A stretch of 58,342 nt of DNA, from sequence record PZ445426.1; one strand, 5' to 3'. Under the pieces are notes generated by a model. That model was given only the letters and a program-made list of their open reading frames with translations. It was not told where the DNA came from and did not search any database. Position numbers and translations under genes: made by a program. The number at the start of each line of letters is the position of its first letter. Positions within the stretch are counted from its first letter, which is position 1. The DNA comes from a phage. Below, piece by piece: positions 1-58,342 of this stretch.

Positions 1-1560
1 ATGGAGCTAAACCGACAACCTGATAACATGCCGCGAGTAGTCTGGAAGCCACATCCAGGTTCACAGACGCTCGCTTTATCCTGCCCTGCTGATATCATTT
101 TATACCACGGTACTCGCGGTCCTGGAAAGACGGACTGCCAGCTTATGCGTTTCCGTAAGAATGTTGGCGTAGGGTATGGTAAGTTCTGGAAGGGTATTAT
201 ATTCGACCGTGAATATAAAAACCTTGATGACCTTGTAACCAAATCACAGCGTTGGTTCCCCGAATTTAAAGATGGTGCTAAATTCCTTAGCTCCAAGTCT
301 GATTATAAATGGGTTTGGCCCACTGGGGAAGAATTGCTGTTCCGTGTTGCTTGCAAAGAAAAGGATTATTGGTCTTATCATGGTCACGAATACCCGTTTA
401 TCGGATGGAACGAATTAACAAAGTATCCGGACGGGCGTTTGTTTGAAGCAATGATGTCCTGTAACCGTTCATCGTTCCTACCAGAAGATAATCCAATTAT
501 CAATCCGGATGGTACTGTCACATATTTACCAGATATTCCTCTGGAAGTGTTCGCTACCAGTAACCCGTTTGGTGCGGGGCATAACTGGGTTAAGAAACGC
601 TTCATTGACGCTGCGCCGATGGGTAAAATACTCAGGAAAACTACGCGAGTGTTCAACCCGCGGACGCAGAAAGAGGAAGATGTGGTTACGACGCAATGCC
701 ATATCTTCGGATCTTATCGTGAGAACAAAAACCTAAGCCCAAAATATATTGCAGAGCTTATGTCTATCACAGACCCGAACAAACGCGCTGCATGGTTGGG
801 TGGTAGCTGGGATATTACTTCAGGTGGTATGTTCGATGACCTGTGGCGTAGCACGGTTCATAAAATACGCCCTTTCCCGATTCCAGCGAGTTGGAAGATC
901 ACACGTTCTTTCGACTGGGGTTCTTCAAAACCTTTCTCTGTTGGTTGGTGGGCTATTAGTGATGGTTCGGACGTTGTGCGTGAAGATGGTACTACATTCT
1001 CCACGGTCCGCGGTGACCTGTTTAGGATTAACGAATGGTACGGGACCAACGGTAAAACAAACGAAGGTCTACATTTGCTGGACTCAGAGATTGCAAGCGG
1101 TATACTGGAGCGGGAATTGGCCTGGGGTATACACGATCGTGTAGTTCCTGGACCTGCGGATAACTCTATTTGGGATCTGGAGAACAATAACTCTACCGCT
1201 GCAACAATGGCGAAGAAAATTCGTCTTAACGGGAAGTTATACGACGGTATACATTGGAAGCGTAGTGATAAGTCTGCTGGGTCACGTAAACGCGGATGGC
1301 AGAAAATGCGTGAGTTTCTTAAAGCTGCATTGCGGGAAGATGCAAACGGTAAGCCTTTGCCGGGACCACGTGAAAATCCAGCAATGTATGTTTTCGATAA
1401 CTGCAATTATTTCTTTGAACTTGTTCCAAGTCTTCCGCGCGATGAAGTAGATCAGGACGACGTTGATACGGAATGTGAAGACCATATGGGCGATGAAGTT
1501 CGTTATATGGTTCTGGATCAAGCTGTTTATACAGGTGTTGGCAAAACTATCGGTATTTAA
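1..1560 (+). CDS. terL: terminase large subunit
   Basis: 519-aa ORF; Walker A-like GTRGPGKT near N-terminus; first gene of the packaging/head block; terS-like ORF at window end. Start could be ATG at 28. Confidence 0.75.
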   Translation: MELNRQPDNMPRVVWKPHPGSQTLALSCPADIILYHGTRGPGKTDCQLMRFRKNVGVGYGKFWKGIIFDREYKNLDDLVTKSQRWFPEFKDGAKFLSSKSDYKWVWPTGEELLFRVACKEKDYWSYHGHEYPFIGWNELTKYPDGRLFEAMMSCNRSSFLPEDNPIINPDGTVTYLPDIPLEVFATSNPFGAGHNWVKKRFIDAAPMGKILRKTTRVFNPRTQKEEDVVTTQCHIFGSYRENKNLSPKYIAELMSITDPNKRAAWLGGSWDITSGGMFDDLWRSTVHKIRPFPIPASWKITRSFDWGSSKPFSVGWWAISDGSDVVREDGTTFSTVRGDLFRINEWYGTNGKTNEGLHLLDSEIASGILERELAWGIHDRVVPGPADNSIWDLENNNSTAATMAKKIRLNGKLYDGIHWKRSDKSAGSRKRGWQKMREFLKAALREDANGKPLPGPRENPAMYVFDNCNYFFELVPSLPRDEVDQDDVDTECEDHMGDEVRYMVLDQAVYTGVGKTIGI

Positions 1561-1571
1561 CTGGAGGGTAT

Positions 1572-3068
1572 ATGGGTATTGATGCAACTCACCCGCTATA
1601 TGACAAGTGGAAGGACGCATGGGTTAAGTGCAACGACTGCTATGAGGGTGAAGATAAAATTAAGGAAGAAGGTGTTAAATATCTACCACCTTTAGCTTCC
1701 ATGCTTATTGATGGGATGAATAATCCTAATGATCTGGGCTTTCAACGTTGGCTCGCTTATCGTCTGCGTGCTAACTTCCCTGACGATTATTCAAGTGCTG
1801 TTACAAACAATTTAGGTCTGCTGCACCAGAAGCCGCCTACAATCCAGCTTCCTCCTGAAATGGAGTACATGCGGGAGCTGTGTACTGCGGACGGTGAAGA
1901 CATTATTGCTCTGCTACGTCGCATCAACGAAATGCAGTTAAAAAATGGACGTTTGGGCCTGCTGCTGGACTTGCCAAAAGGTGAGGATGTAAATAACAGA
2001 CCGTATATTAGCGTTTATGATGCTTTATCCATTATCAACTGGGATGATGGTAAAGATGAACTAGGTAATATCAACTTGAACATGGTTGTACTGGATGAAA
2101 GCGGTCCTGTACGTGTTAATCAGTTTGACTGGAAAGAAGAGAAGCGTTATCGGGTTCTGCAATTAGGTCCGATGGACACAGATGAAGTTGCAGGTGGTGC
2201 GGTTTACTCCCAGCATCTATTTATCAACAATACCAATTATGATGAAGGGCAAATGATTGCTCCTTATTATAAAGGTAATACGCTGGACGAAATACCTTTC
2301 CAGTTTGTTAATACAACAGATATTACACCAGCACCGGAAGCGCCTCCATTGTTGGGGCTAGCTAACATCTGCTTAAGCATGTACCGAAGTGACGCTGATT
2401 ACCGTCAAAGTCTGCATATGCAGGGTCAGGACACGTTAGTTGTTGTTGGTGGCTCGGGTGAGAATGGAGATAAAGCCCCTCAGCGCATCGGTCCTGGAGC
2501 GGTCATTAACGTTGCTCTTGGGGGTGACGCTAAATATGTAGGCGTTAGCGGCGATGGTTTGTCCGAGCAACGCCTTGCATTGGCAGCGGATAAGCAGGAA
2601 GCTCAGATTAAAGCTGGGCAGATGGTAAACAACACCAAGAGCACGCAGGAATCAGGCGAAGCTATGAAAACGCGTATTGCTGCGCGTACCGCTAGCCTGA
2701 TTCGAATTGCGTATACTGGTGCGGCAGGTTTGGAAAACTTGCTGAAGGTCTGCGCTAAATGGATGGGTGCTGATCCAGAGAAAGTTGTGGTTAAGCCTAA
2801 TCTTGAATTTACCAAGAGCATGTTTAACGGTCAGGACTTTGTTCAAATTATTACTGCACGCAACCTTAAGGCTCCGATCAGCTTGCAGTCTATTCATGGC
2901 TGGCTTGTTGATCAGGGCTTAACCACACTAAGCTTTGAAGAAGAAATGGCAATTCTTGAAGAGGAGCTTAAGAAGTGGCCTCTGCCTGATGATGCTAAAG
3001 CTGATTTAAACGCAGAGCAGCAAGTAAACAAAGATCCTAAGGAAGACGACGCTTCCGATAAAGAATAG
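1572..3068 (+). CDS. putative portal protein
   Basis: 498-aa ORF directly after terL; GGAGGG RBS; call by size and position. Confidence 0.55.
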   Translation: MGIDATHPLYDKWKDAWVKCNDCYEGEDKIKEEGVKYLPPLASMLIDGMNNPNDLGFQRWLAYRLRANFPDDYSSAVTNNLGLLHQKPPTIQLPPEMEYMRELCTADGEDIIALLRRINEMQLKNGRLGLLLDLPKGEDVNNRPYISVYDALSIINWDDGKDELGNINLNMVVLDESGPVRVNQFDWKEEKRYRVLQLGPMDTDEVAGGAVYSQHLFINNTNYDEGQMIAPYYKGNTLDEIPFQFVNTTDITPAPEAPPLLGLANICLSMYRSDADYRQSLHMQGQDTLVVVGGSGENGDKAPQRIGPGAVINVALGGDAKYVGVSGDGLSEQRLALAADKQEAQIKAGQMVNNTKSTQESGEAMKTRIAARTASLIRIAYTGAAGLENLLKVCAKWMGADPEKVVVKPNLEFTKSMFNGQDFVQIITARNLKAPISLQSIHGWLVDQGLTTLSFEEEMAILEEELKKWPLPDDAKADLNAEQQVNKDPKEDDASDKE

Positions 3069-3098
3069 TTGCAACTTGCAAGTTGATCGGTTTATATT
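3069..3098 (+). promoter_or_regulatory. candidate sigma70-like promoter (TTGCAA-18-TATATT) overlapping a perfect 14-bp palindrome CAACTTGCAAGTTG (3072..3085)
   Basis: hexamers and palindrome read directly; lies between portal stop and next gene. Confidence 0.3.
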
Positions 3099-3163
3099 AA
3101 CGAACACGGGGCTGGGACGGCTCAGCTCCAAAAACGTCACACGGGTGACAACGGAGATAAGAA

Positions 3164-4036
3164 ATGAAAAAGAGTTCTGTAGCTATCAGTATTGGTCTTG
3201 CTCTAATTAATCCACGCGCTCGCGGTGAAGGTGATGTGGAATTGCAATACGAGTATGCATCTGCGGAAGAAATCCCGGCAGAATTTGCAACTCTTTACGC
3301 AGAGCAGGGCGGTAAATACGTTCTTGCAAAAGTCAAAGGTGTAGCACCTGCTGATAGCGTTCGTCGTCTGGAAAGTGCGTTAGCAAAAGAGCGTAACGAT
3401 CATCGTCAGGTGAAACAACAAATTAGCGCACTGGGACGTCCAGTTGAAGAAGTCCTGGCGGATTTGGATCGTATCCCTGAGCTGGAAGCTGCTGCTAACG
3501 GTAAAGGTAATCCGGAAGACATTGAGAAGATGGTCAAAGCCCGTCTTGCTCCGCTTGAGCGCCAATTGCAAACTGTTATCACCGAGCGTGACACGGTTAA
3601 GCAGGAAATTGAAGGCTACCGCACTCGCGAAACTAAAGCGAAGATTAAAGATGCAGTTATTGCCGCTGCATCCGGTGCTAAGCTGCGTCCGTCTGCTATT
3701 GAAGATGCGGTGACTTATGCACAGTTGCAAATGACAGTCGACGAGAACGGCAATGTGGTTACGAAAGATGGGGCTGGTGTAACTCCTTACCTGACTCCGG
3801 CGGATTGGCTGAACGAAATCCTTCCGAAACGTCCGCACTGGGTTGAAGGTTCTGCTGGTGGCGGTGCATCTGGTCCTGGCGCTGGCGGTCATCACGGTGA
3901 AGACCCGTACAGTCACGACGGTTGGAACATCTCTAAGCAGATGAATCTCTGGAAAACTAATCAATCTTTAGCTAAACGCTTAGCTGAAAAGAATGGCGTA
4001 GACCCGCTGAAGCCTGTACGTCCTGCTAAGAAATAA
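3164..4036 (+). CDS. putative scaffolding protein
   Basis: 290 aa; charged, coiled-coil-like middle and Gly-rich C-terminus; between portal and capsid genes; GGAG RBS. Confidence 0.4.
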   Translation: MKKSSVAISIGLALINPRARGEGDVELQYEYASAEEIPAEFATLYAEQGGKYVLAKVKGVAPADSVRRLESALAKERNDHRQVKQQISALGRPVEEVLADLDRIPELEAAANGKGNPEDIEKMVKARLAPLERQLQTVITERDTVKQEIEGYRTRETKAKIKDAVIAAASGAKLRPSAIEDAVTYAQLQMTVDENGNVVTKDGAGVTPYLTPADWLNEILPKRPHWVEGSAGGGASGPGAGGHHGEDPYSHDGWNISKQMNLWKTNQSLAKRLAEKNGVDPLKPVRPAKK

Positions 4037-4037
4037 G

Positions 4038-4083
4038 TTGACATCCCGACGTCCCTGATGTTAAGTTTCAACACATCAGGGAC
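4038..4083 (+). promoter_or_regulatory. TTGACA hexamer (4038..4043) followed by perfect 11-bp inverted repeat GTCCCTGATGT/ACATCAGGGAC (4051..4083) upstream of capsid gene
   Basis: read directly; no U-tract after the stem so not a classic terminator. Confidence 0.3.
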
Positions 4084-4158
4084 ACGGGTTCCTAAACAGC
4101 CTTCCACGGGGAAAGGCTACCAACAGTAAACAAATCAATCCTTTTCCTGGAGACAAGT

Positions 4159-5220
4159 ATGTCTAAATCTAAAATTATTCTACCATTTGGTCGTGGTGAA
4201 ACTGACCTGACTCGTTTGAAGGATGTCATTGTCCCTGAGATCTTCACTGGTTATGTGCAGACGCAGACTGCTGAACTTTCTGCTCTGATTCAATCCGGTG
4301 CGGTTGTAATGGACGAGCGTTTATCTGCTAACCTTGCTGGTGCAGGTCTGACTTTTAACGAGCCGTTCTATAACGACCTGAAAGATGAAGACGAAGATAT
4401 CGCGGTTGATAAAGGCAATCCGTCCAAACCGTCAAACATCACTACCGGATCTGAAGTTCAGGTTCGTATGAGCCGTTCGAAATCCTGGGGTTCTGCGGAT
4501 CTGGTATCAGCTTTGATTGGTAACGACCCAATGACCGCTATCGGTAACCGCGTGTCTGCGTGGTGGGTTCGCCGTCTGCAAGCTGCATACATCGCAACCT
4601 GGAAAGGCGTATTTGCTAATGCGAAGAAATCCCATAAGGATGATCTGACGTTCGATATTTCCGGTTCTTCATTTGTAAACAACCAGACCAACTTTACCGC
4701 GTCTAACTTCATCAACGCAACTGCAACGATGGGTGATGCTGCTCGTGGTCTGACCATGATTATGGTTCACTCTACCGTTCGTAACCGTATGCGTCAGCTA
4801 AACCTGATCGACTTCATTCCGGATGCTCGCGGCGAAACTCAGTTTGAGTATTATCAGGGTCTGCGTATTATTGAAGACGACTCCATGCCGCACGAACCGT
4901 CTACTGGTGTGTTTGAAAGCTGGCTGTTCGGCCCGGGCGCGACTGCAATGGGTGCTGGATCACCGAAAGTTCCGACCGCTGTGGTGCGTGACGAAGCCGC
5001 TAACCAAGGCGCTGGTGAAGAAGTTCTTCACAACCGTGTTGAATGGATTCTGCATCCGGTTGGCCATGCTTGGGCTGCTACTCAAACTGCTAAAGGTGGT
5101 CCGTCTAACGCTGCAACTACTAACAACCTGGCCCATGAAGATTCCTGGCGTCGTGCGTTCCCTGAGCGCAAGCAGCTTAAAGTTGCGCGCCTGATCACTC
5201 GTGAGTATCAGGGTTCCTAA
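4159..5220 (+). CDS. major capsid protein
   Basis: 353-aa ORF with GGAGA RBS after the scaffold-like gene and before an intrinsic terminator; call by position. Confidence 0.55.
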   Translation: MSKSKIILPFGRGETDLTRLKDVIVPEIFTGYVQTQTAELSALIQSGAVVMDERLSANLAGAGLTFNEPFYNDLKDEDEDIAVDKGNPSKPSNITTGSEVQVRMSRSKSWGSADLVSALIGNDPMTAIGNRVSAWWVRRLQAAYIATWKGVFANAKKSHKDDLTFDISGSSFVNNQTNFTASNFINATATMGDAARGLTMIMVHSTVRNRMRQLNLIDFIPDARGETQFEYYQGLRIIEDDSMPHEPSTGVFESWLFGPGATAMGAGSPKVPTAVVRDEAANQGAGEEVLHNRVEWILHPVGHAWAATQTAKGGPSNAATTNNLAHEDSWRRAFPERKQLKVARLITREYQGS

Positions 5221-5251
5221 GGCTTCACTCAACGCCGCGCTGTAGTATTTT

Positions 5252-5277
5252 GGGGACATTTATGTCCCCTCTTTTTT
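5252..5277 (+). terminator. rho-independent terminator (GGGGACA-ttta-TGTCCCC + T-tract)
   Basis: stem-loop and T-run read directly downstream of the capsid gene. Confidence 0.6.
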
Positions 5278-5289
5278 AGGAGAACAACC

Positions 5290-5613
5290 ATGCGTTATCA
5301 ACGTTATGAACGACATGACTTGATGGAAAAATCGTTGCAGGTGGAGCCAATTTCGATTACTCTCGATCCTGCTACGATTGACACCACAACTTCAGAAGTA
5401 AAAACGGTTACTGTTAAAATAAACTTTGTCCCAGGCGGAACTACAAACAAAGCGTATAGTGCGTCAGTTGACGGTTCCTCTGCTACAATTAAAGACAACG
5501 GGGACGGTACAATTACTGTGACCACAACCGCAAGCAGTGGTACTTCAAACTTGACAGTAACGTCCAAGGCAAAGGATAGTGTTACTGGTACATGTGTTAT
5601 TAATGTGACCTAA
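5290..5613 (+). CDS. Ig-like (Big_2-like) domain protein, possible capsid decoration protein
   Basis: 107 aa; Thr/Ser/Val-rich beta-strand pattern (GDGTITVTTTASSGTSNLTVTSKA) typical of bacterial Ig-like domains; AGGAGA RBS. Confidence 0.45.
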   Translation: MRYQRYERHDLMEKSLQVEPISITLDPATIDTTTSEVKTVTVKINFVPGGTTNKAYSASVDGSSATIKDNGDGTITVTTTASSGTSNLTVTSKAKDSVTGTCVINVT

Positions 5614-5630
5614 AAAATAAGGATTAAACA

Positions 5631-6284
5631 ATGAAGACATTAATTGAAGCATTGTTAGAACTTGATCCGGAGAACCCGAATCATTGGACCAGCGATGGCT
5701 TACCTAAAGTTGATGCTCTGCGTTTCGCTACCGCTAACCCGTCTTTAACCCGCGACGATATTACAACTGCTGCTCCGCTGTTTACCCGCGATAACCGCGT
5801 GCTGGAAGAGCCCGAGCCAGTGGAACCTGTTAAATCTGCTGATCCAGTTTTACATGAATCTGTCAAACAGGAGAAAGCTCATGAAGAACAAAAGAAAGTC
5901 GCGGTTGCAACGATGCAAATCGAAGTTAAGATTAGCGAAGCATTGCGTGCTCTTCTGGAGCCGGAAAAAATCGGTGACACTTCCAGCCTAAGCGATGAAG
6001 AGCTGAAAGCGAAGCGTGAAAAGCTTAGCAATGTGGTTAAAGAGATTGCCCACACTAAGCACGCGCTGGAGCTTGCTATTGCCGACGTTCAAGCGGATCT
6101 GGATAAGATTATCGTTGAGCAGGAAAGTCGTCGTCCTAAGTCCGGTCTTACTGCAACTCAAATGTATCTTGAAGCGCAGAAAAAACGTAAACCTGAAGAC
6201 ATGCTTTCTGACCATCGCTTCCAGAACCCTATTGACGATCCGGTCGCCCGTATGGTTGCACGTAATATGATGCGTCGAGGTTAA
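5631..6284 (+). CDS. hypothetical protein (head module)
   Basis: 217-aa ORF with AAGGA RBS; acidic/coiled-coil-like; no recognisable motif. Confidence 0.45.
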   Translation: MKTLIEALLELDPENPNHWTSDGLPKVDALRFATANPSLTRDDITTAAPLFTRDNRVLEEPEPVEPVKSADPVLHESVKQEKAHEEQKKVAVATMQIEVKISEALRALLEPEKIGDTSSLSDEELKAKREKLSNVVKEIAHTKHALELAIADVQADLDKIIVEQESRRPKSGLTATQMYLEAQKKRKPEDMLSDHRFQNPIDDPVARMVARNMMRRG

Positions 6285-6338
6285 CCATGGAAATGAGCCA
6301 TAGACAATATGTGTTGTGGCTCCTCCGACGTAATAGAA

Positions 6339-6368
6339 AACGGCGTCAAGAAGACGCCGTTTCTGTTC
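6339..6368 (+). terminator. possible weak intrinsic terminator (AACGGCGTC-aagaa-GACGCCGTT + tctgtt)
   Basis: 9-bp stem read directly; poor U-tract. Confidence 0.3.
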
Positions 6369-6422
6369 CTGAAGAAGAGCTCCCGCCGCTTATCCCTACA
6401 ACCATCGCAATGAGGAAGAAAG

Positions 6423-6929
6423 ATGGAGATTTCACTGATAGTTGAAGATGGTACTGGTGTACCGGATGCTAACAGTTATGTGACCATTGAACAAGTCCGC
6501 ATGTATGCCGCAATGCGAGGTATTGTACTTCCAAGTGAAGATGAAGATCTAAAGACAAAGATCTTCGACGCTATGGATTTTGTGGAAGGATACGGTCAAC
6601 GGTTTAAGGGTTACAAAATGGACCCACAGCAACCGCTAAATTGGCCACGCTACGGGGTGTTTGTGGATGGGTTCGAGCTACCCCAAAGCCCTTTACCAAA
6701 GGCGCTTATAAACGCGGTTTGCCAGCTTACAGCGGACTCAGCTACTGGCGGTCCCCTTAATGGGAAAACTACTGCATATGCAGTCAAAAGAACTAAAGTA
6801 GAAGGTCTTGAGATTGAATATGCAACTGGTAGCACAGCACAGTCAGGTCCAGCAAAAACATATGATAAAGCTATGACGTTTTTATCACCTTTGCTGGGTT
6901 ATCAAATGGGTAACAGATTAATACGGTGA
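6423..6929 (+). CDS. putative head-tail connector/adaptor protein
   Basis: 168-aa ORF; first of four short, translationally coupled genes between head and tail genes. Confidence 0.4.
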   Translation: MEISLIVEDGTGVPDANSYVTIEQVRMYAAMRGIVLPSEDEDLKTKIFDAMDFVEGYGQRFKGYKMDPQQPLNWPRYGVFVDGFELPQSPLPKALINAVCQLTADSATGGPLNGKTTAYAVKRTKVEGLEIEYATGSTAQSGPAKTYDKAMTFLSPLLGYQMGNRLIR

Positions 6930-6932
6930 TTT

Positions 6933-7313
6933 ATGAGCTTTCCTTATGAGCAGTTAGTTGAAGCTGCAAAGCAAATGATCAACGACGCTGGCGTGAACTG
7001 TACCCTTGTGGTTATGGAAAAAGGAGAAGGTCAAGATGAGTGGGACGATCCTAGTGTTGAAAAACGCTACCCATTTATCGGAGCTTTTCTTTCTCCGAAG
7101 GAAAAAATGATCGGTGGGAGCCTTGTTGCTACTGGCGAATTGAAAGTCTTAACCTATCCAATGACTCCGCCGCTGACACGTGATAAAGCAATGACTGCAC
7201 GTATTGAGCGCATGTCTCCCGACGGTGAGTTGGAAGTATGGACAATTAACGAGTTCGTTGATACAAGACCTGCTAATGTTTCTGTTCTTTATACTTTCAA
7301 GGTGACGCGATAA
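6933..7313 (+). CDS. putative head-tail joining protein
   Basis: 126-aa ORF; tightly packed with flanking genes. Confidence 0.4.
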   Translation: MSFPYEQLVEAAKQMINDAGVNCTLVVMEKGEGQDEWDDPSVEKRYPFIGAFLSPKEKMIGGSLVATGELKVLTYPMTPPLTRDKAMTARIERMSPDGELEVWTINEFVDTRPANVSVLYTFKVTR

Positions 7314-7720
7314 TGGGATTCGGGGCGGATATACGGCGTGCAAGTCAAAAGGTGCTTGTCCAGACTGGGGAGCAAGCCAAAAAGGTTGTTGTCAAGTTCA
7401 CGGAGAATGTAATTCAGGATACTCCTGTTAAAACCGGACGTACAAAAGGCGGTTGGCGTTCATCCATTGGTGCACCATATGCGACGGAAACTATCCGCCT
7501 CGATCCTACTGGGGAATTAGCTAAAGCGGAAGCTAGGGTTATCGTAAGACAGTTGCCATATGATAAAGACTGGACTTTCTACTTTAGCAACTTGACCCCG
7601 TATGCTCCGAAACTTGAATATCTTGGTTGGTCGCAGCAAGCGCCAAATGGCATGGTGCGTATTAACGTAGCGAAGCTTCCGATGTTGATACGCCAAGCTA
7701 TTGTAGAAGGAAAACTATAA
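7313..7720 (+). CDS. putative head-tail joining / tail completion protein
   Basis: 135-aa ORF; start overlaps upstream stop. Confidence 0.4.
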   Translation: MGFGADIRRASQKVLVQTGEQAKKVVVKFTENVIQDTPVKTGRTKGGWRSSIGAPYATETIRLDPTGELAKAEARVIVRQLPYDKDWTFYFSNLTPYAPKLEYLGWSQQAPNGMVRINVAKLPMLIRQAIVEGKL

Positions 7721-8169
7721 TGCTGGGATACGATTTTATCAATGACGCATTTAATAAGATGCTACGCGAAGCCGTTGGACCGGATATCGGTATAGCTTGG
7801 AAGAACAAGAAGTTTACACCCAAAGCGAATCAGATGTGGTTAAAGGCAATCAATGCACCTGCATCCACATACGCGGCAACGTTAGGTGACAACGGTCTGA
7901 ATGAAATTCCGGGATTCTATCAAGTCACAGTGTACAGTCCGTTAAACACTGGAACGTCTAAACAGAATCAAATCTTGGATTCCATTCGGAAAAAGTTTAA
8001 ACTGGGCTTGCGTATCCCGTGCCCGGATGACCACACGTTACGGATTGTCAGTTTAGACTTTTCGCAAGGTGGGCAAACTTCGCTGAACGATTTTACCAAA
8101 GGCGGGGTTGAAGATAACTGGGACGTTAACTTTATCACAATCTATTGGTCGGCTCGTGAGCCGAGGTAA
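7720..8169 (+). CDS. putative tail terminator / tail completion protein
   Basis: 149-aa ORF; start overlaps upstream stop; precedes major tail gene. Confidence 0.4.
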   Translation: MLGYDFINDAFNKMLREAVGPDIGIAWKNKKFTPKANQMWLKAINAPASTYAATLGDNGLNEIPGFYQVTVYSPLNTGTSKQNQILDSIRKKFKLGLRIPCPDDHTLRIVSLDFSQGGQTSLNDFTKGGVEDNWDVNFITIYWSAREPR

Positions 8170-8183
8170 GAGAGGATCTAAAT

Positions 8184-9107
8184 ATGGCTACAGGTTCACG
8201 TTATTCGTGTTATTACGTCAAAGAAGATGTGAGCAACATAACTCCAGCGAACGCAAAGTTTACCCCGTTTCGTGTAACGAGTTCCGGTCTGGATATTAAC
8301 ATCGCGACGCTGGAGTCTGAAGAGCTGCGCGATGACGCAGAAACCGCAGACTTCCGTCTTGGCGCTCGAAGCGTTGAAGGTACGGTAACAGGCGAAATGT
8401 CCTTCGGTACATTTGACGACCTCATTGCGGCAGCACTGCGCGGTGAATGGCAAGACAACGTCCTTAAAGGCGGTATTGTCCGTCAGTCATTTACTTTTGT
8501 AGACTATAACGCAGATCTGCCGTCAGGTAAATATACAATCTATCGCGGTTGTGAAGTTAATAGCATGACTTTCTCATTGTCTGCTGAAAACATGACCACA
8601 GTAGAGTTCGGTATTGTTGGTCGCTCGATGGAAATTGCGGAATCGCTCCCATCTGGTGCAACTATCAACCCGCGTACAACTACTTCTCCGATGGATGGCT
8701 TCTCTGGCTGCTTGCTGGAAGACGACAAAGAGATCAGCGTTATTACGGAAATCGGTCTTACCGTTGAAAACGATATCGCTCCGCGCTTCGTTGTTGGCTC
8801 AAAGTTCTCCATTGAACCGTCTGCTGGTCGCCGTGCTGTAACTGGTACAGCTAACGTTTACTTCCTGGATAACAAGCTGCGTATGAAGTATCTGGATGAA
8901 GTGGAAACTTCAATCAAGTTTGATCTGATTGACCCAAGCAATCCGGAACAAAAATACACTGTGGAAATTCCTCGCGTGAAATTCACTGAAGCTCCGCGTC
9001 CTATTGACGGTGAAGGGGATATCATGCTTAATATGGGCTACCGCGGATTGCTGGACCCAACAACCGCAAGTTCCATCAAAATTACCCGCGTTTTAGCGGC
9101 AGCATAA
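8184..9107 (+). CDS. putative major tail protein
   Basis: 307-aa ORF with strong RBS directly upstream of the chaperone/frameshift/tape-measure genes. Confidence 0.5.
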   Translation: MATGSRYSCYYVKEDVSNITPANAKFTPFRVTSSGLDINIATLESEELRDDAETADFRLGARSVEGTVTGEMSFGTFDDLIAAALRGEWQDNVLKGGIVRQSFTFVDYNADLPSGKYTIYRGCEVNSMTFSLSAENMTTVEFGIVGRSMEIAESLPSGATINPRTTTSPMDGFSGCLLEDDKEISVITEIGLTVENDIAPRFVVGSKFSIEPSAGRRAVTGTANVYFLDNKLRMKYLDEVETSIKFDLIDPSNPEQKYTVEIPRVKFTEAPRPIDGEGDIMLNMGYRGLLDPTTASSIKITRVLAAA

Positions 9108-9116
9108 GGATAAGAA

Positions 9117-9524
9117 ATGACCGACACCAAAAAAGGCAAAGTTGCAGTAGCTAAAAGCTTCCGTGATTTTAAAACTGTGAGCCGGGCAAACGACCCGGCA
9201 AACACTAAGCCCATGAATGTGGTTATTCCTGGTGTAGGCGACACTGGCGAAAAACTCTACATTCGTAGCCGTTATTGCACTGAGTACCGTGAAGCTGAAC
9301 TGAAAGCACAACGTCAATTGTTGGCTCTTATGCAGGGTAAAGACGGGGAAGTAACGGATGCTATGAAGGAAGACATCCTTACCCGTTCACTGTGTAACCT
9401 TGTAGCAGGTTGGACCTTTGATGAGCCGCCGACCGTTGACAACGTGTTTGAGTTCTTAACGGAGAACCCAACTGTTCGAGAAGACCTTAACGTATTTGCC
9501 GCCAAAGATAGTAATTTTTTCTAA
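9117..9524 (+). CDS. tail assembly chaperone (lambda G-like)
   Basis: 135-aa ORF before the tape measure gene; ends in slippery heptamer T_TTT_TTC just before its stop. Confidence 0.55.
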   Translation: MTDTKKGKVAVAKSFRDFKTVSRANDPANTKPMNVVIPGVGDTGEKLYIRSRYCTEYREAELKAQRQLLALMQGKDGEVTDAMKEDILTRSLCNLVAGWTFDEPPTVDNVFEFLTENPTVREDLNVFAAKDSNFF

Positions 9525-9922
9525 AAGCGCGCAGACAGTTAATTGATAAGAAGATTCTCCAATGGGAACTAAATAGTAAAGTCCCCGGCGGGGGATCTTC
9601 TTTATTATCGCAACTGCAAAAGGTTGAGGAACAGTCTGGTAAGACGCCGCCTAAGCTTAAAGAATATCGGGAAAAGGAAATACCAATCTGCTTTGAATAC
9701 TTGTCTACTTTATTTGATGACATTTACACCGGAGGAGATTTTAGTTATACAGAATTGCACAGCTATCAGGTAACGATGGGCCTACATCTTCAACCGTACG
9801 AATGCGAAATACTGCGGCAGCTATGGCTTGAAAAGCGCGTGTCTGAAGCTGAACAAAATGCTAAACTCATGGAAAGTCAAATGCAAAATCAGAATAAAGG
9901 TAGAAGGAAAAGGAGAAGGTAA
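9117..9922 (+). CDS. tail assembly chaperone frameshift product (lambda GT-like), programmed -1 shift at 9515..9521
   Basis: canonical X_XXY_YYZ heptamer TTTTTTC at 9515..9521; the -1 frame is open from 9521 to 9922 and ends where the tape measure gene starts. Confidence 0.5.
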
Positions 9923-12900
9923 TGGCCGAAACTGCTTCGCTAGTAATCAGGGTTGACGCGAAAGGGATTAGCACAGCGGACTCCATGCTGCGTAACCTTG
10001 CGCGTACAGGTGACACAGCGGAGCGTTCCGCTCAACGTGTCACATCCAGCTATAAGACATTGTCTAACACATCTAACGAACTTGCAACTGTCACAAGTCG
10101 TTTAGATGCTGCAATTGTAGGAATGATTAGCGTCGACACCATTAACCGTGTTATTTCTCTATCGGACTCCTGGACTATCCTCACCAACAAGCTTGAACTG
10201 GCTCGTACTGGTAATGAAACCGTTGCGGATGCGCAGCAACGCGTGTTTGATATTGCCCAGCGGTCACGTACAAGCTTGGAAGCAACTGCAACTCTATATT
10301 CCCGTCTCCAGCGTGCAATGAAGAATACTGGTATGACGGGTATGGAGCTTGGACGTATCACTGAAACAATTAACAAAGCGATGATTGTTTCCGGTGCAAC
10401 GTCACATGAAGCAAGTGCCGCCCTTATTCAGTTTTCGCAAGCAATGGCATCCGGTGTTTTGCGCGGGGATGAATTCCGTTCTGTTGCAGAACAAGGCCCG
10501 CGCTTAACTCAAATCATGTCCGATGCGTTAGGTGTTACCATTGGACAATTGCGTGAAATGGCGTACAGCGGCAAGTTAACCGCTGATGTGGTTATCAAAT
10601 CGTTGTCTGGTGCTGCGGATACAATTGATAAAGAATTCAGCCGCACTATGCCAACGTTCAACCAGCAATGGACAATTGCGACAAACAACCTAACTAAGTT
10701 TATGGGCGAATCCCAAAAGACTCAAGGTGCGGTTGCTGCATTGGGACAGACGTTTGTTGCATTATCCAAAAACTTAGGAACGGTTGTAACGGTTGGTTCA
10801 GCTTTAGCCACAGTGATTACTGCCCGTATTATTACGGCAATGCTTGCTAAGACTAAAGCGTCTATAGCTGCTGCAAAAGCATCACAGATGGAAGCTGCAC
10901 AAACAGCGGCAACTACTGCGGTGATGCAAAGCTCTATTGGCGTTACCGTGCAGAAAGCGGCTGCGGATCGTGCTGCTTCTCTTGCAGCGTTACAGGTTGC
11001 TCGCGGGTCATTAGCGGTTGCTAAAGGTACAGCAGCGGAAGCAGGTGCACGTCTTGCGCTTATTAACGCCACCCGTGCGCATTCTGCGGCAATTATGGCG
11101 GACGTACAAGCGCGGCAAGCGCTCAATGCTGCGCTTAATGCAACTGTACCAGCCGCAAGCCGGGCAGCTACAGCAATGAGCGTGCTGCGCGGTGCTATGG
11201 GGTTAATTGGCGGTCCTGTTGGTGTAGCAATGCTGGCAGCGGGTGCAATTTACTCCTATAAAGCATCGCTGGAAGCTGGTCGTGCGGAAAACAATCAGTT
11301 TGCGGATAGTGTTGATTCTGTACGCGAGAAACTGATGCAGATGACAGAAGCTCAGTTGGCAGCTAACGCAGTTAAAGCTCGCGCAATCCTCCCCGAACTT
11401 GAAGAGCAAATGAAGCGGGAGCAAACTGCTCTTAAATCTGCAACGGAAACGCAGAAGTTCTATGAAGCACAATTAAAACGTCGTGCTGCGTCCGGTCGTG
11501 ATACAGCTAGTGCCGAGAAAAATTTACAGATTGCTACGGATAACGTCAAGCTTGCTGCTGAACGTGCTGAAGAAGCTCAACGCCGTTACAACAATGTCTT
11601 AGAAATGACAAGCCCTGCTATCGAGAAGATAATTCCGTTAGCTCGTCAGCTTGCAGCGGATATGAAAGCAGTGCTTAATATCAAATCCGGTCCGCTTATT
11701 GACGAGAAAGTGCTTGATCGTTTTAAAGGTCAGTTAGGTGACGTTAACCGTGAGATTGATGTTAACACGGTTAAGGGTGCTGGCAATGCTCGCCAAGCTG
11801 CAATCCTTAGTGGACTGTATCAGACGCTGGGCAAGGATGCGGATACATACGGAAGTCTTATTCGCAAAGTAGCTATGGGCCAGGATGTTAGCTCTGAAGC
11901 AACAAGCGAGTCCGCAAAAGAACTTGTTAAATATGCTCAAGAGCTAGCGGAAGCTTACGGCAAGAATTATGATCTCGAGGAAGCGGAGAGGAACCGAACT
12001 AAAGCGACAAAAGACGGTATTAAAGCAGAACAACAGAACGCCAAAGTTATTGACGATTTACGCAACAAGCTTAACGAAGTAACTACAGGAGTTAAAGAAA
12101 ACGCTAAAGCTAAAGCGCAAGCTGTGGCACTTAATAAGCTCAATGCGTCTGCAACGGCTGCGGAAAAAGCGGAAGTTGTTAGTCTTGCTGCTGCAATTTA
12201 CGATGCAGAAGAAGCTCAAAAGAAACTGGACGAGCGTAAAAAGAATCGTAAGTTTGCTCAGGGTCTGTTAGATGAAGGTATGACAGACTATGAAAAAATC
12301 GCGTACGAGCAAAATACTAAGATTGCTGAGCTTACTGCTAAACAACGAGCGGATGACCTAGCTTACTATCAACTTTATGAGGATGCTAAAACTCAAGTCC
12401 TGAAGAAAGCAAGCATGGAAAGGGAAAATCTGGATAAAGTTCTTATGAACCGAATGATATCCTTTTCTCAGGAATCGTTGGGTATTATACTGTCAGGGCT
12501 GGAAGAAGGTGTTAGTAAACAGAACTTTATTTATAAGGCAATGTTTGCCGCACAGAAAGCAATGCAAATCCCGTCAATCCTTGCTAACACGGAAACGGCA
12601 GCATCCGCAGCGCTTGCATGGGGTACACAGCAAGGCGGTGCTACAATGGGCGCGGCTATGGCTGGAATTGTTAAAGCTATGGGTTATGCGTCCGCTGCTA
12701 CTGTGGGTGGCTTAGCAATCGCTGGCATGGCACACGATGGTATTGATAATGTTCCACGCGAAGGTACATGGTTATTGGATAAAGGTGAACGCGTACTTAA
12801 TGCTCCGTCTAATGACAAGTTAAACCGCTTCCTGGATAGCCAAGCTTCACAACAAGGTGGCGTGAATATGTCTGGTGGTGTTAGCATTGTCCAGTATATC

Positions 12901-13038
12901 ACGGTGCAAGGGAATGGCGATGCTGCACTCACGCAAGCCATGCAGCAAGCGGCTCGTGATGGTGCGGAGCAGGGATATAATAAAGTTCTTACAGACTTTG
13001 CATCCCGAGGAACAATTCGTAGAACTGCAATGGGGTAA
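9922..13038 (+). CDS. tail tape measure protein
   Basis: 1038-aa Ala/Gln-rich, largely helical protein after the chaperone pair; largest tail gene. Confidence 0.8.
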   Translation: MAETASLVIRVDAKGISTADSMLRNLARTGDTAERSAQRVTSSYKTLSNTSNELATVTSRLDAAIVGMISVDTINRVISLSDSWTILTNKLELARTGNETVADAQQRVFDIAQRSRTSLEATATLYSRLQRAMKNTGMTGMELGRITETINKAMIVSGATSHEASAALIQFSQAMASGVLRGDEFRSVAEQGPRLTQIMSDALGVTIGQLREMAYSGKLTADVVIKSLSGAADTIDKEFSRTMPTFNQQWTIATNNLTKFMGESQKTQGAVAALGQTFVALSKNLGTVVTVGSALATVITARIITAMLAKTKASIAAAKASQMEAAQTAATTAVMQSSIGVTVQKAAADRAASLAALQVARGSLAVAKGTAAEAGARLALINATRAHSAAIMADVQARQALNAALNATVPAASRAATAMSVLRGAMGLIGGPVGVAMLAAGAIYSYKASLEAGRAENNQFADSVDSVREKLMQMTEAQLAANAVKARAILPELEEQMKREQTALKSATETQKFYEAQLKRRAASGRDTASAEKNLQIATDNVKLAAERAEEAQRRYNNVLEMTSPAIEKIIPLARQLAADMKAVLNIKSGPLIDEKVLDRFKGQLGDVNREIDVNTVKGAGNARQAAILSGLYQTLGKDADTYGSLIRKVAMGQDVSSEATSESAKELVKYAQELAEAYGKNYDLEEAERNRTKATKDGIKAEQQNAKVIDDLRNKLNEVTTGVKENAKAKAQAVALNKLNASATAAEKAEVVSLAAAIYDAEEAQKKLDERKKNRKFAQGLLDEGMTDYEKIAYEQNTKIAELTAKQRADDLAYYQLYEDAKTQVLKKASMERENLDKVLMNRMISFSQESLGIILSGLEEGVSKQNFIYKAMFAAQKAMQIPSILANTETAASAALAWGTQQGGATMGAAMAGIVKAMGYASAATVGGLAIAGMAHDGIDNVPREGTWLLDKGERVLNAPSNDKLNRFLDSQASQQGGVNMSGGVSIVQYITVQGNGDAALTQAMQQAARDGAEQGYNKVLTDFASRGTIRRTAMG

Positions 13039-13041
13039 TAT

Positions 13042-13626
13042 ATGCTCACTTGGCCTGAAGAGCTTAGACCATCGGAAATGGAATGGTATCTAGTTTCAAA
13101 CGCTGTAGAATTTACAAGCCCCTTCAATGGGGCTTCCCAAACTGTGTCATATCCCGGATCTCGTTGGGAAGCGACACTGACATTTAGCAACTTAAATGAC
13201 TGGCAATCCAGAAAGCTTGAATCAACGTTAGCTAAACTTGATGGCAAAGCTGGTCGCATTATGCTTCAGGATTTTGGTCGCTGGGGTAGGCCTCCAATGG
13301 GATTACCTGTGGTTAATGGCGCAAATAACACTGGGACAACTTTATCAACTAAGGGTTGGACTCCTGACCGTAAGGTATTATGGGAAGGGGACTATATCGC
13401 AGTAAACAATGAATTAAAATTGATAACAGAAGATGCTTGGAGTGATTCTTCTGGTAACGTGATTTTAAATATTGCCCCAATGTTAAGAAGCATCCCTCCA
13501 AACGGTGCAAAGATTGAGACTCAGAAACCACAAGGATCTTTCCGTTTAGCCGAAAACACAAATGGAGTTAAACGTCAACCTGCATTTAATAACTCCTTTA
13601 CTTTAAAATTCTCGGAGGCGTTCTAA
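13042..13626 (+). CDS. minor tail protein (distal tail, by position)
   Basis: 194-aa ORF directly after tape measure. Confidence 0.45.
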   Translation: MLTWPEELRPSEMEWYLVSNAVEFTSPFNGASQTVSYPGSRWEATLTFSNLNDWQSRKLESTLAKLDGKAGRIMLQDFGRWGRPPMGLPVVNGANNTGTTLSTKGWTPDRKVLWEGDYIAVNNELKLITEDAWSDSSGNVILNIAPMLRSIPPNGAKIETQKPQGSFRLAENTNGVKRQPAFNNSFTLKFSEAF

Positions 13627-14210
13627 TGTTATTCAGTCCGTTTAGCGATAGCCTTCTTAGCGCAATGGAGCAACCAAACGTTGCGCTAGTGTTGGCAGCG
13701 GAAATAGACTTCCCTTCCGGTATCACTCGCGTGCATACTGGAACAGGAACTGTTATTATCAATGGTCAGACTTTTCTTGGTGTAGGTACTCTAGGGGATG
13801 TTGGATCGGTTACAGAAGAAAACAGCACAAGCTCAAGCACTATGTCCATGGCACTTAGCGGTCTGGATATGAGTCTTGTAGGGGAGACGTTAAACGAAGA
13901 AGTTATTGGCCGCAATGTTATTTGCTATCTTGCGGTTATGAACGATCAAGGCGTTGTCACTGGTGCAAACGTATTATTTGAAGGGTTTATTACAGATACA
14001 GCTTTACAAGCAGGGCAACAAAATGCTTTGAGCTATGTTATTGCCAATGTCTTTGAGCGTTGGTCACAAGGTTTACCGGATCGCTATACAGATGAAAGTC
14101 AACAACGTTTACATCCAGGTGATCGGTTCTTTAGATATGTTGCACAAATGGCTGAACGTTCAATCTTTTGGGGGAGTAAAAAAGATGCGCCAGGGTTCAC
14201 GTATGAGTAA
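13626..14210 (+). CDS. minor tail protein
   Basis: 194-aa ORF; GGAGG RBS; start overlaps upstream stop. Confidence 0.45.
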   Translation: MLFSPFSDSLLSAMEQPNVALVLAAEIDFPSGITRVHTGTGTVIINGQTFLGVGTLGDVGSVTEENSTSSSTMSMALSGLDMSLVGETLNEEVIGRNVICYLAVMNDQGVVTGANVLFEGFITDTALQAGQQNALSYVIANVFERWSQGLPDRYTDESQQRLHPGDRFFRYVAQMAERSIFWGSKKDAPGFTYE

Positions 14211-14619
14211 AATGCCAGGATGGCAAACACGTTTATTAACCACAGTAAAGGAGTTGGCATCGACTCCTTTTTCTTGGGGCGAAAACGATTGCTGTACGTT
14301 TGCCGCTAAATGTGTTGATGCACAATACAACACAAATATTTATAATCAGATAGCAGGTAAATATAGCACAGAGCTTGGAAGCAAGAGATTCTCAATTGAA
14401 AAAGTCGGGACAGCTTATCTTCCAACCTTGCTTGACGCTTACCTGAGTGAGCGTGTTGATAAGAACTTTGCACAAAGAGGAGATGTGGTTACATTTGAGG
14501 GAGCATTGGGCTTAACTGCTGGCATATTATGGACGGGATATGTATGGGCTATGGGTCCGAACGGTGTGGAAACTTTCCCGCTTAATAAGACCAAAATCAC
14601 GGATATTTGGAGGGTCTAA
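14185..14619 (+). CDS. tail assembly protein, possible NlpC/P60-like cysteine peptidase (lambda K-like)
   Basis: internal ATG at 14185 with GGGGAG RBS preferred over track start 14035; Cys-containing ENDCCTFAAKC segment; position before J-like gene. Confidence 0.35.
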   Translation: MRQGSRMSKMPGWQTRLLTTVKELASTPFSWGENDCCTFAAKCVDAQYNTNIYNQIAGKYSTELGSKRFSIEKVGTAYLPTLLDAYLSERVDKNFAQRGDVVTFEGALGLTAGILWTGYVWAMGPNGVETFPLNKTKITDIWRV

Positions 14620-17258
14620 TGCCACCAGCAATAATTGGAGCAGCAATAGCTTTAGGTGCTTCCGCTGCCGCTGCGGCGGGGTGGATTGCTACGGGTGTAG
14701 CTTTAGCTATTGGTATGGCTGCAACTGCGGCGGGTGCTCTTTTAACTAAGACACCTAATATGAACTTTAATGCTTATAAAGGTCAACAAGAGCGTAAACA
14801 GGTTTTACGAGCAGCCGCAGCGTCTCGAACAGTAGTGTATGGCACAACGGTCGCTTCCGGAGTTATGACGTTTGCTGAGGAGCAGCCTGGAGATCAGGAC
14901 GAAGACGAACTCCTGCATATGGCTCTTGTTGTAGCTTCACATCCATTGGAGGGAATTGGTGATATTTGGCTTGGGGATGACCTTGTACAGACTTTCGAAC
15001 AGTATGTTACTTGGGAATTCCATAACGACCGTCAGACTGTAGATCCATTTATGTTAAGCAATTGCCCTTCCTGGAAAGAGGATATGATCGGGAAAGGGAT
15101 TGCATGGCTTCGTATTAGCTTTAAATTTAATGCGGAAAAATTCCCGTCTGGTTTGCCAAATATTAAGCTTCTTAAAAGAGGTCGCCGTGTATATGATCCT
15201 CGTTCTGGTTATACCATATTTAGCGATAATGCAGCGTTAGTGATACTTGATTACTTCCGCACGTATTTAAAGCGCAAAGATGAAGATATTAACTGGGACC
15301 AATTCAAAGAAGCGGCTAACATCTGTGATGAATACGTCAATAACGCTGATGGTTCTACAGAGCGCCGTTATAAAATCAACGGTGAATTTGAAGTAGATGA
15401 AGCCCCATCCAAAATTCTGGATGCTATGTTGCAAGCTTGTGGTGGTGAGCTAACGTATGTAGCGGGTAAACACGGTCTTCTGGTTGGCGCATATTACGGC
15501 CCAGCAACAATGACGCTGGACGAAAGTTGTATTGCTGGGGATATTAAAATTGTTCCAGAGACTTCTTATAAGGAGCGCACCAACACCATCACAGGGACAT
15601 TTATTGATCCAAAGCAAAACTATGTTGAAGCGGACTTTCCTCCAGTTGTGGTTAAGGAATGGGTGGAAAAGGACGGCGGTGAAATAACGCAAGACATGGA
15701 TTTCCGATTTGTAACAAGTGAATATCAAGCCCAACGTTTGTCTAATATTATTCTACGTCGTAAACGTGTTGGCCGTACAATTGAAATTCCTTGTAACATG
15801 AAGGGTTATAAATTTCGTCCAGGAATGTATGTAAAAGTCACCATTACGCAGATTGGCATGAAGAATGTTGAAATGCGCGTTACTAAATGGTCTTTTAACC
15901 CTAAAGGTGGTGTTAACCTTACACTACGTCAAGATTTCCTGGAAATGTGGGACGATGCAATTGGTAAGCCTATGGACAGACCAGATCTTGTAGACTTGCC
16001 AAGTGGTGGTGTTGCCCAACCTCAAAATCTTCAATACCAGATATTGCAGATTAGTGATGTGGTACAGGGGGTATTATCCTGGACCAACATGGGGCAAGTT
16101 GCATATAACCGCGTAGCTGTGCGACAGGGAGGTGTCACTATTTGGACAGCACAAGTCCCCGGCCAAAGCGTTCGTGTCACTGGGTTGCTGCGTGGGTCGT
16201 ATACTGCGCACGTTCAAGCTGTATCGCACAGTGGCGCAATATCACCGGAAGCTTATCTGGAGTTTAATATTCAAGCCCCACCGCCGCCTTCATCTGTCGA
16301 AATACAGAACGGTTATTTTTCTTTAACTCTTATACCAAAGATTGCAGAGCTCACTAGTGTTAGCACACAATTTGATTTCTGGACGTCTGGTGAAACAAAA
16401 CTGCCGTCTGCTAATACAGATGTTGTTGAGCGCGATGCCACCCGTGAAGGTATGGGAACTATATGGCAGAAAAATAACTTACTCAATGACCACACTTATT
16501 ACTGGTATGTAAGAACTATCAATGCCTTTGGGTCGTCCTCGTTTGTGGAAGTTGAAGCTCGTGTATGGGCAGAAACTGCACAGATCATAGAAATTATGGA
16601 TAAAGAGTTTCAAGAAACTGAAACTTTCAAAAACCTCATGGAGACTGTGCAAAAGGTTGATGACGGTGTAACGGAATTGTCCAAAGTAGTTGAAGGACAA
16701 GCTACAAAAATTGAATCGGTTCAGAGTAGTGTGGGTGATGTTGTTGTTACCGTGCAAGAGCAATCGCAAGCACTAGCAGATCTTAATGGTAAACTTTCTG
16801 CTCAATGGGGACAAAAGGTTCAAATAGACAATAATGGTAACAAATATGTTGCAGGTATGCAGTTAGGTATTGAAGGTAGCGGAGGACAATTCCAGTCTTA
16901 CTTTATGGTGAGCGCGGATAACTTTGCTATTTATAATCCTGTAGCAGGAGCAGCACAGCTTGCATTCGCTATTAAAAACGGTCAAAGTTTCTTGCGAGAA
17001 GCGTTTATTGAAAACGGATCGATTACTAACGCTAAGATTGGTAATGTTATCCAGTCCAATAACTGGAATGGTAACGATCAAGGTTGGGCAATTACAAAAG
17101 ACGGTTATTGCGTATTTAATAACGTGACCGTCAGAGGGACCGTTGTTGCTAACGCTGGTCAATTTGGTTTCAATGGAAATGGAGGTATTACAATTGATAG
17201 TAACGGTATTCGTGTTCCGCTATCAGGTGGTGGTGTTGTCATAGTGGGACGATGGTAA
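14619..17258 (+). CDS. tail tip / host specificity protein (lambda J-like)
   Basis: 879 aa from ATG 14619 (GGAGGG RBS; track start 14607 is TTG); hydrophobic Ala/Gly-rich N-terminus, FN3-like segment, large size. Confidence 0.55.
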   Translation: MPPAIIGAAIALGASAAAAAGWIATGVALAIGMAATAAGALLTKTPNMNFNAYKGQQERKQVLRAAAASRTVVYGTTVASGVMTFAEEQPGDQDEDELLHMALVVASHPLEGIGDIWLGDDLVQTFEQYVTWEFHNDRQTVDPFMLSNCPSWKEDMIGKGIAWLRISFKFNAEKFPSGLPNIKLLKRGRRVYDPRSGYTIFSDNAALVILDYFRTYLKRKDEDINWDQFKEAANICDEYVNNADGSTERRYKINGEFEVDEAPSKILDAMLQACGGELTYVAGKHGLLVGAYYGPATMTLDESCIAGDIKIVPETSYKERTNTITGTFIDPKQNYVEADFPPVVVKEWVEKDGGEITQDMDFRFVTSEYQAQRLSNIILRRKRVGRTIEIPCNMKGYKFRPGMYVKVTITQIGMKNVEMRVTKWSFNPKGGVNLTLRQDFLEMWDDAIGKPMDRPDLVDLPSGGVAQPQNLQYQILQISDVVQGVLSWTNMGQVAYNRVAVRQGGVTIWTAQVPGQSVRVTGLLRGSYTAHVQAVSHSGAISPEAYLEFNIQAPPPPSSVEIQNGYFSLTLIPKIAELTSVSTQFDFWTSGETKLPSANTDVVERDATREGMGTIWQKNNLLNDHTYYWYVRTINAFGSSSFVEVEARVWAETAQIIEIMDKEFQETETFKNLMETVQKVDDGVTELSKVVEGQATKIESVQSSVGDVVVTVQEQSQALADLNGKLSAQWGQKVQIDNNGNKYVAGMQLGIEGSGGQFQSYFMVSADNFAIYNPVAGAAQLAFAIKNGQSFLREAFIENGSITNAKIGNVIQSNNWNGNDQGWAITKDGYCVFNNVTVRGTVVANAGQFGFNGNGGITIDSNGIRVPLSGGGVVIVGRW

Positions 17259-17268
17259 TGAAATATTT

Positions 17269-17290
17269 AAACGGGGCATGTGCCCCGTTT
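17269..17290. terminator. bidirectional terminator, perfect 22-bp palindrome AAACGGGGCATGTGCCCCGTTT
   Basis: read directly between convergent stops at 17258 (+) and 17292 (-). Confidence 0.6.
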
Positions 17291-17291
17291 A

Positions 17292-18293
17292 TTAATACAT
17301 ATTTGGTATAGCGATAGCTGGAGTAGGGATGATAATATTTCTTTCTGGTGGTCTTAAAGAAGGGGAATAGAAGTTACCAATCACTTTATTTCTTTCAGCT
17401 CTTACCTGATTATTATACATATAAACGCCATTATAACGAACATGGTCATACCCGCCATTATAGACGTTGCGCATACCGTAAAAAGCAAGCTGAATTAACC
17501 TGTTACCTATGTCTTGGTTACTTCCCGATAAAATTAAAGTCCTGTCGAATAAGAATGGTTTTCTCACTGTAGAAAATGTGACTTGCCCAATATTGTTTGT
17601 CATTGTAATACCGTCGCCAGGTGACGGTGGAGTATTATTAAAGATTACCAGCTCCATTGTAACGCTACCAGCAACGTCGTCTCGACCCGTATACGCAATG
17701 TTGCGGACTATAATGTTAGAACCATCAAAGCCAACAGAAACGTTTGGATCGCTCCATCTTGCAAACGGGATACCGGATACAGGTAGTTGCAGACTGCCAT
17801 TGACTGTAACCGTACCAGCGTATTGACAAGTCATTAGCTTTGCATTATTAGAGATTGCTGTAAAATCCGTAGAGTTAGATACATATAGACCTGTATTATA
17901 ATTGGCGGCAGGTAATACCTCCATAATTGAACCCGCCCATTGCGGTAGTTTTCCGGTATACCCAAAAGGATTACCACCCCTTAAGACAACTCCAGAATTA
18001 CCGTTCCTGGAAATAGAGGATATATAGAAAGGTGATGCGACAACTAAACCTTGATCGTAAACTTCAATAATTTCAACTGGCCTTGTTGGAATTACAAAAA
18101 TCTCAGACCCGTTAGTGAGAGGGGTATTAATGACTAACGTTTGATCGGATTGACAGCGCTGATCAAATTTAGCGCAAAAGGACAAGGCCCGTAAACCTGA
18201 TGTTATTTCCATTGCAGGTCTACCGTCATTGTAGTCTATATAAATACCCTCTGGCATAATTACTCCAACAATGTGGTTAAAGATGATAGACAA
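17292..18293 (-). CDS. hypothetical protein, inverted gene inside tail module
   Basis: 333-aa ORF on the opposite strand to all neighbouring tail genes; AT-rich divergent region upstream. Confidence 0.5.
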   Translation of the reverse strand: MSIIFNHIVGVIMPEGIYIDYNDGRPAMEITSGLRALSFCAKFDQRCQSDQTLVINTPLTNGSEIFVIPTRPVEIIEVYDQGLVVASPFYISSISRNGNSGVVLRGGNPFGYTGKLPQWAGSIMEVLPAANYNTGLYVSNSTDFTAISNNAKLMTCQYAGTVTVNGSLQLPVSGIPFARWSDPNVSVGFDGSNIIVRNIAYTGRDDVAGSVTMELVIFNNTPPSPGDGITMTNNIGQVTFSTVRKPFLFDRTLILSGSNQDIGNRLIQLAFYGMRNVYNGGYDHVRYNGVYMYNNQVRAERNKVIGNFYSPSLRPPERNIIIPTPAIAIPNMY

Positions 18294-18381
18294 TATTGTT
18301 TTATATTCTAATTTAATTTACCATATTTGTATGCCATAGTGCATCCATTAATTAATCAACTCTGCGAAACAAGAGGTAAAA

Positions 18382-20508
18382 ATGGCAACTCGTCTACATG
18401 GTATTCTGATGGATGGTTTAAATAAACCAATCATCAACGCTACAGTTGCTCTTATTGCTAAAGGGAACACAATTACCGTTCTTAATGGTAGTGAGGCTAT
18501 ATTTCGCACTGACGGATCCGGTGCGTATAATGTAACTGTCCAGACTGGTCATTATAAAGTAATCATCGGACCTCAAGGTATTGAGCCTTATAAAGCTGGG
18601 GAAATCGTCATTTATGGCGATAGTCCTGAAGGTTCGCTGAACGGATATTTAATTAACTGGGCACCGGAAGAATTAACTCCGGACGTTATTAAACAAGTCC
18701 AGCAACTTGTAGCTAACTCTGAGGAATACGCTCTGCAAGCTGGACGGTCTGCTGCTGCTGCAAACGCAGACGCTACAGACGCACGTAACAGCAAAGCGTC
18801 CGCTGCCTCTTCTGCAAGTGAAGCACTTACATATAAGAACGATTCTAAAGCTAACGCAGATGCAGCTAAACAAGCCCAGTCCAGTGCTGCGGGCTCTGCT
18901 AACACTGCAACCCAAGCTGTAACCACAATAACAAATCTCAAAAAGGATGTTGAAAAGTTAAAGTCGGATACACAGACTATTAAGAATAGTGCAGTAAGCG
19001 AGACGCAAGCAATTAAGGACACCGCTGTGTCCGAAACTACCGCGCTAAAAGACGCTGCTGCTGCTTCAGCTACGAAAGCAGCTAATAGCGCCACCGAAGC
19101 TGGAAAACAAGCAGGCAACGCAGGTACAAGCGCAACAAACGCTAAGAACCACGCAGACCGTGCAAAGACAGAAGCTGACCGTGCGGAAGCTGCTGCCAAC
19201 GATGCACCAGAAATCCAGCCGCTGCCTGATGTGTGGATACCATTTAACGATTCGCTGGATATGATTACGGGCTTTTCGCCATCATATAAAAAAATTGTTA
19301 TTGGTGACGATGAAATAACGATGCCTGGCGACAAGATTGTTAAGTTTAAACGTGCATCGAAAGCAACCTATATTAACAAATCTGGTGTGCTGACAGAGGC
19401 TGCCATTGACGAGCCACGATTTGAACGTGATGGTCTGCTTATTGAGGGGCAAAGAACAAACTACATGCTCAATTCGGAAAGTCCAGATTCTTGGGGTAAA
19501 TCTGCAAATATAAATGTCGCTGATGTTGGAACGGATAGTTTTGGTTTTACTTATGGAAAGTTTGTTTGTAATGATTCATTAATTGGGCAAAGTACAACCC
19601 TTAATATGGCATCAGTTTCAAACGCTGGGGCTGTCGATGTATCTGGCGATAATAAGTATGTGACAACATCGTTGAGATTCAAAACGGATGTTGAGCTCCA
19701 GTTAAGGATTAGGTTTGAAGCATTCGATGGCAGCACTACATCTAATCTTGGATATGTTATTGTTAATACACAGTCTTTATCAGTTAACATGAGCGGTGTA
19801 GCTGCCAGCAGGATTACCGCACGAGTCAACAAAGATGAAGCTACTGGTTGGATTTTTGTAGAGGCAACGATTCAAGCAATTGAAGAAATGTACATAACCT
19901 CTGCAATACAATATGTATCAAAAGCTGGTGGTGTTATTGAATCTGGTGACTATATTTATCTGGCCACTCCTCAGGTTGAGGATGGTTTGTGTGCATCATC
20001 TTTTATTATATCAGGAAAGACGGCGGCGACGCGCGCAAGCGATATGGTTACAGTTCCGATTAAGAATAATCTTTATAATCTTCCTTTTACGGTTCTTTGT
20101 GAGGTACATAAGAATTGGTACAAAACACCGAACGCAGCACCGCGAGTTTTTGATACTGGAGGTCATCAAACTGGAGCAGCAATCATTCTTGCATTTGGTT
20201 CTTCAGCAGATTACGATGGGTTTCCATATTGCGATATTGGTAGGTCTAACAGACGGATAAACGAAAATGCATCACTTGAAAAAATGGTTATGGGGATGCG
20301 TGTAAAGTCTGATCAGTCTACATGCGCAGTAAGTAACGGGCGTATATCTAGTGAAACAAAGACAACTTGGACTTATATTCAAAGCTCTGCAACCATTCGT
20401 ATTGGTGGTCAGACAACAACGGGGCAGCGTCATTTATTCGGGCATGTCAGAAATTTTCGAGTATGGCATAAAGCATTGACTGACCGTGAATTGAAGGAGT
20501 CTGTATGA
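18382..20508 (+). CDS. tail fibre protein
   Basis: 708 aa; N-terminal Ala/Ser/Thr/Asn-rich repetitive shaft-like region typical of side tail fibres; own RBS after AT-rich intergenic region. Confidence 0.6.
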   Translation: MATRLHGILMDGLNKPIINATVALIAKGNTITVLNGSEAIFRTDGSGAYNVTVQTGHYKVIIGPQGIEPYKAGEIVIYGDSPEGSLNGYLINWAPEELTPDVIKQVQQLVANSEEYALQAGRSAAAANADATDARNSKASAASSASEALTYKNDSKANADAAKQAQSSAAGSANTATQAVTTITNLKKDVEKLKSDTQTIKNSAVSETQAIKDTAVSETTALKDAAAASATKAANSATEAGKQAGNAGTSATNAKNHADRAKTEADRAEAAANDAPEIQPLPDVWIPFNDSLDMITGFSPSYKKIVIGDDEITMPGDKIVKFKRASKATYINKSGVLTEAAIDEPRFERDGLLIEGQRTNYMLNSESPDSWGKSANINVADVGTDSFGFTYGKFVCNDSLIGQSTTLNMASVSNAGAVDVSGDNKYVTTSLRFKTDVELQLRIRFEAFDGSTTSNLGYVIVNTQSLSVNMSGVAASRITARVNKDEATGWIFVEATIQAIEEMYITSAIQYVSKAGGVIESGDYIYLATPQVEDGLCASSFIISGKTAATRASDMVTVPIKNNLYNLPFTVLCEVHKNWYKTPNAAPRVFDTGGHQTGAAIILAFGSSADYDGFPYCDIGRSNRRINENASLEKMVMGMRVKSDQSTCAVSNGRISSETKTTWTYIQSSATIRIGGQTTTGQRHLFGHVRNFRVWHKALTDRELKESV

Positions 20509-20780
20509 AAGACTTAACGATGAAATTTAAGGATAAGAAAGCATTTGAAGATTTTCTTGTGGTTATTGATTGGGAAGGCAATGAAACTTTGCAAAATCAA
20601 ATAATGCTTGATGTCATAGGTTACACCTATGCCGAAGTTGAAAGTTTATCGGATGAACCAACACATATTCAAAATAAAGGATATTATGTAAACGTAAGGA
20701 TTATTGATGACTCATTTGATTTTACACAGTACAGTAACCACCGTGTCATTCTTGAGCAACCTTTAAGGGAGTGGGCATAA
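20505..20780 (+). CDS. hypothetical protein (possible tail fibre assembly factor)
   Basis: 91-aa ORF whose ATG overlaps the tail fibre stop (ATGA). Confidence 0.4.
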   Translation: MKDLTMKFKDKKAFEDFLVVIDWEGNETLQNQIMLDVIGYTYAEVESLSDEPTHIQNKGYYVNVRIIDDSFDFTQYSNHRVILEQPLREWA

Positions 20781-20782
20781 TT

Positions 20783-21937
20783 ATGGCTAAAACTATCACA
20801 AACATACCAAAAGATATCACTAACCTTAAAAACGGTAAGTTAGATAAGAGTGCAAACCTTAGCGACTTAGCAGATCGCGAAGTTGCCTGGTTAAACGTGC
20901 GTCCTATTGGACCTACTCCTCTTGCGGGGGATCCTGTGGACGACCTTGACGCAACTACAAAACGTTGGGTGCAGAATAAATTTGACAATGGTATCGCCAA
21001 TACATCATGGAGCGTAATAAACGCAGACCAAAGCGCGCCAGCAGTAGCCACCGTGGTTGTCGGCGGGAAAGTAGAGTCAAAATATACCAATCCTAGTTCA
21101 TCACAGTTTGCACGTCTGTACTCAAGTTCTTCATGGGGTTCTTCTAGTTATGCTGTTGTAGAGGCAGAGGGTTCTTCCAAGCACGCTTATAAATTCTATG
21201 AGAATGGCACAGTTGACTTCCGACAGTCAGGGAAGACCAACCCATTCCGCATGTATACAAATATTGGAACATGGAGTGACATAACGGACGCCACGGTATC
21301 CAACTTGACAACTAACGGAATGGACAGGGTGGCCATTTCGAGCGGCTCAGATACTCTGGTGCGCGGATATTCTATCAGCGCCACCAAACCTAATGGATAT
21401 CCAACAAAGGTTGGATATCACATGTATATTCCAGGCAATGATGCATTTGGTATAGCTTGCATGGTAATCGGTGGAGATAACGGAAAATTTTGCCGTTACT
21501 TTTTTGACATTGATGGTCAAATATATGGTTCGACCGATTACGGGAACTTCAGTTATACGAAAAATGGCACTTCTGACTCACGTGTAAAACACGGCATCGC
21601 CCCTGTTGGAGTTGACAAATCATACTCTAATATTAAAGGGCTGGAATTTGTAGAGTTCATTTATGATAATGACGAACAAAATCGAGTTCGGCATGGCGTG
21701 ATTGCACAGCAAGCAGAGGTTGTTGAGCCTTTATATGTCAAGACGCGCAAATATGTTGGCAATAATCCAGGAGAGATTGTTGAACAAAAGGAACTTGACA
21801 CAACACCTATGCTTTTGGACACTATGCATGTCGTGCAAGAACTTATAAAACGGATTGAATCTTTGCAAGAAGATAATAAGAAACTAAAAGAACTCATTTC
21901 TAATCTAAACAATTCACAGACTACAGATCTTCCATAA
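20783..21937 (+). CDS. tail fibre/spike protein with C-terminal S74-type intramolecular chaperone-like domain
   Basis: ATG 20783 preferred over track GTG 20771; SDSRVKHGI motif (Ser...Lys five residues later) followed by a helical C-terminus, resembling the self-cleaving chaperone domain of endosialidase/L-shaped fibre proteins. Confidence 0.55.
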   Translation: MAKTITNIPKDITNLKNGKLDKSANLSDLADREVAWLNVRPIGPTPLAGDPVDDLDATTKRWVQNKFDNGIANTSWSVINADQSAPAVATVVVGGKVESKYTNPSSSQFARLYSSSSWGSSSYAVVEAEGSSKHAYKFYENGTVDFRQSGKTNPFRMYTNIGTWSDITDATVSNLTTNGMDRVAISSGSDTLVRGYSISATKPNGYPTKVGYHMYIPGNDAFGIACMVIGGDNGKFCRYFFDIDGQIYGSTDYGNFSYTKNGTSDSRVKHGIAPVGVDKSYSNIKGLEFVEFIYDNDEQNRVRHGVIAQQAEVVEPLYVKTRKYVGNNPGEIVEQKELDTTPMLLDTMHVVQELIKRIESLQEDNKKLKELISNLNNSQTTDLP

Positions 21938-21953
21938 CCACATCTAACTTCCT

Positions 21954-21980
21954 CAGCGCGTCTTCGGGTGCGCTTTTATT
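21954..21980 (+). terminator. possible intrinsic terminator (AGCGC-gtcttcggGT-GCGCT + TTTTATT)
   Basis: short GC stem and T-tract read directly after the tail fibre gene. Confidence 0.4.
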
Positions 21981-22107
21981 GGCTGTCAATCCTAATTTAC
22001 AAAATCTTTACATTTGGATCATTGTAAAAAGCATGTTAAGGGGTATGCTTTACTTCGTAACCAGTTGGTTACATCCGCTTAACAAATCCATATATGGAGA
22101 TTTTCCT

Positions 22108-22698
22108 ATGTCTGACATGACTCTTTTACCTACTAATCTCGGTGGCGACGGTTTCGGCGGTGAAGCTGGTGCGGCCGGTATTGGTGGCGCGATCGGTGGC
22201 TTAATTGGTTCCTGGATCGGTAATGGTTGGGGTGGCAATGGTGGTTGGGGTGGTCGCGGTAACTTCGCTGGCCCGGTGGAAGTGCAAGCTTCTGTTGACA
22301 CCAACGCAATTCTGCAAGCTATCAACAACGGTACTCTTCAGACCATTCAGGGGCAGAACGGCACTAACCTGACTGTTGAGCGCTCCGCTGCTTCTACCTA
22401 TAACGGCATCACTCAGCAGAACACTCAGAACATGCTGGCTTCCGTTCAGGGCTTTGCTGGTCTGAACACACAGATCCAGGGCGGCACCAGCCAAGTGCTC
22501 GCGGCTCTGTGTAACAACGAAGCAGCTAACATTACCCGTTCCTTCCAGGCGCAGCTAGAAGCTCAGAAGTGTTGCTGCGAAACCAACCTGAACATCGAGC
22601 GTCAAGCAGAAGCTACTCGTGCGCTCCTGCGCGATCAGCACGCACAAGCGCATAATCATAGTTATTCCAACAAAAGAAATAAGTCATTGCTGCAATAA
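22108..22698 (+). CDS. glycine-rich (glycine-zipper) protein with C-terminal Cys cluster
   Basis: 196 aa from ATG 22108 (GGAG RBS); N-terminus MSDMTLLPTNLGG then long GxxxG-rich stretch; KCCCET near C-terminus. Confidence 0.5.
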   Translation: MSDMTLLPTNLGGDGFGGEAGAAGIGGAIGGLIGSWIGNGWGGNGGWGGRGNFAGPVEVQASVDTNAILQAINNGTLQTIQGQNGTNLTVERSAASTYNGITQQNTQNMLASVQGFAGLNTQIQGGTSQVLAALCNNEAANITRSFQAQLEAQKCCCETNLNIERQAEATRALLRDQHAQAHNHSYSNKRNKSLLQ

Positions 22699-22730
22699 CT
22701 GCACCAATTACAAAATACATAACCACATAT

Positions 22731-22919
22731 TCATGCATCGGTAAACTCCCAAATCAGATTATAATTATTTCCCGCTGGTACATAGCGCCCTGGACGTGGA
22801 TCGAAGCTTTTCACTGAAAACTCCAGCGTTCCAGCGCTATATAGTTGCACCTTTTGTCCGTCCCACGGTCCGCCTATCAATTTAAAAGTCTGTCGATAAC
22901 CTTTTGCAGCTCTAGCCAT
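22731..22919 (-). CDS. hypothetical protein
   Basis: ATG at 22919 with AAGGAG RBS (track start 22925 is GTG); last gene of minus-strand block. Confidence 0.45.
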   Translation of the reverse strand: MARAAKGYRQTFKLIGGPWDGQKVQLYSAGTLEFSVKSFDPRPGRYVPAGNNYNLIWEFTDA

Positions 22920-22930
22920 GCTCACTCCTT

Positions 22931-22956
22931 AAATACCCGCGCGAACGCGGGTATTT
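22931..22956. terminator. GC-rich hairpin AAATACCCGCG-cgaa-CGCGGGTATTT (terminator-like on the plus strand)
   Basis: perfect 11-bp stem read directly; T-rich tract follows on the plus strand. Confidence 0.45.
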
Positions 22957-22961
22957 CTTTG

Positions 22962-23168
22962 TTACGCTTCCGGTGTTTCCGGTGATGGTTCATCAGGAAC
23001 AACAATAACGTCGGCTAAAACTTTTAACGCTTCTTGTTGCTCCGCGGTCATATTATTCCAGTAATAGACGTGAATGTAAACTACTGGTTTGTCACCATGT
23101 TGCCACGGTTCGCGACTTACTACATCCGCAGCTAAATCGCTTGCTACGCTCTTTTCTTTACCAGCCAT
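22962..23168 (-). CDS. hypothetical protein
   Basis: 68-aa ORF in minus-strand operon. Confidence 0.4.
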   Translation of the reverse strand: MAGKEKSVASDLAADVVSREPWQHGDKPVVYIHVYYWNNMTAEQQEALKVLADVIVVPDEPSPETPEA

Positions 23169-23200
23169 GCTAATGTACCCCTTTAAGGTTTTACACGCGG

Positions 23201-23494
23201 CTAACCCCCAAAAGTACCCCTATGATCAAGGGTTCTAATGCGCTGCTCCAGCCAACGTGCGTTCTTTTCAAAATGTTTATTGGTGCGCGCTGCTTTGCAC
23301 GCATCAATAATACCTAACTCACATCCAAGCTGCGTTTGGCCCATCACGTAAGAATGGGTTAACATGCTGGATACAAGTTCTTCACATTGTAACTTAATAG
23401 GATGGTCTTGGCATAGTTTCTTTGCTGCATCCTTTAAATCCACAGCTTGGACGCCAGGCGCTATCAGCAAAGCTACGAGTAATAAACGTTTCAT
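23201..23494 (-). CDS. secreted Cys-containing protein (Sec signal peptide)
   Basis: N-terminus MKRLLLVALLIAPGVQA looks like a cleavable signal peptide; start overlaps upstream stop. Confidence 0.5.
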   Translation of the reverse strand: MKRLLLVALLIAPGVQAVDLKDAAKKLCQDHPIKLQCEELVSSMLTHSYVMGQTQLGCELGIIDACKAARTNKHFEKNARWLEQRIRTLDHRGTFGG

Positions 23495-23778
23495 TATGCT
23501 TTCCCTTTACGACATAAGGCTTGAAGTTCCAGAAGCGCATCAATGTCTTCCTGTGGAGTTACACCAACGTGAATTGGATATTTAGCGCGACATTCGTTGC
23601 CAACTTCAACAGTGTGGTTAATGTAGCCGTAAACACATCCCCCAATAACAGTGAAGATAAGCGCAACAATCATTGTAAGGTATTTACCTTGTTTGCGTTC
23701 TTCATTTTGTTTATTAAGCTGACGGTTAAGTTCCACCGCGTCGATTTTACCTTTGTTGTAATCGTCTACTAAGCTCAT
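23494..23778 (-). CDS. small single-pass membrane protein
   Basis: ATG 23778 with GAGGAG RBS; one hydrophobic helix (LTMIVALIFTVIGGCVYGYI). Confidence 0.45.
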   Translation of the reverse strand: MSLVDDYNKGKIDAVELNRQLNKQNEERKQGKYLTMIVALIFTVIGGCVYGYINHTVEVGNECRAKYPIHVGVTPQEDIDALLELQALCRKGKA

Positions 23779-23841
23779 TTTGCATCTCCTCTTGTTGTAT
23801 ACATATATTAAAACAGACCCGCGAAGGGTCTGCAAGTAGAA

Positions 23842-25827
23842 TTAGGCGTATCCCATGTCTTCGAGATACTTCTCTGCCTTAGCTATATAAGCATCATAAT
23901 CTATGTCGTCCGGTATTTTATCCGGTAGCGTCATGATTGGGACACCTCCCGCGCTACCAGCTACACGGTTGCCCGAGTTAGCATAGATTATTTCAGGGGT
24001 TTCTTCATTGGTGCTTAAATACCAGCGTACAACCTTACCCAAAAATTCGCCATTCCATACCGCGCCACCTTTCACCGCACGTAGGATAATGAATTTTCTA
24101 ATATCGTTGCAATTGCGTATAGTACGAGAAACAGGCGTACCGTGGGCCAAACATTCACATACAGCTTCCATAATAATTTCACCAGTACAGTTCTTTTGAA
24201 GTCCTGTCTTGGCAAACCAGCCCTTACGCTTAACTTCAACGTTACCTTCTGCATCAGGTTCTTTGACAGCTACATAGTTGTTAACGTTCGCGCTATATAG
24301 CTTGTCATAATAAGTGGATTCCATTTCAAAACCTGTGACGGATTCCCACCACTTGATCATGTTATCAACGAAGTCCTGCATGTGGTCGGGATACTTAACC
24401 ACAATACCATCGGTATTCGCTGAAATTACTTTAACACCGTTCAGCTCAAATGCTTCAATAAGCATTAACAGTGATAGTTGCCCTGTGATAGTTACCTGTA
24501 TCAATAATTGCGGCGCGTACAGTACGGACCACATAGACCCTAACTTACCGAACGATCCGTTGATTACGATCTTCAGCGTGTTGGCTGTGTTCTTGTCCCC
24601 TGAGTGCTTAGCTGCAATACGGCGATCTACAATACTTTTATAAACACGAAGGAACGCTGGTCCCAACTGCTCAGGGTATAATCCCTGATTAAGAATAATT
24701 GAAGGGTAATAAGACGTTACGTCAATGTCCCGCTTCTTAATACCAGGCTCTTTACCGTGACCAGCACACTCTTCGGAGCTATGCAAACCGCCAATACCCA
24801 TACGGTAGACACCGTCCGCAATCTTGATTTCAAGACCTGTTAACGCTGGGGGCAAGCTAACGCCACCGTTATCGCTAACAACAAAACGGCAGTCCCGAAC
24901 AATATCCAAAACACTATTCATCAGAGGTGTTTGAAAACGAATAAAGTCCGGTATGTTATACGCATACTTTGTTCCAGGATAAACTTGGGGACGCTGGGGA
25001 CGCACACCAGTTAATGCTTGAATTTCGTGTTTAATTACGTCTTCTGCAATCTGCGCATCAGAACGTGAACGCAGATCCACACCGTATTCTTGCGACATAA
25101 TTTCACGAAGGTGCAAAGGTTCTTGTAATGCAATAAAACATTCTTCTGTCTGTACAAGGTCGTTAATACAGTACCAGCGTACAATTAACATCTGGTCCTG
25201 CGTCAACATTGTATTTGGCTTGAACGGTAAATCCTGCATACGGCGAGTATGTACACGTCCGCCATATTGTTTCAAACCACCAGATCCAGGCAGAACTTCC
25301 ATAATATCAATGTGGTTAACGTTCTGCATACGCTTAAGGCGGTAACTCTTCAACACATCGGAAGGACGCCAATCTTCCACGATTATCTTATCGGTTGCGT
25401 GTTTAAGCTGCGCATTAGAACAGCCGTTAAGCGCAAGCGTAGCAATGGGCATATCGTACCCATTACCGTTAAAGCTTACGATAAGGAAGTTTGTCATTAC
25501 CCAGTTAAGTAACAAGCAATTTAAACTGCAACCGTGATACATTTCAAAGTAGACAACTTTCTTAGTTCGTACTCCGCGGAATGCGATCAAGAAATAGTTT
25601 GGATAACATTCGATATCATATACAAGCGGTTCGCGGTTGATCCATGCTTGAATGAGTTCGTCCTGAGTATACAGGTTATATTGGAAGTTTCGAGCTTCCT
25701 CTAGATTTGGCAAATAATCCGGGCGCTCCCAAGTGCGCTCCGGCGGTAAACGCTTAACCTTTTCTTTCTTCACTTTTGGCTCAGGCGGCAAGTCCTGCCA
25801 AAAGAAACCAATAGCATCGGTCCGCAT
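23842..25827 (-). CDS. DNA polymerase, family-B-like, with 3'-5' exonuclease domain
   Basis: Exo I-like YDIE; DVTSYYPSIIL (motif A DxxSLYPS-like); KIVINGSFGKLG (motif B-like); ATG 25827 overlaps upstream stop (TAATG). Confidence 0.7.
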   Translation of the reverse strand: MRTDAIGFFWQDLPPEPKVKKEKVKRLPPERTWERPDYLPNLEEARNFQYNLYTQDELIQAWINREPLVYDIECYPNYFLIAFRGVRTKKVVYFEMYHGCSLNCLLLNWVMTNFLIVSFNGNGYDMPIATLALNGCSNAQLKHATDKIIVEDWRPSDVLKSYRLKRMQNVNHIDIMEVLPGSGGLKQYGGRVHTRRMQDLPFKPNTMLTQDQMLIVRWYCINDLVQTEECFIALQEPLHLREIMSQEYGVDLRSRSDAQIAEDVIKHEIQALTGVRPQRPQVYPGTKYAYNIPDFIRFQTPLMNSVLDIVRDCRFVVSDNGGVSLPPALTGLEIKIADGVYRMGIGGLHSSEECAGHGKEPGIKKRDIDVTSYYPSIILNQGLYPEQLGPAFLRVYKSIVDRRIAAKHSGDKNTANTLKIVINGSFGKLGSMWSVLYAPQLLIQVTITGQLSLLMLIEAFELNGVKVISANTDGIVVKYPDHMQDFVDNMIKWWESVTGFEMESTYYDKLYSANVNNYVAVKEPDAEGNVEVKRKGWFAKTGLQKNCTGEIIMEAVCECLAHGTPVSRTIRNCNDIRKFIILRAVKGGAVWNGEFLGKVVRWYLSTNEETPEIIYANSGNRVAGSAGGVPIMTLPDKIPDDIDYDAYIAKAEKYLEDMGYA

Positions 25828-26780
25828 TAGACACGTTCTCCAATTAATACACCGCGAAGATTTTCCCCAAAGAATGCGCAAGGTTGCGGATACAAACTAA
25901 AGTCCGCGGTCTTAACCACTTTTTCAAGCAATAGCAGGATATCAATATTGTACACTCCCGTTATTGTTCGGTCCTGTAATACGAAGCTTGCACCTTCTGC
26001 ATCGTCATAATGGGTACGCGCCAGACCGTTTTCAATATATACACGAGGTCTGTCTTCAGCGAAAGGTTTGATTTTATGCAAGCCTTCAAAAAGACCTGGA
26101 TCAACAGGATGTGCATTGCATTGAACATTTAAAATACGACGTATATCGGGCCACTCCGCATCAATAAGCTGTGTCCGCAACCAGCGACCTTCCGGATAAT
26201 GAAACGTCACATTGTTCTTGCTAACCTGAATATGTGTCGGGTTAGCTTTAATGCGCAGTATTTCTTTGATAGCAACAGACGGTATTATGCAGTCAATAGG
26301 GAATTGATTACCAAACCAGTATTCCGCAATTGTGACGTTATTTGTAGCAAACAGGCTACCGTTATTGATCAGGATACCGCAAGCCCAAGGACGGGATGCG
26401 TCTGAGCCTACAAACGGGGCAACAGATTTCACACCATGTACGAAGCGAGCACCGTCTATTTCGTATAAATCGCCTTCAGGGAATACGTGAGGCGTTTCTT
26501 TATCAATACAGCGTATAGCAACACGAAACGGACCTGACTTAATATTCAGCTTACCGTTGGCCATCATTGTTAGCTGTACTGTTTCGTCGCAGTTTGAGAT
26601 AGCTTTAATCATAGGCCCAGCTTCGGGCTTACAATCAATATTCAGCTCAATAGGGCTACCCAGTGCAATAACACCGTTAAAGCCCTGTACCTGCCCGTCA
26701 CGAATAAGAAAACTGGTAAGCCCTTCTACCAGTTCCTTTTTAGCAACGGAGCCTTGAACAAATTTAAGAGCGTCTAACAT
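25827..26780 (-). CDS. hypothetical protein
   Basis: 317-aa ORF, GAGGA RBS, translationally coupled to the polymerase gene; no motif recognised. Confidence 0.5.
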   Translation of the reverse strand: MLDALKFVQGSVAKKELVEGLTSFLIRDGQVQGFNGVIALGSPIELNIDCKPEAGPMIKAISNCDETVQLTMMANGKLNIKSGPFRVAIRCIDKETPHVFPEGDLYEIDGARFVHGVKSVAPFVGSDASRPWACGILINNGSLFATNNVTIAEYWFGNQFPIDCIIPSVAIKEILRIKANPTHIQVSKNNVTFHYPEGRWLRTQLIDAEWPDIRRILNVQCNAHPVDPGLFEGLHKIKPFAEDRPRVYIENGLARTHYDDAEGASFVLQDRTITGVYNIDILLLLEKVVKTADFSLYPQPCAFFGENLRGVLIGERV

Positions 26781-27007
26781 TAGCGATCCTCGATTGCTCT
26801 AATTGTGGTTAAATCTAATTCACAAGTGGGAGGGTATCCATAAAGTCCCATTTGTTTCCCTTGTGCATTAAACCATGTACCTGACGGATCCTGCCACTGC
26901 TTAGGTGTCTTGTGGAGGAATACTACTCTGTTTTCACCGTAATAATTAATTCTTACGCCTGTGTGAGTATATTTACGTTTACCTTTTGGTCTTCTTAAGT
27001 TAGCCAT
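26780..27007 (-). CDS. hypothetical protein
   Basis: 75-aa basic ORF; overlapping start/stop with neighbours. Confidence 0.4.
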   Translation of the reverse strand: MANLRRPKGKRKYTHTGVRINYYGENRVVFLHKTPKQWQDPSGTWFNAQGKQMGLYGYPPTCELDLTTIRAIEDR

Positions 27008-27927
27008 CAGAACAACTCCATTACACGATCACGGAATGTGCCGTCATGGGTAGCGTTAATGTTTGCAGCAATTACACCATACGCCCATAAGTTGAAGGCG
27101 GCACGTGATTCATAGATTGTTGATAAACGTTCGTAAGTGAAACCGTTTTGCTCAAGGTATTTAAGGACAGCGTCTTGTTCAATTTCAGTTAATGTTGAAA
27201 CATGCTTACCAAAATGATGGCGGTCCGACGACTTATCTGATACGCGCATTGGTCCCCAGGGAGGAGTAACCACACTTCCAAACGCTGCCGCTTGAATCCA
27301 GGAAGATGAGTCACAGCTATACCACGGGTAACGTTCCATAATGGTAGTGGACGTAATACCAAATGCATGAAGCTTAATCTTAGGACGACCGCTACCATCG
27401 CAAATATATTTGTCCCACATACGGTCAAGCCATGTTTTAAGCGTGTCCGTTGAACGCCCTACCATGCCACCAATCGTGATATATTCGTAGTTCTTCATGT
27501 AATATTCAAGATAGCGGAAGTCCTCACCAAAGTGAAAGCAAGGTAACGGTTTAGCACCGCGTGCTTCCATTTCAAGCTGGTTACGGTAGGTTTGCAGTGG
27601 ATCACCGATACCATCGAGCACCGACGCCATTACTGCACCATCTTCTACGCGAAGGATGTCTTTGTTGCGCTTAATGTATTCGCAGTATTCAACAATATCA
27701 ATGTGAGCACCCAAAGAGTGCGCGGAGAATGCACCGGAGTCGAGAAACACTTTAGCCCCGTCCGCACGCATCTGATCAACATACTTCTGACGCCCAACGT
27801 AGTGGTATGATTCCAAAATATGGGGCAGATTGCGCGTGATATTTTTCTCATGCTCGGACAACTTTTCATAACGCTGCTGACCAGGCATATATCCGTTCGT
27901 GTAAACTGCTGCCATAAAAACGTTCAT
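27007..27927 (-). CDS. dpdA: DpdA-like DNA-guanine transglycosylase (TGT fold)
   Basis: 306 aa; FLDSGAFS motif resembling the TGT catalytic DSG motif; GGAGG RBS; adjacent to the folE/queD/queC/queE cluster. Confidence 0.5.
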   Translation of the reverse strand: MNVFMAAVYTNGYMPGQQRYEKLSEHEKNITRNLPHILESYHYVGRQKYVDQMRADGAKVFLDSGAFSAHSLGAHIDIVEYCEYIKRNKDILRVEDGAVMASVLDGIGDPLQTYRNQLEMEARGAKPLPCFHFGEDFRYLEYYMKNYEYITIGGMVGRSTDTLKTWLDRMWDKYICDGSGRPKIKLHAFGITSTTIMERYPWYSCDSSSWIQAAAFGSVVTPPWGPMRVSDKSSDRHHFGKHVSTLTEIEQDAVLKYLEQNGFTYERLSTIYESRAAFNLWAYGVIAANINATHDGTFRDRVMELF

Positions 27928-28130
27928 TTTTGGAACGGTCCTCCAAACTGATCAATTAGTTCTAAAGTACGCCACGCTTCATTAAATGCTTCGTCCGCGC
28001 GATGTTTAGCGTCAATAAGCTGCTGCTTTAAGACATCTGTAGGCGCATCATTCTGTATTGCAGAGCAAGCATCCGCAGTACCTGCTTTAAGCTGGTAGAA
28101 TGCTGTCTCTAAGATTAGTTGTCTTGACAT
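27924..28130 (-). CDS. hypothetical protein
   Basis: 68 aa from ATG 28130 with GGAGGAAAT RBS; stop overlaps dpdA-like start. Confidence 0.4.
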   Translation of the reverse strand: MSRQLILETAFYQLKAGTADACSAIQNDAPTDVLKQQLIDAKHRADEAFNEAWRTLELIDQFGGPFQK

Positions 28131-28150
28131 ATTTCCTCCAATGACTAAAA

Positions 28151-28182
28151 AGCCCATACCAGTATTATGACCGATATGGGCT
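28151..28182 (-). terminator. intrinsic terminator-like hairpin (AGCCCATA...TATGGGCT + U-tract) downstream of folE
   Basis: 8-bp stem read directly; plus-strand A-run gives a U-tract on the minus strand. Confidence 0.4.
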
Positions 28183-28201
28183 TGATCTGTAAAGCTATCT
28201 A

Positions 28202-28816
28202 TTATTTACAAGCTTCAAGGAACTCCCGCCGCCAATAAGCACCCATATCGGTTCCCCCAAGTCCTGCGCGTGCGGTGCAACCACGGAATGCTTTAGTAAT
28301 AGTAGAGCTGCCGCATACCTGCTTAACTCCTCGCGACTCCATGCACATATGCTTGGCGTCAATATAAACACATACAGCTTTCGGATTCAGGTGCTCCTGG
28401 ATAGCGTCAGCAATCTGGTTAGTAAGACGTTCCTGAACTTGCAGTCGACGACTAAAAGCATCCACAACGCGAGACAGCTTACTAAGCCCAACAATCTTCC
28501 CATTGGGGACATAACCCACAACAGCATGCCCGATAATAGGAGCCATGTGATGCTCGCAATGACTGTATACAGGAATATCACGGACAATGACCATTTCATC
28601 CGTACCTTCCGCACCATCTTCAAAGGTTTTAAACAATCCAGCAATATTGACATCATAACCGCCGAACCATGTAGCATAAGCTTTTGCTACACGCGCTGGA
28701 GTTTCCTCCAGCCCTGGGCGCAGAACCGCGCTAACTTCAATTTGGGATAGTAAAGTACGCACAGCGTTAGCAATACGGAATTGAACACCTTCACTATTAA
28801 TACTATATTTAGACAT
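28202..28816 (-). CDS. folE: GTP cyclohydrolase I
   Basis: HCEHHMAPIIGHAVVGYVP and GLSKLSRVVDAFSRRLQVQERLT motifs; ATG 28816 (AGGAAA RBS) preferred over 28849. Confidence 0.8.
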   Translation of the reverse strand: MSKYSINSEGVQFRIANAVRTLLSQIEVSAVLRPGLEETPARVAKAYATWFGGYDVNIAGLFKTFEDGAEGTDEMVIVRDIPVYSHCEHHMAPIIGHAVVGYVPNGKIVGLSKLSRVVDAFSRRLQVQERLTNQIADAIQEHLNPKAVCVYIDAKHMCMESRGVKQVCGSSTITKAFRGCTARAGLGGTDMGAYWRREFLEACK

Positions 28817-28850
28817 GGTTTGCAGTTTCCTTGTTGTTAATGTGGTCATA

Positions 28851-29360
28851 TTACAGGCTATAGTTTACGTGACATTTCGAAGTTTCTTCGATGGTGCATT
28901 CTACAAGTTGAACGCCATGTTCGTCAAGCAGTTGCGGCCCAATTACGTTTACCATATATGCAGCCAGATTTTCAGCTGTCGGGTTGAACGGTAAAGATAC
29001 CAGCGAGTTGTCAAAGTCCCTTACATCTTGACCCGTAGTTTCGTCACAAAGTTCACAATCAACCTGAAGAGCTTTAATCAAAGGATCTTCTTCCCAATGC
29101 AGGAATTTATGATCCCAGTTGTCTTCCAGCCATTGACAGAGTGTAGTTTTAACCACACTAAAGTCGATCACACGCCCAACTTCGTCCAGTTGCTTAAGGG
29201 ACGCAAATTCGGCTTCGTCCATGACTGTATAAGGGACTTTGGGCGCAACCTTAAAGTGAAACTTATAGTTGTGACCGTGGAGGTGGCGACATTTGCTTTC
29301 GTGACCTACAACACGATGCCCAGCGCAAATCTCATGCGAACGAATTACTGTATAGCTCAT
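28851..29360 (-). CDS. queD: 6-carboxy-5,6,7,8-tetrahydropterin synthase
   Basis: CAGHRVVGHESKCRHLHGHNYKF (Cys-His-His-Glu zinc/catalytic pattern of the PTPS/QueD family). Confidence 0.75.
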   Translation of the reverse strand: MSYTVIRSHEICAGHRVVGHESKCRHLHGHNYKFHFKVAPKVPYTVMDEAEFASLKQLDEVGRVIDFSVVKTTLCQWLEDNWDHKFLHWEEDPLIKALQVDCELCDETTGQDVRDFDNSLVSLPFNPTAENLAAYMVNVIGPQLLDEHGVQLVECTIEETSKCHVNYSL

Positions 29361-29361
29361 T

Positions 29362-29631
29362 TTAACCCTCTTCTACTCTATTCATAAATTCCAAATGACG
29401 ACGCATAGTTTCTTCTTTTGTGGAAGAATTAAAATGCGACCAACCGTTATCTAACGAATAACCCCAGTAATACTCACCATACTTCTTCCGCATAGCTGGG
29501 ATGGGGCATTTCCTTCTTTCAAGCTTAGGATTCTGCGATCTTATATACGCTTGTTTTTCTTTAAGGCTTAATGCTTCAAACCAATCAGCTTGCTCGTGTG
29601 GCTTTAAATGCTTTGGAGGTACAGGAATCAT
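29362..29631 (-). CDS. hypothetical protein
   Basis: 89-aa ORF with AAGAGG RBS inside the que cluster. Confidence 0.4.
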   Translation of the reverse strand: MIPVPPKHLKPHEQADWFEALSLKEKQAYIRSQNPKLERRKCPIPAMRKKYGEYYWGYSLDNGWSHFNSSTKEETMRRHLEFMNRVEEG

Positions 29632-30224
29632 TTTAACACCTCTTTAGACTGTTCAATTTCTAACGCACGCTGTGCGGATGCAATAATATCTTTCAAGTCT
29701 TCTACCAGACTTTTATGACCGCGTTCGCCCGGCTGCAACGCCTTTTTAATTAAATGTTGTAAAGCTGGGTTAGTTGTTTTCCAAGCTTCCAAGACATCAT
29801 ACACGTCCACGATGCATTTTACAACATTGCCGTTTTGATCTTTACCATAAATAATTTTCTGATATTTATTCATGGGAATTTTAGATGGTTCATCTTTCGT
29901 AAAAATTGCGGTTTTATCAGTTCTCCAATCGGGCAGATTTGCTTCAATAGATTGTTTGACATAATCATCCGCAACAATATATCGCCAGGCTATAATATCT
30001 TGAACTTTATAAGGGCTATTCTCATCCATAGCTGAACGCCCTTCCATAGCCCAATCCCATCCATGTAATAGATTCTTAACGTGTGTGCCGTTGCGTAAAC
30101 GAACTTCAAACTTCTCATTACGAAGAAAAATAGGCATTCCTTTACCGTCGTGTTGGTGCCAAATTTTATTCAAATTATCTTTCATTTTACGCTCTCGCTG
30201 TACGTGAATGAACTTCGTAAACAA
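29628..30224 (-). CDS. hypothetical protein
   Basis: 198-aa ORF inside the que cluster; true start may be a downstream Met. Confidence 0.4.
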   Translation of the reverse strand: MFTKFIHVQRERKMKDNLNKIWHQHDGKGMPIFLRNEKFEVRLRNGTHVKNLLHGWDWAMEGRSAMDENSPYKVQDIIAWRYIVADDYVKQSIEANLPDWRTDKTAIFTKDEPSKIPMNKYQKIIYGKDQNGNVVKCIVDVYDVLEAWKTTNPALQHLIKKALQPGERGHKSLVEDLKDIIASAQRALEIEQSKEVLK

Positions 30225-30666
30225 CCCAAAGGATGGCAGATGCTGTGAACTTACTTAAGCTCATTGCTACCATTGATCCCGGATTAACAATACCTATAAT
30301 ACTTAAGAAGACAATAGAGTCAATTGGTACAGCTACCAAAGAGCTGATAAATACGCGTTGATGAAAAGGCTTCTTCGTAATCGTGTATACCGCATAGTCC
30401 GCAAACTCGCTAAGGGCGAAGGACGCAACGGATGCAACTACAACCGCAGGATCCCCGAACACCCAGCTAAGGATGCAACCGACAATCATTGCAGGAATAA
30501 CGCCTTTACCAGCGTTACGCTGTGCGTAGTCACGCAACACAAAGATAATACCTACAAAGAAAGCCATCATGGGGACTACGCCAAGAGGCGTGTTAAGCAT
30601 CGGAAGGTAGGAAAAGCCCAGGTTTACGAATGTAATTGCAGCCAGATAAGCAACGATAAATTTCAT
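30187..30666 (-). CDS. YhhQ-like queuosine-precursor transporter
   Basis: ATG 30666 with GGAGAA RBS; about 160 aa, multiple hydrophobic helices; lies between queD and queC. Confidence 0.5.
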   Translation of the reverse strand: MKFIVAYLAAITFVNLGFSYLPMLNTPLGVVPMMAFFVGIIFVLRDYAQRNAGKGVIPAMIVGCILSWVFGDPAVVVASVASFALSEFADYAVYTITKKPFHQRVFISSLVAVPIDSIVFLSIIGIVNPGSMVAMSLSKFTASAILWVVYEVHSRTARA

Positions 30667-30786
30667 ACTTTTGTTCTCCAGTTTTAACAGCGTTATTCGC
30701 TGGTTGTTGGGTTTAAAAGCTTTAGTAGTATAGTTGGGTCCCCGCACCCTAAACAATGCGCTAGCGGTGCGGTTTTCGCGGTAAGA

Positions 30787-31494
30787 TCAAGCTTTGCTAA
30801 TAAATTCGCTGTACCCTTTAGCACGCAGTTTGCACGCAGGACATTCACCGCAACCATATCCCCAGTCATGCAGAGTGCGACGGACGCCATTATAGCAAGT
30901 ATGGGACTGTTCAATTACTGTGGTTAAGAAACCAACCTTATCCGCCAGTTCAAACGTTTCCGCTTTGTTTAAACGCATAAGGGGGGTAACAAAATGAATA
31001 TCTGTTTCATATCCAACGTTTAACGTAGCTTCAAGGAGATCAACAAACTGCTGGCGACAATCCGGATAACCGCTATAGTCTGTTTCACAAACGCCTGTAA
31101 CCACATATCGGGCTCCAACCTTCTGCGCGTAGGCGTGCGCTGTAGTCAGGAAAAGCGCATTACGGTTTGGCACAAAGCTTGCCGGAAGGTTGTTGTGCTG
31201 TTCGTGGTGTTCGTTAACATCGCCTTCGTTCCCAATTAAAGCACTATTGCCAATCTGTTTCAAAGCAGGTAATTCAAAGACAACAAACGGGACATTGTGC
31301 TCTTTACATATCTGTTCAGCGCAAGCCAATTCCACAGTGTGACGTTGACCGTATGCAAAACCAATAGCGTAAACCTTATCATAGTTATTAAGTGCAAGAC
31401 CTAAACAGGTCACGCTGTCCTGGCCGCCAGACAGGACGACAACGGCGGAGTTATGATTTTTTACAGGGAATACCAGTTTATCTAATTTATTCAT
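30787..31494 (-). CDS. queC: 7-cyano-7-deazaguanine synthase
   Basis: N-terminal PP-loop VVVLSGGQDS; C-terminal Cys cluster (CYNGxxxxxxxGYGCGECPAC); 235 aa stand-alone. Confidence 0.8.
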   Translation of the reverse strand: MNKLDKLVFPVKNHNSAVVVLSGGQDSVTCLGLALNNYDKVYAIGFAYGQRHTVELACAEQICKEHNVPFVVFELPALKQIGNSALIGNEGDVNEHHEQHNNLPASFVPNRNALFLTTAHAYAQKVGARYVVTGVCETDYSGYPDCRQQFVDLLEATLNVGYETDIHFVTPLMRLNKAETFELADKVGFLTTVIEQSHTCYNGVRRTLHDWGYGCGECPACKLRAKGYSEFISKA

Positions 31495-31495
31495 T

Positions 31496-31684
31496 TTAGA
31501 AACCTTTAAGACTAATATTAAGGTTAATGACTACTTGTTCCACCACCGCTTCAGATGTTACCTGACGCTGGTGTATCTCAAGCTCCGAATGTATTTTCTT
31601 TGATGCAGCGCGGCAAATAGCGTCATTCAACTCGTCCTGTAAACGTTGGATTTTCTGCATAAGAATTACAGTTTCTTCATTCAT
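31496..31684 (-). CDS. hypothetical protein
   Basis: 62-aa ORF between queE and queC. Confidence 0.35.
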   Translation of the reverse strand: MNEETVILMQKIQRLQDELNDAICRAASKKIHSELEIHQRQVTSEAVVEQVVINLNISLKGF

Positions 31685-31889
31685 CTTCTACACCTTTAAT
31701 ATCACAAGGATTGATTGTTACATTTGACATCACAATTGGATGATTGCGTGCCCCAATTGTGCTAACGTGATTAATATCTAATTCTACATGCACGCCCTGC
31801 ATAGTAGCATGAGCAATTGAAGAATTAAGTTTTTCTACCAGCTCAGTGATCATTTCCTGATGCTGTTTCGCTTCTTCCAAAGTGATCAT
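31677..31889 (-). CDS. hypothetical protein
   Basis: 70-aa ORF; start overlaps queE stop. Confidence 0.35.
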   Translation of the reverse strand: MITLEEAKQHQEMITELVEKLNSSIAHATMQGVHVELDINHVSTIGARNHPIVMSNVTINPCDIKGVEDE

Positions 31890-32596
31890 TATTCCACCCC
31901 GATATATTTATGAACCTGAAGCTGCAACGTGTAACCGTGTTTCATACAGCTTTGGACAACCGCTTGGATATTGCTGTGGTTAAGGTCTTCATCCTGCTCG
32001 TCCATTGGCTGTAAATATATCTTACCCTTGAACCCCTTCGGAGGTCTAGCGATAAATGGCGTAGCTTGATGATCTAATGCTTGAAGAGGTAAACCATCTT
32101 CCACGTTTACACAGCACGCTTTAAGTACATATTTAAATGCATTAGCGCGGCGCAGCACAGAAGGATGAATCTTTGAGGTCTTGGGACTACATACAATCAC
32201 AGGTAACTGGGAAAAGTTCTTAGGTAAAGGCATAGATCCATTAGTTTCAATTTGCACCAAATACCCGCGCGATAACAGTTGTTCAATAAACGGGTTAATT
32301 TGCTGACGGAACGGTTCACCCCCAGTGATAACCACAAGTGAGGTGCTATTGCCTGATTCCAGCTTACGGCTTTCGATTAAACGCATAATATCGACAATAT
32401 GATAAAGACTACGACCAACAGTATAATCTGTATCACAGCCAGGGCATTGCAGATTACACCCAGCAAGACGCACAAATACAGCAGGTTGGCCGCAGAATGG
32501 ACCTTCACCCTGAATGGTAGAGAATACCGAATGGACGTCTAAATACATATCGTTTTCTTTAGAACGGGACTCGGGAGCTTGTTGATTAATATTCAT
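31889..32596 (-). CDS. queE: 7-carboxy-7-deazaguanine synthase (radical SAM)
   Basis: VFVRLAGCNLQCPGCDTDY (QueE-type CxxxCxxC cluster); GAGGA RBS. Confidence 0.8.
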   Translation of the reverse strand: MNINQQAPESRSKENDMYLDVHSVFSTIQGEGPFCGQPAVFVRLAGCNLQCPGCDTDYTVGRSLYHIVDIMRLIESRKLESGNSTSLVVITGGEPFRQQINPFIEQLLSRGYLVQIETNGSMPLPKNFSQLPVIVCSPKTSKIHPSVLRRANAFKYVLKACCVNVEDGLPLQALDHQATPFIARPPKGFKGKIYLQPMDEQDEDLNHSNIQAVVQSCMKHGYTLQLQVHKYIGVE

Positions 32597-32618
32597 CTTA
32601 AATCCTCTAGTGAAAAAG

Positions 32619-32640
32619 AAAGCGCCTCATTGGGCGCTTT
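32619..32640 (-). terminator. intrinsic terminator hairpin (AAAGCGCC-caatga-GGCGCTTT + CUUUUUC) immediately upstream of queE
   Basis: read directly; TTGTAA-18-TATAAT promoter-like hexamers abut it at 32642..32671. Confidence 0.5.
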
Positions 32641-32665
32641 CATTATAACGTGATATGTTTTGATA

Positions 32666-33469
32666 TTACAAGCCGTTCAGGGCTTCCGGTACTGGCATAG
32701 GCACACGACCAGTTACACCATTGAACTTCTTCCAACGTGCATACTGAGTTTTAACAGTATCTTCGTTCAGACCGTGACGACCTGCCAGATTCAGAACATA
32801 AGAGATCGGAGCAGGCTGACCCAGCGTAGCGCTAATCTGATCCATCAGAGCCCAGGCACGACCGCAGGAAGTTTCCGGTTGCGGACGGCGAACACCGTTC
32901 TGTTCAGGCATACGATTAGCTTCTTTTTCTTTCTCGCGGAGCTCTTTAGCGCGTGCTTTTTCCGCTTCTTTTTCTGCCTGTTTTGCAGCACGAATCTTGT
33001 CTTTGAAGCCTTTAATAGTAGCTTCCAGACCATCCACCAGACCCTGAGCAGAAGTTACAGCACCGGACAGGTCTTCACCTTTAGACTTCTTAACGACAGC
33101 TTTCAGCTCTTTCAGAGCTTCTTTAATGGTCTTCAGGTTTGCAGATCCCTGAGTTCCTGCTTCCGTGATCTGTTCAACAGTGCTTTCGTCGGTGACGGTA
33201 GCCAAAGAGTTTTTCAGGATTTCAGCAGCGTTAGCAATCGCATTAAATTTGTTTTCCGCTTCAATGCGGATTTCAGCTTGTTTCTTTTCAGCGGCAGCTT
33301 TTTTCTCTGCTTCTTTTTTCTCTTTTGCTACGCGTGCAGCTTCAGCAGCAGCGGCTTTCTTAGCTTCTGCATCATTCACAGTAGCTTCTTTCTTTGCAGG
33401 TTTAGCAGATTTTGCAGCGGCAGCAGCGGCAGCAGCGGCAGCGGCTTTTTTATCTTCAATGTTGCTCAT
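32666..33469 (-). CDS. Lys/Ala/Glu-rich histone-H1-like protein with poly-Ala tract
   Basis: ATG 33469 with GGAG RBS (track start 33478 is GTG); N-terminal KKAAAAAAAAAAAAK and KAAAEKK repeats; globular C-terminal 90 aa. Confidence 0.45.
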   Translation of the reverse strand: MSNIEDKKAAAAAAAAAAAKSAKPAKKEATVNDAEAKKAAAAEAARVAKEKKEAEKKAAAEKKQAEIRIEAENKFNAIANAAEILKNSLATVTDESTVEQITEAGTQGSANLKTIKEALKELKAVVKKSKGEDLSGAVTSAQGLVDGLEATIKGFKDKIRAAKQAEKEAEKARAKELREKEKEANRMPEQNGVRRPQPETSCGRAWALMDQISATLGQPAPISYVLNLAGRHGLNEDTVKTQYARWKKFNGVTGRVPMPVPEALNGL

Positions 33470-33596
33470 TCTCTTCACTCCGAATTGTTATGGGTTCGTT
33501 TGTTACCAACGGGGTTAAATGTACCAAAGGATTTTGTGACACGCAACCCCTTATCTGAACATTTTTAAAAATATTTTTGATCAAGCTTAGAACTTA

Positions 33597-34091
33597 CTAG
33601 CTCTTTGCCCCTCTTCCCGGCGTCCATGCAGCTTGCAATGCGGGTTGTTCACAAACGACCCGGGCACCGGAAATAATACCACCCTCCCGTTCAGCATCGT
33701 ATTTGACACGGGCAGGTTTCCAAAGTCCTTCATCCATTGACGGTACATATTGCCCAATTTGAGGTGAGCAAAAGCCTTGGATATCGTATTCCACACAGAA
33801 TTCGGCTTGTGCGCTGATTTGGGCGTGATCCAGGATTGTTTCTGGAAGTTGAGTAAAGTAATCAAACAAAATGCGCTCAACAATTTCCCGTTCATAAGGT
33901 GCAGCTCCTAAGTTTTCTGTCAGGTTAATATAAAGCATTTGAAGATCAACATCTTCAAGATCTTTTAAATCGTTTACTGGTGTTACCAGTGTTGACTCTG
34001 GACAACAAATAATTCCAAGTTGGTGTAGTGTCAGCCAATTGGGATGCTTTGCCAAGAGTTCAAATTTATCTGTATCAATCAGGACGTACAT
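33597..34091 (-). CDS. hypothetical protein
   Basis: 164-aa ORF in minus-strand operon. Confidence 0.45.
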   Translation of the reverse strand: MYVLIDTDKFELLAKHPNWLTLHQLGIICCPESTLVTPVNDLKDLEDVDLQMLYINLTENLGAAPYEREIVERILFDYFTQLPETILDHAQISAQAEFCVEYDIQGFCSPQIGQYVPSMDEGLWKPARVKYDAEREGGIISGARVVCEQPALQAAWTPGRGAKS

Positions 34092-34150
34092 TGCGATCCC
34101 CTATAAATAAGTAATGCCCCAATAGTAGGGGCATTAGATGTTGAAGTCAA

Positions 34151-36127
34151 TTAGAAAGGAACGTAATCCGGATCATCTACTTGTACAGGGTTAACCACAT
34201 TGTTCACCGTTATACCTTGCGTATTCTGCGAAACAATATCGTCCCAGCTTACATCATCGTTATAGCTCGGACCTTCTGTTGTTCCATCCTGCCCGTATAC
34301 TTTAATCTGAATAGCTTCGTCGTCCTGTGGAGCTTCAAACTTACCGAAACAAGTACCATCATAATCATAGTTCAATATCTCAGGCCATTTCTTATTGGTA
34401 TGAACTTTGATGTATTTTGGTGTTTTAAGCATTGCAGCAACATCAAGGGCTTCTTCAATAGTTTGTGGTAAAGGTAAATGTGTCCTTTTCTTCCACCATG
34501 CCACCGCTTTACGACCCGCCCAGTCACCATGAAGTAGAGCTACCCATTCGCTGAATATTTTACTACCGCAATAATAAGTCACCTTCATTGTTGGAGGTTT
34601 GGAGCTGTCATTGCGTTTAGTGTGCTTCGCATAAGTAACATGCGTAACTTTAAAGTCTTCAACTACAGGAATGTCCTGCTTGATCAGGGCTTCCGTACTT
34701 GCAGCTTTCTTGAGTTTGGTCTGGAACTTAAACTCATGGCCGCAAAAGCCTTCTTTAACGTAATCCGTCCCGCGTAGCCTAAAACCTTTCAGATATAATT
34801 GTTGAACTTGTTCCTGTGTGACGCTGTCCATTGGGATTGGTGCGAAGCCACCGCAATAGCGAGCGGATGCATGATTATACGACCCACATACATCGCATTC
34901 TTTAACCGGAGCAGTGCCAGCACCTTTTTCGCCCGGGCGCTTGGGTTTAACAGGGTCGTTAATAGGGCCCAAACGGCGCGTATTACCGCTGAAATCCAGT
35001 ACAAGGCAGTTCTGCTTGGGGCTTGCCGCAATAGCTTGTAAGCGTCCCTCCTGCGTGGAAAGATCAAAGCCCTCCGCGTACACCGGACGCGTACCGCGAC
35101 CCAGCATCTGAACCCATAACACCGCCGACGCAGTGGGGCGAAGCATGATAATCAGATCAAGCATTGGATGGTCGAAACCTGTGGTTAAGACGTTGTTGTT
35201 CGTTAACGCACGAAATTCACCGCGCTTGAACTTTTCAATAATCTCGTCACGCTCTTTTGCATCAAGCTTTGAGTGAATACATCCGCAACTAATACCCATA
35301 TCATTCAGCATATCACACGCATCTTTAGCGTGTTCAATACCAGAACAAAATATAAGCCAGCTTTGACGGTCTTCACCACATTCAATGGCTTCCTCAAGTG
35401 CGCGGAGTGTTGCGTCGTCGCGATTTACCGCACTTTGCAGCTCACTTTGAATAAACTCACCACCGCGTTTCCCTACCCCGTTGAGGTCCAACTCCATCTT
35501 TGTACGCTTCGGCACAACCGGAAGCAAATAACCTTGCTCCAGGAACCAGTTAAAGGCTTCAGGGGTAGTTGCATCAAACGTTACTTTATCAAATAAAGCA
35601 TCATCGTCTTCGTTTTCCTTAACAATTGAGCCGTAACCCAGTCGATAAGGTGTAGCGGTAAGACCGATAATTTTTAAATACGGGTTAACTTCACGCAATG
35701 CTGCAAAGAACTTCTTATACATTGTTGCATCACGCGGACTAATAAGGTGCGCTTCATCCACAAAGATTAGATCAACCTTGCCAAACTTTTTAGGATGCTT
35801 AGCAACAGATGCAATCCCCGCAAATGTGATAAGATTATAAACTTCTTTACGCTTCAAACCTGCGCTGTAAATACCTGCTGGCGCTTCAGGCCAGACTTTC
35901 ATTAATTTATCATAGTTTTGCGCAATCAACTCTTTGACGTGAGTTAACATCATTACGCGCTGGTTTGGATACCATTTATAAAGCAGATCGAGGAACCCCG
36001 CGATAACGAGCGATTTTCCTGTCCCTGTTGGTAACAGGATCAAAGGGTTCCCCGCGTTACCCTTTTCAGCATCAAAATAGCGGAATACGCTATAAACTGC
36101 TTCCTGTTGATAATCTCTTAATTTCAT
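34151..36127 (-). CDS. SF2 DEAD/DEAH-box helicase
   Basis: motif I LLPTGTGKS, motif II DEAH, motif III TATP, motif VI QMLGRGTR; C-terminal Cys-rich extension. Confidence 0.8.
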   Translation of the reverse strand: MKLRDYQQEAVYSVFRYFDAEKGNAGNPLILLPTGTGKSLVIAGFLDLLYKWYPNQRVMMLTHVKELIAQNYDKLMKVWPEAPAGIYSAGLKRKEVYNLITFAGIASVAKHPKKFGKVDLIFVDEAHLISPRDATMYKKFFAALREVNPYLKIIGLTATPYRLGYGSIVKENEDDDALFDKVTFDATTPEAFNWFLEQGYLLPVVPKRTKMELDLNGVGKRGGEFIQSELQSAVNRDDATLRALEEAIECGEDRQSWLIFCSGIEHAKDACDMLNDMGISCGCIHSKLDAKERDEIIEKFKRGEFRALTNNNVLTTGFDHPMLDLIIMLRPTASAVLWVQMLGRGTRPVYAEGFDLSTQEGRLQAIAASPKQNCLVLDFSGNTRRLGPINDPVKPKRPGEKGAGTAPVKECDVCGSYNHASARYCGGFAPIPMDSVTQEQVQQLYLKGFRLRGTDYVKEGFCGHEFKFQTKLKKAASTEALIKQDIPVVEDFKVTHVTYAKHTKRNDSSKPPTMKVTYYCGSKIFSEWVALLHGDWAGRKAVAWWKKRTHLPLPQTIEEALDVAAMLKTPKYIKVHTNKKWPEILNYDYDGTCFGKFEAPQDDEAIQIKVYGQDGTTEGPSYNDDVSWDDIVSQNTQGITVNNVVNPVQVDDPDYVPF

Positions 36128-36636
36128 AAAGGTCTCACTGTTCTATGATTCTTGTTAAACCCGTATGTAATTTCAGCCTCTTTTCTTGTCTTTATTGCGT
36201 CTTGTAGACTTTCAAAATAACCAAGATGCAGCCGAATACCGTATACATCAATCTGAGCTTTCCATTTCTTATTTGCCTTAGCCCACGTTACTCCAGGACA
36301 ACCGCTCTTATTATTCGATGGTAGTTTTCTATTATGGTTGTTATGGTATTTATTACTTTTATTTAGATTAGTTTTCCAATTATGCGTACCGTCACCATCA
36401 TCATGATCAATATATTCTGGTTCTTCGTTATAGAGCATTTTCCAGATTATACGATGTGCGTAATAATTAAGACCGTTCATAAAAACCATAATATAGGTTT
36501 TACCATGACTAAAAGTAACTTCACTCCCTGCAATTTGACCGTTATGGTTCCAGAATAAGTTACCGCTATCTTCGCTATAGCTAAAAATCCTATTGAGTTC
36601 TTCTTGCGTCGGTAGCGGCAACCTTTTCATAATCAA
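36124..36636 (-). CDS. HNH homing endonuclease with AP2 DNA-binding domain
   Basis: HRIIW...IDHDDGDGTHN (HNH) followed by GVTWAKANKKWKAQI...LGYFES (AP2-like). Confidence 0.65.
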   Translation of the reverse strand: MIMKRLPLPTQEELNRIFSYSEDSGNLFWNHNGQIAGSEVTFSHGKTYIMVFMNGLNYYAHRIIWKMLYNEEPEYIDHDDGDGTHNWKTNLNKSNKYHNNHNRKLPSNNKSGCPGVTWAKANKKWKAQIDVYGIRLHLGYFESLQDAIKTRKEAEITYGFNKNHRTVRPL

Positions 36637-37541
36637 TCTTTCCCGTAATAATTAGCTACTTGATAGTTTTGACAACCAACTTTCTGTCCTTGCGTATCCA
36701 CTGAGGCGGAATGGAAATTGCAATACCATGTTCCATCTTCTTTTGGTTCAAGGAATTGACATGTGCGGCAGTTTACTTCCGGCATAGTTTTACGCCAGCA
36801 TAGTGAGGAGTGATCGCACCATTTACATTCGAAGAAAGTGGAATCTTTAAACGCGCGGTCCGGAATATCTGTAGCAATAGCAATCTGCACACCACGATCA
36901 ATATACATGTCCGCGGTAACAGGATCAAACGGAATAATTTCTGCGTAAACTTCATCGTCATTCTTGTTTACAGCAAGATATAACGCTGCGCCAAGACCTA
37001 GTTTTCGCATGTACACGTTCATCTGTACATAGTGCTCAGGTTTGGCTTCTTTGACACCTTTAGCTTTCAGCTTTTTAAAAGACTTATCGTTATGGGTTTT
37101 CATTTCGGTAAGCACAGGCATCCCAGGCTGCACGTCCGGACAACCTATAACCACACCATCGCAGGAACCGCCAAAGTGTCCGCCAGCTTCGCTGATACGG
37201 AACTGGTGTCCGTTTTCATCCTGCTGGTAGACCTGCATACCTGCCGCAAGAAGCATAGCAATAAAGCGCGCTTCTTCCAGATGTCCGCGGTTAAACAGTC
37301 GAAGCTGGCGTCCGTCAAACTCTTTGCGTGTAGCCCAGCGATATCCATAGAAAAGCTTTCGTGCGCATTGTTGACCAATAAGGGAAGCGCCTAAGTGACT
37401 GCGGTTACCGCTTTCAGGACGATAAGCGTCTTCAATTGTGGGAATAACTACGCCAAGATACTTACGGTAAGTCCCACCCTGATCTTTTTGCACACCATCA
37501 TTGATCGCTTGAAGTGTTTTTTCTGCAATATAAATAGCCAT
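36633..37541 (-). CDS. PD-(D/E)xK nuclease (Cas4/RecB-like exonuclease) with C-terminal Cys cluster
   Basis: D...EMK core, QMNVY motif, four C-terminal cysteines (CKWCDHSSLC...CRTC) consistent with an Fe-S cluster. Confidence 0.55.
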   Translation of the reverse strand: MAIYIAEKTLQAINDGVQKDQGGTYRKYLGVVIPTIEDAYRPESGNRSHLGASLIGQQCARKLFYGYRWATRKEFDGRQLRLFNRGHLEEARFIAMLLAAGMQVYQQDENGHQFRISEAGGHFGGSCDGVVIGCPDVQPGMPVLTEMKTHNDKSFKKLKAKGVKEAKPEHYVQMNVYMRKLGLGAALYLAVNKNDDEVYAEIIPFDPVTADMYIDRGVQIAIATDIPDRAFKDSTFFECKWCDHSSLCWRKTMPEVNCRTCQFLEPKEDGTWYCNFHSASVDTQGQKVGCQNYQVANYYGKD

Positions 37542-37606
37542 TGGAATACCTTAGAAAAATAAGCCGTCTTTCGACGGCTTATGGACACTACAGAGGGAGG
37601 GTTAAC

Positions 37607-38488
37607 TTACTGCTGCCACGGCGGGACTGCTGCTTGTGCCGGATGCGGTTCAGCTTGCTGCTGAGGCTGAGCTTGCTGCTGAGGTGCTGCTGCCTGGCCT
37701 GGCTGTGCTACCTGCTGCGCCCACGGCTGCTGAGCTGCTTCCGGTGCTACTGGCTGTTGTACCGGAGCTTGCTGCACTGGCTGCTGTGGTGCTGCATTTT
37801 GAGCAGGATTATCCCACGGCTGCGGTGCGGCGTTCTGCCACGGTTGAGCTGCTGCGCCCTGCTGCGGTGCTGGTTGCTGCACAGGCTGCTGAACTGGCTG
37901 CTGTTGCTGCACCGGAGCTTGCTGCTGTACAGGTGCTTGCTGTTGCTGAGCAAACGGGTTAGCTGCTGGTTGCCGAGGTGCTGCGCCCGGGAAAGCTGGC
38001 TGCTGTGCTGGAGCACCTGCACCAAACGGGTTAGCTACTGCTGGAGCACCCATTGATGAAGCCTCTGCTGCTTTTTCTGCATATTTAACCGGATCGTTGA
38101 TGTTAGCGTAACCGTTAGGCTCGTTGCTGTCTTCATAACCTTCCTGAGAACGAACTTTCAGACGCAGGTTCAGCGGAATGTTATGCAGCTGAGCAGGGGT
38201 ATCCCAGCGAATTACACCAACCGCATGGGACAGAGCACCCAGTTGCTCGTAAGCGATGCGTACAGTATCTTCGTTGTCGTTAATGACGTTATAACGAGCA
38301 AAGATTTTACGCCCTTTAGCAAAACCGTCAATGATGCTAAACGTTACCTGGATCGCCATACCGCCGTTTTTGGTCGGTTTAAATTCAGATGCTTCAATTA
38401 CTGCTTTATACCAACCTTTCGGCAATGCGCCGTAAGAAGGTGCTTGATAGCTGCTCGCGTCAAAGTGGAAATTAGTTGGCATAGTCAT
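37607..38488 (-). CDS. putative ssDNA-binding protein with long Gln/Pro/Ala-rich low-complexity tail
   Basis: about 140-aa globular N-terminus then about 150 aa of PVQQ/AQQ repeats; directly downstream of Sak4-like ATPase. Confidence 0.45.
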   Translation of the reverse strand: MTMPTNFHFDASSYQAPSYGALPKGWYKAVIEASEFKPTKNGGMAIQVTFSIIDGFAKGRKIFARYNVINDNEDTVRIAYEQLGALSHAVGVIRWDTPAQLHNIPLNLRLKVRSQEGYEDSNEPNGYANINDPVKYAEKAAEASSMGAPAVANPFGAGAPAQQPAFPGAAPRQPAANPFAQQQQAPVQQQAPVQQQQPVQQPVQQPAPQQGAAAQPWQNAAPQPWDNPAQNAAPQQPVQQAPVQQPVAPEAAQQPWAQQVAQPGQAAAPQQQAQPQQQAEPHPAQAAVPPWQQ

Positions 38489-39216
38489 TAGTTGATACCT
38501 TTCATTTTGTTGATAACAGAACCTAAGTGTGGGACTTCAACCGCATCTAAACGTCCCGAACGATCCTTAGCGATTGTATTAAAGTCCGGTTGAGTTTGCA
38601 AGTAACGATACGAGTTACCTTGCTGATCCTTATTTACATTCAGACGAAATACTTCGTCGAAGAAATAAGGGAGCATTTGCCCCAATTTGGACCCAGGCAT
38701 TGATGGAGCATACGCGGTAACACCGGAGACTTCATCTTTGTCTTTGCCCATTTTAGCAGACATATAAACATGTTTGCCAGGAATATCGCGAAACTTACGG
38801 ATTAGATCTTGCATCTTTTCAAGCAAAGTACCATAAGCTTGACGAGGATCTTTCGTTCCCTTTTTCGCGTTGTTTAAACATTGTTCAGCAATTTCGCTCA
38901 AGCTGTCAAGCGCAATAGAATCGAAATACTGCTGGTTAGCTGGAGTTACGCACCACTGATAAGCCGCTTCAACGTCTTCCAGACATTTCACTTCAATTAC
39001 CGGAATATCGTAAACGATGGGTAAACCCATGTTACCATAAACACGGTTAAGGTTTTCCGCTGCAATAGACAACAGACCGGATTCTGCGCTGATTAAAATT
39101 GGTTTAGGTAATGTGGCTACAAGGCTGGTTTTACCCATACCCGCTTCACCGTAAACCAGAATTTTAACACCTGTGTCCTGCACAACTTGTGAAGACATTT
39201 TAATTTCAATGGCCAT
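38488..39216 (-). CDS. Sak4-like RecA-fold ATPase
   Basis: Walker A YGEAGMGKTS near N-terminus; 242 aa; paired with SSB-like gene. Confidence 0.6.
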   Translation of the reverse strand: MAIEIKMSSQVVQDTGVKILVYGEAGMGKTSLVATLPKPILISAESGLLSIAAENLNRVYGNMGLPIVYDIPVIEVKCLEDVEAAYQWCVTPANQQYFDSIALDSLSEIAEQCLNNAKKGTKDPRQAYGTLLEKMQDLIRKFRDIPGKHVYMSAKMGKDKDEVSGVTAYAPSMPGSKLGQMLPYFFDEVFRLNVNKDQQGNSYRYLQTQPDFNTIAKDRSGRLDAVEVPHLGSVINKMKGIN

Positions 39217-39281
39217 TTAACGCCTCTCTTTTAAGTTCGCGCTCATTGTAACGTAATATACTTTGAACCCTCAATTACTTT

Positions 39282-40196
39282 TTAATCTAAAGCCTGATCA
39301 CTTTCATCGCGGAAATGCATAAAGTTTGCAAAACGCGGTTTATCTTTCACGCCATGAGGGAAGTGTTTATATGAAATAGTCCGACCTTTAATTTTGTCAG
39401 GGTTATTCCAATAATAAATCTTATCCTCTTGCGTTAGTTTACCAGGACTAACGTTGATTGTATTACCCGTCTTAACGTCTTTACAAACCAACGTCCCAAT
39501 CATACCGTTAGGAACTTTATTTTCCTGATGCGAAGATCGTGTAGTCCTGCCCAGCTCGTTAACAGTAGCTTCATTAAGGTTAGTTTCGCCCTCAATAATA
39601 TCAAGGACAATAGCGTCTTCCTGAATAAAGCGTTTAATACGAAGATATCCACCTTCACGAACTGTGCCGCGCCCATGTTTATAAGGCTTGTCAGGATCAC
39701 GGATAATAATACCTTCATAACCCATATCAAGCCAGATATTTTCCCAGTAGAGCAGCTCTTGTAAAGACTTAACCACATACATTGGCACAACTTGCAGGTC
39801 GAGCAATTCACCTTTCGCGTGCTGTGTGGTTATAAAATCTTTCATCATGTTGTAGCGGGCTTCATAGCCCAGCTCTGCAACACTCTCAGCGCACAGATCA
39901 AAGATGTGCCATTTCAGGAACGGTTCACCTTCAATTGTGTTTACCGCACTGGTTGTTTTACGACACAGGTCTGGATCTGTTTCCACCCCTGCCGCAAGCT
40001 CACCGTCATAGCCCATGTATTGAGAACCGCTGAAAATTGCGCTGGTATGGCGGTTTTTAAACAGCTTTAAGCTTCGCCCTACTATCTGCCCGTCCGGATT
40101 TAAACCGCGTACACCGTCGATTTTAGGCAGTATACAGCACGGAAACTTAATCTTTTCTTCAACCGCGTCAGTCGCTAAATGTGGTTTAAATGCCAT
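39282..40196 (-). CDS. ATP-dependent DNA ligase
   Basis: motif I KxDG (LPKIDGVRG); ATG 40196 with GAGG RBS. Confidence 0.7.
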   Translation of the reverse strand: MAFKPHLATDAVEEKIKFPCCILPKIDGVRGLNPDGQIVGRSLKLFKNRHTSAIFSGSQYMGYDGELAAGVETDPDLCRKTTSAVNTIEGEPFLKWHIFDLCAESVAELGYEARYNMMKDFITTQHAKGELLDLQVVPMYVVKSLQELLYWENIWLDMGYEGIIIRDPDKPYKHGRGTVREGGYLRIKRFIQEDAIVLDIIEGETNLNEATVNELGRTTRSSHQENKVPNGMIGTLVCKDVKTGNTINVSPGKLTQEDKIYYWNNPDKIKGRTISYKHFPHGVKDKPRFANFMHFRDESDQALD

Positions 40197-40204
40197 TGTT
40201 AACC

Positions 40205-40828
40205 TCATTCATAATAATCATGTTGATGAGAACTGCCACGTATACCGCAACGTTCTAAAAGTATTGCAGCTTTTTGAGCTTTCTCTTTCATACGGGTATT
40301 ACGGTGTAAATGTCCGCTACCCTTTTTAGGTCTATTTTCCTTTTTCTTTGCTTCGGAAATAAGCTCTTTGCATTCCTGCAAACGGATCTTGCTTCTTTCC
40401 AATCGCATAGCAGAACGCGCACGTTCATCGCAAAATCTTTGGGCTTTACTACGCTGGTCCTGATTACTTGTATGACCTTTAACGTGGCGAAACTCAATAG
40501 TAAGATTATATTTACGAAGTTGATCGTTCAACCATTTGAAAGCTACACCTTCCTGTTCACTTTTCCAGCTTGCCTCTTTATACACTTTAATAGCAGTTGA
40601 ACAATCTGTTTGCACAATTAAATGATCGCCTGGATGGATTAATTTAGCCTTCATTCCCTCCCAAATAACATTACAGATTGCCATTGTTTCAGCTGCATTA
40701 TTATCAGGAGCTCCACGTAACGGTCCACCGTTAGCGTTATTTCCACGGTTACACACTACCCATCCACCGTATCCCGCGGCTTTTGTATTTGGACAAAAAC
40801 TTGCATCGGATATAATTGTTACTCGCAT
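40205..40828 (-). CDS. ribonuclease H
   Basis: ATG 40828 with AGGAG RBS; IISDASF, AAETMAI, IVQTDCS and HVKGHTSNQD match RNase H DEDD/HxxGH pattern. Confidence 0.6.
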   Translation of the reverse strand: MRVTIISDASFCPNTKAAGYGGWVVCNRGNNANGGPLRGAPDNNAAETMAICNVIWEGMKAKLIHPGDHLIVQTDCSTAIKVYKEASWKSEQEGVAFKWLNDQLRKYNLTIEFRHVKGHTSNQDQRSKAQRFCDERARSAMRLERSKIRLQECKELISEAKKKENRPKKGSGHLHRNTRMKEKAQKAAILLERCGIRGSSHQHDYYE

Positions 40829-40871
40829 AATAACTCCTGTTAAAAAGGGGTCTACTGACCCCTTTAGTTTA

Positions 40872-41663
40872 TTACAGTTTGTCTTTGAACTCTTCGATAT
40901 ATTGCTCGATCGGATACTGCTTACGCTTGAAACGATCAAACAAGATTTTAGCTGCGGTTACGTCTTCTTTATTCTCCTTATTTGCGCCAGGAGCCATAAA
41001 ATCACGCCACGTGAAACCGTTCAAAGTATGCATGTTTGCAATGTGTTTATTGTAACGACTTTCCCAGTCCACACGCGGACCTTCTATCTTGCGCAAACCG
41101 CGTCCAAGAACTTGTACATATAAATCTTTCTGATGTTGTACAGCTTCGCTATTATAAGGTCCGGTTTTAAACTCAACAACACTACCGTTAAGATCTACAC
41201 CATCCGCAAAGTTGTGTAGCATAGTTTCAATAACGTCATTCAATGTTGGAACCATCACTTTGCCCTGGGCAATACCTGCCAAATAACCGACATTTTCTTC
41301 ACCGTACAACTCGATCAGTTCTTTCTTGGTCGCTTCTGCTTCTTTGTTTGCGGACAAAGCCAACATCTGTTGTTCGAACATATGTTCCTGTTCCAGGAAG
41401 TGAGCATAACGCTCTTTGTCTACTTTGCACACAATCCATTTATATTCGACATCCTTGCTGAAGTCCGGATACTGATCCACTTCTACTACTTCCGTAGTAA
41501 AAAACTTGCCGTTATATTGAATAACAACAGTATCGCCCGGTTGTAATTCGTCGCTTTCCAGGGCACGGTAGGTATAAAGACGACCACCTGCTTCAAACTT
41601 AACTTTGACAGTTACAACACCTTTTAACAGGGCATGATAAGCTTTCTGAAATTCTTTACGCAT
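40872..41663 (-). CDS. hypothetical protein
   Basis: 263-aa ORF in replication module. Confidence 0.45.
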   Translation of the reverse strand: MRKEFQKAYHALLKGVVTVKVKFEAGGRLYTYRALESDELQPGDTVVIQYNGKFFTTEVVEVDQYPDFSKDVEYKWIVCKVDKERYAHFLEQEHMFEQQMLALSANKEAEATKKELIELYGEENVGYLAGIAQGKVMVPTLNDVIETMLHNFADGVDLNGSVVEFKTGPYNSEAVQHQKDLYVQVLGRGLRKIEGPRVDWESRYNKHIANMHTLNGFTWRDFMAPGANKENKEDVTAAKILFDRFKRKQYPIEQYIEEFKDKL

Positions 41664-41704
41664 TTTAGTTTCCTCTTGGGCGGTTGATCCGCCCGTTAAT
41701 GTGG

Positions 41705-42115
41705 TTAAGCTTTATTTGGAACGATTTCCAGTGACGCAGATCCAACTTTAGATTCAACGCACTGGTTGAAGACTGCGGCTTGCTCCGCTGTAAGTTTACG
41801 CCAAGCCGCGACTTTCAATACAGGTTTATTTTCCACAAGCTGATCAACGTTAACACCAACTTTAATCAGATCGCCCAGGATCCCGTTAAGGCTTGGAAGA
41901 TCAATCTTACGATCAATCTTGTGGGTCATTTTCATAACCCCGCCAGTAATTTCAACTTTATTAGTCCCTTCAGATGGAGCAGGGAAATAGGACTTAATAA
42001 TCTTTTCGCGTAGTGCTCGCTCGCGAGCTTGAAGCTTTTGTAATTCTGCTTTAGTTTTATACCACTCAATTACATCTGCTTCTGTTGCTTGTACTGCTTT
42101 ATCTGCGTCGAACAT
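41705..42115 (-). CDS. hypothetical protein
   Basis: ATG 42115 with GAGGA RBS preferred over track start 42175. Confidence 0.4.
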   Translation of the reverse strand: MFDADKAVQATEADVIEWYKTKAELQKLQARERALREKIIKSYFPAPSEGTNKVEITGGVMKMTHKIDRKIDLPSLNGILGDLIKVGVNVDQLVENKPVLKVAAWRKLTAEQAAVFNQCVESKVGSASLEIVPNKA

Positions 42116-42178
42116 TTTTCTGTCCTCTGTTGTGTTTCGATATATGTATAGTAGCACATCCATGTGCTTAGGCAAGAC

Positions 42179-42772
42179 TTATTTTTTATCTAAATGACGT
42201 GAAGTCATGATCGGATGCGTAGCAGCTTCTTCCTCTGCTGTAACCACATTGGCAGACGTGCCAGTAGACCCGAAGCCGTTAGCACCGCGCTCAGTAGTTT
42301 TGAGCTCGTCTACTTCTACCAGTTGCACGCAAGGCACCTTAATAAGCATAGCTTGCGCAATACGATCACCATGACTAACGGTAAAACTACCATCATGATC
42401 AATAGTAAGCTTAACTTTAACTTCGCCAGTGTAATCGCTATCAATAACGCCCACGCAGTTTGCCAAACGCACGTCATTTTTGAATCCGTGTCCACTACGG
42501 GAATAGACCATAAGCGCATACCCTTTAGGAATATCAAACGCTAGCCCTGTGCGGAATATGTACTCGTTATAGAAATTTATTTGGTCGCAATCGTCTTCGC
42601 TTTTAAGATCCGCGTGCAGGTCAAAACAAGCTGCCCCGGCAGTAGCGAACGCTGGTAGAATTGCGGTGTCTGTTAAGAGCTTCACACCGACCGGAATTGT
42701 GCTTAATGATGCAGCAAGTTTTTCAACATCAATTGCAAAAGAACTTTCTGTGTTATTTAATACGTCAGTCAT
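42179..42772 (-). CDS. dut: dUTP diphosphatase
   Basis: dUTPase motifs: AGAACFDL, YSRSGHG, GVIDSDYTGEV. Confidence 0.8.
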   Translation of the reverse strand: MTDVLNNTESSFAIDVEKLAASLSTIPVGVKLLTDTAILPAFATAGAACFDLHADLKSEDDCDQINFYNEYIFRTGLAFDIPKGYALMVYSRSGHGFKNDVRLANCVGVIDSDYTGEVKVKLTIDHDGSFTVSHGDRIAQAMLIKVPCVQLVEVDELKTTERGANGFGSTGTSANVVTAEEEAATHPIMTSRHLDKK

Positions 42773-42784
42773 AATTTCACCTTA

Positions 42785-43249
42785 TTAAGAATATGTGCCT
42801 GTTTGCACAATGTGATTAATAGCATGTGCTCTGAAGATTTCTCTAAAATCTTCAAGTTCTATTGTGGCACGAATTGGTTCCTTTTTAATATAATGATTGA
42901 ACTCATTAATATCAAAGACGGAAGGGTTCATACATATAACAACTTTCCAACCCGCTCTAGGAATCTTATACATTAAGACCGGGATTTTATTACATTCCTG
43001 TGCAGACTTAACAGTTTGCTTCCACCATGTGTTAACAGCAAGAGTTGCATGGTTTTTAATCTCTACACAATATTGGCAAGTATTATCAATATCCGCACCA
43101 CCTACAGCGGATTGATTTTGTCGCCTTTGTGCAATAGGTTTAGGTGGTAACGGTTTACCAATAAGCTTATGCACTTCAGCATAAATATCGTTGAAAAAAT
43201 CGCAGGCTTCCCTTTCAGCTCTCTGACCTTTTTGACGTATGTTGACCAT
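42785..43249 (-). CDS. putative PD-(D/E)xK resolvase-like nuclease
   Basis: ATG 43249; GADIDNTCQYCVEIK resembles a D...E.K nuclease core; weak call. Confidence 0.3.
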   Translation of the reverse strand: MVNIRQKGQRAEREACDFFNDIYAEVHKLIGKPLPPKPIAQRRQNQSAVGGADIDNTCQYCVEIKNHATLAVNTWWKQTVKSAQECNKIPVLMYKIPRAGWKVVICMNPSVFDINEFNHYIKKEPIRATIELEDFREIFRAHAINHIVQTGTYS

Positions 43250-43727
43250 GATTTGCAAATTCCTTATGTAATTCCAATCTTTTAGCTCTAACCCAAGCTT
43301 TAGCAGCTTGTAAACCTTCAGGTGTAAATTCAAAATATTTTGATACCAGAACACCTCTTACATGTAAGTTTGCATAGTAAACTTGAATACCGTTATGTTT
43401 TGTAATGGTTACACACTTGACACCAGTTTTTGAGTCTTTACGAATAACCATATTATAATTGTTCTGTGAACGATCAGCCAGTCTAAGATTTTCTATTCTG
43501 TTATCGTCTCGAACTCCATTAATATGATCAATTATCATGCCTTCGGGGATATCACCATTGAAGTATTGCCATATTAATCTGTGAGCAAAATAAAATTTCT
43601 TATCAATCTTACCTTGGATATAACCATCCTGACGTCTTGTACCAAATGGTCTTTTATTATATCCGTTTTTATTTCTTTGAAATAATTTGCCATCTATATA
43701 AATAAAACGATCGTTTACATTGATCAT
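43215..43727 (-). CDS. HNH homing endonuclease
   Basis: ATG 43727 with AGGAGG RBS; HRLIWQYFNG...IDHINGVRDDNRIENLRL; preceded by a terminator. Confidence 0.65.
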   Translation of the reverse strand: MINVNDRFIYIDGKLFQRNKNGYNKRPFGTRRQDGYIQGKIDKKFYFAHRLIWQYFNGDIPEGMIIDHINGVRDDNRIENLRLADRSQNNYNMVIRKDSKTGVKCVTITKHNGIQVYYANLHVRGVLVSKYFEFTPEGLQAAKAWVRAKRLELHKEFANHGQHTSKRSES

Positions 43728-43774
43728 ATTTACCTCCTTTATACATATTTTAATATGAAGTAAAATCAATCTCA

Positions 43775-43806
43775 ATAAAAAAGCGCAACGTTTTCACGCT
43801 GCGCTT
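43775..43806 (-). terminator. intrinsic terminator (AAGCGCA-loop-TGCGCTT + UUUUUUAUU)
   Basis: read directly in the intergenic region upstream of the HNH gene. Confidence 0.55.
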
Positions 43807-43907
43807 AGTTTAAATAAGGTACTTGACTATTCAGCTTCCCTTATTTCCGGTAAATTGTACAGCCTCGCCAAAGGCTGGTGACGGTTTGGTACATCTGGCG
43901 CCGTCGC

Positions 43908-44072
43908 GTTAAACATCGTTCACATCGTTCAGTAAGTTGCGGGTTTACCCTGTCCGCTCCAGGAAGCCCAGCGAAAGTAGTTGCTGTAAGGAGGTACAGC
44001 TACCGCTTTCAAGGGCTTGAGTTAAACATCGTTCACTAAGTTAATGTTGTTAAATTGTTAAACCTCGTTAAC
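43908..44072. repeat. three copies of GTTAAAC(A/C)TCGTT(C/A)AC (43908..43923, 44021..44036, degenerate 44057..44072) flanking a nested stem-loop region
   Basis: read directly in a 384-bp non-coding gap. Confidence 0.5.
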
Positions 44073-44111
44073 TGTGGTTATCTTAAAGGATGCAGTCTTG
44101 AATGGCAAGCT

Positions 44112-44426
44112 TCAATTTTGCGCGGTTCCCTTTGCCGCTTTTGGTGCTAAAGTACCATCGTTTAACATCAACTCAAAACCTGTTACTTGATCGGTTGGAA
44201 CAATAGGGTAATTCATAATAGCCATGTGGATACGATGCCCTCCGTCACATTCATCGATGTATTCATTGCCCCAATAGTATAAATGCCCATCTCTTCGGAT
44301 ATCCATTGCCGTCGGGAAATCTACAAGAATTCTTTTGATTTCTTTTCGTCCTTCTTTATGCAGATTAGTTTCAATACGGATAAGCTCCGCATAAATTGCT
44401 TCACAGATAGTATTTACAATTCCCAT
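44112..44426 (-). CDS. hypothetical protein
   Basis: 104-aa ORF; ATG 44426. Confidence 0.4.
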   Translation of the reverse strand: MGIVNTICEAIYAELIRIETNLHKEGRKEIKRILVDFPTAMDIRRDGHLYYWGNEYIDECDGGHRIHMAIMNYPIVPTDQVTGFELMLNDGTLAPKAAKGTAQN

Positions 44427-44478
44427 CACCAGTCCGCCTTTTCTGTTTCGTTAATACATTGTATAAGTTGATCAATAC

Positions 44479-44733
44479 TTACAGCTTAAACTTGACTACT
44501 GTTCTATATCTAGAAAGCTGTGCAATACATTTATTCAATTCACTTATACGGTGTTTAATCCTGAGCGTTTTGCGCAATTGCCCAATATTATTAATTTTCA
44601 GTTTTTCTAACTCTTTTGTTAAATGGTTGAGAAGACTTAATTGGTACTCTAAGATGAACCCTATTCTGAAATATGTGCTAGTAGACTTAGACGGCATCAC
44701 TCTAGGCAACACAGGAAAATCTTTAATGTTCAT
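44479..44733 (-). CDS. hypothetical protein
   Basis: 84-aa ORF with GAGGTG RBS; preferred over overlapping plus-strand ORF 44459..44746. Confidence 0.35.
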   Translation of the reverse strand: MNIKDFPVLPRVMPSKSTSTYFRIGFILEYQLSLLNHLTKELEKLKINNIGQLRKTLRIKHRISELNKCIAQLSRYRTVVKFKL

Positions 44734-44973
44734 TCACACCTCATAATATATACATAAACCAGAAATAACCAGCTACGAAAATAGCACCCGCAAATAATTT
44801 TAAAAGCTCGAACATTGTTCCCTCCGTTAACTTTATGATGTAAGTATAGCAAGACTTACGATGTATGCAACAACTTTAGACTTGAAATACATCTATGAAA
44901 TAGCACGATTTGCCTTTACCTCTGATCCGTCTAGCTGTACTATTAACCCATAAACAGAGCGGAGGATTACAAA

Positions 44974-45198
44974 ATGGTCATGCTGAATAAAGTATATAGC
45001 ACAATGGGCGCGGATTATAAAGTTGTACGTCACCCGCGTACTGGCAAATTTGAAGCATATATCCGTCCAATGGGTGAAGGTTGGATGTATTACGGCACTT
45101 ATGACGACGCTGAGCAAGCTTATGAAGAAGCGGAAAGTGCGGCGGAAGCATCCGAAATTATGGCAAGGTACGACGTCGATGATTACTATCTCAACTAA
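44974..45198 (+). CDS. hypothetical acidic protein (lone plus-strand gene inside minus-strand block)
   Basis: 74 aa; GGAGGA RBS; followed by a bidirectional terminator. Confidence 0.5.
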   Translation: MVMLNKVYSTMGADYKVVRHPRTGKFEAYIRPMGEGWMYYGTYDDAEQAYEEAESAAEASEIMARYDVDDYYLN

Positions 45199-45202
45199 CA
45201 AT

Positions 45203-45230
45203 AAAGGGCCGAAAGGCCCTTTATTTATTT
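45203..45230. terminator. bidirectional terminator (AAAGGGCC-gaaa-GGCCCTTT + T-rich)
   Basis: read directly between convergent genes 44974..45198 (+) and 45225..47561 (-). Confidence 0.6.
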
Positions 45231-47561
45231 GCTTAAGTCTTTGAAAACACTCTCAATTGACTCGTCTATATACCATCCCAACCCCCTGAAATTACGCTTC
45301 AATGCATCCTCACGCGTAACCGGAACAAGCGCGCCCATATCTACAAGTTGTTTGATAGTGAGGTCTGTTGCAGTACCTGCTCCCATCCTGTGATTCTTGA
45401 ATGCTGCTAGCCCGTAGGTTCTGCGTGTGATAGTTGCCTTCGGAATAATACCGTCAACGCGCAGCTCCTTACGATCACATGCAATTTTACCGCCAAGATA
45501 GTCTTTGCAGACCTGACAGATAGCCTTCACACGCGTTTCATCATCACCGCCAATAGTACCTTTTTCCCATGCGTTGATCATGATGTCCTGCCCATGCGTG
45601 ACAAAATCTACCGCCCATTGCATGTGATTGGGTTGAACGACAGGATTGATCCAGTTTTCCCCCACTGCTAACAGGGAGGCGAGACGCAGAGCTTTAAGGT
45701 GAGCACGGTTCCACGGCTGACGAATTGCTTCGTCTTTTGTTGCGTTAATGTGTTCATCGCACAACAAGTTAAACTCCCGCTCAATCCTTGCAGCTTCCGG
45801 GCTTAACTGGACGGTAACGGTCTGAAACTTTGCCATTGTCACTAACGTGTGGTTAACAAGATGACAGACCATGTCCTTTAATTGTTGGGGCATTGTAATT
45901 TCAGGATTCTCGTTTGCAGGAACACGATCCCCTTCATATTGCACAATGTGGAAACGGGACAAGAAACCGTCTTCCATCATTTCACGTGTTAACGCTTCAA
46001 AGAAGGTGTCTGGTGTTGTTTCGCCCAGCACGCTGAACGCCACCCCTTCCATCGTTTTGGTATTATTAGCCTTATCAGAATATCCGATACCGCCAACAAC
46101 ATCCATCGCACCAGATTTTTGATACACATCTGTGATAGTTTGCTTCAGGGTATAGTTTGCAGTGCCAGGTTGAGCCGTTGCCATACCTTTAATGGTTTTA
46201 CCAAACTCACCGTTAATATTCACAAACGAAGTGTGATCCGCAAAACTTTTACGCAAGGCAGGACCGGAAGCATAGTTAGTCATGTCTACAAATTCATGCA
46301 CTTGCGGTAATTGCTCCCCTACTTGCTTACAGATATAGCTGGGCCCAGCGTGAAGCATTTCTTTGCCCACACCTGATCGGGCAATGAGCACAAAGTAACC
46401 GTTCAACCCTGTGTTGGTGATAGTATTCCATACCTTACCGCACACACCAGACAGAAATGCTAACGATGCGGTGATTGCAATTTCTTTAACCGGACGTTGC
46501 GATGCTTTGTAGATGTACTTCGCAAGCTCCCCAGCAAGCCCCGGCGGCCACTCAATAGCGGTTGCATCAATAGACGTACTTTCTGCGACCACTATTTCAC
46601 CAGAAGGGCTAACTGTGGTTACAGGCATCTCTGTTACTTGCTGCATTGTGCTGTGTGCTGCTTGCATACGGGCAGCGTAATCCCGCGCCAGCGCCGCTAC
46701 GTTTTCCTGGGCAATGCGCTCACGCTCCATGCGACCTCGACACATACGCAAGCAACGGTCAATATGAACATTGTTCTTATTAGCCTTCTCACGTTTGCCC
46801 AGTGCACTGTAACGAAATAAACGGCGACATTGCTCATTACTTTCCGTGTAGAATGCATACATAGAAATAAGGGCAAGGTCTGCTTCAGACTGGGAGGGGA
46901 ATCCCATTTCAACCCATTCACCATTAAATAACCGCGCATACTTATCGCCGTTATCTGCTTCAAGTGCACGCTGGTGAATAGTTGCATCATCTTCTACCGG
47001 ATCTTTTTCTACCAGTTCAATTTCATATGTCTTGCGCTGAAGATCAATTTCATTCACAAGCATAGTAAGGTAATGATCACGTTCTGCAACTGGTTTGTTG
47101 TAGACGGGATTACCCGTGCAGATAATAAAACGCTCCTGACTATAAACCTCGACACCATCACGTCGACGACCTTTACCGATGTTACCTCTTAACCACAGGT
47201 GAACACCCAAGCCTGAGCGACTCACTTCGGTGTAAGTATCGAACGCAGTCATGATCTGTTCGAAGCGGCGCAACTGCTCCGGCGTCGTGTGCTTCTTGGG
47301 ATCAGGTTCATTGGTTGCATTCTTCACATCCAGGTCGATGCAGGTGAACGGGTCTTGTGCAGTAAGCACGAAGCCAATATAAGGTTTATTGAAATGAGCG
47401 GCGCAACCTTTGGCAGCTTCAAACGTCATAAGGATATCCGGATCGGTAACGTCCGCCGCCATCAAACGTCCGATATCGTTGTCCCATACAAGCGGCTTTT
47501 TATCCGCATCGGCCACCGCCCATTGTGGGAAAGCTTTAATTTCAGCGGGAAACAGTTCCAT
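45225..47561 (-). CDS. primase-polymerase (Prim-Pol, AEP superfamily) with C-terminal extension
   Basis: Prim-Pol motifs: CIDLDV (DxD), SRSGLGVHLWL (SGxGxH), ERFIICTGN; 778 aa. Confidence 0.65.
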   Translation of the reverse strand: MELFPAEIKAFPQWAVADADKKPLVWDNDIGRLMAADVTDPDILMTFEAAKGCAAHFNKPYIGFVLTAQDPFTCIDLDVKNATNEPDPKKHTTPEQLRRFEQIMTAFDTYTEVSRSGLGVHLWLRGNIGKGRRRDGVEVYSQERFIICTGNPVYNKPVAERDHYLTMLVNEIDLQRKTYEIELVEKDPVEDDATIHQRALEADNGDKYARLFNGEWVEMGFPSQSEADLALISMYAFYTESNEQCRRLFRYSALGKREKANKNNVHIDRCLRMCRGRMERERIAQENVAALARDYAARMQAAHSTMQQVTEMPVTTVSPSGEIVVAESTSIDATAIEWPPGLAGELAKYIYKASQRPVKEIAITASLAFLSGVCGKVWNTITNTGLNGYFVLIARSGVGKEMLHAGPSYICKQVGEQLPQVHEFVDMTNYASGPALRKSFADHTSFVNINGEFGKTIKGMATAQPGTANYTLKQTITDVYQKSGAMDVVGGIGYSDKANNTKTMEGVAFSVLGETTPDTFFEALTREMMEDGFLSRFHIVQYEGDRVPANENPEITMPQQLKDMVCHLVNHTLVTMAKFQTVTVQLSPEAARIEREFNLLCDEHINATKDEAIRQPWNRAHLKALRLASLLAVGENWINPVVQPNHMQWAVDFVTHGQDIMINAWEKGTIGGDDETRVKAICQVCKDYLGGKIACDRKELRVDGIIPKATITRRTYGLAAFKNHRMGAGTATDLTIKQLVDMGALVPVTREDALKRNFRGLGWYIDESIESVFKDLSK

Positions 47562-47842
47562 TATTTACCTTCGTTAGCAATCACTTTTAACAGGGATGTA
47601 ATCACATCCTTAACTTTATCAACAGTGCTGAAAGCTGTATCTAACGTGGCATAGGTGCCAATGTACTGATATTCATCCATGACTCTGATAAATGCGCGGT
47701 ATTGTGTATTTCCACCTTTTAATTCTGCCTCCTGATCCACAGGTTCAAAATAAGCGCATACATCCTCAAATTGTCCTTCTCCCAGCCATGGAGCAGGGAA
47801 TCGAATCATCTCTTTACCTATAAATGGAATTTTTCTAGCCAT
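47561..47842 (-). CDS. hypothetical protein
   Basis: ATG 47842 with GGAGG RBS; stop overlaps primase start. Confidence 0.4.
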   Translation of the reverse strand: MARKIPFIGKEMIRFPAPWLGEGQFEDVCAYFEPVDQEAELKGGNTQYRAFIRVMDEYQYIGTYATLDTAFSTVDKVKDVITSLLKVIANEGK

Positions 47843-48134
47843 AAATCTGTTTCCTCCGCCATTCTTCATATGCTGAATTATTTGCATCGTATACTTCGCA
47901 AGCGTCTTTCATGCTGTCATACAGTCCAAGGAAAGTTCGCCTTGTTTCTCCGCCTACGTCTACCCATGTTAATCGGGCGAGCCATTTACCCGTTTTGTGA
48001 TCGAAAGTAACGCCCTCACGCCCGCTTACATTTTCCCGCGGCACTCGGGGCTTTCGGCGTGCGAGCCCACGACCTTTGAAATTACTGCCCGGGACAGTCC
48101 TGCACTTACGACCCACGACCAACCTCCGGCACAA
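47835..48134 (-). CDS. AP2-like DNA-binding domain ORF (no ATG start; possibly fused to upstream HTH ORF)
   Basis: GVTFDHKTGKWLARL...LGLYDS resembles an AP2 domain; track start is TTG and overlaps the HTH ORF in another frame. Confidence 0.3.
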   Translation of the reverse strand: MCRRLVVGRKCRTVPGSNFKGRGLARRKPRVPRENVSGREGVTFDHKTGKWLARLTWVDVGGETRRTFLGLYDSMKDACEVYDANNSAYEEWRRKQIYG

Positions 48135-48321
48135 CCCGACCAGCGTGCAACATCAAGATAGGTTCTGCAACTTCGCGCACGTAAACGTAAACGTTAGCAA
48201 TCTTAACTTCGCCCGGCAGCTTACCGCGAAGCGAACATAATTTGCGACGGCTAAGACCGAAGCGGTTTTCAATTTCTGATGTGGTTATGTATTTAAGATC
48301 AAATTCTTTTTGATGGTCCAT
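48106..48321 (-). CDS. helix-turn-helix DNA-binding protein
   Basis: 71 aa; ITTSEIENRFGLSRRKL resembles an HTH; AGGAGG RBS. Confidence 0.45.
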   Translation of the reverse strand: MDHQKEFDLKYITTSEIENRFGLSRRKLCSLRGKLPGEVKIANVYVYVREVAEPILMLHAGRVVPEVGRGS

Positions 48322-49155
48322 ATCTACCTCCTAACAGCACTATACACAATACATAGTAAGACAGCCACAATTATTCCACACGAAGTTATGATGTGAGCGG
48401 ATTGTTAATATATAACCACATGTGATGGAAAGTTTTGGGTAGGAATAGTTGGTGCTCCACAGTTTGCACAATGTGACGGAAAGTTTTGTGAGTTTTGCGA
48501 AGTTTTGCGAAGTTTTGTGGTGCCACTGTTGCTAAAAACTTTAATAAAAACAATAAGTTGGTGCAGTAAGTTTTTGCGTTTTGGGGTAAAACGCATTTTT
48601 TACCCTAACACCCAAATCCCGACTGTTAGTAAAAAACGTATATAAATCAATAGGATAGATACTAAATGAATAGTGGATGGAATGGGTAGAAATCCAAATG
48701 ATGGAAGTGGAATAATTTATTCCTACTTGATAGAATAATGGAATCGGTACTCCAGAGCGCAAAAACCTAAAACTTTCAGTCAACAGACTAAAAACGGATA
48801 GAAACTAAAAGTTAATAAGTAATACCATAAATATATATAAAATAAGGATTTATTAGTAATGTATATAGTACCTATTGGTATTATTTGAATGTTTTTGGGT
48901 CACTGTTAAAAAGTCCCAAAACTCACAAAAAGTGAAAGAATACAATTCGTGACAGGATTGTTAATGAAATATGGTGTATGGATATACAGTATTATTCCAG
49001 ATTCCGGAATAATTGGAATAATGGAATAAATTATTGAACTATTGTAATCGGAAGGTATATCAAGCTATAATGCGCTTAATCGCGGGATATTGGAGGAGGA
49101 CTTTATTGCGCGGTTAACCGGACCAGTAGGAGGGCTGGCCCGGAGAAGTTAGAAT
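48322..49155. promoter_or_regulatory. 830-bp AT-rich non-coding region with iteron-like and inverted repeats (candidate replication origin / early control region)
   Basis: no credible ORF; multiple short direct and inverted repeats read directly. Confidence 0.45.
48427..48520. repeat. array of five (G)AAGTTTTG(C/T)G direct repeats
   Basis: GGAAAGTTTTGGG, GGAAAGTTTTGTG, AGTTTTGCG, AAGTTTTGCG, AAGTTTTGTGG read directly. Confidence 0.6.
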
Positions 49156-49332
49156 TTATTTGCGGACGAATACAGAGCCGACAAATAATGTTGACTGAGT
49201 AGCAGCTTGCTCGATTAATTCGCCAACAAGCTGGGACTGCGTCAGAGGTTTAAGGCCTTCTTTGGCGCGTGCTTCATTTACACGGCGCTGAAGGTCTTTT
49301 AGGTATTGAGTTGCGAAGCTGTCTAATTGCAT
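49156..49332 (-). CDS. small hypothetical protein (58 aa, below ORF-track cutoff)
   Basis: ATG with perfect AGGAG RBS; hand translation MQLDSFATQYLKDLQRRVNEARAKEGLKPLTQSQLVGELIEQAATQSTLFVGSVFVRK. Confidence 0.4.
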   Translation of the reverse strand: MQLDSFATQYLKDLQRRVNEARAKEGLKPLTQSQLVGELIEQAATQSTLFVGSVFVRK

Positions 49333-49378
49333 TTTCGTTACTCCTAGGGCTCCCGCAGAAGCCCGTTGGTTGATGTGG

Positions 49379-49513
49379 TTATAGAACGCGCCAGTTAGTT
49401 ATTAAACCTTGTGCGAGCATAAACTTGCCAGTTTGCTCCGCGTCGTAGAGGTTATCGAAAAGTTCTTCTACTTCCCAACCGCTACCGAAATATTTTATTT
49501 CTAAAGTGAACAT
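49379..49513 (-). CDS. small hypothetical protein (44 aa, below ORF-track cutoff)
   Basis: ATG with AGGAG RBS; hand translation MFTLEIKYFGSGWEVEELFDNLYDAEQTGKFMLAQGLITNWRVL. Confidence 0.35.
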   Translation of the reverse strand: MFTLEIKYFGSGWEVEELFDNLYDAEQTGKFMLAQGLITNWRVL

Positions 49514-49566
49514 ATTAAACTCCTTTGCTGTTAATGATATAATTATAGGTCAGTTTAAAGGAAAGA

Positions 49567-50112
49567 TCAAGCATCTAAACCATTATACTTGCGCCAGGCG
49601 TAGAACTGAATGGCGACCGTTGTCCCGTTGTAAGAAGGCATTGCCGCTTTCATTTCTTTCAGCTCCGGCGTGCGGCCCAGTTCGGCTAAAAGTTTATCGC
49701 CCATTGCCCACACTTCGGCGGTTTTTCCTTTGAGAGGCTTGCGAGCGCCATTTTTGAAATCACAGCGAGCAGCTTTTGCGTGTTTCATATCTTTCTCTTC
49801 CTCCTGCTCCAGAGCTTCGAGGCAGCTTTTGACGATTTCCGGATTTACCATCGGGCGCAGTACCGAGACGCTGGCAGCTGGCGCGGCGGTCGGTGCCGGG
49901 ACTTTCTGCTCCGGCTGTTGCGCTTTTTTATAGTCGCGCAGTACCTGAAGCACTTCCTTCTCGACGATGTAAAAACCAATCTCATCCTGATGGATTAACT
50001 GCTCGTGTGCATCGCGTGCAACCTGGCCCCAGCGGGTCTTAAGGGCGCGGCGTGCATTCGTTTTCATGGTGTAACGCATTTTATCCTGTTCGCGGTGAGT
50101 TACTTTAGACAT
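49567..50112 (-). CDS. hypothetical protein
   Basis: 181-aa ORF near the start of the minus-strand early operon. Confidence 0.45.
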   Translation of the reverse strand: MSKVTHREQDKMRYTMKTNARRALKTRWGQVARDAHEQLIHQDEIGFYIVEKEVLQVLRDYKKAQQPEQKVPAPTAAPAASVSVLRPMVNPEIVKSCLEALEQEEEKDMKHAKAARCDFKNGARKPLKGKTAEVWAMGDKLLAELGRTPELKEMKAAMPSYNGTTVAIQFYAWRKYNGLDA

Positions 50113-50198
50113 GGTATATTCCTTCTGTTAGATTGTTTAGTAGTCTTGTTAAGTTGTACTTATTATTGCCCACTAAGTTGAAGTAGGCAAGATATAAA

Positions 50199-50762
50199 TC
50201 AACTATTTCTGATATTCTTTAGAGCTTGTGTACAAAAGAAAACATCCAGCAAAACAAGTTTTCCGTCTTTTACCGCCACATTGCGGGGACTGATTTCAAA
50301 CCACATTTGCGGACCAATATTAGCGCAAGCATCCAAAGCTTCCAGGAGCACATCTTTAATGTCTTGAGCCAGGTCGCTATTACTGAAAGCATCATATAGA
50401 TAGCTATAGTTGTCATATGTGTTACGCGGCATCTCTAACCCTGCGCACAAGCTGCGGAGTTGTTTATAGAGTGCGTATTGCTCAGGTTGTAAAGCGCTTT
50501 TTAAGCTGCGGACACGAGGGTAATACTCCATTTCGTAGACACCTGTGTCTATCATTGTGACATGGGGAAATAATTCATGCTCAGGAAACCATCCCCATGC
50601 CATGCATTCTTTAATAGGGTCGCAAGATTTTAGAAGTACGCAACCTGAGTCCAGAAGGTATGCCTTAGTGAAAGCGCCCTTGCCAATTAGTTTAGTAGCC
50701 ATGTTGTGCTCATTAATGTGGTTAAGCAGTATTGCTTTGTTGAAGTAATAATAGCCTTGCAT
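50199..50762 (-). CDS. hypothetical protein
   Basis: 187-aa ORF; first gene downstream of the divergent control region; start uncertain. Confidence 0.45.
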   Translation of the reverse strand: MQGYYYFNKAILLNHINEHNMATKLIGKGAFTKAYLLDSGCVLLKSCDPIKECMAWGWFPEHELFPHVTMIDTGVYEMEYYPRVRSLKSALQPEQYALYKQLRSLCAGLEMPRNTYDNYSYLYDAFSNSDLAQDIKDVLLEALDACANIGPQMWFEISPRNVAVKDGKLVLLDVFFCTQALKNIRNS

Positions 50763-51160
50763 CGTGATATTGAATAGGCCAAAAGTGCTATTTTAGATCA
50801 CTATTACATCTACAGCTTTGCAGTAACGCTACGCTAAAAATGCAAAGTCTTACGTTTGCTAAACATGTAGATTTTGTGCACATCACTCTTAGTACGTATA
50901 ACGTCTATTATGTTAAATAGCTAAGTTATTGATTTATGGTAAATCTTGTATCAATTCGGACGTTATAGGCGTCTAACATATTGATTTATAAGGATGTAGA
51001 ATTTTGCTGTTTGTAGCGCATAAAAAGGAACAAACCGGGATGTCATAAAATGACATGTGTTTTGTCAGTATAGATGGCACGTTTGGGCTAGACATAGATC
51101 AAGTCATGGCGTACTATATAGTCAAAGGAAAGATAAAGCCGAAAGGCGGAGGAAAATAAA
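50763..51160. promoter_or_regulatory. divergent intergenic control region with 17-bp palindrome ATGTCATAAAATGACAT (51040..51056)
   Basis: about 400 bp between divergently oriented gene blocks; palindrome read directly. Confidence 0.45.
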
Positions 51161-51310
51161 ATGAGAAAGTTTAAAGTCATGTACTACGGTAACTATATTG
51201 GGGACGTTAAAGCTCCGAACCGTGCAGAAGCAGAAGGTTTCGTTCGCGCAGAGATGCGACTTGGAATCGCCGATTTTGCAGCTATTATTGAACTGGTAGA
51301 GGTATTCTGA
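51161..51310 (+). CDS. small hypothetical protein (49 aa)
   Basis: ATG with GGAGG RBS; first plus-strand early gene; below ORF-track cutoff. Confidence 0.4.
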   Translation: MRKFKVMYYGNYIGDVKAPNRAEAEGFVRAEMRLGIADFAAIIELVEVF

Positions 51311-51311
51311 T

Positions 51312-51455
51312 ATGGCACGCAAATATTCGCTTACACGCGCACAGCACGCGTTATTATTGCAGGTTATGCGCATGGAGTACGAAGAGACTACATGGGCGCA
51401 AGCCATGCAAACTGGGCGCGAGTTCTACGCGCAACTAATAGCACAAAATGCCTAG
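51312..51455 (+). CDS. small hypothetical protein (47 aa)
   Basis: ATG 2 nt after the upstream stop; hand translation MARKYSLTRAQHALLLQVMRMEYEETTWAQAMQTGREFYAQLIAQNA. Confidence 0.3.
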   Translation: MARKYSLTRAQHALLLQVMRMEYEETTWAQAMQTGREFYAQLIAQNA

Positions 51456-51514
51456 ACAACATGATCGGTCTGGTGGATACTACACACATCAACAACGCAA
51501 CGGGGAAAAACAAA

Positions 51515-51700
51515 ATGTTAATCTTAATCATGATGGTCATCGCAGTAGTAAGTCCACTGGTAGCACTGATCGTTAGCGAAGTAATGGATGCGAAGTGGGA
51601 TCGTCAATACAACGAAGTAATGGAACAGCGGTATGCAGAGCGCCGCGCACGAAATGGGGAACAGCGCTATAACGCACACAGCGCCACGCTAGCGAGCTAA
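51515..51700 (+). CDS. small membrane protein
   Basis: internal ATG of ORF 51392..51700; hydrophobic helix MLILIMMVIAVVSPLVALIV. Confidence 0.35.
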   Translation: MLILIMMVIAVVSPLVALIVSEVMDAKWDRQYNEVMEQRYAERRARNGEQRYNAHSATLAS

Positions 51701-52098
51701 TGTACAAAGGTAATGGTAATGCATTAGCTCGGGCAAAACAGGCGCACAGCGTCGCGCACAGCTCGCACAGCGCACACAGACCCACGCAGGTCCAGCCGCG
51801 CGACCCGACCCATCCTTTTCCAGGTACTTGGATCGCTGGGGCGTGCCCTGTCTATCCTGATAGTAAGTCCACGCCTAAATCTCACCTGTCACATAGCCCA
51901 TCCACCTACATCCATGACCCCACCTACCTTCTTTTTGAATATATTGCGCTCATCCTTTCTAAATATATGGATTTTGGTAGTAAATTCTGAGTCGTCAACG
52001 TATAATTCGTCTTGTAGCTGCTCCATAGCTACCATCTTTAAGCGGATGCAACCAATTTCTATCAATTCACACCTGTTTTAGAGCATCAAGGAGGTATT

Positions 52099-52350
52099 AT
52101 GTGCAACTCCAGTGCAAGCGCTACACCCAGTACCTCCAGCAATGTGGTTACAGAGGTAAATGCAATGCGATTAGGTCCATATCGCGGCTATTATGGTCGT
52201 GCTGCATGGAATGACGCTACTCAACGTTTTGAAGGCTGGATTATCTGCCCGGAACGTGTTAAATTTCACTCCGTAAAAGAGAAAAATATCGTTCTTAATT
52301 TTCAAAAATGTGTCACTAAATATGTAGAGGAGCAAGAAGAATGCGTGTAA
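52099..52350 (+). CDS. hypothetical protein
   Basis: 83 aa; AAGGAGG RBS. Confidence 0.45.
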   Translation: MCNSSASATPSTSSNVVTEVNAMRLGPYRGYYGRAAWNDATQRFEGWIICPERVKFHSVKEKNIVLNFQKCVTKYVEEQEECV

Positions 52351-52583
52351 AAGACGAGCAAAAGACAGTCGAATACTTCGGAATGCAAATTGTTGTTCCG
52401 GAATGGGTTAAATGGCTTGCTGTCGATGGTAACGGCAAATTATTCGGTTATGAATGTGAGCCCGACATTTTAGTTGATGAAGATTGGGATGAATGGTACA
52501 GCGAAGAAGGCAAATGCCGCTGCATTACAGAAGTCATCCTTGAAGAAGAACATTGGTCACAAACCTTAGTGGAGCTTTTTTAA
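52341..52583 (+). CDS. hypothetical protein (paralog of 52681..52983)
   Basis: 80 aa; shares motif W-x-W-[LI]AVDG-x-GK-x-x-Y-[ED]-x-x-P with the next gene. Confidence 0.45.
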   Translation: MRVKDEQKTVEYFGMQIVVPEWVKWLAVDGNGKLFGYECEPDILVDEDWDEWYSEEGKCRCITEVILEEEHWSQTLVELF

Positions 52584-52680
52584 AATGCATATGGCACATT
52601 ATTGACCCAATTTCCTGGAAGAAGTATAATTATCAATCTATAATGGACTCTACGGAGCCCTTAATTATCTGGAGGTTGTT

Positions 52681-52983
52681 ATGCTGTATTTAGGAATGGA
52701 CGAAACTGGACACGCAATTCCTTCTGTTAACAAGGAGACGCAAGTATTTACTAACTATTACGGGTCTGCTGTCCCTGTTGAGCCCTGGGCTAACTTTATC
52801 GCTGTAGACGCAGACGGTAAAGTTCATTGTTATGACGCTAAACCTTCTTGCTATGAATCTGGTAAGCAATGGATGCTTGGAGTATACGGTTTGCATGTCC
52901 GCTACTGCGGTGAAGTTGACATTGAAGGTATGGACTGGCGCGATACGCTAAGGGAAATCAGAGAATATAGGCTTAACCCATGA
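52681..52983 (+). CDS. hypothetical protein (paralog of 52341..52583)
   Basis: 100 aa; GGAGG RBS; shared motif with the previous gene. Confidence 0.45.
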   Translation: MLYLGMDETGHAIPSVNKETQVFTNYYGSAVPVEPWANFIAVDADGKVHCYDAKPSCYESGKQWMLGVYGLHVRYCGEVDIEGMDWRDTLREIREYRLNP

Positions 52984-53201
52984 AAATATTCATAATACTA
53001 GGCGTTATACTTGCCTTTGTTGTATTTGCAATCGTAGACTCCAAAGAAATGGAGCAGCAAAACTGTCAACGTACTGGTAACAGCCGGGAATATATTGTTT
53101 GGAACAATATTTACGATGCAAAAGGTAATTTTATGTCAATGTACCCACAGTTTATTACTGAGTATGAATATAAATGTGATGACTATAACAGGTGGAGATA
53201 A
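52980..53201 (+). CDS. small membrane-anchored protein
   Basis: 73 aa; N-terminal hydrophobic helix MKIFIILGVILAFVVFAIV. Confidence 0.4.
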   Translation: MKIFIILGVILAFVVFAIVDSKEMEQQNCQRTGNSREYIVWNNIYDAKGNFMSMYPQFITEYEYKCDDYNRWR

Positions 53202-53203
53202 TA

Positions 53204-53746
53204 ATGAGCTGTCAAAAATGTAACGGAACGGGAATGGTTGATAGTGGTGGAGTTCAACCGTGGGGTGAGCCTATTCTGGTGGAGTGCGATTGTTTATATC
53301 GTGAGCGTGATGCTTGGGAGCTGGATCGAGCTGGAGGTTATTACTCCCGTCATGTTATGGCAATGACATCCGAAGGTTTGCACAGCAAAGGTGATATTGC
53401 TGCGGAACTGGGTTATCGTGATATGCGGATTGACCAGTTAGAAGCTGAATGGCGTGCTCAGGAAGAACGTGCAGAAAATGCTGAGACGGATCTTGTCGAC
53501 ATGCGTGCTGCTGAGCACGCTCTATCCGATTCTTATATTCGTTTGCGTCAAATTGTTGGTGCAATGAATCCGCCTGGTGTGAGCAGCGAAGAGGTGTGGG
53601 CGCATACCGAGAAGAAGGCTCAAGAGTTGCGTGATCGCTGCGAAGCTCTGGAAGCTATAGCAAAGGACTTCCTGCGTCGTAATAAATATGGTCCTTTGTT
53701 CTATCGTGATTTGTATAACCGTTTTAAGGAGGTTATTGGTGATTGA
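53204..53746 (+). CDS. zinc-finger (CxxCxGxG) coiled-coil protein
   Basis: ATG 53204 (track start 53192 is GTG); N-terminal CQKCNGTG...ECDC. Confidence 0.45.
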   Translation: MSCQKCNGTGMVDSGGVQPWGEPILVECDCLYRERDAWELDRAGGYYSRHVMAMTSEGLHSKGDIAAELGYRDMRIDQLEAEWRAQEERAENAETDLVDMRAAEHALSDSYIRLRQIVGAMNPPGVSSEEVWAHTEKKAQELRDRCEALEAIAKDFLRRNKYGPLFYRDLYNRFKEVIGD

Positions 53747-53809
53747 AGAAAATATCAAATATTGGAAAGGTTTTATTGATGAAATGTTGAAACCATTGGA
53801 GAAGAAATA

Positions 53810-54202
53810 ATGCTATTAGTCGTCACCGGAGGTCGAGATTTTAAGCATGTGGAGTATATTTACTCTCAATTGGATAAGCTGCATATGCAAAGAAGGATAA
53901 CCACACTTCGCCACGGTGACGCTGACGGTGTTGACCGGATTTGCGCACATTGGGCAGAGCGCAACGGTATTAAGACAGAAGCGTTCCCTGCCCCGTGGGA
54001 CAATCTTTCCTTACCAAATACCAAGATACGGTATAACGCCAAAGGTGCTTATAATGCACAAGCTGGCTCTTACCGCAATCAATTAATGCTGGATACCGAT
54101 CCTAAACCAGATCACGCTATTGTGTTTCCTGGCGGAGCTGGTACTATGGATATGTACAGACGGATTAAAGCATCCGGTATTCCTTACACTTTAGCGGAGT
54201 AA
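53810..54202 (+). CDS. LOG/SLOG-like Rossmann-fold protein
   Basis: 130 aa; VVTGGRDF and FPGGAGT match the GGxG / PGGxGT signatures of LOG/DprA-type nucleotide-binding proteins. Confidence 0.4.
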   Translation: MLLVVTGGRDFKHVEYIYSQLDKLHMQRRITTLRHGDADGVDRICAHWAERNGIKTEAFPAPWDNLSLPNTKIRYNAKGAYNAQAGSYRNQLMLDTDPKPDHAIVFPGGAGTMDMYRRIKASGIPYTLAE

Positions 54203-54235
54203 ATAATAGCTGATGTTAAAACTATTGTTGATGCA

Positions 54236-54676
54236 ATGGACGAGTCCAAAGACTGCCAGTTGAAGAAGTCGTTTGAAGTAAAACAGGTTACAGAGACTCA
54301 GTTGGTCTGTAATTTTGCGCGTTATTGTGGACTGGGGCGCGGGAAAGACTGGAACGGGCTTATTGTTATGCCTACATCACAGATCCTTGTCTATGTCCGT
54401 AATGTTGTAGAAGATCTTTTACGTCTTCAAATAGATATTGGTGACGTAGAAATTAACATGACCGCAAGTTCCACCATTGTGGTTAAATGGCAGTCGGGCG
54501 AGACACTTCGTTTGGAAGCGTGTCATTGTGCTAAGAGCTTGCACCACCTGCGCGGTTGTCACTACCAGTTTGTTGGGTTTGTGCATCCGCAAGGGTTAAG
54601 CGAGCGTACGGCGCTGGTAGCGCGTTTGCTGCTGCGTCCTTATAATAACGAGCCGGAAGTTATATACGAGGCATAA
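54236..54676 (+). CDS. hypothetical protein
   Basis: 146-aa ORF. Confidence 0.45.
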   Translation: MDESKDCQLKKSFEVKQVTETQLVCNFARYCGLGRGKDWNGLIVMPTSQILVYVRNVVEDLLRLQIDIGDVEINMTASSTIVVKWQSGETLRLEACHCAKSLHHLRGCHYQFVGFVHPQGLSERTALVARLLLRPYNNEPEVIYEA

Positions 54677-54677
54677 G

Positions 54678-54884
54678 ATGGAAACTCCATTGGCTAAACA
54701 AATGATAGAGCGTGCTGATCGGGACGGTTTGCCTGAAGACCATGCTATGCGTCGAACTGCACAAGCGTTTGACGAAATTAGCGTTAATTACGCTATGGGA
54801 AAGAGCACGCCTAAAGGCTTACTGGGCGCATGGGCTCGCGCTCGTCGCTGCTGGTGCAACTACACCGGAGAACCGCTTGTATGA
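54678..54884 (+). CDS. hypothetical protein
   Basis: 68-aa ORF; stop overlaps next start. Confidence 0.4.
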   Translation: METPLAKQMIERADRDGLPEDHAMRRTAQAFDEISVNYAMGKSTPKGLLGAWARARRCWCNYTGEPLV

Positions 54885-55303
54885 TTAAACATGTCAAGCA
54901 ACCAACGTTGAATACATGCGTTTCTGCGTGTTTGGCAATGATCCTTAATAAACCTGTTGAGAAGGTGATTGAGGAATTTCATAGTCGTTATTATAACAAC
55001 TGGGAAATCACTATCAGCGAATATTTGACTAAAAACGGCGTCCAGCATCATTGTTCAGAAGGTGGTGGGCGCGAAACTTTGCATATGGGAGGTTTGTTCC
55101 TGTGCACGGTGCCAAGTCTTAATATTCCGGGCGCATTGCACCAGATTGTGATTGATATGACAGATCACAAGTTTATTGTGCATGATCCAATTAAAGGATG
55201 GGAAGGTAAAAAGTTCTATGTTGGTCCGGATCAAGATCCTGAAGAGCCTGGAGCTTTCATCATTCATACTTGGGTCAAAGACGTTGAAATCCTGCCTTAT
55301 TAA
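54881..55303 (+). CDS. C39-like papain-fold cysteine peptidase
   Basis: ATG 54881 (ATGA overlap); KQPTLNTCVSACLAMIL matches the C39 Q-x5-C-x2-ACLAMI active-site signature; later IVHDP supplies a candidate His/Asp. Confidence 0.55.
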   Translation: MIKHVKQPTLNTCVSACLAMILNKPVEKVIEEFHSRYYNNWEITISEYLTKNGVQHHCSEGGGRETLHMGGLFLCTVPSLNIPGALHQIVIDMTDHKFIVHDPIKGWEGKKFYVGPDQDPEEPGAFIIHTWVKDVEILPY

Positions 55304-55364
55304 TTTTCTTGCTATCACATAACCCTTCATTGTATTGTGTACCCATCAAATAGAGGGGTACACA

Positions 55365-55550
55365 ATGACCAAACTATACGCCGGATTGTTTTTATTTGCG
55401 ACGTTAATGTTCGCTGGGCTTTATACCTATACAGTAGTCGAACAACCTTCCACGGTTATCCGAATCTTTGCAAGTACAGGGCTTTGTATCTGTCTTATTC
55501 TATTTGTTTTATGCATTGTTATTATCCAAGACCAAAGGAAAATTAAATGA
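55365..55550 (+). CDS. small two-helix membrane protein
   Basis: ATG 55365 with AGAGGGG RBS; two hydrophobic segments. Confidence 0.4.
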   Translation: MTKLYAGLFLFATLMFAGLYTYTVVEQPSTVIRIFASTGLCICLILFVLCIVIIQDQRKIK

Positions 55551-56008
55551 CCACAATTGCGTTTGATGGGAAAGTATTAGCTGCGGACCGTGGAGTTATG
55601 CGCGGGGAAGTTGTGACTGCTTATAAGAAAGTTCATAGCGTAAATGGACATCGTGGACGGTTTTTACTGGGCTTGTGCGGCCTTACAGCATTTACCGATC
55701 AGGTGTTGCGTTATTTTAATAGCGCGGAACCTGTTAAGTTCCCTGATATTAAGCTTTACAGCAAAGATGATTACGGGCAAACTTGCGGTCTTGCGGTTAC
55801 TCCGGAAGGTACTTGCCATTTTATTTATAATGATGGTACTTTGAGCGAACCCATGCTGGACGGATGGGGATCTGAGGGTAGCGGTTGTGTGTTTGCTGCT
55901 GGCGCGTTAGCTGCTGGTGCAAGTGCGAGCGAAGCTATTGAGTTAGCAATTAAACACACCACATGCGCATTCCTGGGAGTTGATACAATATCATTTGAGG
56001 GTTTTTAA
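55547..56008 (+). CDS. HslV-like / proteasome beta-type Ntn-hydrolase protease
   Basis: N-terminus MTTIAFDGKVLAADRG (Thr directly after Met), KKV, and GSEGSGCVFAAGALAAGASASEAIELAI resembling the HslV GSGG...AL...A.DIAE.A region. Confidence 0.55.
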   Translation: MTTIAFDGKVLAADRGVMRGEVVTAYKKVHSVNGHRGRFLLGLCGLTAFTDQVLRYFNSAEPVKFPDIKLYSKDDYGQTCGLAVTPEGTCHFIYNDGTLSEPMLDGWGSEGSGCVFAAGALAAGASASEAIELAIKHTTCAFLGVDTISFEGF

Positions 56009-56269
56009 ATGACTACATTCAGTCATCTGATCCCACCTGCTTATCATAGTAAGGTAGTTGACCACGGGACTCATGTTGTAATTGGTGGCGAAATCTTTAT
56101 CACAGATAACGAGGAAATCGCCATTGCAATTATTGACAGCACTCAGCATGACTTTATGGTTATCCTGCAACACGAACCCGATAACTTCACTTTTTACTCC
56201 AGCTACGGGGTCGATAAAGGTGGAAAAGATCTTGTTAGCTGGTACATTAGCGAGTGGTTTGACGGGTAA
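56009..56269 (+). CDS. hypothetical protein with HslV-like N-terminus
   Basis: 86 aa; starts MTT and has GTHVVIGGE like the HslV N-terminal strand; too short for a full fold. Confidence 0.35.
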   Translation: MTTFSHLIPPAYHSKVVDHGTHVVIGGEIFITDNEEIAIAIIDSTQHDFMVILQHEPDNFTFYSSYGVDKGGKDLVSWYISEWFDG

Positions 56270-56351
56270 TCTCCTTAGATCAATTCTCCTTGCGCCGTAT
56301 CAAGTTTCTCTGTTACCCTTGAGTGGTTCATGTCAAGCGGAGGAACTCGAT

Positions 56352-56789
56352 ATGGCACTTCAACCTCGTGGTATTCGTAATAACAATCCAGGCAATATTC
56401 GCTGGGGTGACAATTGGCAGGGCTTAGTTCCTGCTGATAAGCGGACCGATAAATCTTTTGCTCAATTCACGCAACCGATTTACGGCATTCGTGCACTAGC
56501 GAAAATCCTGACAAACTACACCAAACGTGAAGGCCTGCCAAATGTGGGTAAGAAAAACATCGACACTGTACGTGAAATTATCGCTCGCTGGGCACCGCCT
56601 AACGAAAACGATACGGAAGCGTATATTCGCTCTGTTGCCAAAGCAATTGGTGTTCAACCCAACGATCCAATTAATGTCTTTGACAAGGCAATTATGTCAG
56701 GATTGGTGAAAGCAATCATTCGTCATGAAAATGGCATGATGCCCTATACCGACGACGTAATTAACCGCGCTATTGCAATGGTACTTTAA
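56352..56789 (+). CDS. putative endolysin (by position only)
   Basis: ATG 56352 with GGAGG RBS inside ORF 56082..56789; GIRNNNPGNIRWGD motif; immediately upstream of holin/spanins but separated by a terminator. Confidence 0.35.
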   Translation: MALQPRGIRNNNPGNIRWGDNWQGLVPADKRTDKSFAQFTQPIYGIRALAKILTNYTKREGLPNVGKKNIDTVREIIARWAPPNENDTEAYIRSVAKAIGVQPNDPINVFDKAIMSGLVKAIIRHENGMMPYTDDVINRAIAMVL

Positions 56790-56794
56790 CTGAC

Positions 56795-56816
56795 GGGGCG
56801 TTAGCCCCTTTTATTT
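56795..56816 (+). terminator. intrinsic terminator (GGGGC-gtta-GCCCC + TTTTATTT)
   Basis: read directly between 56789 and the holin start. Confidence 0.5.
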
Positions 56817-56825
56817 GGAGGGAGC

Positions 56826-57170
56826 ATGTTCAATTCACCCAACGAACATTGGGCAGTTCTAGCGGGGTTTGCGTTTATCTCCCTTATTGGGGGAGCTCTC
56901 GGTTATGTCATGCGTACAATAGACGCTGGTAAGAAAGTAAGGGCAAGCATTGCATTTCTTGAAGGCTTATCCGCCGCTTTCTTTGGTGTTATAATGTATG
57001 CGATCTACAGGGAGTTTAACATCAGCCTTTGGTTCGCTTTTGGCCTTGCTGGCCTATTTGCTTGGGCAGGTTCACGTGCTACGCTAAAAGCCCTAACGTC
57101 GCTTATAGCTTCACGGACAGGGATCAAACTCGATTCAGGGGACTGCAAACATGAAAACGATTCTAAATAA
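56826..57170 (+). CDS. holin (three transmembrane helices)
   Basis: 114 aa; three hydrophobic helices and charged C-terminus; GGAGGGAG RBS; followed by spanin pair. Confidence 0.6.
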   Translation: MFNSPNEHWAVLAGFAFISLIGGALGYVMRTIDAGKKVRASIAFLEGLSAAFFGVIMYAIYREFNISLWFAFGLAGLFAWAGSRATLKALTSLIASRTGIKLDSGDCKHENDSK

Positions 57171-57624
57171 CTTCTTCGGTTTTATAAAAACTAAACCGCG
57201 TCTGTTTATCGAGTATTTGATGATTGGCGCGGTTGTGTTTTTATGCGGGGTGGCCGCCTACTTGTGGTCACAGAACGAGCTCAGCAAAACTAATTTAAAT
57301 CATGCTGAGCAAAGACTAACCGTTGTAGAACAGGACAATGCAAAGCTGGGCGAAGCTGTTGTATTTCTTGCTTCCCAACGGGAGAAGGATACTGAATCTT
57401 ATCGAAAATTGGCTTCAGCAATTGAAAGTGAGCAACATAACCACAGGTTGCTTCAGGACAAATTAAAAGCACTGGAGAAAAGCAATGCCGACGTCAAAGC
57501 TTATCTTAATGAGCGTGTTCCTGATGATTTGCGCAGGCTGCTCGACGGAGATACAACCACCACCACCGCAGATAGTGAAGATAAAACTTCCAGCTCATCT
57601 GTTGGTAGAATGTCGGGAAGTTGA
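57151..57624 (+). CDS. i-spanin (Rz-like)
   Basis: N-terminal TM helix then coiled-coil periplasmic region; overlaps holin stop and o-spanin start. Confidence 0.6.
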   Translation: MKTILNNFFGFIKTKPRLFIEYLMIGAVVFLCGVAAYLWSQNELSKTNLNHAEQRLTVVEQDNAKLGEAVVFLASQREKDTESYRKLASAIESEQHNHRLLQDKLKALEKSNADVKAYLNERVPDDLRRLLDGDTTTTTADSEDKTSSSSVGRMSGS

Positions 57625-57787
57625 TAAATATCCTTTGGTTTATACGAGGGATATTATCCAACGTTTGCAGGATACAGAAACAGCTCTGACTGAATGTAAA
57701 CTGAGGGTTAAGGAAATCATACGCTATGAAGCTGAAAATGTTTCGCTTGATTTTGTAGGATCAAGCAATTATATTCAGCCTAAATAG
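57485..57787 (+). CDS. o-spanin (Rz1-like outer-membrane lipoprotein)
   Basis: signal peptide with lipobox-like ICAGC, Pro-rich QPPPPQ; begins in +1 frame inside the i-spanin gene and extends beyond it. Confidence 0.6.
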   Translation: MPTSKLILMSVFLMICAGCSTEIQPPPPQIVKIKLPAHLLVECREVDKYPLVYTRDIIQRLQDTETALTECKLRVKEIIRYEAENVSLDFVGSSNYIQPK

Positions 57788-57807
57788 CAATAAGAAAGGG
57801 GGCTTCC

Positions 57808-58342
57808 ATGAACGGGGCAAGTCAAGAGCAATATGATCGTGACTGGACGAATTACATCCAGTATGCAAATAGCTTGTCCGCTGACGAGATGGCAATACGT
57901 GACAAAGTTGTTGCTGAGTATATGTTCGACTACAATTGGACTAACGCTTGCATGAGATGCGGGTTCAATGCTATGTTTGCACAGGAGCTTGGCCAACGCT
58001 TTGCCACGGACTGTTACGTTCGATGGAAGCTCAAGGAGATTGAAAGATCCCGTGTTCAACGTACTTCTGAGCAAGCTAACATTGAAGCAGACCTAGAGCG
58101 TCAGCATATCATTGAAGCATTAAAACGTGAAGCTCATTATACAGGACCGGGATCTTCTCAAGCTGCTAGAGTAGCCGCATTGGGCAAGCTTGCACAAATT
58201 TATGATTTGGATGCTCCCAAGAAGGCTAAAATTGATGTTACTAACAGAGGCGGCGTAATGATAGTCCCTGCTGTAGCAAATATTGACGAATGGGAAAAAA
58301 CTGCATCCGAGTCTCAACAACTGCTAGTTAAAGAGACTGAAG
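57808..58342 (+). CDS. putative terminase small subunit (3' end outside window)
   Basis: ORF with GGGGG RBS runs to the window end; directly upstream of terL if the genome is circularly permuted. Confidence 0.4.
   Translation, partial: MNGASQEQYDRDWTNYIQYANSLSADEMAIRDKVVAEYMFDYNWTNACMRCGFNAMFAQELGQRFATDCYVRWKLKEIERSRVQRTSEQANIEADLERQHIIEALKREAHYTGPGSSQAARVAALGKLAQIYDLDAPKKAKIDVTNRGGVMIVPAVANIDEWEKTASESQQLLVKETE

Follow-up and report, generated by a model that had tools for sequence, protein, structure and literature searches.

Here, we report on the gene at positions 32666–33469 of a 58,342-nt stretch of phage DNA (PZ445426.1; hereafter, the window), whose product we tentatively interpret as an abundant, non-virion, DNA-associated architectural protein, tether, or adaptor of the replication module, with putative DNA binding. 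The reading draws on what we observed of gene structure, domain layout, family distribution, gene order, fusions, codon bias, and repeat polymorphism, and it is DNA binding, abundance, and a partnership with the neighboring gene product that we infer. The sequence itself is not new, having been deposited many times as a hypothetical protein; new here are, among other findings, the codon bias of the gene, which is the strongest in the genome, the fixed place it occupies in its module, its recurrent fusions to its neighbor, and a poly-alanine tract of variable length.

The ORF called at this position by the first-pass annotation is real, and the same ORF is annotated in relatives (CAjan gp46 and Seurat gp44). 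The gene and the signals flanking it are as follows.

32666–33469, (−) strand: complete gene, 267 aa plus stop codon, from its ORF and translation (PHROG 11298)
33478–33481, (−) strand: Shine-Dalgarno-like GGAG, 8 nt 5′ of the ATG, read directly from the sequence
32618–32641, (−) strand: intrinsic-terminator-like hairpin, with a 9-bp stem that includes 6 G-C pairs, followed by a T run

Translation starts at the ATG at 33469, and the Seurat record carries an annotated ribosome-binding site at the place equivalent to the GGAG. The terminator-like hairpin lies directly 3′ of the stop codon, ahead of QueE, and a terminator is annotated at the equivalent site in the Seurat, SA80RD, and PaMx25 records. 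A search upstream of the gene found no convincing sigma-70 promoter or consensus. A candidate promoter, TTGCGT-N17-TACATT, is located 5′ of the gene and is common in outline to Nonagvirus; motifs of this type do not recur above chance in the genome (7 matches versus 7.8 expected), and the hairpin in the 5′ leader is not significantly stable (z = −1.5). Two long antisense ORFs on the (+) strand, 32660–33568 and 33165–33518, are best read as by-products of the codon bias of the gene rather than as genes.

Comparison with sequence records revealed that the gene matches 34 records in all and shares 90–97% nucleotide identity with 30 Seuratvirus-type records. The surrounding 1.5 kb are 96–97% identical to Escherichia phages Dru_SM1, KS_W4, OddieOddie, and WildeMaa and ~91% identical to CAjan and Seurat (Seuratvirus reference species, subfamily Queuovirinae), and because of these identities the window is essentially a Seuratvirus genome. 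In Seuratvirus-type siphophages, part of the guanine is replaced by 7-deazaguanine derivatives (PMC6884629). The protein is a full-length match to PHROG 11298, a family of unknown function (E = 4.7e-111, residues 16–267 against profile positions 1–260 of 273), and our literature search found no study of this protein. The orthologs CAjan gp46 (YP_009196840), Seurat gp44, and Vid5 ORF42 share 87–98% identity within Seuratvirus, have the same length and position, and show no difference of substance except in poly-alanine length.

The protein can be divided into four segments, as listed below.

33389–33451, (−) strand: residues 7–27, KKAAAAAAAAAAAKSAKPAKK, the only basic, acid-free, H1-tail-like stretch (pLDDT 56–63)
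33245–33388, (−) strand: residues 28–75, an Ala/Lys/Glu-rich mixed-charge helix, from the AlphaFold2 model (pLDDT 84–92) and the charge profile
32918–33244, (−) strand: residues 76–184, the remainder of predicted helix 1 plus helices 98–128 and 135–184 (pLDDT 81–98)
32690–32914, (−) strand: residues 186–260, the conserved C-terminal domain, a predicted beta-hairpin with the QNGVRRP motif plus three helices

The N-terminus reads MSNIEDKK-A11-KSAKPAKK, followed by KKAAAAEAARVAKEKKEAEKKAAAEKKQAE. A full-length AlphaFold2 model, built with a 20-sequence alignment, has a mean pLDDT of 86 and places helices at residues 4–90, 98–128, and 135–184, with a pLDDT of only 56–63 over residues 1–30. Residues 28–75 form the projecting part of predicted helix 4–90, and roughly the first 60 residues of this helix stick out from a predicted bundle. 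The block from approximately residue 70 to residue 170 reaches a pLDDT of 91–98, and the model of residues 76–184 may be read as an antiparallel three-helix bundle. This second folded unit, located between the low-complexity helix and the C-terminal domain, was missed by the first-pass annotation. The alignment shows that it is confined to Seuratvirus, Nonagvirus, and Vid5-like relatives. A Foldseek search of the full model against the PDB returned generic helical bundles only, all with E ≥ 0.19.

The globular C-terminal domain proposed earlier is present as a folded unit in the AlphaFold2 models. Specifically, the model has a beta-hairpin at residues 189–194 and helices at 201–216, 222–231, and 236–249, and a second model of residues 180–267, built from 83 sequences, has the same topology (pLDDT 78). 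The consensus of the domain is MPEQNGVRRPKPxTxCGxAWxxxDxxSxxLGxPxxI...GLNExNVKTEYARWRKFNGVTGRV, in which the invariant or nearly invariant positions include N191, P196, W206, D210, S213, Y243, W246, G254, and R255, and helix 3 carries conserved K/R, Y, and W residues. The predicted fold is a three-helix one that appears helix-turn-helix (HTH)- or winged-helix-like. In keeping with an HTH signature, the helix 2-turn-helix 3 segment shows the pattern A-x4-G-L-N-x2-T-V-K-x2-Y-x-R-W-K-K; by our own reading, LAGRHGLNEDTVKTQYARWKKF, which spans helix 2 to helix 3, seems to follow the usual HTH arrangement of A-x4-G-hydrophobic-polar-x2-T-V plus a basic helix. A few of 50 family members gave weak Pfam matches, mostly of HTH type (PaaX, RecX_HTH1, and Sigma70_r4_2), and sequence searches with the domain itself matched no HTH family in Pfam or the PDB. 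The closest known systems include the winged-helix or three-helix modules of RecX repeats, the MCM C-terminal winged helix, RPA32C, and Nse1.

Neither the whole protein nor the C-terminal domain had a significant match in Pfam, NCBIfam, or PADLOC scans; PADLOC-DB, a library of defense systems only, gave no match at E ≤ 0.1. PDB sequence searches with the single protein and two profiles found nothing real. A match to a PDB entry named “Tet4 variant” at 1e-5 was rejected, as it is the sum of three weak matches (each E ≥ 8) to a repeated designed protein. A BFVD search matched only uncharacterized phage proteins, and a profile search of a set of 5.8 billion proteins returned only unnamed short relatives lacking Pfam domains. 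No enzymatic homolog of the C-terminal domain was found; a clear one, combined with a lack of DNA binding, is what the first-pass annotation had named as telling against its DNA-binding proposal.

The C-terminal domain defines a large family. A phmmer search of 1.84 billion cluster representatives identified 997 proteins at E ≤ 1e-3 and 283 at E ≤ 1e-10. Most family members measure 90–300 aa and are rich in Ala/Lys/Glu in their N-terminal part; some comprise little more than the domain (e.g., P0150, 89 aa), and four (P0121, P0137, P0142, and P0247) contain two or three tandem copies of it. By tblastn, the domain was found in 149 phage records, with hosts including Escherichia, Pseudomonas, Vibrio, Rhizobium, Providencia, and Stenotrophomonas, and in none of 72,556 plasmids. 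A scan of one genome from each of 185,579 species of bacteria and archaea, sensitive to close relatives only, yielded a single 56-kb contig with phage gene order. New here is the recognition that the conserved unit is an uncharacterized HTH-like domain, restricted to phages, whose family comprises ~1,000 clusters and has no Pfam entry.

We next consider expression, for which the codon adaptation index, calculated with E. coli weights of the Sharp and Li table, serves only as a proxy for abundance. With an index of 0.575, the gene ranks first among 80 ORFs. Next come the genes for the major head protein (0.56) and for a DUF669/SSB-like protein (0.516), a ranking of capsid and SSB that serves as a sanity check on the index. 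When the same protein was re-encoded with genome-average codons, the index fell to 0.364 ± 0.027 (maximum of 0.454 in 1,000 trials), and the bias is uniform over the three segments of the gene (0.56–0.59). The gene is probably very highly expressed, and its codon bias, own ribosome-binding site, and own terminator together point to a protein needed in bulk rather than in catalytic amounts. The Vid5 homolog, ORF42, is absent from the LC-MS/MS table of Vid5 virion proteins. Given this absence and the high codon bias, the protein probably reaches high levels in the infected cell without being packaged.

The gene is embedded in a conserved neighborhood. In the window, the order on the (−) strand is ligase, Sak4-like ATPase, DUF669/SSB-like protein, Cas4-like exonuclease, an extra small ORF, SF2 helicase, PHROG 7864 protein, and this gene, followed by the terminator, QueE, QueC, a transporter, QueD, FolE, DpdA, clamp, and polymerase. 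Its nearest landmarks are the following.

33597–34091, (−) strand: upstream neighbor, 164 aa, PHROG 7864 (function unknown), homologs of which are fused to homologs of this protein elsewhere
34151–36127, (−) strand: SF2 DNA helicase, 658 aa, the upstream anchor (PHROG 16, E = 7.8e-100)
31889–32596, (−) strand: QueE-like radical-SAM gene, the start of the 7-deazaguanine cluster, from the annotation of relatives

We surveyed gene order in 80 IMG/VR loci that contain the domain at 47–100% identity by comparing the window proteins with them by tblastn. QueE was located directly downstream of the domain gene, on the same strand, in 77 of the 80 loci (median distance of +640 bp), and the SF2 helicase was found upstream in 73 of the 80 loci and in all 69 whose flank measured 4 kb or more. 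A Que or DpdA gene was present in 60 of the 62 loci with enough downstream flank. The same order is found in phages of Pseudomonas (PaMx25), Vibrio (BA3 and VpKK5), Rhizobium (RHEph04), Aminobacter (Erebus), Achromobacter (ART, 95 kb), and Stenotrophomonas. Two loci depart from it. In locus L017, the helicase is followed by a gene that encodes the domain in triplicate and then by DpdA, clamp, and polymerase, uninterrupted by biosynthetic genes; locus L070 has the helicase, the domain gene, and clamp, with no Que or DpdA gene within 10 kb. Given the arrangement in L070, we rejected a strict functional tie to the Que/DpdA genes. Judged by its genomic context, the gene belongs to the replication module, and the Que cluster looks like an insert adjoining this module. 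The link between the gene and deazaguanine phages may be largely one of descent, and common ancestry of the module, rather than function, could account for the conserved gene order.

A closer connection is evident with the upstream neighbor. At least seven separate 50%-identity clusters (P0089, P0167, P0174, P0208, P0235, P0245, and P0157) contain a PHROG 7864 homolog fused to a homolog of this protein, with the neighbor homolog joined in frame to an Ala/Lys/Glu linker and the C-terminal domain. All seven fusions aligned with the upstream neighbor (for P0089, BLASTP E = 8e-8). P0089 is present on nine contigs and retains a GGAG-N8-ATG inside its junction, so that translation could yield a short as well as a long product. 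We argue from the recurrence of these fusions that the PHROG 7864 neighbor and this protein probably work together. Searches with the neighbor, as a single sequence or a profile, found no Pfam or PDB relative.

Taken as a DNA-associated component of the replication and DNA-modification module, the protein could function as follows. Contact with DNA would be made by the 75-aa C-terminal domain, through basic helix 3 (TVKTQYARWKKF) and the hairpin bearing QNGVRRP. A rigid spacer or self-association module would be provided by the three-helix bundle together with the long Ala/Lys/Glu helix, and the short basic tip, KKA11KSAKPAKK, would contribute non-specific affinity. The protein would probably cooperate with its PHROG 7864 neighbor, beside the SF2 helicase. 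A DNA-binding or nucleoid-modulating role, as put forward in the first-pass annotation, is plausible as a putative function. Repeated DNA-binding modules often look like the tandem domain copies seen in the four multi-copy family members. The invariant D210 and S213 on helix 1, in turn, are untypical of DNA contacts and count against such a reading.

These acidic and polar residues, along with the recurrent fusion to the upstream neighbor and the fixed place between the helicase and the modification and polymerase genes, would also suit a protein-protein adaptor that makes no direct contact with DNA. Here, the winged-helix-like domain would dock onto a partner in the replisome, in recombination, or in modification (the PHROG 7864 neighbor, the SF2 helicase, clamp, or DpdA), as RPA32C and MCM C-terminal winged helices dock onto proteins, and the helical part would be a spacer or scaffold. 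We consider this, the main rival reading, somewhat unlikely, because codon adaptation above that of the capsid and SSB-like proteins suggests amounts well over those of an enzyme partner, and the tandem domain copies and conserved basic helix 3 fit nucleic-acid binding better.

The names given to relatives suggest quite different functions. They include “transcriptional activator” or “FtrA domain-containing protein” (CAjan, Vid5, Iggy, and Vibrio BA3), “plectin 1,” “chromosome segregation ATPase,” and “membrane protein involved in colicin uptake,” a scatter that we attribute to the low-complexity Ala/Lys/Glu composition. One record, that of CSP1C, has “outer capsid protein.” No match to FtrA, AraC, DJ-1, or PfpI was found with the whole protein (Pfam at E ≤ 1 and NCBIfam at E ≤ 10) or with the C-terminal domain (E ≤ 10). 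Plectin, SMC, and TolA were likewise rejected: the SMC model of NCBIfam scored E = 1.4, spectrin and plakin structures reached only E ≥ 0.8 in Foldseek, and no TolA domain was found. The existing annotations as an FtrA activator, plectin, or outer capsid protein are unfounded, which is new here.

A sequence-specific transcription regulator that switches on middle or late phage genes would be compatible with the HTH-like domain and with the activator name recurring in four of these records. No RNA polymerase of the phage's own was seen among the annotated genes, and factors that redirect the host enzyme are presumably needed. However, the protein matches neither the FtrA, AraC, and DJ-1 models nor any other in Pfam or NCBIfam, the names probably stem from low-complexity matches, and no recurring DNA motif was found. 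Regulators are normally of low abundance, whereas this gene has the strongest codon bias of the genome, and we regard a regulatory role as improbable.

The first-pass annotation described the protein as histone-H1-like, which was not borne out as a family claim: the charge is mixed and no linker-histone domain was detected. Residues 7–27 (KKA11KSAKPAKK), only 21 in number, are the single basic stretch without an acidic residue. Over the 189 residues that precede the C-terminal domain, K+R amounts to 21% and D+E to 17%, with a net charge of +6. Among 219 family members, the medians are 21% K+R, 18% D+E, and 28% Ala, and the median net charge is +3 over ~110 residues and 0 over the first 30. A detectable linker-histone domain is ruled out, since no Pfam or NCBIfam model for linker histones (GH1/GH5) or other histone-like domains matches. 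By its composition, the region before the C-terminal domain is an Ala/Lys/Glu helix of mixed charge rather than an H1 tail, and the H1 likeness is superficial only. What is shared with H1 C-terminal and bacterial H1-like tails (mycobacterial HupB, the PAKKA repeats of Ku, AlgP, and Hc1) is a short KSAKPAKK and alanine runs beside lysine; unlike these tails, the phage protein has one short motif rather than tandem repeats and nearly as many acidic as basic residues. The PAKKA repeats of mycobacterial Ku are reported in PMC3553676.

The tip of the tail harbors the poly-alanine tract.

33413–33445, (−) strand: poly-alanine tract of 11 GCN codons, a hotspot of in-frame length change

The tract had been reported as 12 residues encoded at about 33414–33446; the actual run is 11 residues and is offset by one nucleotide. 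It had also been called a perfect GCN trinucleotide repeat, and all 11 codons are indeed GCN, but they are mixed (GCC GCT GCC GCT GCT GCC GCT GCT GCC GCT GCA) and do not form a uniform trinucleotide. Tandem Repeats Finder gave 100% matches for a period of 9 (3.2 copies) and only 76% for a period of 3. This is the sole homopolymer run of more than 5 residues in 83 ORFs (17,652 aa), and the chance expectation of runs of at least 11 alanines is ~5e-8 from the alanine frequency of the proteome and ~8e-6 from the composition of the protein itself.

We compared tract length across ten Seuratvirus sequences, the relatives being 90–97% identical to the window. Ten codons are present in four of them (Dru_SM1, WildeMaa, and two IMG/VR contigs, one with a GAA interruption), 11 codons in five (the window, CAjan, SA80RD, Seurat, and slur01), and 16 codons in Greed, which has exactly one additional 15-bp unit, GCCGCTGCTGCCGCA. 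All of these length changes are in frame. Variation among close relatives that is always in frame supports the earlier proposal that the repeat is slippage-prone, and a repeat that varies between isolates in this manner could serve as a strain marker. In homologs that are slightly further removed, the alanine run is 7 or 8 residues long, and Nonagvirus homologs lack the poly-alanine altogether. The tract is thus variable in length and absent from Nonagvirus, and therefore is not the conserved functional element.

These data also bear on the idea of an H1-like protein that acts chiefly through a Lys/Ala-rich N-terminal tail to condense or modulate the nucleoid. The probable abundance of the protein and the resemblance of KKA11KSAKPAKK to the AKP/PAKK tails of bacterial H1-like proteins are in line with such a mechanism. 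We nevertheless consider it very improbable, given the shortness of the tail-like stretch, the almost equal numbers of acidic and basic residues in the remainder, and the lack of a match to linker-histone or other histone-like domains. In addition, both the basic tip and the poly-alanine are absent in Nonagvirus and more distant homologs, in which the C-terminal domain is conserved instead. Finally, a virion or assembly protein (scaffold, decoration, or outer capsid protein) is in our view extremely improbable, since the high helical content and probable abundance typical of scaffolding proteins, and the one record (CSP1C) with a capsid name, are set against a gene that lies in the replication module on the strand opposite to the head genes, a Vid5 homolog undetected in virions by LC-MS/MS, and no match to any structural PHROG.

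Known architectural proteins offer analogies for the DNA-associated role that we favor. Protein p6 of phage phi29 is an abundant phage-encoded double-stranded-DNA-binding “histone-like” replication protein. The likeness would be one of concept only, as both appear to be small, very abundant, non-virion proteins encoded among replication genes, of a kind that would coat the phage genome or organize it; no sequence or fold relationship was detected (Pfam, and PDB by sequence), the architecture differs, and DNA binding is putative here. Architectural proteins of the H-NS and KfrA types combine a helical oligomerization region with a small DNA-binding domain, and the phage protein may follow a common two-part logic, that is, a long helical region plus one small terminal domain with a conserved basic motif. 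No homology to them was found, however; the folded domain of the phage protein is C-terminal and HTH-like, and its helical part is a predicted three-helix bundle from which one helix projects, rather than a demonstrated coiled-coil oligomer.

Coliphages of the subfamily Queuovirinae are common, several belong to the BASEL collection, and the group is the model for 7-deazaguanine DNA modification. In the genome studied here, the gene with the strongest expression signature is an uncharacterized one that bears misleading GenBank names, and our results correct these annotations. The findings are of moderate interest to phage biologists and hold no categorical surprise. A bolder reading, which we think distinctly unlikely, is that of a previously unrecognized, highly abundant phage “chromatin” protein for partly 7-deazaguanine genomes that uses a new HTH-like domain family to coat or organize the modified DNA, or to recruit DpdA and the replisome to it. 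Its partners would be the PHROG 7864 protein and the SF2 helicase, and the family would then be a hallmark of the siphophage lineage with deazaguanine DNA. If the protein does coat or organize phage DNA, or act as a tether for helicase, modification, and polymerase machinery, it would fill a gap among the core components of the replication module and, more speculatively, offer a candidate explanation for how these phages handle DNA that lacks the guanine N7 atom.

The protein encoded immediately upstream and the PHROG 11298 protein probably act together, because other phage lineages, at least seven of them, carry in-frame fusions of a PHROG 7864-type protein with PHROG 11298 homologs. A search of Pfam and PDB for relatives of the PHROG 7864 protein returned none.

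33597..34091 (−), PHROG 7864 protein, 164 aa, upstream of the PHROG 11298 gene

The C-terminal domain of the PHROG 11298 protein is itself present two or three times in some phages, either in tandem within one protein or across adjacent genes. Specifically, the homologous protein P0121 holds three tandem copies in a single chain, while Synechococcus phage Yong-L2-223 carries the domain in two adjacent genes. Loci at which the domain occurs more than once:

L017, 2280..3170
L022, two neighbouring genes
L042

The 127-nt intergenic region 5′ of the PHROG 11298 gene (33470..33596, −) is near-identical among Seuratvirus isolates and contains a GGGGTT...AACCCC hairpin as well as a weak promoter-like TTGCGT-N17-TACATT. 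The record of the relative SA80RD annotates a terminator in the equivalent region; the fold stability of the window's region was not significant (z = −1.5), and genome-wide, the promoter-like sequence recurred elsewhere no more than expected by chance.

Two long antisense ORFs overlap the PHROG 11298 gene and are most likely by-products of its codon usage rather than genes, its GCN-, AAA- and GAA-rich codons leaving the opposite strand without stop codons.

32660..33568 (+), 302 aa
33165..33518 (+), 117 aa

Just downstream of the PHROG 11298 gene lies a complete 7-deazaguanine DNA-modification cluster (27007..32596, −):

27007..27927 (−), DpdA-like
28202..28849 (−), FolE
28851..29360 (−), QueD
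30187..30666 (−), Vut/preQ0-transporter-like gene
30787..31494 (−), QueC
31496..31684 and 31677..31889 (−), two small conserved ORFs between QueC and QueE
31889..32596 (−), QueE

In the relative CAjan, one of the two small ORFs bears the name "radical SAM domain-containing protein"; its counterpart in the window gave no Pfam radical-SAM match.

Elsewhere, the SF2 helicase directly adjoins the Cas4-like exonuclease in CAjan, whereas in the window an ORF without a Pfam match separates them and may be a mobile insertion. Another ORF, with a clear HNH_3 domain match (E = 1.5e-22), probably encodes a homing endonuclease.

36124..36630 (−), 168-aa ORF between helicase and exonuclease
43215..43727 (−), 170-aa ORF with HNH_3 endonuclease domain

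The major head gene (4159..5220, +) and the DUF669/SSB-like gene (37607..38488, −) ranked second and third, respectively, in E. coli-type codon adaptation, and this phage seems to have tuned just a handful of its genes for high expression.

Follow-up and report, generated by a model that had tools for sequence, protein, structure and literature searches.

The window, i.e. the whole 58,342-nucleotide stretch of DNA analysed here (PZ445426.1), is a near-complete Seuratvirus genome sharing 95–96% identity with phages SA80RD, CAjan, and Seurat. Three ORFs encoding a Sak4-like ATPase, a DUF669 protein, and a nuclease lie in a row at positions 36633–39216, all on the minus strand, as the original prediction had placed them. 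Together with a RadD-like helicase gene, they form a block of four conserved genes transcribed leftward; over the block region, CAjan is 96% identical to the window. The locus is composed of the following:

38488..39216, minus strand: Sak4-like, core-only RecA-type ATPase (AAA_24), 242 aa (Pfam and PHROG matches, motifs)
38084..38488, minus strand: predicted OB-fold DNA-binding domain of the DUF669 protein, residues 1–135
37607..38083, minus strand: Q/A/P-rich tail of the DUF669 protein, presumably disordered (from composition)
36633..37541, minus strand: PD-(D/E)xK nuclease of the Cas4/lambda-Exo/RecB superfamily, 302 aa, a predicted 5'-3' exonuclease
36124..36636, minus strand: free-standing HNH homing endonuclease gene (PHROG 99, 8.3e-53)
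34151..36127, minus strand: RadD(YejH)-like SF2 helicase, 658 aa, the fourth block member (PDB, NCBIfam, and Pfam matches)

In RefSeq, the corresponding genes of near relatives are labelled as ‘Sak4-like ssDNA annealing protein’, DUF669, and ‘Cas4-domain exonuclease’. The Sak4–SSB–nuclease module of Seuratvirus is already known and, because it is annotated in a described phage genus, its re-identification matters little. Genes for a ligase, an RNase H, a dUTPase, a primase-helicase (DUF3987 and an NrS-1 prim-pol domain), a clamp, and a polymerase are located near the block, as is a gene for a PDDEXK_15 nuclease, which is annotated as a RusA-like resolvase in CAjan. The 91 CDSs annotated in CAjan include no second SSB or recombinase (a result based on annotation and not on an exhaustive search).

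The Sak4-like ATPase is short (core of <290 aa), has no extra DNA-binding domains, and contains both Walker motifs:

39127–39150, minus strand: Walker A, GEAGMGKT (G23–T30)
38902–38916, minus strand: Walker B, IALDS (D104)

The protein matched Pfam AAA_24 over residues 16–220 with 97.4 bits (cut-off, 27) and PHROG 124 (‘Sak4-like ssDNA annealing protein’; 1.7e-59), which agrees with the Sak4-like Walker A ATPase recognized earlier at this position. Residues E45, R204, and R219 are invariant in an alignment of eight genera. A profile search against PDB sequences yielded P-loop-level matches only. The protein aligns over its full length with the Sak4 protein (ORF032) of phage PA73 (28% identity, E = 3e-30), whereas comparisons with HK620 Sak4 by BLASTP and hhalign gave nothing significant, the Walker A motif alone being aligned. 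The start codon of the DUF669 gene overlaps the stop codon of the Sak4-like gene (TAATG), and the two genes are translationally coupled.

The DUF669 protein, previously described as an SSB-like ORF, matched Pfam DUF669 with 52.5 bits (cut-off, 21), and its predicted structure is an OB fold, both in keeping with that description. When its N-terminal domain was used as a single query, two proteins were retrieved (owing to the word-index limit), whereas the eight-genus alignment as a query gave 1553 matches. The nearest solved fold is PrgE of plasmid pCF10 (PDB 8s4s), which binds both ssDNA and dsDNA (PMC11137577); no sequence similarity between the two proteins was detected by HMMER. PrgE is encoded in a conjugation operon, and its crystal structure (128 residues) contains no counterpart of the Q/A/P-rich tail. 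This tail contains 46 Q, 39 A, and 31 P in 153 residues and four ‘PW’ motifs (W217, W225, W256, and W291), and ends in the conserved tip VPPWQQ (…AAVPPWQQ; PPW at 37616–37624). W291 shows no variation in eight genera. The tails of DUF669 homologues are enriched in tryptophan; xW is present within the last 10 residues of 114 of 121 homologues, and at least three acidic residues are present in only 5 of the 121. The acidic C-terminal tail described for DUF669 proteins by Kazlauskas et al., which is also typical of SSBs, is absent from the window protein and from its clade. The occurrence of PW motifs in place of an acidic tip on an SSB-like protein may be an unreported feature. Because it is the sole SSB candidate annotated in the near-identical CAjan, the DUF669 protein probably serves as the replicative SSB too, rather than as a dedicated recombination cofactor; a role as a replication SSB has been proposed for DUF669 proteins by Kazlauskas et al. 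(PMC4889955).

The conserved sites of the nuclease are as follows:

37098–37160, minus strand: catalytic D128…E146xK148
37365–37367 and 36798–36827, minus strand: Cas4-type cysteines, C59 and C239xxC242x5C248, respectively
36672–36770, minus strand: second Cys4 set, C258xxC261…C274…C290

D128, E146, K148, Q173, and Y177 (PD-(D/E)xK and QxxxY motifs) do not vary in 32 sequences, and the first four are also invariant in the eight-genus alignment. C59, C239, C242, and C248, likewise unvaried, follow the Cas4 pattern of one N-terminal Cys plus CxxCx5C. The Cas4/RecB-like PD-(D/E)xK nuclease of the original prediction is therefore upheld by the catalytic motifs, fold, and cysteines, but not by family models: no Pfam family was matched at E ≤ 0.01, including Cas_Cas4, PDDEXK_1, and YqaJ, nor was any NCBIfam model. 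Of the three HMM searches suggested as a check, those for AAA_24 and DUF669 thus exceeded their cut-offs and that for Cas4 did not. The four-Cys cluster noted before was correct as to its four residues but incomplete, as the invariant cysteines number eight and fall into two sets of four. PHROG 1990 is the sole family label of the nuclease; of its distant relatives, P0256 matches Cas_Cas4 at 24.6 bits, and P0269 scores 20.6 bits against YqaJ, which is under the cut-off. In structural comparison, the nuclease is equally near lambda exonuclease and Cas4; its best neighbours are recombination exonucleases, and its neighbours also include the flap nucleases Dna2 and MGME1 and the Cas4-like nuclease R354 of mimivirus. 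It is Cas4-like in fold and cysteine pattern only. Compared with the ‘iron-staple’ nucleases Cas4, AddB, Dna2, and EXO5, it lacks a match to Pfam Cas_Cas4 or PDDEXK_1 and any CRISPR context, and the additional invariant C-terminal Cys4 module is confined to this family of phage nucleases. In an exhaustive search with the 54-aa segment carrying this module, nearly all matches were located at the C-terminus of the same type of nuclease (~200–400 aa). A few long multi-domain matches (LRR, cadherin, and Ig repeats) look spurious, and the search yielded no separate domain family. The second invariant Cys4 cluster may also be an unreported feature.

The Cas4-type cysteine pattern and fold, together with the structural match to mimivirus R354, might suggest that the nuclease is a mere neighbour of the Sak4/SSB pair that acts in counter-defence or host takeover, either by degrading host DNA or by interfering with or feeding CRISPR adaptation, a role proposed for certain Cas4 proteins of phages. 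In Campylobacter phages, a link between the phage's own Cas4 and the acquisition of spacers has been described. Such a role is nevertheless very improbable here: the CAjan annotation contains no cas genes, the window has no CRISPR-like repeat array (the search gave only a coding low-complexity repeat at 33282–33457), and the protein is structurally as near lambda Exo as Cas4. Its position between the DUF669 and RadD-like helicase genes is invariant in all informative loci, which argues for a partnership in DNA metabolism.

The core of the fourth protein is clearly homologous to that of the Escherichia coli helicase RadD (YejH). Residues 3–348 match RadD (PDB 6jde) with an E value of 1e-54, and Pfam ResIII and Helicase_C are both matched. 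NCBIfam heli_RadD_YejH was matched with 263.8 bits over model positions 1–359 of 573, the equivalog cut-off being 720, and the C-terminal half differs from that of RadD. Four cysteines that are unvaried in eight genera (C411, C414, C425, and C462) lie beyond the core, in the region of the RadD zinc ribbon (PMC9049331). RadD speeds RecA strand exchange and binds SSB, and the window helicase is encoded beside an SSB and a protein of the RecA superfamily, the same kinds of partners (PMC8887467, PMC10238739). Whereas host RadD binds the SSB tip, the window helicase itself ends in an SSB-like tip, DDPDYVPF (34154–34177), which resembles the bacterial sequence DDDIPF; DDDIPF-like ends were found in 47 of 71 homologues. 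That most helicases of this type terminate in the bacterial SSB tip may likewise be unreported. Assignment of this protein as the replicative helicase was considered and rejected: the phage encodes a separate primase-helicase, a polymerase, and a clamp, so the RadD-like protein need not be the replicative helicase.

The same gene order and strand were found in Nonagvirus, Amoyvirus, Septimatrevirus, Rosemountvirus, Nipunavirus, a Vibrio phage, and Kleczkowskavirus. Of the IMG/VR loci, 50 of 50 carry DUF669 upstream of the nuclease, 49 of these with AAA_24 directly upstream of DUF669, and the RadD-like helicase is located downstream of the nuclease on the same strand in 68 of 68. The idea that the three genes in 36633–39216 make up a self-contained system therefore has to be abandoned, as the helicase outside this interval is an invariant fourth member. 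The adjacency of the Sak4-like, DUF669, and nuclease genes is far above chance, and the conservation of this order speaks for a joint function. An incidental row of three unrelated or mis-called ORFs, a reading favoured by nothing more than the missing Pfam match of the nuclease, has a negligible probability given the strong HMM matches, the confident predicted folds, and the translational coupling of Sak4 and DUF669; it is refuted by the synteny counts, the order being kept in at least 7 genera and in 50–68 metagenomic loci. Promoter-like sites are not enriched in the window (25 versus 18.1 ± 4.1 in shuffled sequences), and the operon structure is thus unproven. Two terminator-like hairpins, each identified by consensus match only, are present:

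37559..37582, minus strand: 10-bp stem and T-run, within the 65 bp separating the SSB-like and nuclease genes
34112..34136, minus strand: hairpin immediately after the helicase stop codon

Judging from sequence similarity, the block is orthologous to ORF032–ORF029 of the Pseudomonas phage PA73 (Septimatrevirus), which encode Sak4, SSB, a Cas4-domain exonuclease, and an SF2 helicase in the same order and on the same strand. The OB cores of the SSBs share 39% identity (E = 2e-18), and the nucleases share 33% (E = 3e-59). The two phages differ in their hosts; in addition, the PA73 nuclease contains an insertion of ~50 residues, the PA73 locus has an extra small ORF-sized gap, and the PA73 helicase (the Septimatrevirus row of the alignment) lacks the DDDIPF-like tip that the window helicase has. 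A system consisting of an exonuclease and Sak4 was proposed earlier for PA73 and KL1 (PMC3483164). Recombineering by PA73 Sak4 in E. coli was weak, ~4-fold over background (PMC2896510, PMC5928155), and a Walker A mutant retained part of the activity (PMC2896510). PA73 Sak4 was tested alone because the PA73 SSB is toxic in E. coli, and the pair was therefore never tested together (PMC5928155).

In the temperate phage HK620, the genes for Sak4 (HkaL) and SSB (HkaK) are arranged as in the window, with a core-only RecA-like ATPase immediately followed by a non-canonical SSB, and the Sak4 proteins of both phages match Pfam AAA_24. The HK620 genes are, however, paired with Abc2, a RecBCD hijacker, and lack an exonuclease and a helicase of their own. 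Comparisons of the DUF669 protein with HK620 SSB by BLASTP and hhalign were not significant, and HK620 SSB does not match Pfam DUF669 by HMMER; the link between HK620 SSB and DUF669 rests on an HHpred statement in PMC5928155. As the HK620 pair, which has been characterized biochemically, is not detectably similar, PA73 was used as the anchor, and no direct homology to HK620 is claimed. The premise that Sak4-type annealases act with a cognate SSB is documented for HK620, in which the two proteins cooperate via C-terminal residues of the SSB, and the tail tip NDYPPF is needed to stimulate annealing (PMC5928155); it is also documented for staphylococcal phages, in which Sak4 and SSB are both needed for replication and concatemer formation (PMC5499656). 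A Pro-Pro-aromatic tip is common to HK620 SSB and the DUF669 protein, but the latter ends in PPW and not in the acidic/aromatic tip of HK620, so that its contact with Sak4 is proposed by analogy.

We consider it likely that the four genes constitute a recombination or recombination-dependent-replication block of Seuratvirus (Queuovirinae) that functions by single-strand-annealing recombination. The mechanism proposed here proceeds from the genes present, their family and fold assignments, the catalytic and cysteine motifs, the Sak4/SSB coupling, and the near-invariant synteny, and borrows every biochemical activity (annealing, end resection, and the Fe–S cluster) and protein–protein contact from homologues. 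The nuclease would resect the 5' strand at double-strand ends, such as genome termini, breaks, and collapsed forks, and the DUF669 protein, probably the only SSB of the phage and thus serving the fork as well, would coat the exposed 3' single strand. Its presumably disordered tail with the PW motifs may recruit and stimulate the Sak4-like ATPase, which would anneal the ssDNA with its complement in an ATP-dependent reaction. Extension or branch migration of the joint would then fall to the RadD-like helicase, by analogy with the action of RadD for RecA, and the products could be finished by the nearby ligase, RNase H, and PDDEXK_15 nuclease. The expected outcome would be concatemer formation, repair, and replication restart. 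Compared with lambda Red (Exo/Beta) and RecET, whose annealases form Rad52-like rings, the annealase candidate of the window is a RecA-superfamily ATPase, and the block includes its own SSB and helicase but no Gam. Lambda Exo also lacks the eight conserved cysteines of the window nuclease.

Alternatively, the block may be mainly replisome equipment, in which the DUF669 protein serves as replicative SSB and the Sak4-like ATPase as a helicase/primase loader or mediator, the nuclease trims 5' flaps and primers from Okazaki fragments, and the helicase remodels forks. The location among replication genes (in Septimatrevirus, the clamp and polymerase genes directly follow the block), the status of DUF669 as the sole SSB candidate with its proposed replication role, the flap nucleases among the structural neighbours, and the replication defects of staphylococcal phage Sak4 and Ssb mutants (PMC5499656) are all consistent with such equipment. 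We nonetheless regard this explanation as rather unlikely: the phage already encodes its own RNase H and primase-helicase, recombination exonucleases rank first among the structural neighbours of the nuclease, and the AAA_24/Sak4 proteins tested so far anneal DNA (PMC5928155, PMC2896510), with no loader activity known. The two explanations also overlap, since recombination-dependent replication is both.

With annealing-based recombination retained as the preferred function, the three unusual features of this widespread block suggest, tentatively, that the SSB interaction code has been rewired. The acidic tip of the SSB may have been replaced by PW motifs that recruit Sak4, the SSB tip carried by the helicase may dock on the host SSB interactome or on the phage polymerase or clamp, and the nuclease may hold two metal centres. 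The tails of T7 gp4 and gp2.5, which dock onto a phage polymerase or clamp, provide a parallel for the helicase tip. No description of the helicase SSB-tip mimic, the SSB PW motifs, or the second Cys4 site of the nuclease was found in the searchable literature; if confirmed, these features would be relevant to SSB interaction networks and Fe–S nucleases. Sak4, the DUF669 SSB, and the exonuclease of this E. coli phage, possibly with the RadD-like helicase, represent a candidate RecA-independent recombineering toolkit of modest practical value.

The HNH gene of the window is inserted precisely at the junction where the nuclease gene stops and the helicase gene starts, and its true start is likely the ATG at 36630. 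In CAjan, the HNH gene is missing, and the nuclease and helicase genes abut. This gene is a recent homing-endonuclease insertion outside the conserved block and, among phage records, was found only in slur01 and SA80RD.

The ATPase, SSB-like and nuclease genes that the original prediction described as a recombination module at 36633-39216 are all present in a row, on the minus strand and in the order noted, which is also that of transcription. The prediction is real and was correctly read in outline, and the gene order is conserved among related phages. The extent assigned to the module was too small, however, and its boundaries should take in the gene for a RadD-like helicase. The block contains the following features.

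38488-39216, minus strand: Sak4-like ATPase, 242 aa (AAA_24, PHROG 124)
37607-38488, minus strand: DUF669 SSB-like protein, 293 aa (Pfam DUF669, three SSB PHROGs)
37610-38083, minus strand: Q/A/P-rich tail of the DUF669 protein, with four PW motifs (W217, W225, W256 and W291) and a conserved PPW tip
37559-37582, minus strand: terminator-like hairpin between the SSB-like and nuclease genes (consensus match only)
36633-37541, minus strand: nuclease, 302 aa (PHROG 1990)
36672-36770, minus strand: second invariant Cys4 set of the nuclease, residues 258-290, after the Cas4-type cysteines (alignments)
36124-36636: HNH homing endonuclease gene at the exact nuclease-stop/helicase-start junction (PHROG 99, 8.3e-53)
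34151-36127, minus strand: RadD-like SF2 helicase, 658 aa (6jde, NCBIfam heli_RadD_YejH)
34112-34136, minus strand: terminator-like hairpin after the helicase gene (consensus match only)

The one-strand order AAA_24, DUF669, nuclease and SF2 helicase is kept in seven annotated genomes (Nonagvirus, Amoyvirus, Septimatrevirus, the myovirus Rosemountvirus, Nipunavirus, a Vibrio phage and Kleczkowskavirus), with zero to two small genes inserted on either side of the nuclease gene. An IMG/VR sample of 80 loci encoding nuclease homologues (46-98% identity) was also analysed by scanning six-frame ORFs with HMMs built from alignments made here. Within this sample, which was selected by nuclease similarity and represents one broad clade rather than all phages, a same-strand DUF669 gene lies upstream in 50/50 loci whose sequence extends 3.5 kb or more in that direction, and a same-strand helicase gene lies downstream in 68/68 loci that extend 2.5 kb or more on that side. 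The DUF669 gene is directly preceded by an AAA_24 gene in 49 of the 50 loci (29 of the window subfamily and 20 of a divergent one). The HNH gene is an outsider to the block, because the nuclease stop and helicase start abut in CAjan, an annotated Seuratvirus, with no HNH gene between them, and the insertion is limited among phage records to slur01 and SA80RD, most Seuratviruses being without it. Its sequence context is that of a free-standing homing endonuclease. The first helicase codons differ at this junction (MKLRDYQQ versus MQLRDYQQ).

By nucleotide similarity, the window is a near-complete Seuratvirus (Queuovirinae) genome, because megablast of 34000-42200 against phage records gave 34 matches with 90-99% identity, the best being Escherichia phage vB_EcoS_SA80RD (96.3% identity, 100% cover), with CAjan and Seurat also among the best. 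In the CAjan RefSeq record, the three genes are labelled 'Sak4-like ssDNA annealing protein', 'hypothetical protein … DUF669' and 'Cas4-domain exonuclease'; ligase and RNase H genes precede them and a 'DNA helicase' then comes after. Both this type of module and the phage are known, and public records already annotate the trio.

The ATPase matches Pfam AAA_24 (97.4 bits; cut-off 27) and PHROG 124, 'Sak4-like ssDNA annealing protein' (1.7e-59). The Walker A motif noticed in the original prediction is found at G23EAGMGKT30, with Walker B at IALD104S, and an eight-genus alignment shows no variation in the Walker residues, E45, R204 or R219. The Sak4 family consists of core-only RecA/Rad51-like ATPases (PMC2896510), and the cooperation of its members with a cognate SSB, as assumed in the original prediction, is documented. 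The Sak4 of phage HK620 is an ATP-dependent annealase boosted by an adjacently encoded SSB, which acts via its own last six residues, NDYPPF, and was assigned to DUF669 by the authors through remote homology (PMC5928155); replication and concatemer formation in staphylococcal phages need Sak4 and its Ssb (PMC5499656). In Firmicutes phages, ssb (DUF669 included) and ResIII/Helicase_C helicase genes are typically located downstream of sak4 (PMC8093625). The divergent AAA_24 subfamily (approximately 275 aa; 82-105 bits on Pfam AAA_24), which takes the place of the window-type Sak4 in 20/50 loci, has an altered P-loop, e.g. IAAQEKVGKTT; such ORFs lie just upstream of DUF669 in the related phage loci L022, L028, L034, L037, L053, L066, L074, L086 and L090.

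The SSB-like assignment was borne out by Pfam DUF669 (52.5 bits; cut-off 21) and by matches to three PHROGs named SSB. The ATG of the DUF669 gene overlaps the Sak4 stop (TAATG), and this overlap indicates that the two genes are translationally coupled. DUF669 has been proposed as the replicative SSB in phages without any other SSB (PMC4889955). The DUF669 protein is probably the only SSB of the phage, because no second SSB, and no other recombinase, is annotated in CAjan. Its tail ends in VPPWQQ and is non-acidic, with W291 invariant across genera. Among 121 homologues, the last ten residues contain xW in 114 and are acidic in only 5, and tryptophan accounts for 3.7% of residues in the tails of 117 homologues, which are otherwise rich in Q, A and P. 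DUF669 proteins are generally described with acidic tails (PMC4889955), a generalization that these sequences contradict for this clade. The tip resembles the Pro-Pro-aromatic tip of the HK620 SSB, and the non-acidic, PW-bearing tail may be new.

Beyond the tip, the HK620 proteins are distant: only the Walker A segment of HK620 Sak4 aligns with the window ATPase in BLASTP (hhalign probability 22%), and BLASTP and hhalign gave nothing significant between the two SSBs. HK620 Sak4 barely passes AAA_24 (30 bits), and its SSB does not match DUF669 by HMMER. Sequence comparison points to the Pseudomonas phage PA73, a Septimatrevirus, as a better anchor, with ORF032 (Sak4, tested in vivo; 28%, E 3e-30), ORF031 (SSB; 39% over the OB core, E 2e-18), ORF030 (Cas4-domain exonuclease; 33%, E 3e-59) and ORF029 (SF2 helicase) in the same order as in the window. 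PA73 Sak4 gave recombineering about 4-fold over background, and its SSB was toxic, which made co-testing with Sak4 impossible (PMC2896510, PMC5928155). An exonuclease and Sak4 were previously suggested to form a 'conserved recombination system' in PA73 and KL1 (PMC3483164).

The Cas4-like reading of the nuclease was upheld by PHROG 1990, 'Cas4-domain exonuclease' (5.7e-118), whereas Pfam and NCBIfam gave no match; neither the nuclease nor the ATPase or DUF669 protein has a significant PDB sequence match. Residues D128, E146, K148, Q173 and Y177, together with C59, C239, C242 and C248, are invariant in 32 homologues (53-73% identity), and correspond by alignment to the PD-(D/E)xK set and the C…CxxCx5C pattern of Cas4/AddB-type nucleases. 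The structural model places the protein in the lambda-Exo/Cas4/RecB superfamily, because its best structural neighbours are 5'-3' exonucleases or 5'-flap nucleases. The core fold is closer to neither Cas4 nor lambda Exo, and the likeness to Cas4 comes from the cysteine pattern. The four-Cys cluster originally noticed is real but covers only half of the eight invariant cysteines, which form two sets of four; the second set is C258-x2-C261-x12-C274-x15-C290, in the signature 'NCR(T/S/N)C…W.C…GC..Y'. It is kept in 32/32 close homologues and 8/8 genera, and an exhaustive search found the 54-aa segment almost only at the C-terminus of same-type nucleases. The segment is modelled as three short strands and a helix, consistent with a putative zinc-ribbon-like or second Fe-S site, and this set may also be new.

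Residues 3-348 of the helicase match 6jde (E 1e-54), and the protein scores 264 bits against NCBIfam heli_RadD_YejH, under the equivalog cut-off of 720; its sequence is homologous to that of E. coli RadD. Its C-terminus is DDPDYVPF (34154-34177). Of 71 complete homologues (comparison loci of related phages L002:7902-9905, L003:8428-10221 and L006:8066-9841, and the IMG/VR loci L012-L091), 47 end in a DDDIPF-type tip, in most cases identical to the last six residues of bacterial SSB. Phage T7 provides a precedent, as its gp4 helicase and gp2.5 SSB both bind the polymerase via acidic, Phe-terminated tails. No report was found for DDDIPF with phage and helicase in the full-text literature, the coverage of which is incomplete, so novelty is unproven, and an SSB-type tip on a RadD-like helicase may be new. 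This tip, the second Cys4 set and the PW tail are side observations worth a short follow-up. Because RadD binds SSB and speeds up strand exchange by RecA (PMC8887467, PMC10238739), a RadD-like protein beside a RecA-like ATPase and an SSB would be functionally coherent.

The function proposed for the block rests on homology. Most likely, and with fair probability, the nuclease would resect 5' strands at DNA ends, and the 3' single strand would be coated by the DUF669 OB-fold protein, whose tail would recruit the Sak4-like ATPase to anneal it to complementary ssDNA; the RadD-like helicase would then drive branch migration or joint extension, and ligase and a resolvase would complete the products. 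Such a pathway would lead to recombination-dependent replication, concatemer formation and repair. A counter-defence role of the nuclease is very improbable, as its gene keeps the same place between those for the SSB and the helicase and a CRISPR-like repeat search of the window revealed no CRISPR context. The main alternative, a block that works chiefly as part of the replisome, is rather unlikely, and it overlaps the recombination mechanism because both processes almost certainly rely on this SSB. Other proteins encoded by the phage include a primase-helicase (DUF3987 and NrS-1 prim-pol domain), a polymerase, a beta-clamp-like processivity factor, RNase H, ligase and dUTPase. The two hairpins would fit two expression levels within the block, high for Sak4 and SSB and lower for the nuclease and helicase; promoter-like sites showed no enrichment over shuffles. 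Further features flank the block.

42785-43354, minus strand: second PD-(D/E)xK protein (Pfam PDDEXK_15, 2.4e-13)
41705-42175, minus strand: conserved gene, DUF7173
40872-41663, minus strand: conserved gene, PHROG 27666, with a sub-threshold PriA 3'-DNA-binding-domain match
32666-33478, minus strand: ORF with an Ala/Lys/Glu-rich low-complexity N-terminal half and a run of about ten alanines
about 27000-32600, minus strand: 7-deazaguanine DNA-modification cluster (tRNA-guanine transglycosylase-like DpdA, GTP cyclohydrolase, QueD, QueC and QueE; comparison with the CAjan annotation)

The PDDEXK_15 match clashes with the CAjan label of the first protein, 'RusA-like Holliday junction resolvase'. 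The PHROG 27666 and DUF7173 genes lie upstream of RNase H and may be part of the same replication/recombination cluster. The ORF at 32666-33478, whose counterpart in CAjan carries the label FtrA-domain transcriptional activator, contains the sole direct-repeat family found in the window (33282-33457). The 7-deazaguanine cluster is typical of Queuovirinae.

Follow-up and report, generated by a model that had tools for sequence, protein, structure and literature searches.

What kind of protein is encoded at 37607..38488 on the minus strand, where the C-terminal half of the product is built mostly from Gln, Pro, and Ala, and what is such a tail for? The gene lies in a phage sequence of 58,342 nucleotides (record PZ445426.1; this whole stretch is called the window here), which was identified as a Seuratvirus with ~98% nucleotide identity to phage Seurat. 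The Seurat orthologue, gp48, is annotated as a "hypothetical protein." We read the frame as coding for a DUF669-type phage ssDNA-binding protein (SSB). In the explanation that we consider probable, the gene encodes the phage's own SSB, with a noncanonical OB fold that would bind ssDNA, and this core is followed by a disordered linker and a conserved docking tip, the partner of which is plausibly a Sak4-like protein. The gene and its surroundings comprised the following features:

37607..38488, minus strand: whole coding sequence of the SSB candidate, 293 aa plus stop, orthologue of Seurat gp48
38072..38488, minus strand: N-terminal folded domain, residues 1-139, predicted as an OB-like barrel (strands 1-3, helix, strands 4-5)
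37610..38071, minus strand: Q/A/P-rich disordered tail, residues 140-293, defined by composition and low pLDDT
38488..39216, minus strand: upstream gene for a Sak4-like AAA_24 ATPase of 242 aa, its stop overlapping the start of the SSB candidate
37559..37582, minus strand: terminator-like hairpin from a consensus scan, a 10-bp stem followed by TTTTT, 25 nt past the stop of the SSB candidate

The ATG of the SSB candidate and the stop of the upstream gene shared the sequence TAATG, and phage SA126VB carries a rho-independent terminator annotation at the site equivalent to the hairpin.

The N-terminal domain matched Pfam DUF669 (PF05037) with a score of 52.5 bits, above the cut-off of 21 (E = 7.5e-14), residues 8-131 aligning to positions 2-126 of the 138-position profile. 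This was the only Pfam family assigned to the SSB candidate, and PF00436, the canonical bacterial SSB profile, gave no match. PHROGs 6015, 378, and 7778, all annotated "SSB," matched as well. In the AF2 model, residues 21-140 had pLDDT values of 90-98 and formed strands at 25-38, 44-52, and 61-69, a helix at 73-90, and strands at 106-113 and 121-129, which is the five-stranded beta-barrel with a helix between strands 3 and 4 of an OB fold. Among viral predicted structures, 116 matched the SSB candidate at E <= 0.001, many of them named DUF669 and one named SSB. The original prediction of an "SSB-like" protein is thus supported by the Pfam family, the PHROG families, and the modeled fold.

The predicted core was structurally similar to solved SSBs, while a PDB sequence search with the SSB candidate gave no match at E <= 10. 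The closest solved structure, at 10-12% identity, was PrgE of plasmid pCF10 (PDB 8S4S/8S4T), a nontypical OB-fold DNA-binding protein that binds both dsDNA and ssDNA and forms filaments (PMC11137577); it differs in having 144 aa without a long tail and in polymerizing via its N-terminal tail. DUF669 phage proteins have been proposed as noncanonical OB-fold SSBs, have been linked to the N4 SSB, and occur in phages without other SSBs (Kazlauskas et al. 2016, PMC4889955). The SSB candidate resembled them in its N-terminal domain above the family cut-off, its OB-like predicted fold, and the lack of any other recognizable phage SSB, since a Pfam scan and a tblastn search with E. coli SSB detected no canonical SSB elsewhere in the window. 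However, DUF669 proteins are described with acidic C-terminal tails (PMC4889955), whereas in the clade of the SSB candidate the tail is long, rich in Q/A/P, nearly devoid of charge, and tipped by PPW. Our literature search found no paper on this protein and none that dealt with an SSB from Seuratvirus or Queuovirinae phages, with the BASEL locus tags, or with a PPW tip; the DRT10 preprint deals with another phage protein, Bas52_0087, whose tip is the classical FDDDIPF.

The tail contained 46 Gln, 40 Ala, and 31 Pro among its 154 residues (76% over residues 140-293), as had been noted from the sequence, and just five charged residues. Its aromatic residues were four Trp and three Phe (F155, F166, F179, W217, W225, W256, and W291). 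With low AlphaFold confidence as the proxy for disorder, the tail was predicted to be disordered, also as originally proposed: pLDDT was <= ~56 through residue 280, compared with 90-98 in the core, and reached ~65 only at the tip, and the tail model had no secondary structure except one helical turn at the tip. A family-profile search of the PDB returned only the ZipA linker (E = 9.7e-5 over the tail), a low-complexity match with a high bias score. The P/Q-rich region of ZipA, a flexible tether, has a similar P/Q/A-rich composition and is a compositional analogue without homology. The tail was divided into the following segments:

37856..37972, minus strand: length-variable proximal spacer, residues 173-211, with most in-frame indels of 23 Seuratvirus genomes
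37874..37936, minus strand: degenerate (A)PVQQ(Q) repeats, core residues 185-205, inside the proximal spacer
37781..37855, minus strand: motif island 1, residues 212-236, AAAQPWQNAAPQPWDNPAQNAAPQQ, with two QPW motifs
37655..37732, minus strand: motif island 2, residues 253-278, QQPWAQQVAQPGQAAAPQQQAQPQQQ, with the third QPW motif
37610..37654, minus strand: C-terminal tip, residues 279-293, AEPHPAQAAVPPWQQ, with the PPW motif at nt 37616..37624

The strongest signal in the tail was the conservation of its end. A word-indexed homologue search with the N-terminal domain alone returned one protein, and a full-length query found more but favors similar tails; because of this bias, conservation of the tip was assessed with an exhaustive HMMER search that used the N-terminal domain only and gave 5137 cluster representatives, of which the best 150 were examined. 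A Trp lay 1-11 residues from the C-terminus in 145 of these best 150 of 5137 representatives, and the two residues preceding it were Pro in 131 and 128, respectively, of the 145. The consensus of the tip in the same best 150 of 5137 was A-Q-x-A-[TV]-P-P-W-[AMQ]-[QRK]. In a set of 120 homologues, W291 was invariant and P289 and P290 were >= 90% conserved, and the last 11 residues of the tip were identical in 23/23 Seuratvirus genomes. No other protein of the window ended in PPW. The tails themselves were also alike in kind: among the best 150 homologue clusters of 5137, they had a median length of 139 residues, a pooled composition of 24% Ala, 21% Pro, and 19% Gln, a median of 3.5% charged residues, and nearly always 1-6 Trp.

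Conservation extended to the internal motifs. Motif island 1 was invariant in 23/23 genomes although synonymous divergence was ~0.16, and it was recognizable in relatives at 63-87% N-domain identity; motif island 2 was nearly invariant within the genus and was conserved in more distant relatives. QPW was the second commonest Trp context in homologue tails, with 130 occurrences in 97 of 131 tails. Two NPF motifs (residues 152-156 and 176-180) were examined as a possible conserved ligand and rejected, as they were genus specific and NPF was present in only 5/131 homologue tails. Because conservation of the terminal motif reaches far past the genus, a partner-recruiting tail, one of the roles first suggested for it, is the best reading.

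The three-part layout is that of E. coli-type SSB, in which a Q/P-rich low-complexity linker, poorly conserved in sequence, also separates the core from a highly conserved tip, and the cores are weakly similar in structure. The differences lie in the linker and the tip. The E. coli linker has 56 residues and is Gly-rich, whereas that of the SSB candidate has ~140 (~2.5 times longer) and is Ala-rich; the E. coli tip is acidic (MDFDDDIPF; DDDIPF-COOH), whereas that of the SSB candidate is uncharged, with Pro-Pro-Trp short of the chain end. A classical SSB-Ct, with an Asp/Glu run and a C-terminal aromatic residue, was absent from the SSB candidate, which had one acidic residue among its last 15 and in which QQ followed the Trp at the C-terminal end. 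Among homologues, the last 15 residues most often had a net charge of 0, and classical acidic ends of the ...PPFE or ...DLPF type were found in only 2 of the best 150 of 5137 representatives. Given this different tip chemistry, the tip probably does not use the host pockets that bind SSB tips.

A candidate partner was suggested by gene order. The upstream ATPase matched Pfam AAA_24 (E = 1.2e-27) and PHROG 124, "Sak4-like ssDNA annealing protein" (E = 1.7e-59), and the order AAA_24 then DUF669 was retained in 4/4 distant homologue contigs. The order sak4 then ssb is also found in HK620 and N4, where HkaK and gp45 (with gp44), respectively, are likewise encoded directly downstream of a Sak4-like ATPase gene, and the SSBs of both phages likewise consist of a core, a tail, and a proline-aromatic end. 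In HK620, the SSB stimulates annealing by Sak4, which requires the six C-terminal residues of the SSB, NDYPPF, in order to bind ssDNA that the SSB has coated (Hutinet et al. 2018, PMC5928155). However, HK620-type tails are short and acidic (median net charge of -3 over the last 15 residues) with a C-terminal Phe, whereas the tail of the SSB candidate has ~150 residues and is neutral, its aromatic residue is Trp, and in its homologues 1-11 residues follow the Trp. Because HK620-type tips are acidic with a terminal Phe, the precedent for Sak4 docking transfers by analogy only.

The SSB candidate is not placed in the HK620/N4 SSB family here, as similarity by BLASTP, hhalign, Pfam, and PHROG was either nonsignificant or too weak to decide. 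The SSB candidate had no match to phrog_743, which HkaK and N4 gp45 matched at 1e-65 and 5e-77; BLASTP of the SSB candidate against the HK620 and N4 SSBs was not significant; and HkaK had no match to Pfam DUF669 at E <= 0.01. Profile-profile comparison (hhalign) with the HK620 and N4 SSBs, run both against single sequences and between family alignments, gave probabilities of 2-12%, and comparison of the two family alignments gave 12% with an E value of 0.0024 over 66 topologically sensible columns. Remote homology to N4/HK620-type SSBs has been reported in the literature by HHsearch, and NCBI names relatives of HkaK "DUF669 domain-containing."

In the mechanism that we propose, the OB core (residues 1-139) would coat ssDNA, the disordered Q/A/P-rich linker of ~140 residues with its three QPW motifs would serve as a flexible spacer, and the conserved tip, ...HPAQAAVPPWQQ, would act as a docking peptide for partner proteins. 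The partner would most likely be the Sak4-like annealing ATPase encoded directly upstream, and other possible binders are the members of the conserved module of RNase H, ligase, Sak4, SSB, Cas4-type exonuclease (36633..37541), and helicase (an SF2 helicase at 34151..36127). The CAG/CTG-rich DNA would be a by-product of the amino acid composition, and its degenerate repeats would from time to time allow spacer units to be gained or lost in frame, with the motifs kept fixed by selection. A bolder version, which we put forward tentatively, is that the [TV]PPW tip and the internal QPW motifs form a previously undescribed nonacidic SSB "address code" that recruits the phage Sak4-like ATPase, exonuclease, and helicase and that may be used by a large clade of DUF669-SSB phages, the Queuovirinae and their relatives on many hosts. 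If so, the code would be orthogonal to the acidic tip of the host, and the phage SSB would neither compete with the host SSB interactome nor be hijacked by it; defenses that read SSB tips might be escaped.

SSB tips are hubs on which replication, repair, and recombination machines are assembled, and to our knowledge essentially all well-studied SSB tips are acidic peptides with a C-terminal Phe. A widespread phage clade that kept the core-linker-tip layout, but in which a very long Q/P/A linker carried a neutral Pro-Pro-Trp as its tip, would amount to a natural experiment in hub re-addressing. The assignment would also give a function to a "hypothetical protein" found in all Seurat/9g-type phages, some of which belong to the BASEL collection, and would name a likely cofactor for recombineering with the Sak4-type recombinases of these phages. 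Furthermore, because phage SSBs are recurrent triggers of bacterial defense systems, knowing the Queuovirinae SSB and its tail helps in interpreting escape mutants. If none of this reading holds, the protein would be an ordinary SSB with a long linker.

The conserved aromatic residues could instead be read as "stickers" separated by Q/P/A spacers, so that the tail would be a condensate scaffold whose motifs are conserved for self-association rather than for partner docking. The seven aromatics in an otherwise uncharged low-complexity tail fit such a role, as does the near-universal presence of Trp in homologue tails, and condensates of E. coli SSB are described as dependent on the disordered linker and the C-terminal peptide (PMC7584906, PMC12143593, and PMC11947617). 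Against this, the terminal [TV]PPW is conserved both in sequence and in its distance from the chain end, a pattern typically seen in specific docking peptides rather than in generic stickers, and natural deletions of 18-32 residues are tolerated. Condensation, which the original prediction had raised, is a possibility by analogy with E. coli SSB and is compatible with the docking explanation, but as the main function of the tail we consider it unlikely.

We regard as improbable a further reading of the Trp motifs, namely, that they act within or between SSB molecules, either docking on the OB core and regulating DNA binding or linking protomers into cooperative filaments. The tails of T4 gp32, T7 gp2.5, and E. 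coli SSB regulate DNA binding, and the slightly raised pLDDT of the tip (56-65) and its helical turn are in keeping with an intramolecular or intermolecular contact. PrgE polymerizes on DNA via a terminal tail that touches its neighbor, and, according to a preprint (bioRxiv 10.1101/2022.01.17.476650), long-range cooperativity of E. coli SSB depends on its linker. However, the tail of the SSB candidate is not acidic and therefore cannot mimic DNA electrostatically, and the contact in PrgE is made by the N-terminal tail, not the C-terminal one.

The repeat-rich DNA raised the separate question of whether the tail is shaped by its nucleotide sequence. The DNA at 37620..37990, which had been described as dominated by GCTGCTG/CTGCTGC units, was compared with the rest of the window after counts were scaled to equal length. 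Enrichment was strong for CTG (45 versus 6.3), GCTGCTG (10 versus 0.12), and CTGCTGC (5 versus 0.11), and GC content was 0.63 versus ~0.43, but "dominated" overstated the case: two or more tandem CTG/GCT/TGC units covered just 134 of the 371 bases, and the longest pure triplet run was 9 nt. TRF found only weak degenerate arrays, at 37870-37946, with periods of 24, 12, and 18, 2.0-2.8 copies, and 76-81% matches. The CAG:CAA ratio was 33:13 in the tail versus 23:22 in a reference of the N-terminal domain and three neighboring genes, and CAGCAG occurred 17 times in the tail versus 13.1 +/- 1.9 in synonymous-codon shuffles. The CTG/CAG enrichment is mostly a result of amino acid composition, plus a mild codon preference. 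A functional DNA element held by nucleotide constraint, for instance, an origin or a structured repeat, was rejected, as synonymous divergence in the tail (0.16) equaled that of the N-terminal domain and the TRF arrays were weak.

As originally expected, the tail was not invariant in length. Eight length alleles, spanning 834-888 nt, were found among 33 phage records, corresponding to 277-295 aa, and metagenomes added a 262-aa allele. At least eight indel events were counted, every one of them in frame and within the tail, mostly in the proximal spacer; such confinement has a P value of ~0.006 under a uniform spread along the gene. Indels in the proximal block (residues ~173-211) were gains or losses of 1, 4, or 6 codons; in addition, there was one 18-codon deletion at residues 235-252 and, in metagenomic allele P0005, a 32-residue deletion between QQPA repeats. 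The indels either comprised whole repeat units or were flanked by short direct repeats, for example, CAGCAGCC and QQPA. Between relatives, too, indels accumulated in the linker and not in the core.

Sequence constraint was nonetheless high: pN/pS was 0.02-0.05 over the repeat block and distal tail, and purifying selection on the distal tail (0.020 versus 0.035 in the N-terminal domain) is no weaker than on the folded domain. As synonymous divergence was equal in the two regions (~0.16), the constraint acts at the protein level, with none extra on the DNA. Neutral junk expansion of the tail was rejected on the pN/pS values and on the retention of the motifs across clusters at <= 50% identity.

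The number of length alleles, the restriction of indels to the tail, and their coincidence with repeat units would suit a slippage-driven, hypervariable or contingency tract that allows fast adaptive length change, for example, in escape from SSB-sensing host defenses. We judge this highly improbable. Pure repeats did not exceed 9 nt, TRF arrays did not exceed 2.8 copies at 76-81%, all 23 alleles of the 23 genomes were in frame with no frameshift, and length varied only from 277 to 295 aa in the phage records; the low pN/pS and the invariance of the motif islands and the tip also argue against it, and the truncated allele P0001 is known from a single short contig. Of the predicted slippage hotspot, the variation in length therefore stands, whereas a microsatellite is absent, the changes are small and in frame, and the distal tail is strongly constrained. 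A role of the Q/P-rich tail as a transcription-activation region, which would contact host RNA polymerase and thereby switch on the late promoters of the phage by analogy with the N4 SSB, is scarcely credible: in N4, late transcription is activated by the SSB via RNA polymerase, and DUF669 has been linked to that protein, but the SSB candidate does not match the N4 SSB family, the N4 SSB tail is short and G/A/P with the ending SLFGKK, and nothing in the window bears on the idea.

The composition of the tail also leaves a mark on the opposite strand:

37541..38056, plus strand: antisense ORF of 171 aa, Leu/Cys/Arg-rich, an open frame codon-aligned antisense to the SSB-candidate gene

This frame had been called spurious, and its evolution bears this out: it was rejected as a real gene because its pN/pS was 1.42 versus 0.044 in the sense frame. 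It is created by the CAG/GCA-rich sense codons and stays open in relatives through composition alone.

The window is the genome of a Seuratvirus, an E. coli siphophage of the Queuovirinae, and its 882-nt predicted SSB region was 98% identical to phage Seurat and 93 to 97% identical to 31 other records. The gene, an orthologue of Seurat gp48, is a "hypothetical protein" in phage records, with nothing further than a "DUF699" domain note, presumably meaning DUF669, in the RefSeq entry for CAjan. Its start codon and the stop codon of the gene before it overlap (TAATG), and the site equivalent to the hairpin past its stop is annotated as a terminator in phage SA126VB.

Features of the predicted SSB gene region
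34151..36127, minus strand: SF2 helicase gene (658 aa), downstream of the SSB gene
36124..36636, minus strand: HNH endonuclease ORF (170 aa; phrog_99, E 8e-53), between the exonuclease and helicase genes
36633..37541: Cas4-type exonuclease gene, downstream of the SSB gene
37541..38056, plus strand: antisense ORF, codon-aligned to the SSB gene; spurious
37559..37582, minus strand: terminator-like hairpin (10-bp stem, then T5), 25 nt past the SSB stop
37607..38488, minus strand: predicted SSB gene, 293-aa ORF
38488..39216, minus strand: Sak4-like AAA_24 ATPase gene, directly upstream of the SSB gene

The original prediction of an SSB-like protein was supported by a Pfam DUF669 match at residues 8 to 131 (52.5 bits; cut-off, 21), by matches to PHROGs 6015, 378, and 7778, annotated "single strand DNA binding protein," and by an OB-like model; PHROG 13350 matched end to end. 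In the AlphaFold2 model, built with 120 homologues as input, residues 21 to 140 had pLDDT values of 90 to 98 and the core had an OB-like topology of three strands, a helix, and two strands. A viral structure library yielded 116 models at E <= 0.001, many named DUF669 and one named SSB. No canonical SSB was found in the window by Pfam, and tblastn with E. coli SSB gave a best E-value of 0.4. This agrees with the proposal of Kazlauskas et al. that DUF669 proteins, which they linked to the N4 SSB, are the SSBs of phages without known ones (PMC4889955). The product, itself uncharacterised, belongs to a known family and has a known architecture.

The tail (residues 140 to 293) is, as predicted, dominated by Gln, Ala, and Pro (46, 40, and 31 of 154 residues; 76%), with four Trp, three Phe, and just five charged residues. 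A full-length search recovered 379 homologues, nearly all with long Q/A/P tails, but was biased by tail words; an exhaustive HMMER search with the N-terminal domain alone, an unbiased test, gave 5137 cluster representatives at E <= 1e-3. Among the best 150 of these (core identity, 37 to 100%), the tail had a median length of 139 residues, a pooled composition of 24% A, 21% P, and 19% Q, and a median of 3.5% charged residues. A Trp lay 1 to 11 residues (median, 5) from the C-terminus in 145 of the best 150, preceded by Pro at -2 in 131 and at -1 in 128 of the 145, and a classical acidic end (DDVPPFE, DDDSDLPF) occurred in only 2. The tip consensus in this set was A-Q-x-A-[TV]-P-P-W-[AMQ]-[QRK]; in a 120-sequence alignment, W291 was invariant and P289 and P290 were at least 90% conserved. 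QPW was the second recurrent Trp context in homologue tails (130 occurrences). Between genera, gaps were 18 to 43 in the tail spacers versus 2 to 8 in the core, with the QPW islands and the ...HPAQAAVPPW tip still recognisable. Gap-rich spacers with kept motifs are the hallmark of a disordered linker that bears short linear motifs, which agrees with the low pLDDT of the AlphaFold model (up to about 56 at residues 141 to 280; 56 to 65 at the tip, which forms a helical turn).

A partner-recruiting tail, as originally suggested, is therefore the best-supported model, with the conserved C-terminal tip as the predicted docking peptide in a standard SSB design of OB core, flexible linker, and partner-docking tip. 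Architecture, predicted disorder, conservation, selection pattern, and synteny are its observed steps; the core would coat ssDNA, and the linker would project the tip to dock partner proteins. Gene position and the HK620 precedent make the Sak4-like ATPase the leading candidate partner, with the exonuclease, helicase, or replisome proteins as alternatives. Further upstream lies a ligase gene and, in Seurat, also RNase H; the order RNase H, ligase, AAA_24, DUF669, 300-aa protein, and DEAD helicase was repeated in all four distant homologue contigs. The sak4-then-ssb order also occurs in HK620 and in N4 (5521..7119; Sak4-like gp44, then SSB gp45). In HK620, Hutinet et al. showed that the sak4 neighbour is a true SSB that boosts both annealing and recombineering by Sak4, and that Sak4 cannot bind SSB-coated ssDNA unless the six C-terminal residues of the SSB, NDYPPF, are present (PMC5928155). 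The HNH ORF, probably the insertion of a mobile homing endonuclease, has no counterpart in Seurat, where the helicase directly follows the exonuclease. The SF2 helicase matches in size and genus "Heli22" of Bas22, reported in 2025 to trigger Retron-Eco11 toxicity (PMC12746101).

The HK620 and N4 SSBs are treated here as functional analogues that may be remotely homologous, rather than as members of the same family, because homology was not reproduced: the product did not match phrog_743, which holds both SSBs; BLASTP against them was not significant; and hhalign gave 2 to 12% probability, although 66 aligned columns in one comparison were topologically sensible. HkaK, the HK620 SSB, did not match Pfam DUF669 at E <= 0.01, whereas its relatives carry the DUF669 label at NCBI. 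HK620-type relatives have the acidic end ...[DE]xx[PT]F-COOH (median charge, -3 over the last 15 residues), and DUF669 tails are described as acidic (PMC4889955); those of the present clade are not. Because the tip is neutral, Trp-using, and followed by further residues, we infer that it addresses a pocket other than the classical SSB-tip pocket and is perhaps orthogonal to the interactome of the host SSB. In the N4 SSB, a short G/A/P stretch leads into a terminal SLFGKK, whose aromatic residue stands four positions from the basic C-terminus; the PPW[KR] ends seen in some homologues are similar. A literature search found no paper on the gene product, a Queuovirinae SSB, or the PPW tip. A disordered tail on a phage SSB is unsurprising; the new element is the widespread non-acidic variant, PPW-tipped and Q/A/P-linked, and the conserved alternative tip is a concrete, cheaply testable lead.

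By analogy with E. coli SSB, the tail could plausibly scaffold condensates through aromatic stickers, which is compatible with partner docking. Possibly, the Trp motifs instead dock on the core, within or between molecules, for autoregulation or cooperativity.

Within the genus, all 23 alleles (the window and 22 further genomes) were in frame, at 834 to 888 nt, and ended in an identical PAQAAVPPWQQ. Indels were absent from the 139-residue core and numbered at least eight in the tail (binomial P ~0.006): single Q, A, or V codons, 4-codon (QQPV) and 6-codon (APVQQQ) units in the degenerate PVQQ block, and, in phage Greed, an 18-codon deletion flanked by CAGCAGCC repeats; a metagenomic allele lacked 32 residues between QQPA repeats. 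The predicted length variation thus does occur, through repeat-mediated events; it is modest, mostly at residues 173 to 211 plus one deletion at 235 to 252. A contingency locus is nevertheless disfavoured: the repeats are short and interrupted, changes are in frame only, and purifying selection is strong. With pS nearly constant along the gene (0.14 to 0.19), which argues against an extra DNA-level function of the tail, pN/pS was 0.035 in the core, 0.05 in the PVQQ block, and 0.020 in the distal tail, so the distal tail is no less constrained than the folded core. The value of 0.20 in the proximal linker (alignment columns 136 to 185) reflects two linker-start haplotypes at residues 140 to 150 (38039..38071, minus strand), AAEA(P/S)SMGA-PAV and EAGAPAMGAQAAV; these do not follow the downstream indel alleles, a pattern hinting at intragenic recombination. 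Transcription activation, as by the N4 SSB, found no support here, and neutral junk is excluded.

The proximal tail has two ANPF(G/A) motifs (37949..37963 and 38021..38035, minus strand), which are invariant in Seuratvirus and genus-specific, since NPF occurred in just 5 of 131 homologue tails. The metagenomic allele P0001 (160 aa), from one 3.4-kb contig, has a 99% identical core followed by ...AVANRSEERR and a stop. The frameshift that this indicates, close to the start of the tail, may be an error of assembly, or the allele may be a rare variant that naturally lacks the tail.

The predicted CAG/CTG richness held as enrichment, not as a clean repeat. On the plus strand, 37620..37990 contained 45 CTG and 10 GCTGCTG, where the rest of the window would give 6.3 and 0.12, at a GC content of 0.63 versus ~0.43. 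Pure triplet runs reached 9 nt at most, only 134 of 371 bases lay within two or more tandem units, and TRF found only degenerate arrays (periods 24, 12, and 18; up to 2.8 copies; 76 to 81% matches). The enrichment comes mostly from composition, as shuffling synonymous codons showed (CAGCAG in shuffles, 13.1 +/- 1.9; observed, 17). The antisense ORF proved as spurious as supposed, with pN/pS of 1.42 over the tail columns versus 0.044 in the sense frame. In CAjan-type alleles (885 to 888 nt), the codon-aligned antisense frame is stop-free over the whole gene (294 to 296 codons); the pN/pS of 1.4 over the tail columns argues against a real antisense gene. An antisense stop arises only opposite TTA, CTA, or TCA, so the sense strand of these alleles should lack those codons.

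Follow-up and report, generated by a model that had tools for sequence, protein, structure and literature searches.

Several phages and prophages encode small RNAs with a promoter and a rho-independent terminator of their own, among them OOP of lambda, Sar of P22 and DicF. The c4 RNA of P1 and P7 and the CI RNA of P4 are antisense immunity RNAs (Rfam family C4) whose loops are complementary to repeats that flank them. Iteron origins of replication include P4 ori/crr and the ori of SaPI; the P4 iteron has the sequence TGTTCACC, the complement of which contains GTGAAC. Among compact RNA folds, the preQ1-I aptamer has a cytosine in L2 that pairs with its ligand. The subfamily Queuovirinae takes its name from 7-deazaguanine (queuosine-precursor) modification of DNA. 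Members of Seuratvirus, CAjan among them, are known for 7-deazaguanine DNA modification (PMC6884629). Replication of pRN1, which has a prim-pol and an SF3 helicase, needs a stem-loop of about 100 nt that lies 3' of the rep gene and whose structure is conserved despite low sequence identity; a similar stem-loop has been described in phage BIP-1 (PMC4234260). The NrS-1 prim-pol initiates primers at 5'-GTGA-3' and at 5'-TTTGGTTA-3' (PMC8718748).

The locus described here lies in the phage of sequence record PZ445426.1, a Seuratvirus (Queuovirinae); the whole stretch of DNA analysed, 58,342 nucleotides, is called the window. We consider it probable, from comparative sequence analysis, that the locus is a free-standing gene on the minus strand for a new, modular phage ncRNA of about 300 nt. 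A preliminary description had offered three readings, namely a small structured RNA, a regulator-binding array and a scar left by insertion of a neighbouring HNH endonuclease gene. It is the first that gains support, from a predicted promoter and terminator, the lack of a conserved ORF, compensation in three helices and strand-biased wobble pairs. The locus is a candidate for a new ncRNA in a virulent phage because it forms an island of conservation amid variable genes and its folds are supported by covariation; ncRNAs of virulent phages are a class with few characterised examples, and this locus is experimentally accessible.

Like OOP, Sar and DicF, the locus is an intergenic, ORF-free unit with a predicted sigma70-type promoter, an intrinsic terminator and stable hairpins, and it presents an exposed loop that could bind ribosome-binding sites. 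It differs from them in that neither sequence nor Rfam comparison shows any similarity, and in being modular and about 300 nt long, with a pseudoknot and repeated linkers; it belongs to virulent phages and it has no identified antisense target: in the phage genome the longest antisense matches were 12 nt, in about the number expected by chance, and none was a convincing target. The minus strand carries all of the functional signals at the locus, as it does the neighbouring genes, and the features are as follows.

44080 to 44108, minus strand: sigma70-like promoter, a prediction from a promoter scan
43774 to 44075, minus strand: putative noncoding RNA, about 300 nt, running from the predicted transcription start to the terminator U-tract
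44021 to 44072, minus strand: 5' leader or array 1, 29% G+C, holding the degenerate and one exact 16-mer
43964 to 44018, minus strand: P1 hairpin, 55 nt, 21 bp, apical loop CCUCCU, found in the MFE, centroid and RNAalifold structures
43987 to 43995, minus strand: P1 tip ACCUCCUUA, invariant in 18 of 18 distinct sequences while the stem beneath it covaries
43939 to 43963, minus strand: H-type pseudoknot, stems S1 and S2, with compensatory variants
43908 to 43938, minus strand: linker or array 2, AACUUAC-UGAACGAUG-UGAACGAUG-UUUAAC, holding the exact 16-mer at 43908-43923
43880 to 43905, minus strand: P4a, predicted GACGG / CCGUC stem with the 16-nt loop CGCCAGAUGUACCAAA
43860 to 43877, minus strand: P4b hairpin, CAGCCUU-UGGC-GAGGCUG, found in the MFE, centroid and alifold structures
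43812 to 43846, minus strand: P5 hairpin, AAAUAAGG..CCUUAUUU, loop containing AGUCAAGUA
43774 to 43806, minus strand: intrinsic terminator, AAGCGCAGCGU-GAAA-ACGUUGCGCUU then UUUUUUAUU

Conservation and coding potential

The segment 43855-44111 is 97-99.6% identical across about 33 GenBank Seuratvirus relatives, in which the surrounding 6.6 kb is only 88-95% identical. The protein of 105 aa encoded upstream has 58% identity in slur01 and 45% in STP-SP5, and the downstream resolvase is 61% identical to that of Seurat. In the divergent Salmonella phage STP-SP5 the element itself is 76% identical, against 21-57% for the 105-aa gene, the resolvase and the dUTPase, the three nearest genes measured. 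Structure and conservation were assessed in an alignment of 18 distinct sequences, STP-SP5 included. From these comparisons a non-coding unit of about 300 bases appears to be conserved in all E. coli Seurat-like phages, and the structured RNA locus appears to be specific to the genus Seuratvirus.

Divergent homologues were sought in several ways. Three DNA patterns run against IMG/VR, and a search for the neighbouring protein in IMG/VR and GenBank phages, returned no loci beyond near-identical Seuratviruses and STP-SP5. A search of metagenomes with an 18-mer gave 46 loci, of which only eight were real, all of the Seuratvirus or STP-SP5 type, and a pseudoknot descriptor applied to IMG/VR and 185,579 genomes gave four chance matches that had no S1/S2 complementarity. 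The syntenic intergenic regions of JenP1 and of Providencia phage PSTCR4 have fold z-scores of -3.0 and -5.4, respectively, and both are closed by intrinsic terminators; they have no detectable similarity to the element beyond short motifs (xTxAAC hexamers and AACTTAGTGAAC).

Neither strand of the stretch has a conserved ORF. Two annotated frames were rejected: a plus-strand ORF of 53 aa (a hypothetical protein in the BASEL and KS phages) and a minus-strand ORF of 29 aa (annotated in Dru_SM1) are both shifted out of frame by indels in STP-SP5 while the nucleotides are conserved. In Seuratvirus annotations this 400-bp gap is either blank or occupied by probably spurious ORFs, and the present reading would correct those annotations; the genus includes well-used model phages, namely CAjan, Seurat and, in the BASEL collection, KurtStettler, WildeMaa, GottfriedDienst and SeppeHuegi. 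A scan for tRNA and tmRNA found none. Rfam gave no match at the gathering threshold in the whole window, at E <= 10 it gave only terminator look-alikes far below threshold, and it returned none for two related loci (L069 and L070). Permissive Rfam scans of the pseudoknot alone and of the insert in metagenome contig L047, described below, gave nothing relevant, and the same insert had no match in phages. The literature search found no RNA-seq study of any Seuratvirus and no report of this candidate RNA. What the sequence does offer is the arrangement of a generic sRNA or ncRNA gene: a predicted promoter and terminator around a stretch that is ORF-free, conserved and structured.

Boundaries of the predicted transcript

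The promoter lies just 3' of the stop codon of the upstream 105-aa gene and comprises a -35 element TTGCCA (44108-44103), a 17-nt spacer and a -10 element TAAGAT (44085-44080), placing the predicted transcription start at about 44075-44073. It is kept in all relatives (as TTGACG in ECP2304), and STP-SP5 has the consensus-like TTGACA-N17-TAATAT. The predicted transcript folds at -87.4 kcal/mol (z = -2.8). Several observations count against an ncRNA. The promoter matches the consensus at 9 of 12 positions, and such matches are no commoner here than in shuffled sequence; the two strands fold about equally well (-87.4 vs -87.9 kcal/mol); and a stem-loop whose structure outlasts its sequence is also reported for a DNA origin that a related class of replication protein uses (PMC4234260).

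At the other boundary, the strong terminator of the preliminary description was confirmed as an 11-bp stem with a GAAA loop and a T6 run (43806-43781, minus strand). Its claimed position, following the repeats and stems and upstream of the HNH gene, is true only in the minus direction, because all of the signals read minus. HNH-free relatives have an unrelated terminator in the same place, GCCCAGG-loop-CCUGGGC then U6. A second sigma70-like promoter (43775-43747, TTGAGA-N17-TAAAAT) lies 3' of the terminator and would serve the downstream gene, and each of the two terminator versions has a new promoter behind it.

The same signals might instead delimit a cis-acting region. It could belong to the upstream operon as a long 3' UTR, or precede the resolvase-dUTPase genes as a leader or attenuator; a phage DNA-binding protein would then use the hexamer arrays as operators, and the terminator would be a regulated stop. 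The flanking genes all lie on the minus strand and, since there is no terminator between the element and the gene upstream, read-through must transcribe the element as well. Array 1 begins at about +1 of the promoter, the terminator in JenP1 runs directly into the ribosome-binding site of the resolvase gene in the manner of an attenuator, and small candidate DNA-binding genes lie nearby, one of them with a weak AP2-domain match. We nevertheless think a cis-acting role quite unlikely. Both Seuratvirus alleles have a separate sigma70-like promoter behind the terminator, so the downstream genes, having their own promoter, are independent of read-through. No conserved antiterminator pairing was found, the candidates examined by eye not being kept in STP-SP5; among those rejected was a pairing of the P1 3' arm with the terminator 5' arm, which by eye fits both alleles of the E. 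coli phages and is lost in STP-SP5. Moreover, the combination of invariant loops (ACCUCCUUA, RUAAAC and the 16-nt loop of P4a) with varying stems fits a folded RNA that makes specific contacts.

Structure and compensatory change

The nested inverted repeat reported between the first two 16-mers (AAGCCC..GGGCTT, AGCG..CGCT and GCTGTA-loop-TACAGC) is present and is the dominant hairpin, P1, in both the MFE and the centroid folds. Six of its 21 pairs are altered on both sides with pairing retained, 99.2% of cells in the alignment are paired, and the loop has a predicted unpaired probability of 1.00.

In the pseudoknot, CCUG (43963-43960) pairs with CAGG (43952-43949) to form S1 and GCGG (43957-43954) pairs with CCGC (43942-43939) to form S2; the loops are GA (L1), A (L2) and GUAAAC (L3, AUAAAC in many relatives), with an AAC tail next. 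S2 is GUGG:CCAC in STP-SP5, a compensated change. Contig L047 has an extra module of about 100 nt inserted at array 2, made up of a hairpin and a pseudoknot with a linker of its own, and this second, paralogous pseudoknot has S1 CCAG:CUGG, S2 CUGU:ACAG and identical loops. The loops are constant across three versions of S2 (GCGG:CCGC, GUGG:CCAC and CUGU:ACAG) and two of S1; S1 never varies within the alignment, its variant coming from the paralogous module. A generic pseudoknot descriptor found only one unrelated match in 1.3 Mb of sequence. RNAalifold had proposed that the 5' leader pairs over a long range with the tail of the pseudoknot; this pairing is broken three times in STP-SP5, and the compensated S2 was adopted in its place.

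This fold invites comparison with the preQ1-I aptamer, which shares its small size (about 30 nt), its H-type pseudoknot topology and an A-rich third loop (here RUAAAC), and both S1 and S2 of the H-type pseudoknot with A-rich L3 found here are compensated. The preQ1 models of Rfam gave no match, including in a permissive scan of 56 nt. The ligand-pairing cytosine of preQ1-I is absent because L2 is a single A, and, unlike preQ1-I, the pseudoknot does not lie ahead of the ribosome-binding site of a gene.

P4a falls in a run of 27 invariant nt, the longest in the element, and is itself invariant in 18/18 sequences, STP-SP5 among them. P4b has two independent one-sided changes, each of which gives G-U when the minus strand is read and would give A-C if the plus strand were. 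P5 belongs to the HNH-linked 3' allele that starts at 43855; in the HNH-free allele its counterpart is GGAUAG..CUAUCC around the same loop motif, AGUCAAAGUA, in SA80RD and OddieOddie an A-U pair has become G-C by a double change, and three P5 pairs in all are altered on both sides.

The RNA folding and covariance check proposed in the preliminary description thus finds compensatory changes in three structures, P1, P5 and the H-type pseudoknot. RNAalifold reports 11 pairs with compensatory changes. In the structure given here 96.6% of cells are paired, and both sides have changed in ten pairs; shuffles gave 3.0 +/- 1.0 such pairs (0/500 reach ten) and slid controls 1-3. The independent covariation events behind these counts are few, because most come from STP-SP5, one allele swap and one paralogous module. 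On the minus sense the paired fraction is 96.6% and on the plus sense 91.3%, with 62 G-U cells vs 15 A-C cells and eight variable positions that become G-U on the minus sense. One-sided changes in the aligned sequences favour the minus sense.

Repeats, hexamer arrays and a possible origin of replication

The exact 16-mer GTTAAACATCGTTCAC was confirmed at 43908-43923 and 44021-44036, as was a degenerate third copy at 44057-44072 that matches it at 14/16 positions. Four matches with three or fewer mismatches occur in the window, vs 0.57 expected (0/100 shuffles gave four), and three of the four genomic copies of the octamer GAACGATG are inside the locus. Perfect 16/16 identity between copies is peculiar to the PZ445426.1 phage: in the other aligned Seurat-group sequences C replaces T at 44026 in copy A, giving 15/16, and STP-SP5 keeps the T and alters the 16-mer elsewhere. 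The repeat is present as first described, while its extent needs revision, the true unit being longer and more degenerate. Its full form is AACUUAsUGAACGAUG(UGAACGAUG)yUUAAC, set within two arrays of xTxAAC hexamers spaced 8-10 nt apart, six at 44072-44021 (52 nt) and three at 43932-43908 (31 nt). Array 1 reads GTTAAC, TTTAAC, TTTAAC, ATTAAC, GTGAAC, TTTAAC with start-to-start spacings of 10, 8, 9, 9 and 10 nt, and is the densest hexamer cluster in the genome (6 in 60 nt vs 0.30 expected); in STP-SP5 it is shorter by 8 nt, roughly one 9-nt unit. In array 2, TRF finds a period of 9 with 2.1 copies, and Dru_SM1 has one additional 9-nt unit. Most of the linker sequence is invariant in the alignment, and what was called a 16-bp repeat appears to be part of an A/U-rich linker ahead of each structured module.

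Arrays of this kind raise the question of a replication origin, or part of one. The hexamers would then serve the prim-pol/helicase, whose gene lies 1.1 kb upstream, as iterons or priming sites; P1 would be a DNA stem-loop for prim-pol assembly, and transcription from the adjacent promoter would do no more than activate or regulate initiation. The two arrays of phased short direct repeats are the genome's densest, and their unit number differs between phages. In PSTCR4 the corresponding position again has hexamer arrays and the 12-mer AACTTAGTGAAC, and the primase of that phage is 48% identical to that of PZ445426.1 in the C-terminal half. GTAAAC and GTTAAC hexamers are present in JenP1 too. 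When the last 159 aa of the primase were used as a query, only one protein was retrieved. The replication protein of the phage (778 aa) combines an NrS-1-type prim-pol domain with HBD and DUF3987. Like pRN1 with its ORF904, and as proposed for BIP-1, the phage pairs an AEP prim-pol and helicase-associated domain protein with a structure-conserved stem-loop 3' of the gene, and, as in prim-pol replicons, its phased repeats contain GTG(A), the motif at which related enzymes prime (PMC8718748). GTGAAC includes GTGA, and GGTTTGGTAC is the plus-strand sequence of the invariant core.

Against these points, GTGA occurs in only 2/9 hexamers, and the element is separated from the primase gene by 1.1 kb and three small genes, unlike the arrangement in pRN1. 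The clustered, phased short repeats of an iteron origin are present, but an AT-rich element and a skew switch are not: the segment flanked by the arrays is 56% G+C, and cumulative GC skew has no inflection at 44 kb, turning near 22 kb and 48 kb (the minimum). Near 48 kb there is an AT-rich noncoding stretch of about 850 bp with AAGTTTTGNG x5 and GGAATAAT repeats that looks more like a classical origin. Unlike pRN1 and iteron origins, the locus has its own predicted promoter, a terminator, a pseudoknot and strand-biased wobbles, and a duplex-DNA origin needs no compensated pseudoknot, no wobble bias, no covarying P5 and no two alternative terminators. We judge an origin, the chief alternative to an ncRNA, unlikely on balance; if it were one, the locus would mark the origin of an NrS-1/pRN1-type prim-pol replicase in an E. 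coli phage.

The regulator-binding array of the preliminary description survives in part: xTxAAC hexamers phased at 9-10 nt do exist, and at the same position in two other genera. These arrays, the sole feature shared with other genera, are accounted for just as well by DNA-binding sites, which counts against the ncRNA reading.

The neighbouring HNH gene

The element adjoins a free-standing HNH gene (HNH_3, E = 1.5e-22) and a sequence discontinuity is found at 43855, which is what the footprint or target-site scar of a homing-endonuclease insertion might look like. We regard that origin as highly improbable. It fails because the element is conserved in relatives that mostly lack the gene, its repeats and stems being 97-99.6% conserved in about 29/33 relatives without HNH. 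The HNH-linked sequence begins only at 43855, downstream of all three repeat copies, and it replaces homologous P5, terminator, promoter and resolvase (61% identity) and duplicates nothing. The HNH gene is a later neighbour that came with a divergent allele of the RNA 3' end and the downstream genes, a passenger and not the cause of the structure.

Proposed action of the RNA and its relation to other RNAs

If the locus does encode an ncRNA, host RNA polymerase would transcribe it early in infection. The sequence comparisons support a modular RNA in which module A consists of P1, with a loop that copies the anti-Shine-Dalgarno end of 16S rRNA, followed by the compact pseudoknot, and module B of the P4a and P4b hairpins, followed by P5 and the terminator. 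Ahead of each module lies a linker, AACUUAsUGAACGAUGyUUAAC, with xTxAAC hexamers about 9 nt apart. The linkers may remain single-stranded and serve as platforms on which a protein binds or RNase E-type processing separates the modules. The pseudoknot, with its constant loops and variable stems, might bind a factor or cap the 3' end of module A.

This arrangement has some resemblance to c4 and CI: a structured RNA, short direct repeats flanking it within the transcript, and complementarity to ribosome-binding sites; P4 CI is, in addition, linked to a primase-helicase operon. The loop-repeat complementarity of c4 and CI is absent, since shuffled repeats pair with the modules just as well as the real one. 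By RNAduplex the 22-nt repeat gave -10.7 kcal/mol with module A and -9.1 kcal/mol with module B, and shuffled repeats gave -9.2 +/- 2.4 and -9.7 +/- 2.1 kcal/mol, respectively. Unlike c4 and CI, the element does not match the Rfam C4 model and its phage is virulent.

A likeness to the CRISPR repeat mimics (SRU, or RNA anti-CRISPRs) lies in the hairpin followed by (A/G)UAAACC. The CAjan-type GGAUAAACC has the 9 nt that we take to span the Cas6e cleavage site and 5' handle of the E. coli I-E repeat; only these 9 nt are common to the two (8 in PZ445426.1), and stem and loop differ. When the 337-nt element was compared by distant-mode BLAST with 5,426 complete E. coli genomes and the CRISPR arrays in them, nothing matched at E <= 1, and we treat the I-E likeness as a lead only. 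The tandem repeats are 9 nt x2.1 and 8 nt x2, not the roughly 34-40 nt of a ToxI-like type III system, and Pfam and PHROG gave no toxin-like match for the proteins encoded nearby.

Constant loops (GA / A / RUAAAC-AAC) on changing stems would be in keeping with an aptamer whose ligand is a small molecule or a host protein. It is conceivable, though we would call it a long shot, that linker, hairpin and pseudoknot form a duplicable RNA cassette acting either as a sensor of 7-deazaguanine precursors or as a decoy combining the 16S 3' end with the I-E crRNA handle; as a decoy, the P1 loop and the hairpin/AUAAACC would titrate a host defence or translation factor. Were either version true, the RNA would represent a new class of phage RNA effector.

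The P1 tip ACCUCCUUA is identical to what we take to be the anti-Shine-Dalgarno sequence, the last 9 nt at the 3' end of E. coli 16S rRNA. Its loop may pair with the Shine-Dalgarno regions of target mRNAs or present a protein with a mimic of the 16S 3' end. A perfect 9-nt complement of the tip is found at the HNH ribosome-binding site (43731-43739), and a loop of this kind would pair with any strong ribosome-binding site.

Genomic setting and predicted transcription signals

The phage is a member of Seuratvirus (Queuovirinae) and has SA126VB, CAjan, Seurat and several BASEL phages as close kin. The element under study is a predicted minus-strand RNA of about 300 nt (43774-44075), and the locus reads as follows:

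45225-47561, minus strand: prim-pol/helicase (NrS-1-type HBD plus DUF3987)
between this gene and the 105-aa gene: small genes
44112-44429, minus strand: 105-aa gene with no assigned function
between the 105-aa gene and the HNH gene: 384-bp gap, holding the element
43727-43215, minus strand: HNH_3 endonuclease
after the HNH gene, minus strand: PDDEXK ('RusA-like') resolvase
after the resolvase, minus strand: dUTPase

All neighbouring genes and all signals in the element lie on the minus strand, where the order is promoter, repeat, stem-loops, repeat, further hairpins, terminator, promoter and HNH gene. The terminator of the preliminary description is present (a hairpin and T-run at 43806-43774), and it follows the repeats only when the minus strand is read. 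The sole plus-strand gene between the primase and the element, a 74-aa gene at 44974-45198 flanked by a bidirectional terminator (45200-45225), shows a weak match to the AP2 domain (E = 0.006, short of the Pfam cut-off) and possibly encodes a small DNA-binding protein.

The element looks like a transcription unit. A predicted sigma70-like promoter, TTGCCA-N17-TAAGAT at 44108-44080, is kept in all relatives (TTGACA-N17-TAATAT in the divergent Salmonella phage STP-SP5), and a strong predicted intrinsic terminator lies about 300 nt downstream; in phages that lack the HNH gene the terminator found at this position has a wholly different sequence. A second predicted promoter (TTGAGA or TTGCGA, N17, TAAAAT) follows in both alleles and would serve the downstream gene. 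Hypothetical proteins are annotated over the element in KurtStettler (bas22_0061), KS_A3 and Dru_SM1. These annotated ORFs are probably spurious. In STP-SP5 a 53-aa plus-strand ORF (43878-44039) and a 29-aa minus-strand ORF (43827-43916) are both thrown out of frame by indels of 2 nt and 1 nt, and the translations become unrelated although the DNA from one indel to the next is identical.

Repeats and hexamer arrays

The 16-mer GTTAAACATCGTTCAC occurs, as previously described, in exact copies at 43908-43923 and 44021-44036, with a degenerate copy (14/16) at 44057-44072, and the nested inverted repeat does lie between the first two. At up to three mismatches it has four matches in the window against 0.57 expected, a number reached in none of 100 shuffles, and three of the four copies of the octamer GAACGATG in the 58-kb window fall in the element. 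It is not a simple repeat, being part of a longer unit within runs of xTxAAC hexamers. On the minus strand the copy before the stem-loop reads AACUUAG-UGAACGAUG-UUUAAC and the one after it AACUUAC-UGAACGAUG-UGAACGAUG-UUUAAC; hexamers at 8-10 nt spacing surround both. Six lie at 44072-44021, where they are packed more densely than anywhere else in the genome, and three at 43932-43908. The 16/16 identity hinges on one base, which is C in all other aligned Seurat-group sequences, giving 15/16; STP-SP5 keeps the T and differs at other positions of the 16-mer. The number of units also varies, Dru_SM1 having one additional UGAACGAUG and the 5' leader array of STP-SP5 being 8 nt shorter, or roughly one 9-nt unit. 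The HNH mRNA contains AUCGUUCACA (43465-43474, minus strand), which is complementary to the repeat core UGUGAACGAU over 10 nt, a match length expected by chance.

Conservation and the HNH gene

Positions 43855-44111 are 97-99.6% identical in 33 GenBank phages, and likewise in three IMG/VR and eight metagenome contigs, while the surrounding 6.6 kb reaches only 88-95%. Flanking genes can diverge much further: identity of the upstream 105-aa protein falls to 58% in slur01 and 45% in STP-SP5, and the downstream resolvase is 61% identical to that of Seurat. Compared with STP-SP5 the element is 76% identical and the nearest three genes measured (105-aa gene, resolvase and dUTPase) 21-57%.

Only four GenBank phages and one metagenome contig among the relatives carry the HNH gene, and their genomes switch at 43855 to a divergent homologous allele that brings the last hairpin, terminator, next promoter and resolvase. 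Neither the nested stem-loop nor any of the three repeat copies falls within this HNH-linked segment, and all are kept in every HNH-free relative; the suggestion that they are a scar of HNH insertion is therefore refuted. The HNH gene itself is part of a mosaic stretch roughly 1.4 kb long (approximately 42470-43855) that swaps in divergent alleles of the RNA 3' end, the next promoter and the resolvase gene, whose start overlaps the HNH stop by about 35 nt. This arrangement is consistent with either homing plus co-conversion or a module exchanged in from a different lineage.

Predicted RNA structure and the pseudoknot

RNAalifold, applied to 18 distinct sequences, predicted the long hairpin P1, which is the nested stem-loop first noticed, and the hairpins P4b and P5, with 11 compensated pairs. 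We also counted pairs on a structure of our own specification, comprising P1, the two pseudoknot stems S1 and S2, P4a, P4b and P5. Standard pairs fill 96.6% of its cells, and both partners change in ten pairs, where column shuffles give 3.0 +/- 1.0 (0/500 reach ten) and sliding partners by 1-3 columns gives one to three. The P1 loop, ACCUCCUUA, is invariant although six stem pairs are altered in STP-SP5 and one IMG/VR phage; it is predicted to be fully exposed and is complementary at 9/9 positions to the HNH ribosome-binding site. P5 is AAAUAAGG:CCUUAUUU in one allele and GGAUAG:CUAUCC in the other, with a common loop motif. Fold energy alone did not separate the two strands. Where a single side of a pair changes, eight variable positions become G-U on the minus sense and just two or three become A-C, and pairing is 96.6% on the minus sense against 91.3% on the plus.

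Directly after P1 stands CCUG-GA-GCGG-A-CAGG-GUAAAC-CCGC-AAC (pseudoknot at 43939-43963, then the AAC tail), whose S2 becomes GUGG...CCAC in STP-SP5. A 61-kb metagenomic Seuratvirus contig (L047; ERZ1026901 NODE-154) has an extra 100 nt or so within the second repeat (1130-1250), matched by nothing among GenBank phages: a new long hairpin, then CCAG-GA-CUGU-A-CUGG-AUAAAC-ACAG-AAC, then its own linker copy. Both stems of this second pseudoknot are fully re-paired with other bases and the loops are identical, which is strong evidence that the sequence after P1 forms an H-type pseudoknot; the whole 408-nt RNA has a fold z of -4.1. The extra module with its own linker, together with the varying number of units, argues that the repeat is a linker ahead of each structured module. 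A generic pseudoknot descriptor recovers every Seuratvirus copy with one unrelated match in 1.3 Mb, and the sequence pattern finds only chance matches lacking complementarity in 185,579 genomes.

A probable phage-encoded structured RNA and its alternatives

The bracketing signals, the lack of coding, and the folds with their strand preference make a small structured RNA the best-supported of the options raised in the preliminary description, and on balance the element is probably a gene in its own right, encoding a modular RNA some 300 nt long. Host polymerase would transcribe it early; its A/U-rich linkers might be platforms for protein binding or processing, the exposed P1 loop could pair with Shine-Dalgarno regions or mimic the 3' end of 16S rRNA, and the pseudoknot, whose loops are constant and stems free, may bind a factor or protect a 3' end. 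An antisense search within the phage genome found no specific target.

In the case of known systems, c4/CI antisense RNAs are likewise flanked by repeats, but their defining loop-repeat complementarity was absent when tested; the pseudoknot shares the topology of the preQ1-I aptamer but fails its model; and neighbouring proteins and tandem repeats are not ToxI-like. The type I-E CRISPR repeat resembles the element, in a hairpin and AUAAACC, over only 9 nt. The element matches nothing in E. coli genomes. Since these comparisons fail and no Rfam family matches element or pseudoknot, a new phage-encoded structured ncRNA is the best-supported reading.

The same position is occupied in other genera. 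In JenP1 (Nonagvirus) the intergenic region upstream of the resolvase gene (L069 1836-1978) contains hexamers of the forms GTAAAC and GTTAAC, then about 110 nt of structured sequence (fold z -3.0) and a terminator. Its counterpart in Providencia phage PSTCR4 (L070 1440-1830) contains GTNAAC-type hexamers, eight in all and mostly at 9-nt intervals, including the 12-mer AACTTAGTGAAC also found in the window; some 250 nt of strongly structured sequence (fold z -5.4) and a terminator follow. The structured parts have no detectable homology to the Seuratvirus RNA and lack the pseudoknot, and may be unrelated ncRNAs or leaders in the same genomic slot. The more distantly related Nipunavirus, Salvavirus and a Vibrio phage have no gap here. 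Inside a long hairpin of PSTCR4 lies a mini-ORF of nine codons headed by a good Shine-Dalgarno sequence (AGGAGcaaATG...TAA). That the Seuratvirus element is instead a leader or 3' UTR acting in cis, its arrays serving as operators, seems to us quite improbable.

Phased short repeats common to several genera, alongside a conserved prim-pol/helicase, would also suit a replication origin: GTGA is a priming motif of NrS-1 prim-pol (PMC8718748), and pRN1 requires for its replication a stem-loop of conserved structure lying 3' of rep, noted too in phage BIP-1 (PMC4234260). However, the element shows neither a skew inflection nor an AT-rich core, an origin would leave the pseudoknot, strand-biased wobbles and terminators unexplained, and the repeat-rich, noncoding skew minimum at 48.3-49.2 kb is more origin-like; we consider an origin here unlikely. 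The invariant 27-nt core reads GGTTTGGTACA at 43884-43894 (plus strand), and its TTTGGT is identical to bases 1-6 of the recognition site 5'-TTTGGTTA-3' of NrS-1 prim-pol (PMC8718748), a match expected by chance in about one in seven such regions. The AT-rich stretch at 48322-49160 (about 850 bp) combines the cumulative GC-skew minimum with a switch in gene orientation. Its short tandem repeats include, among others, AAGTTTTGNG, present five times at 48470-48520, and GGAATAAT, present several times at 48700-48740 and 49000-49030. The stretch has the look of a classical origin or a region of early control, and STP-SP5 has a corresponding gap of 826 bp.
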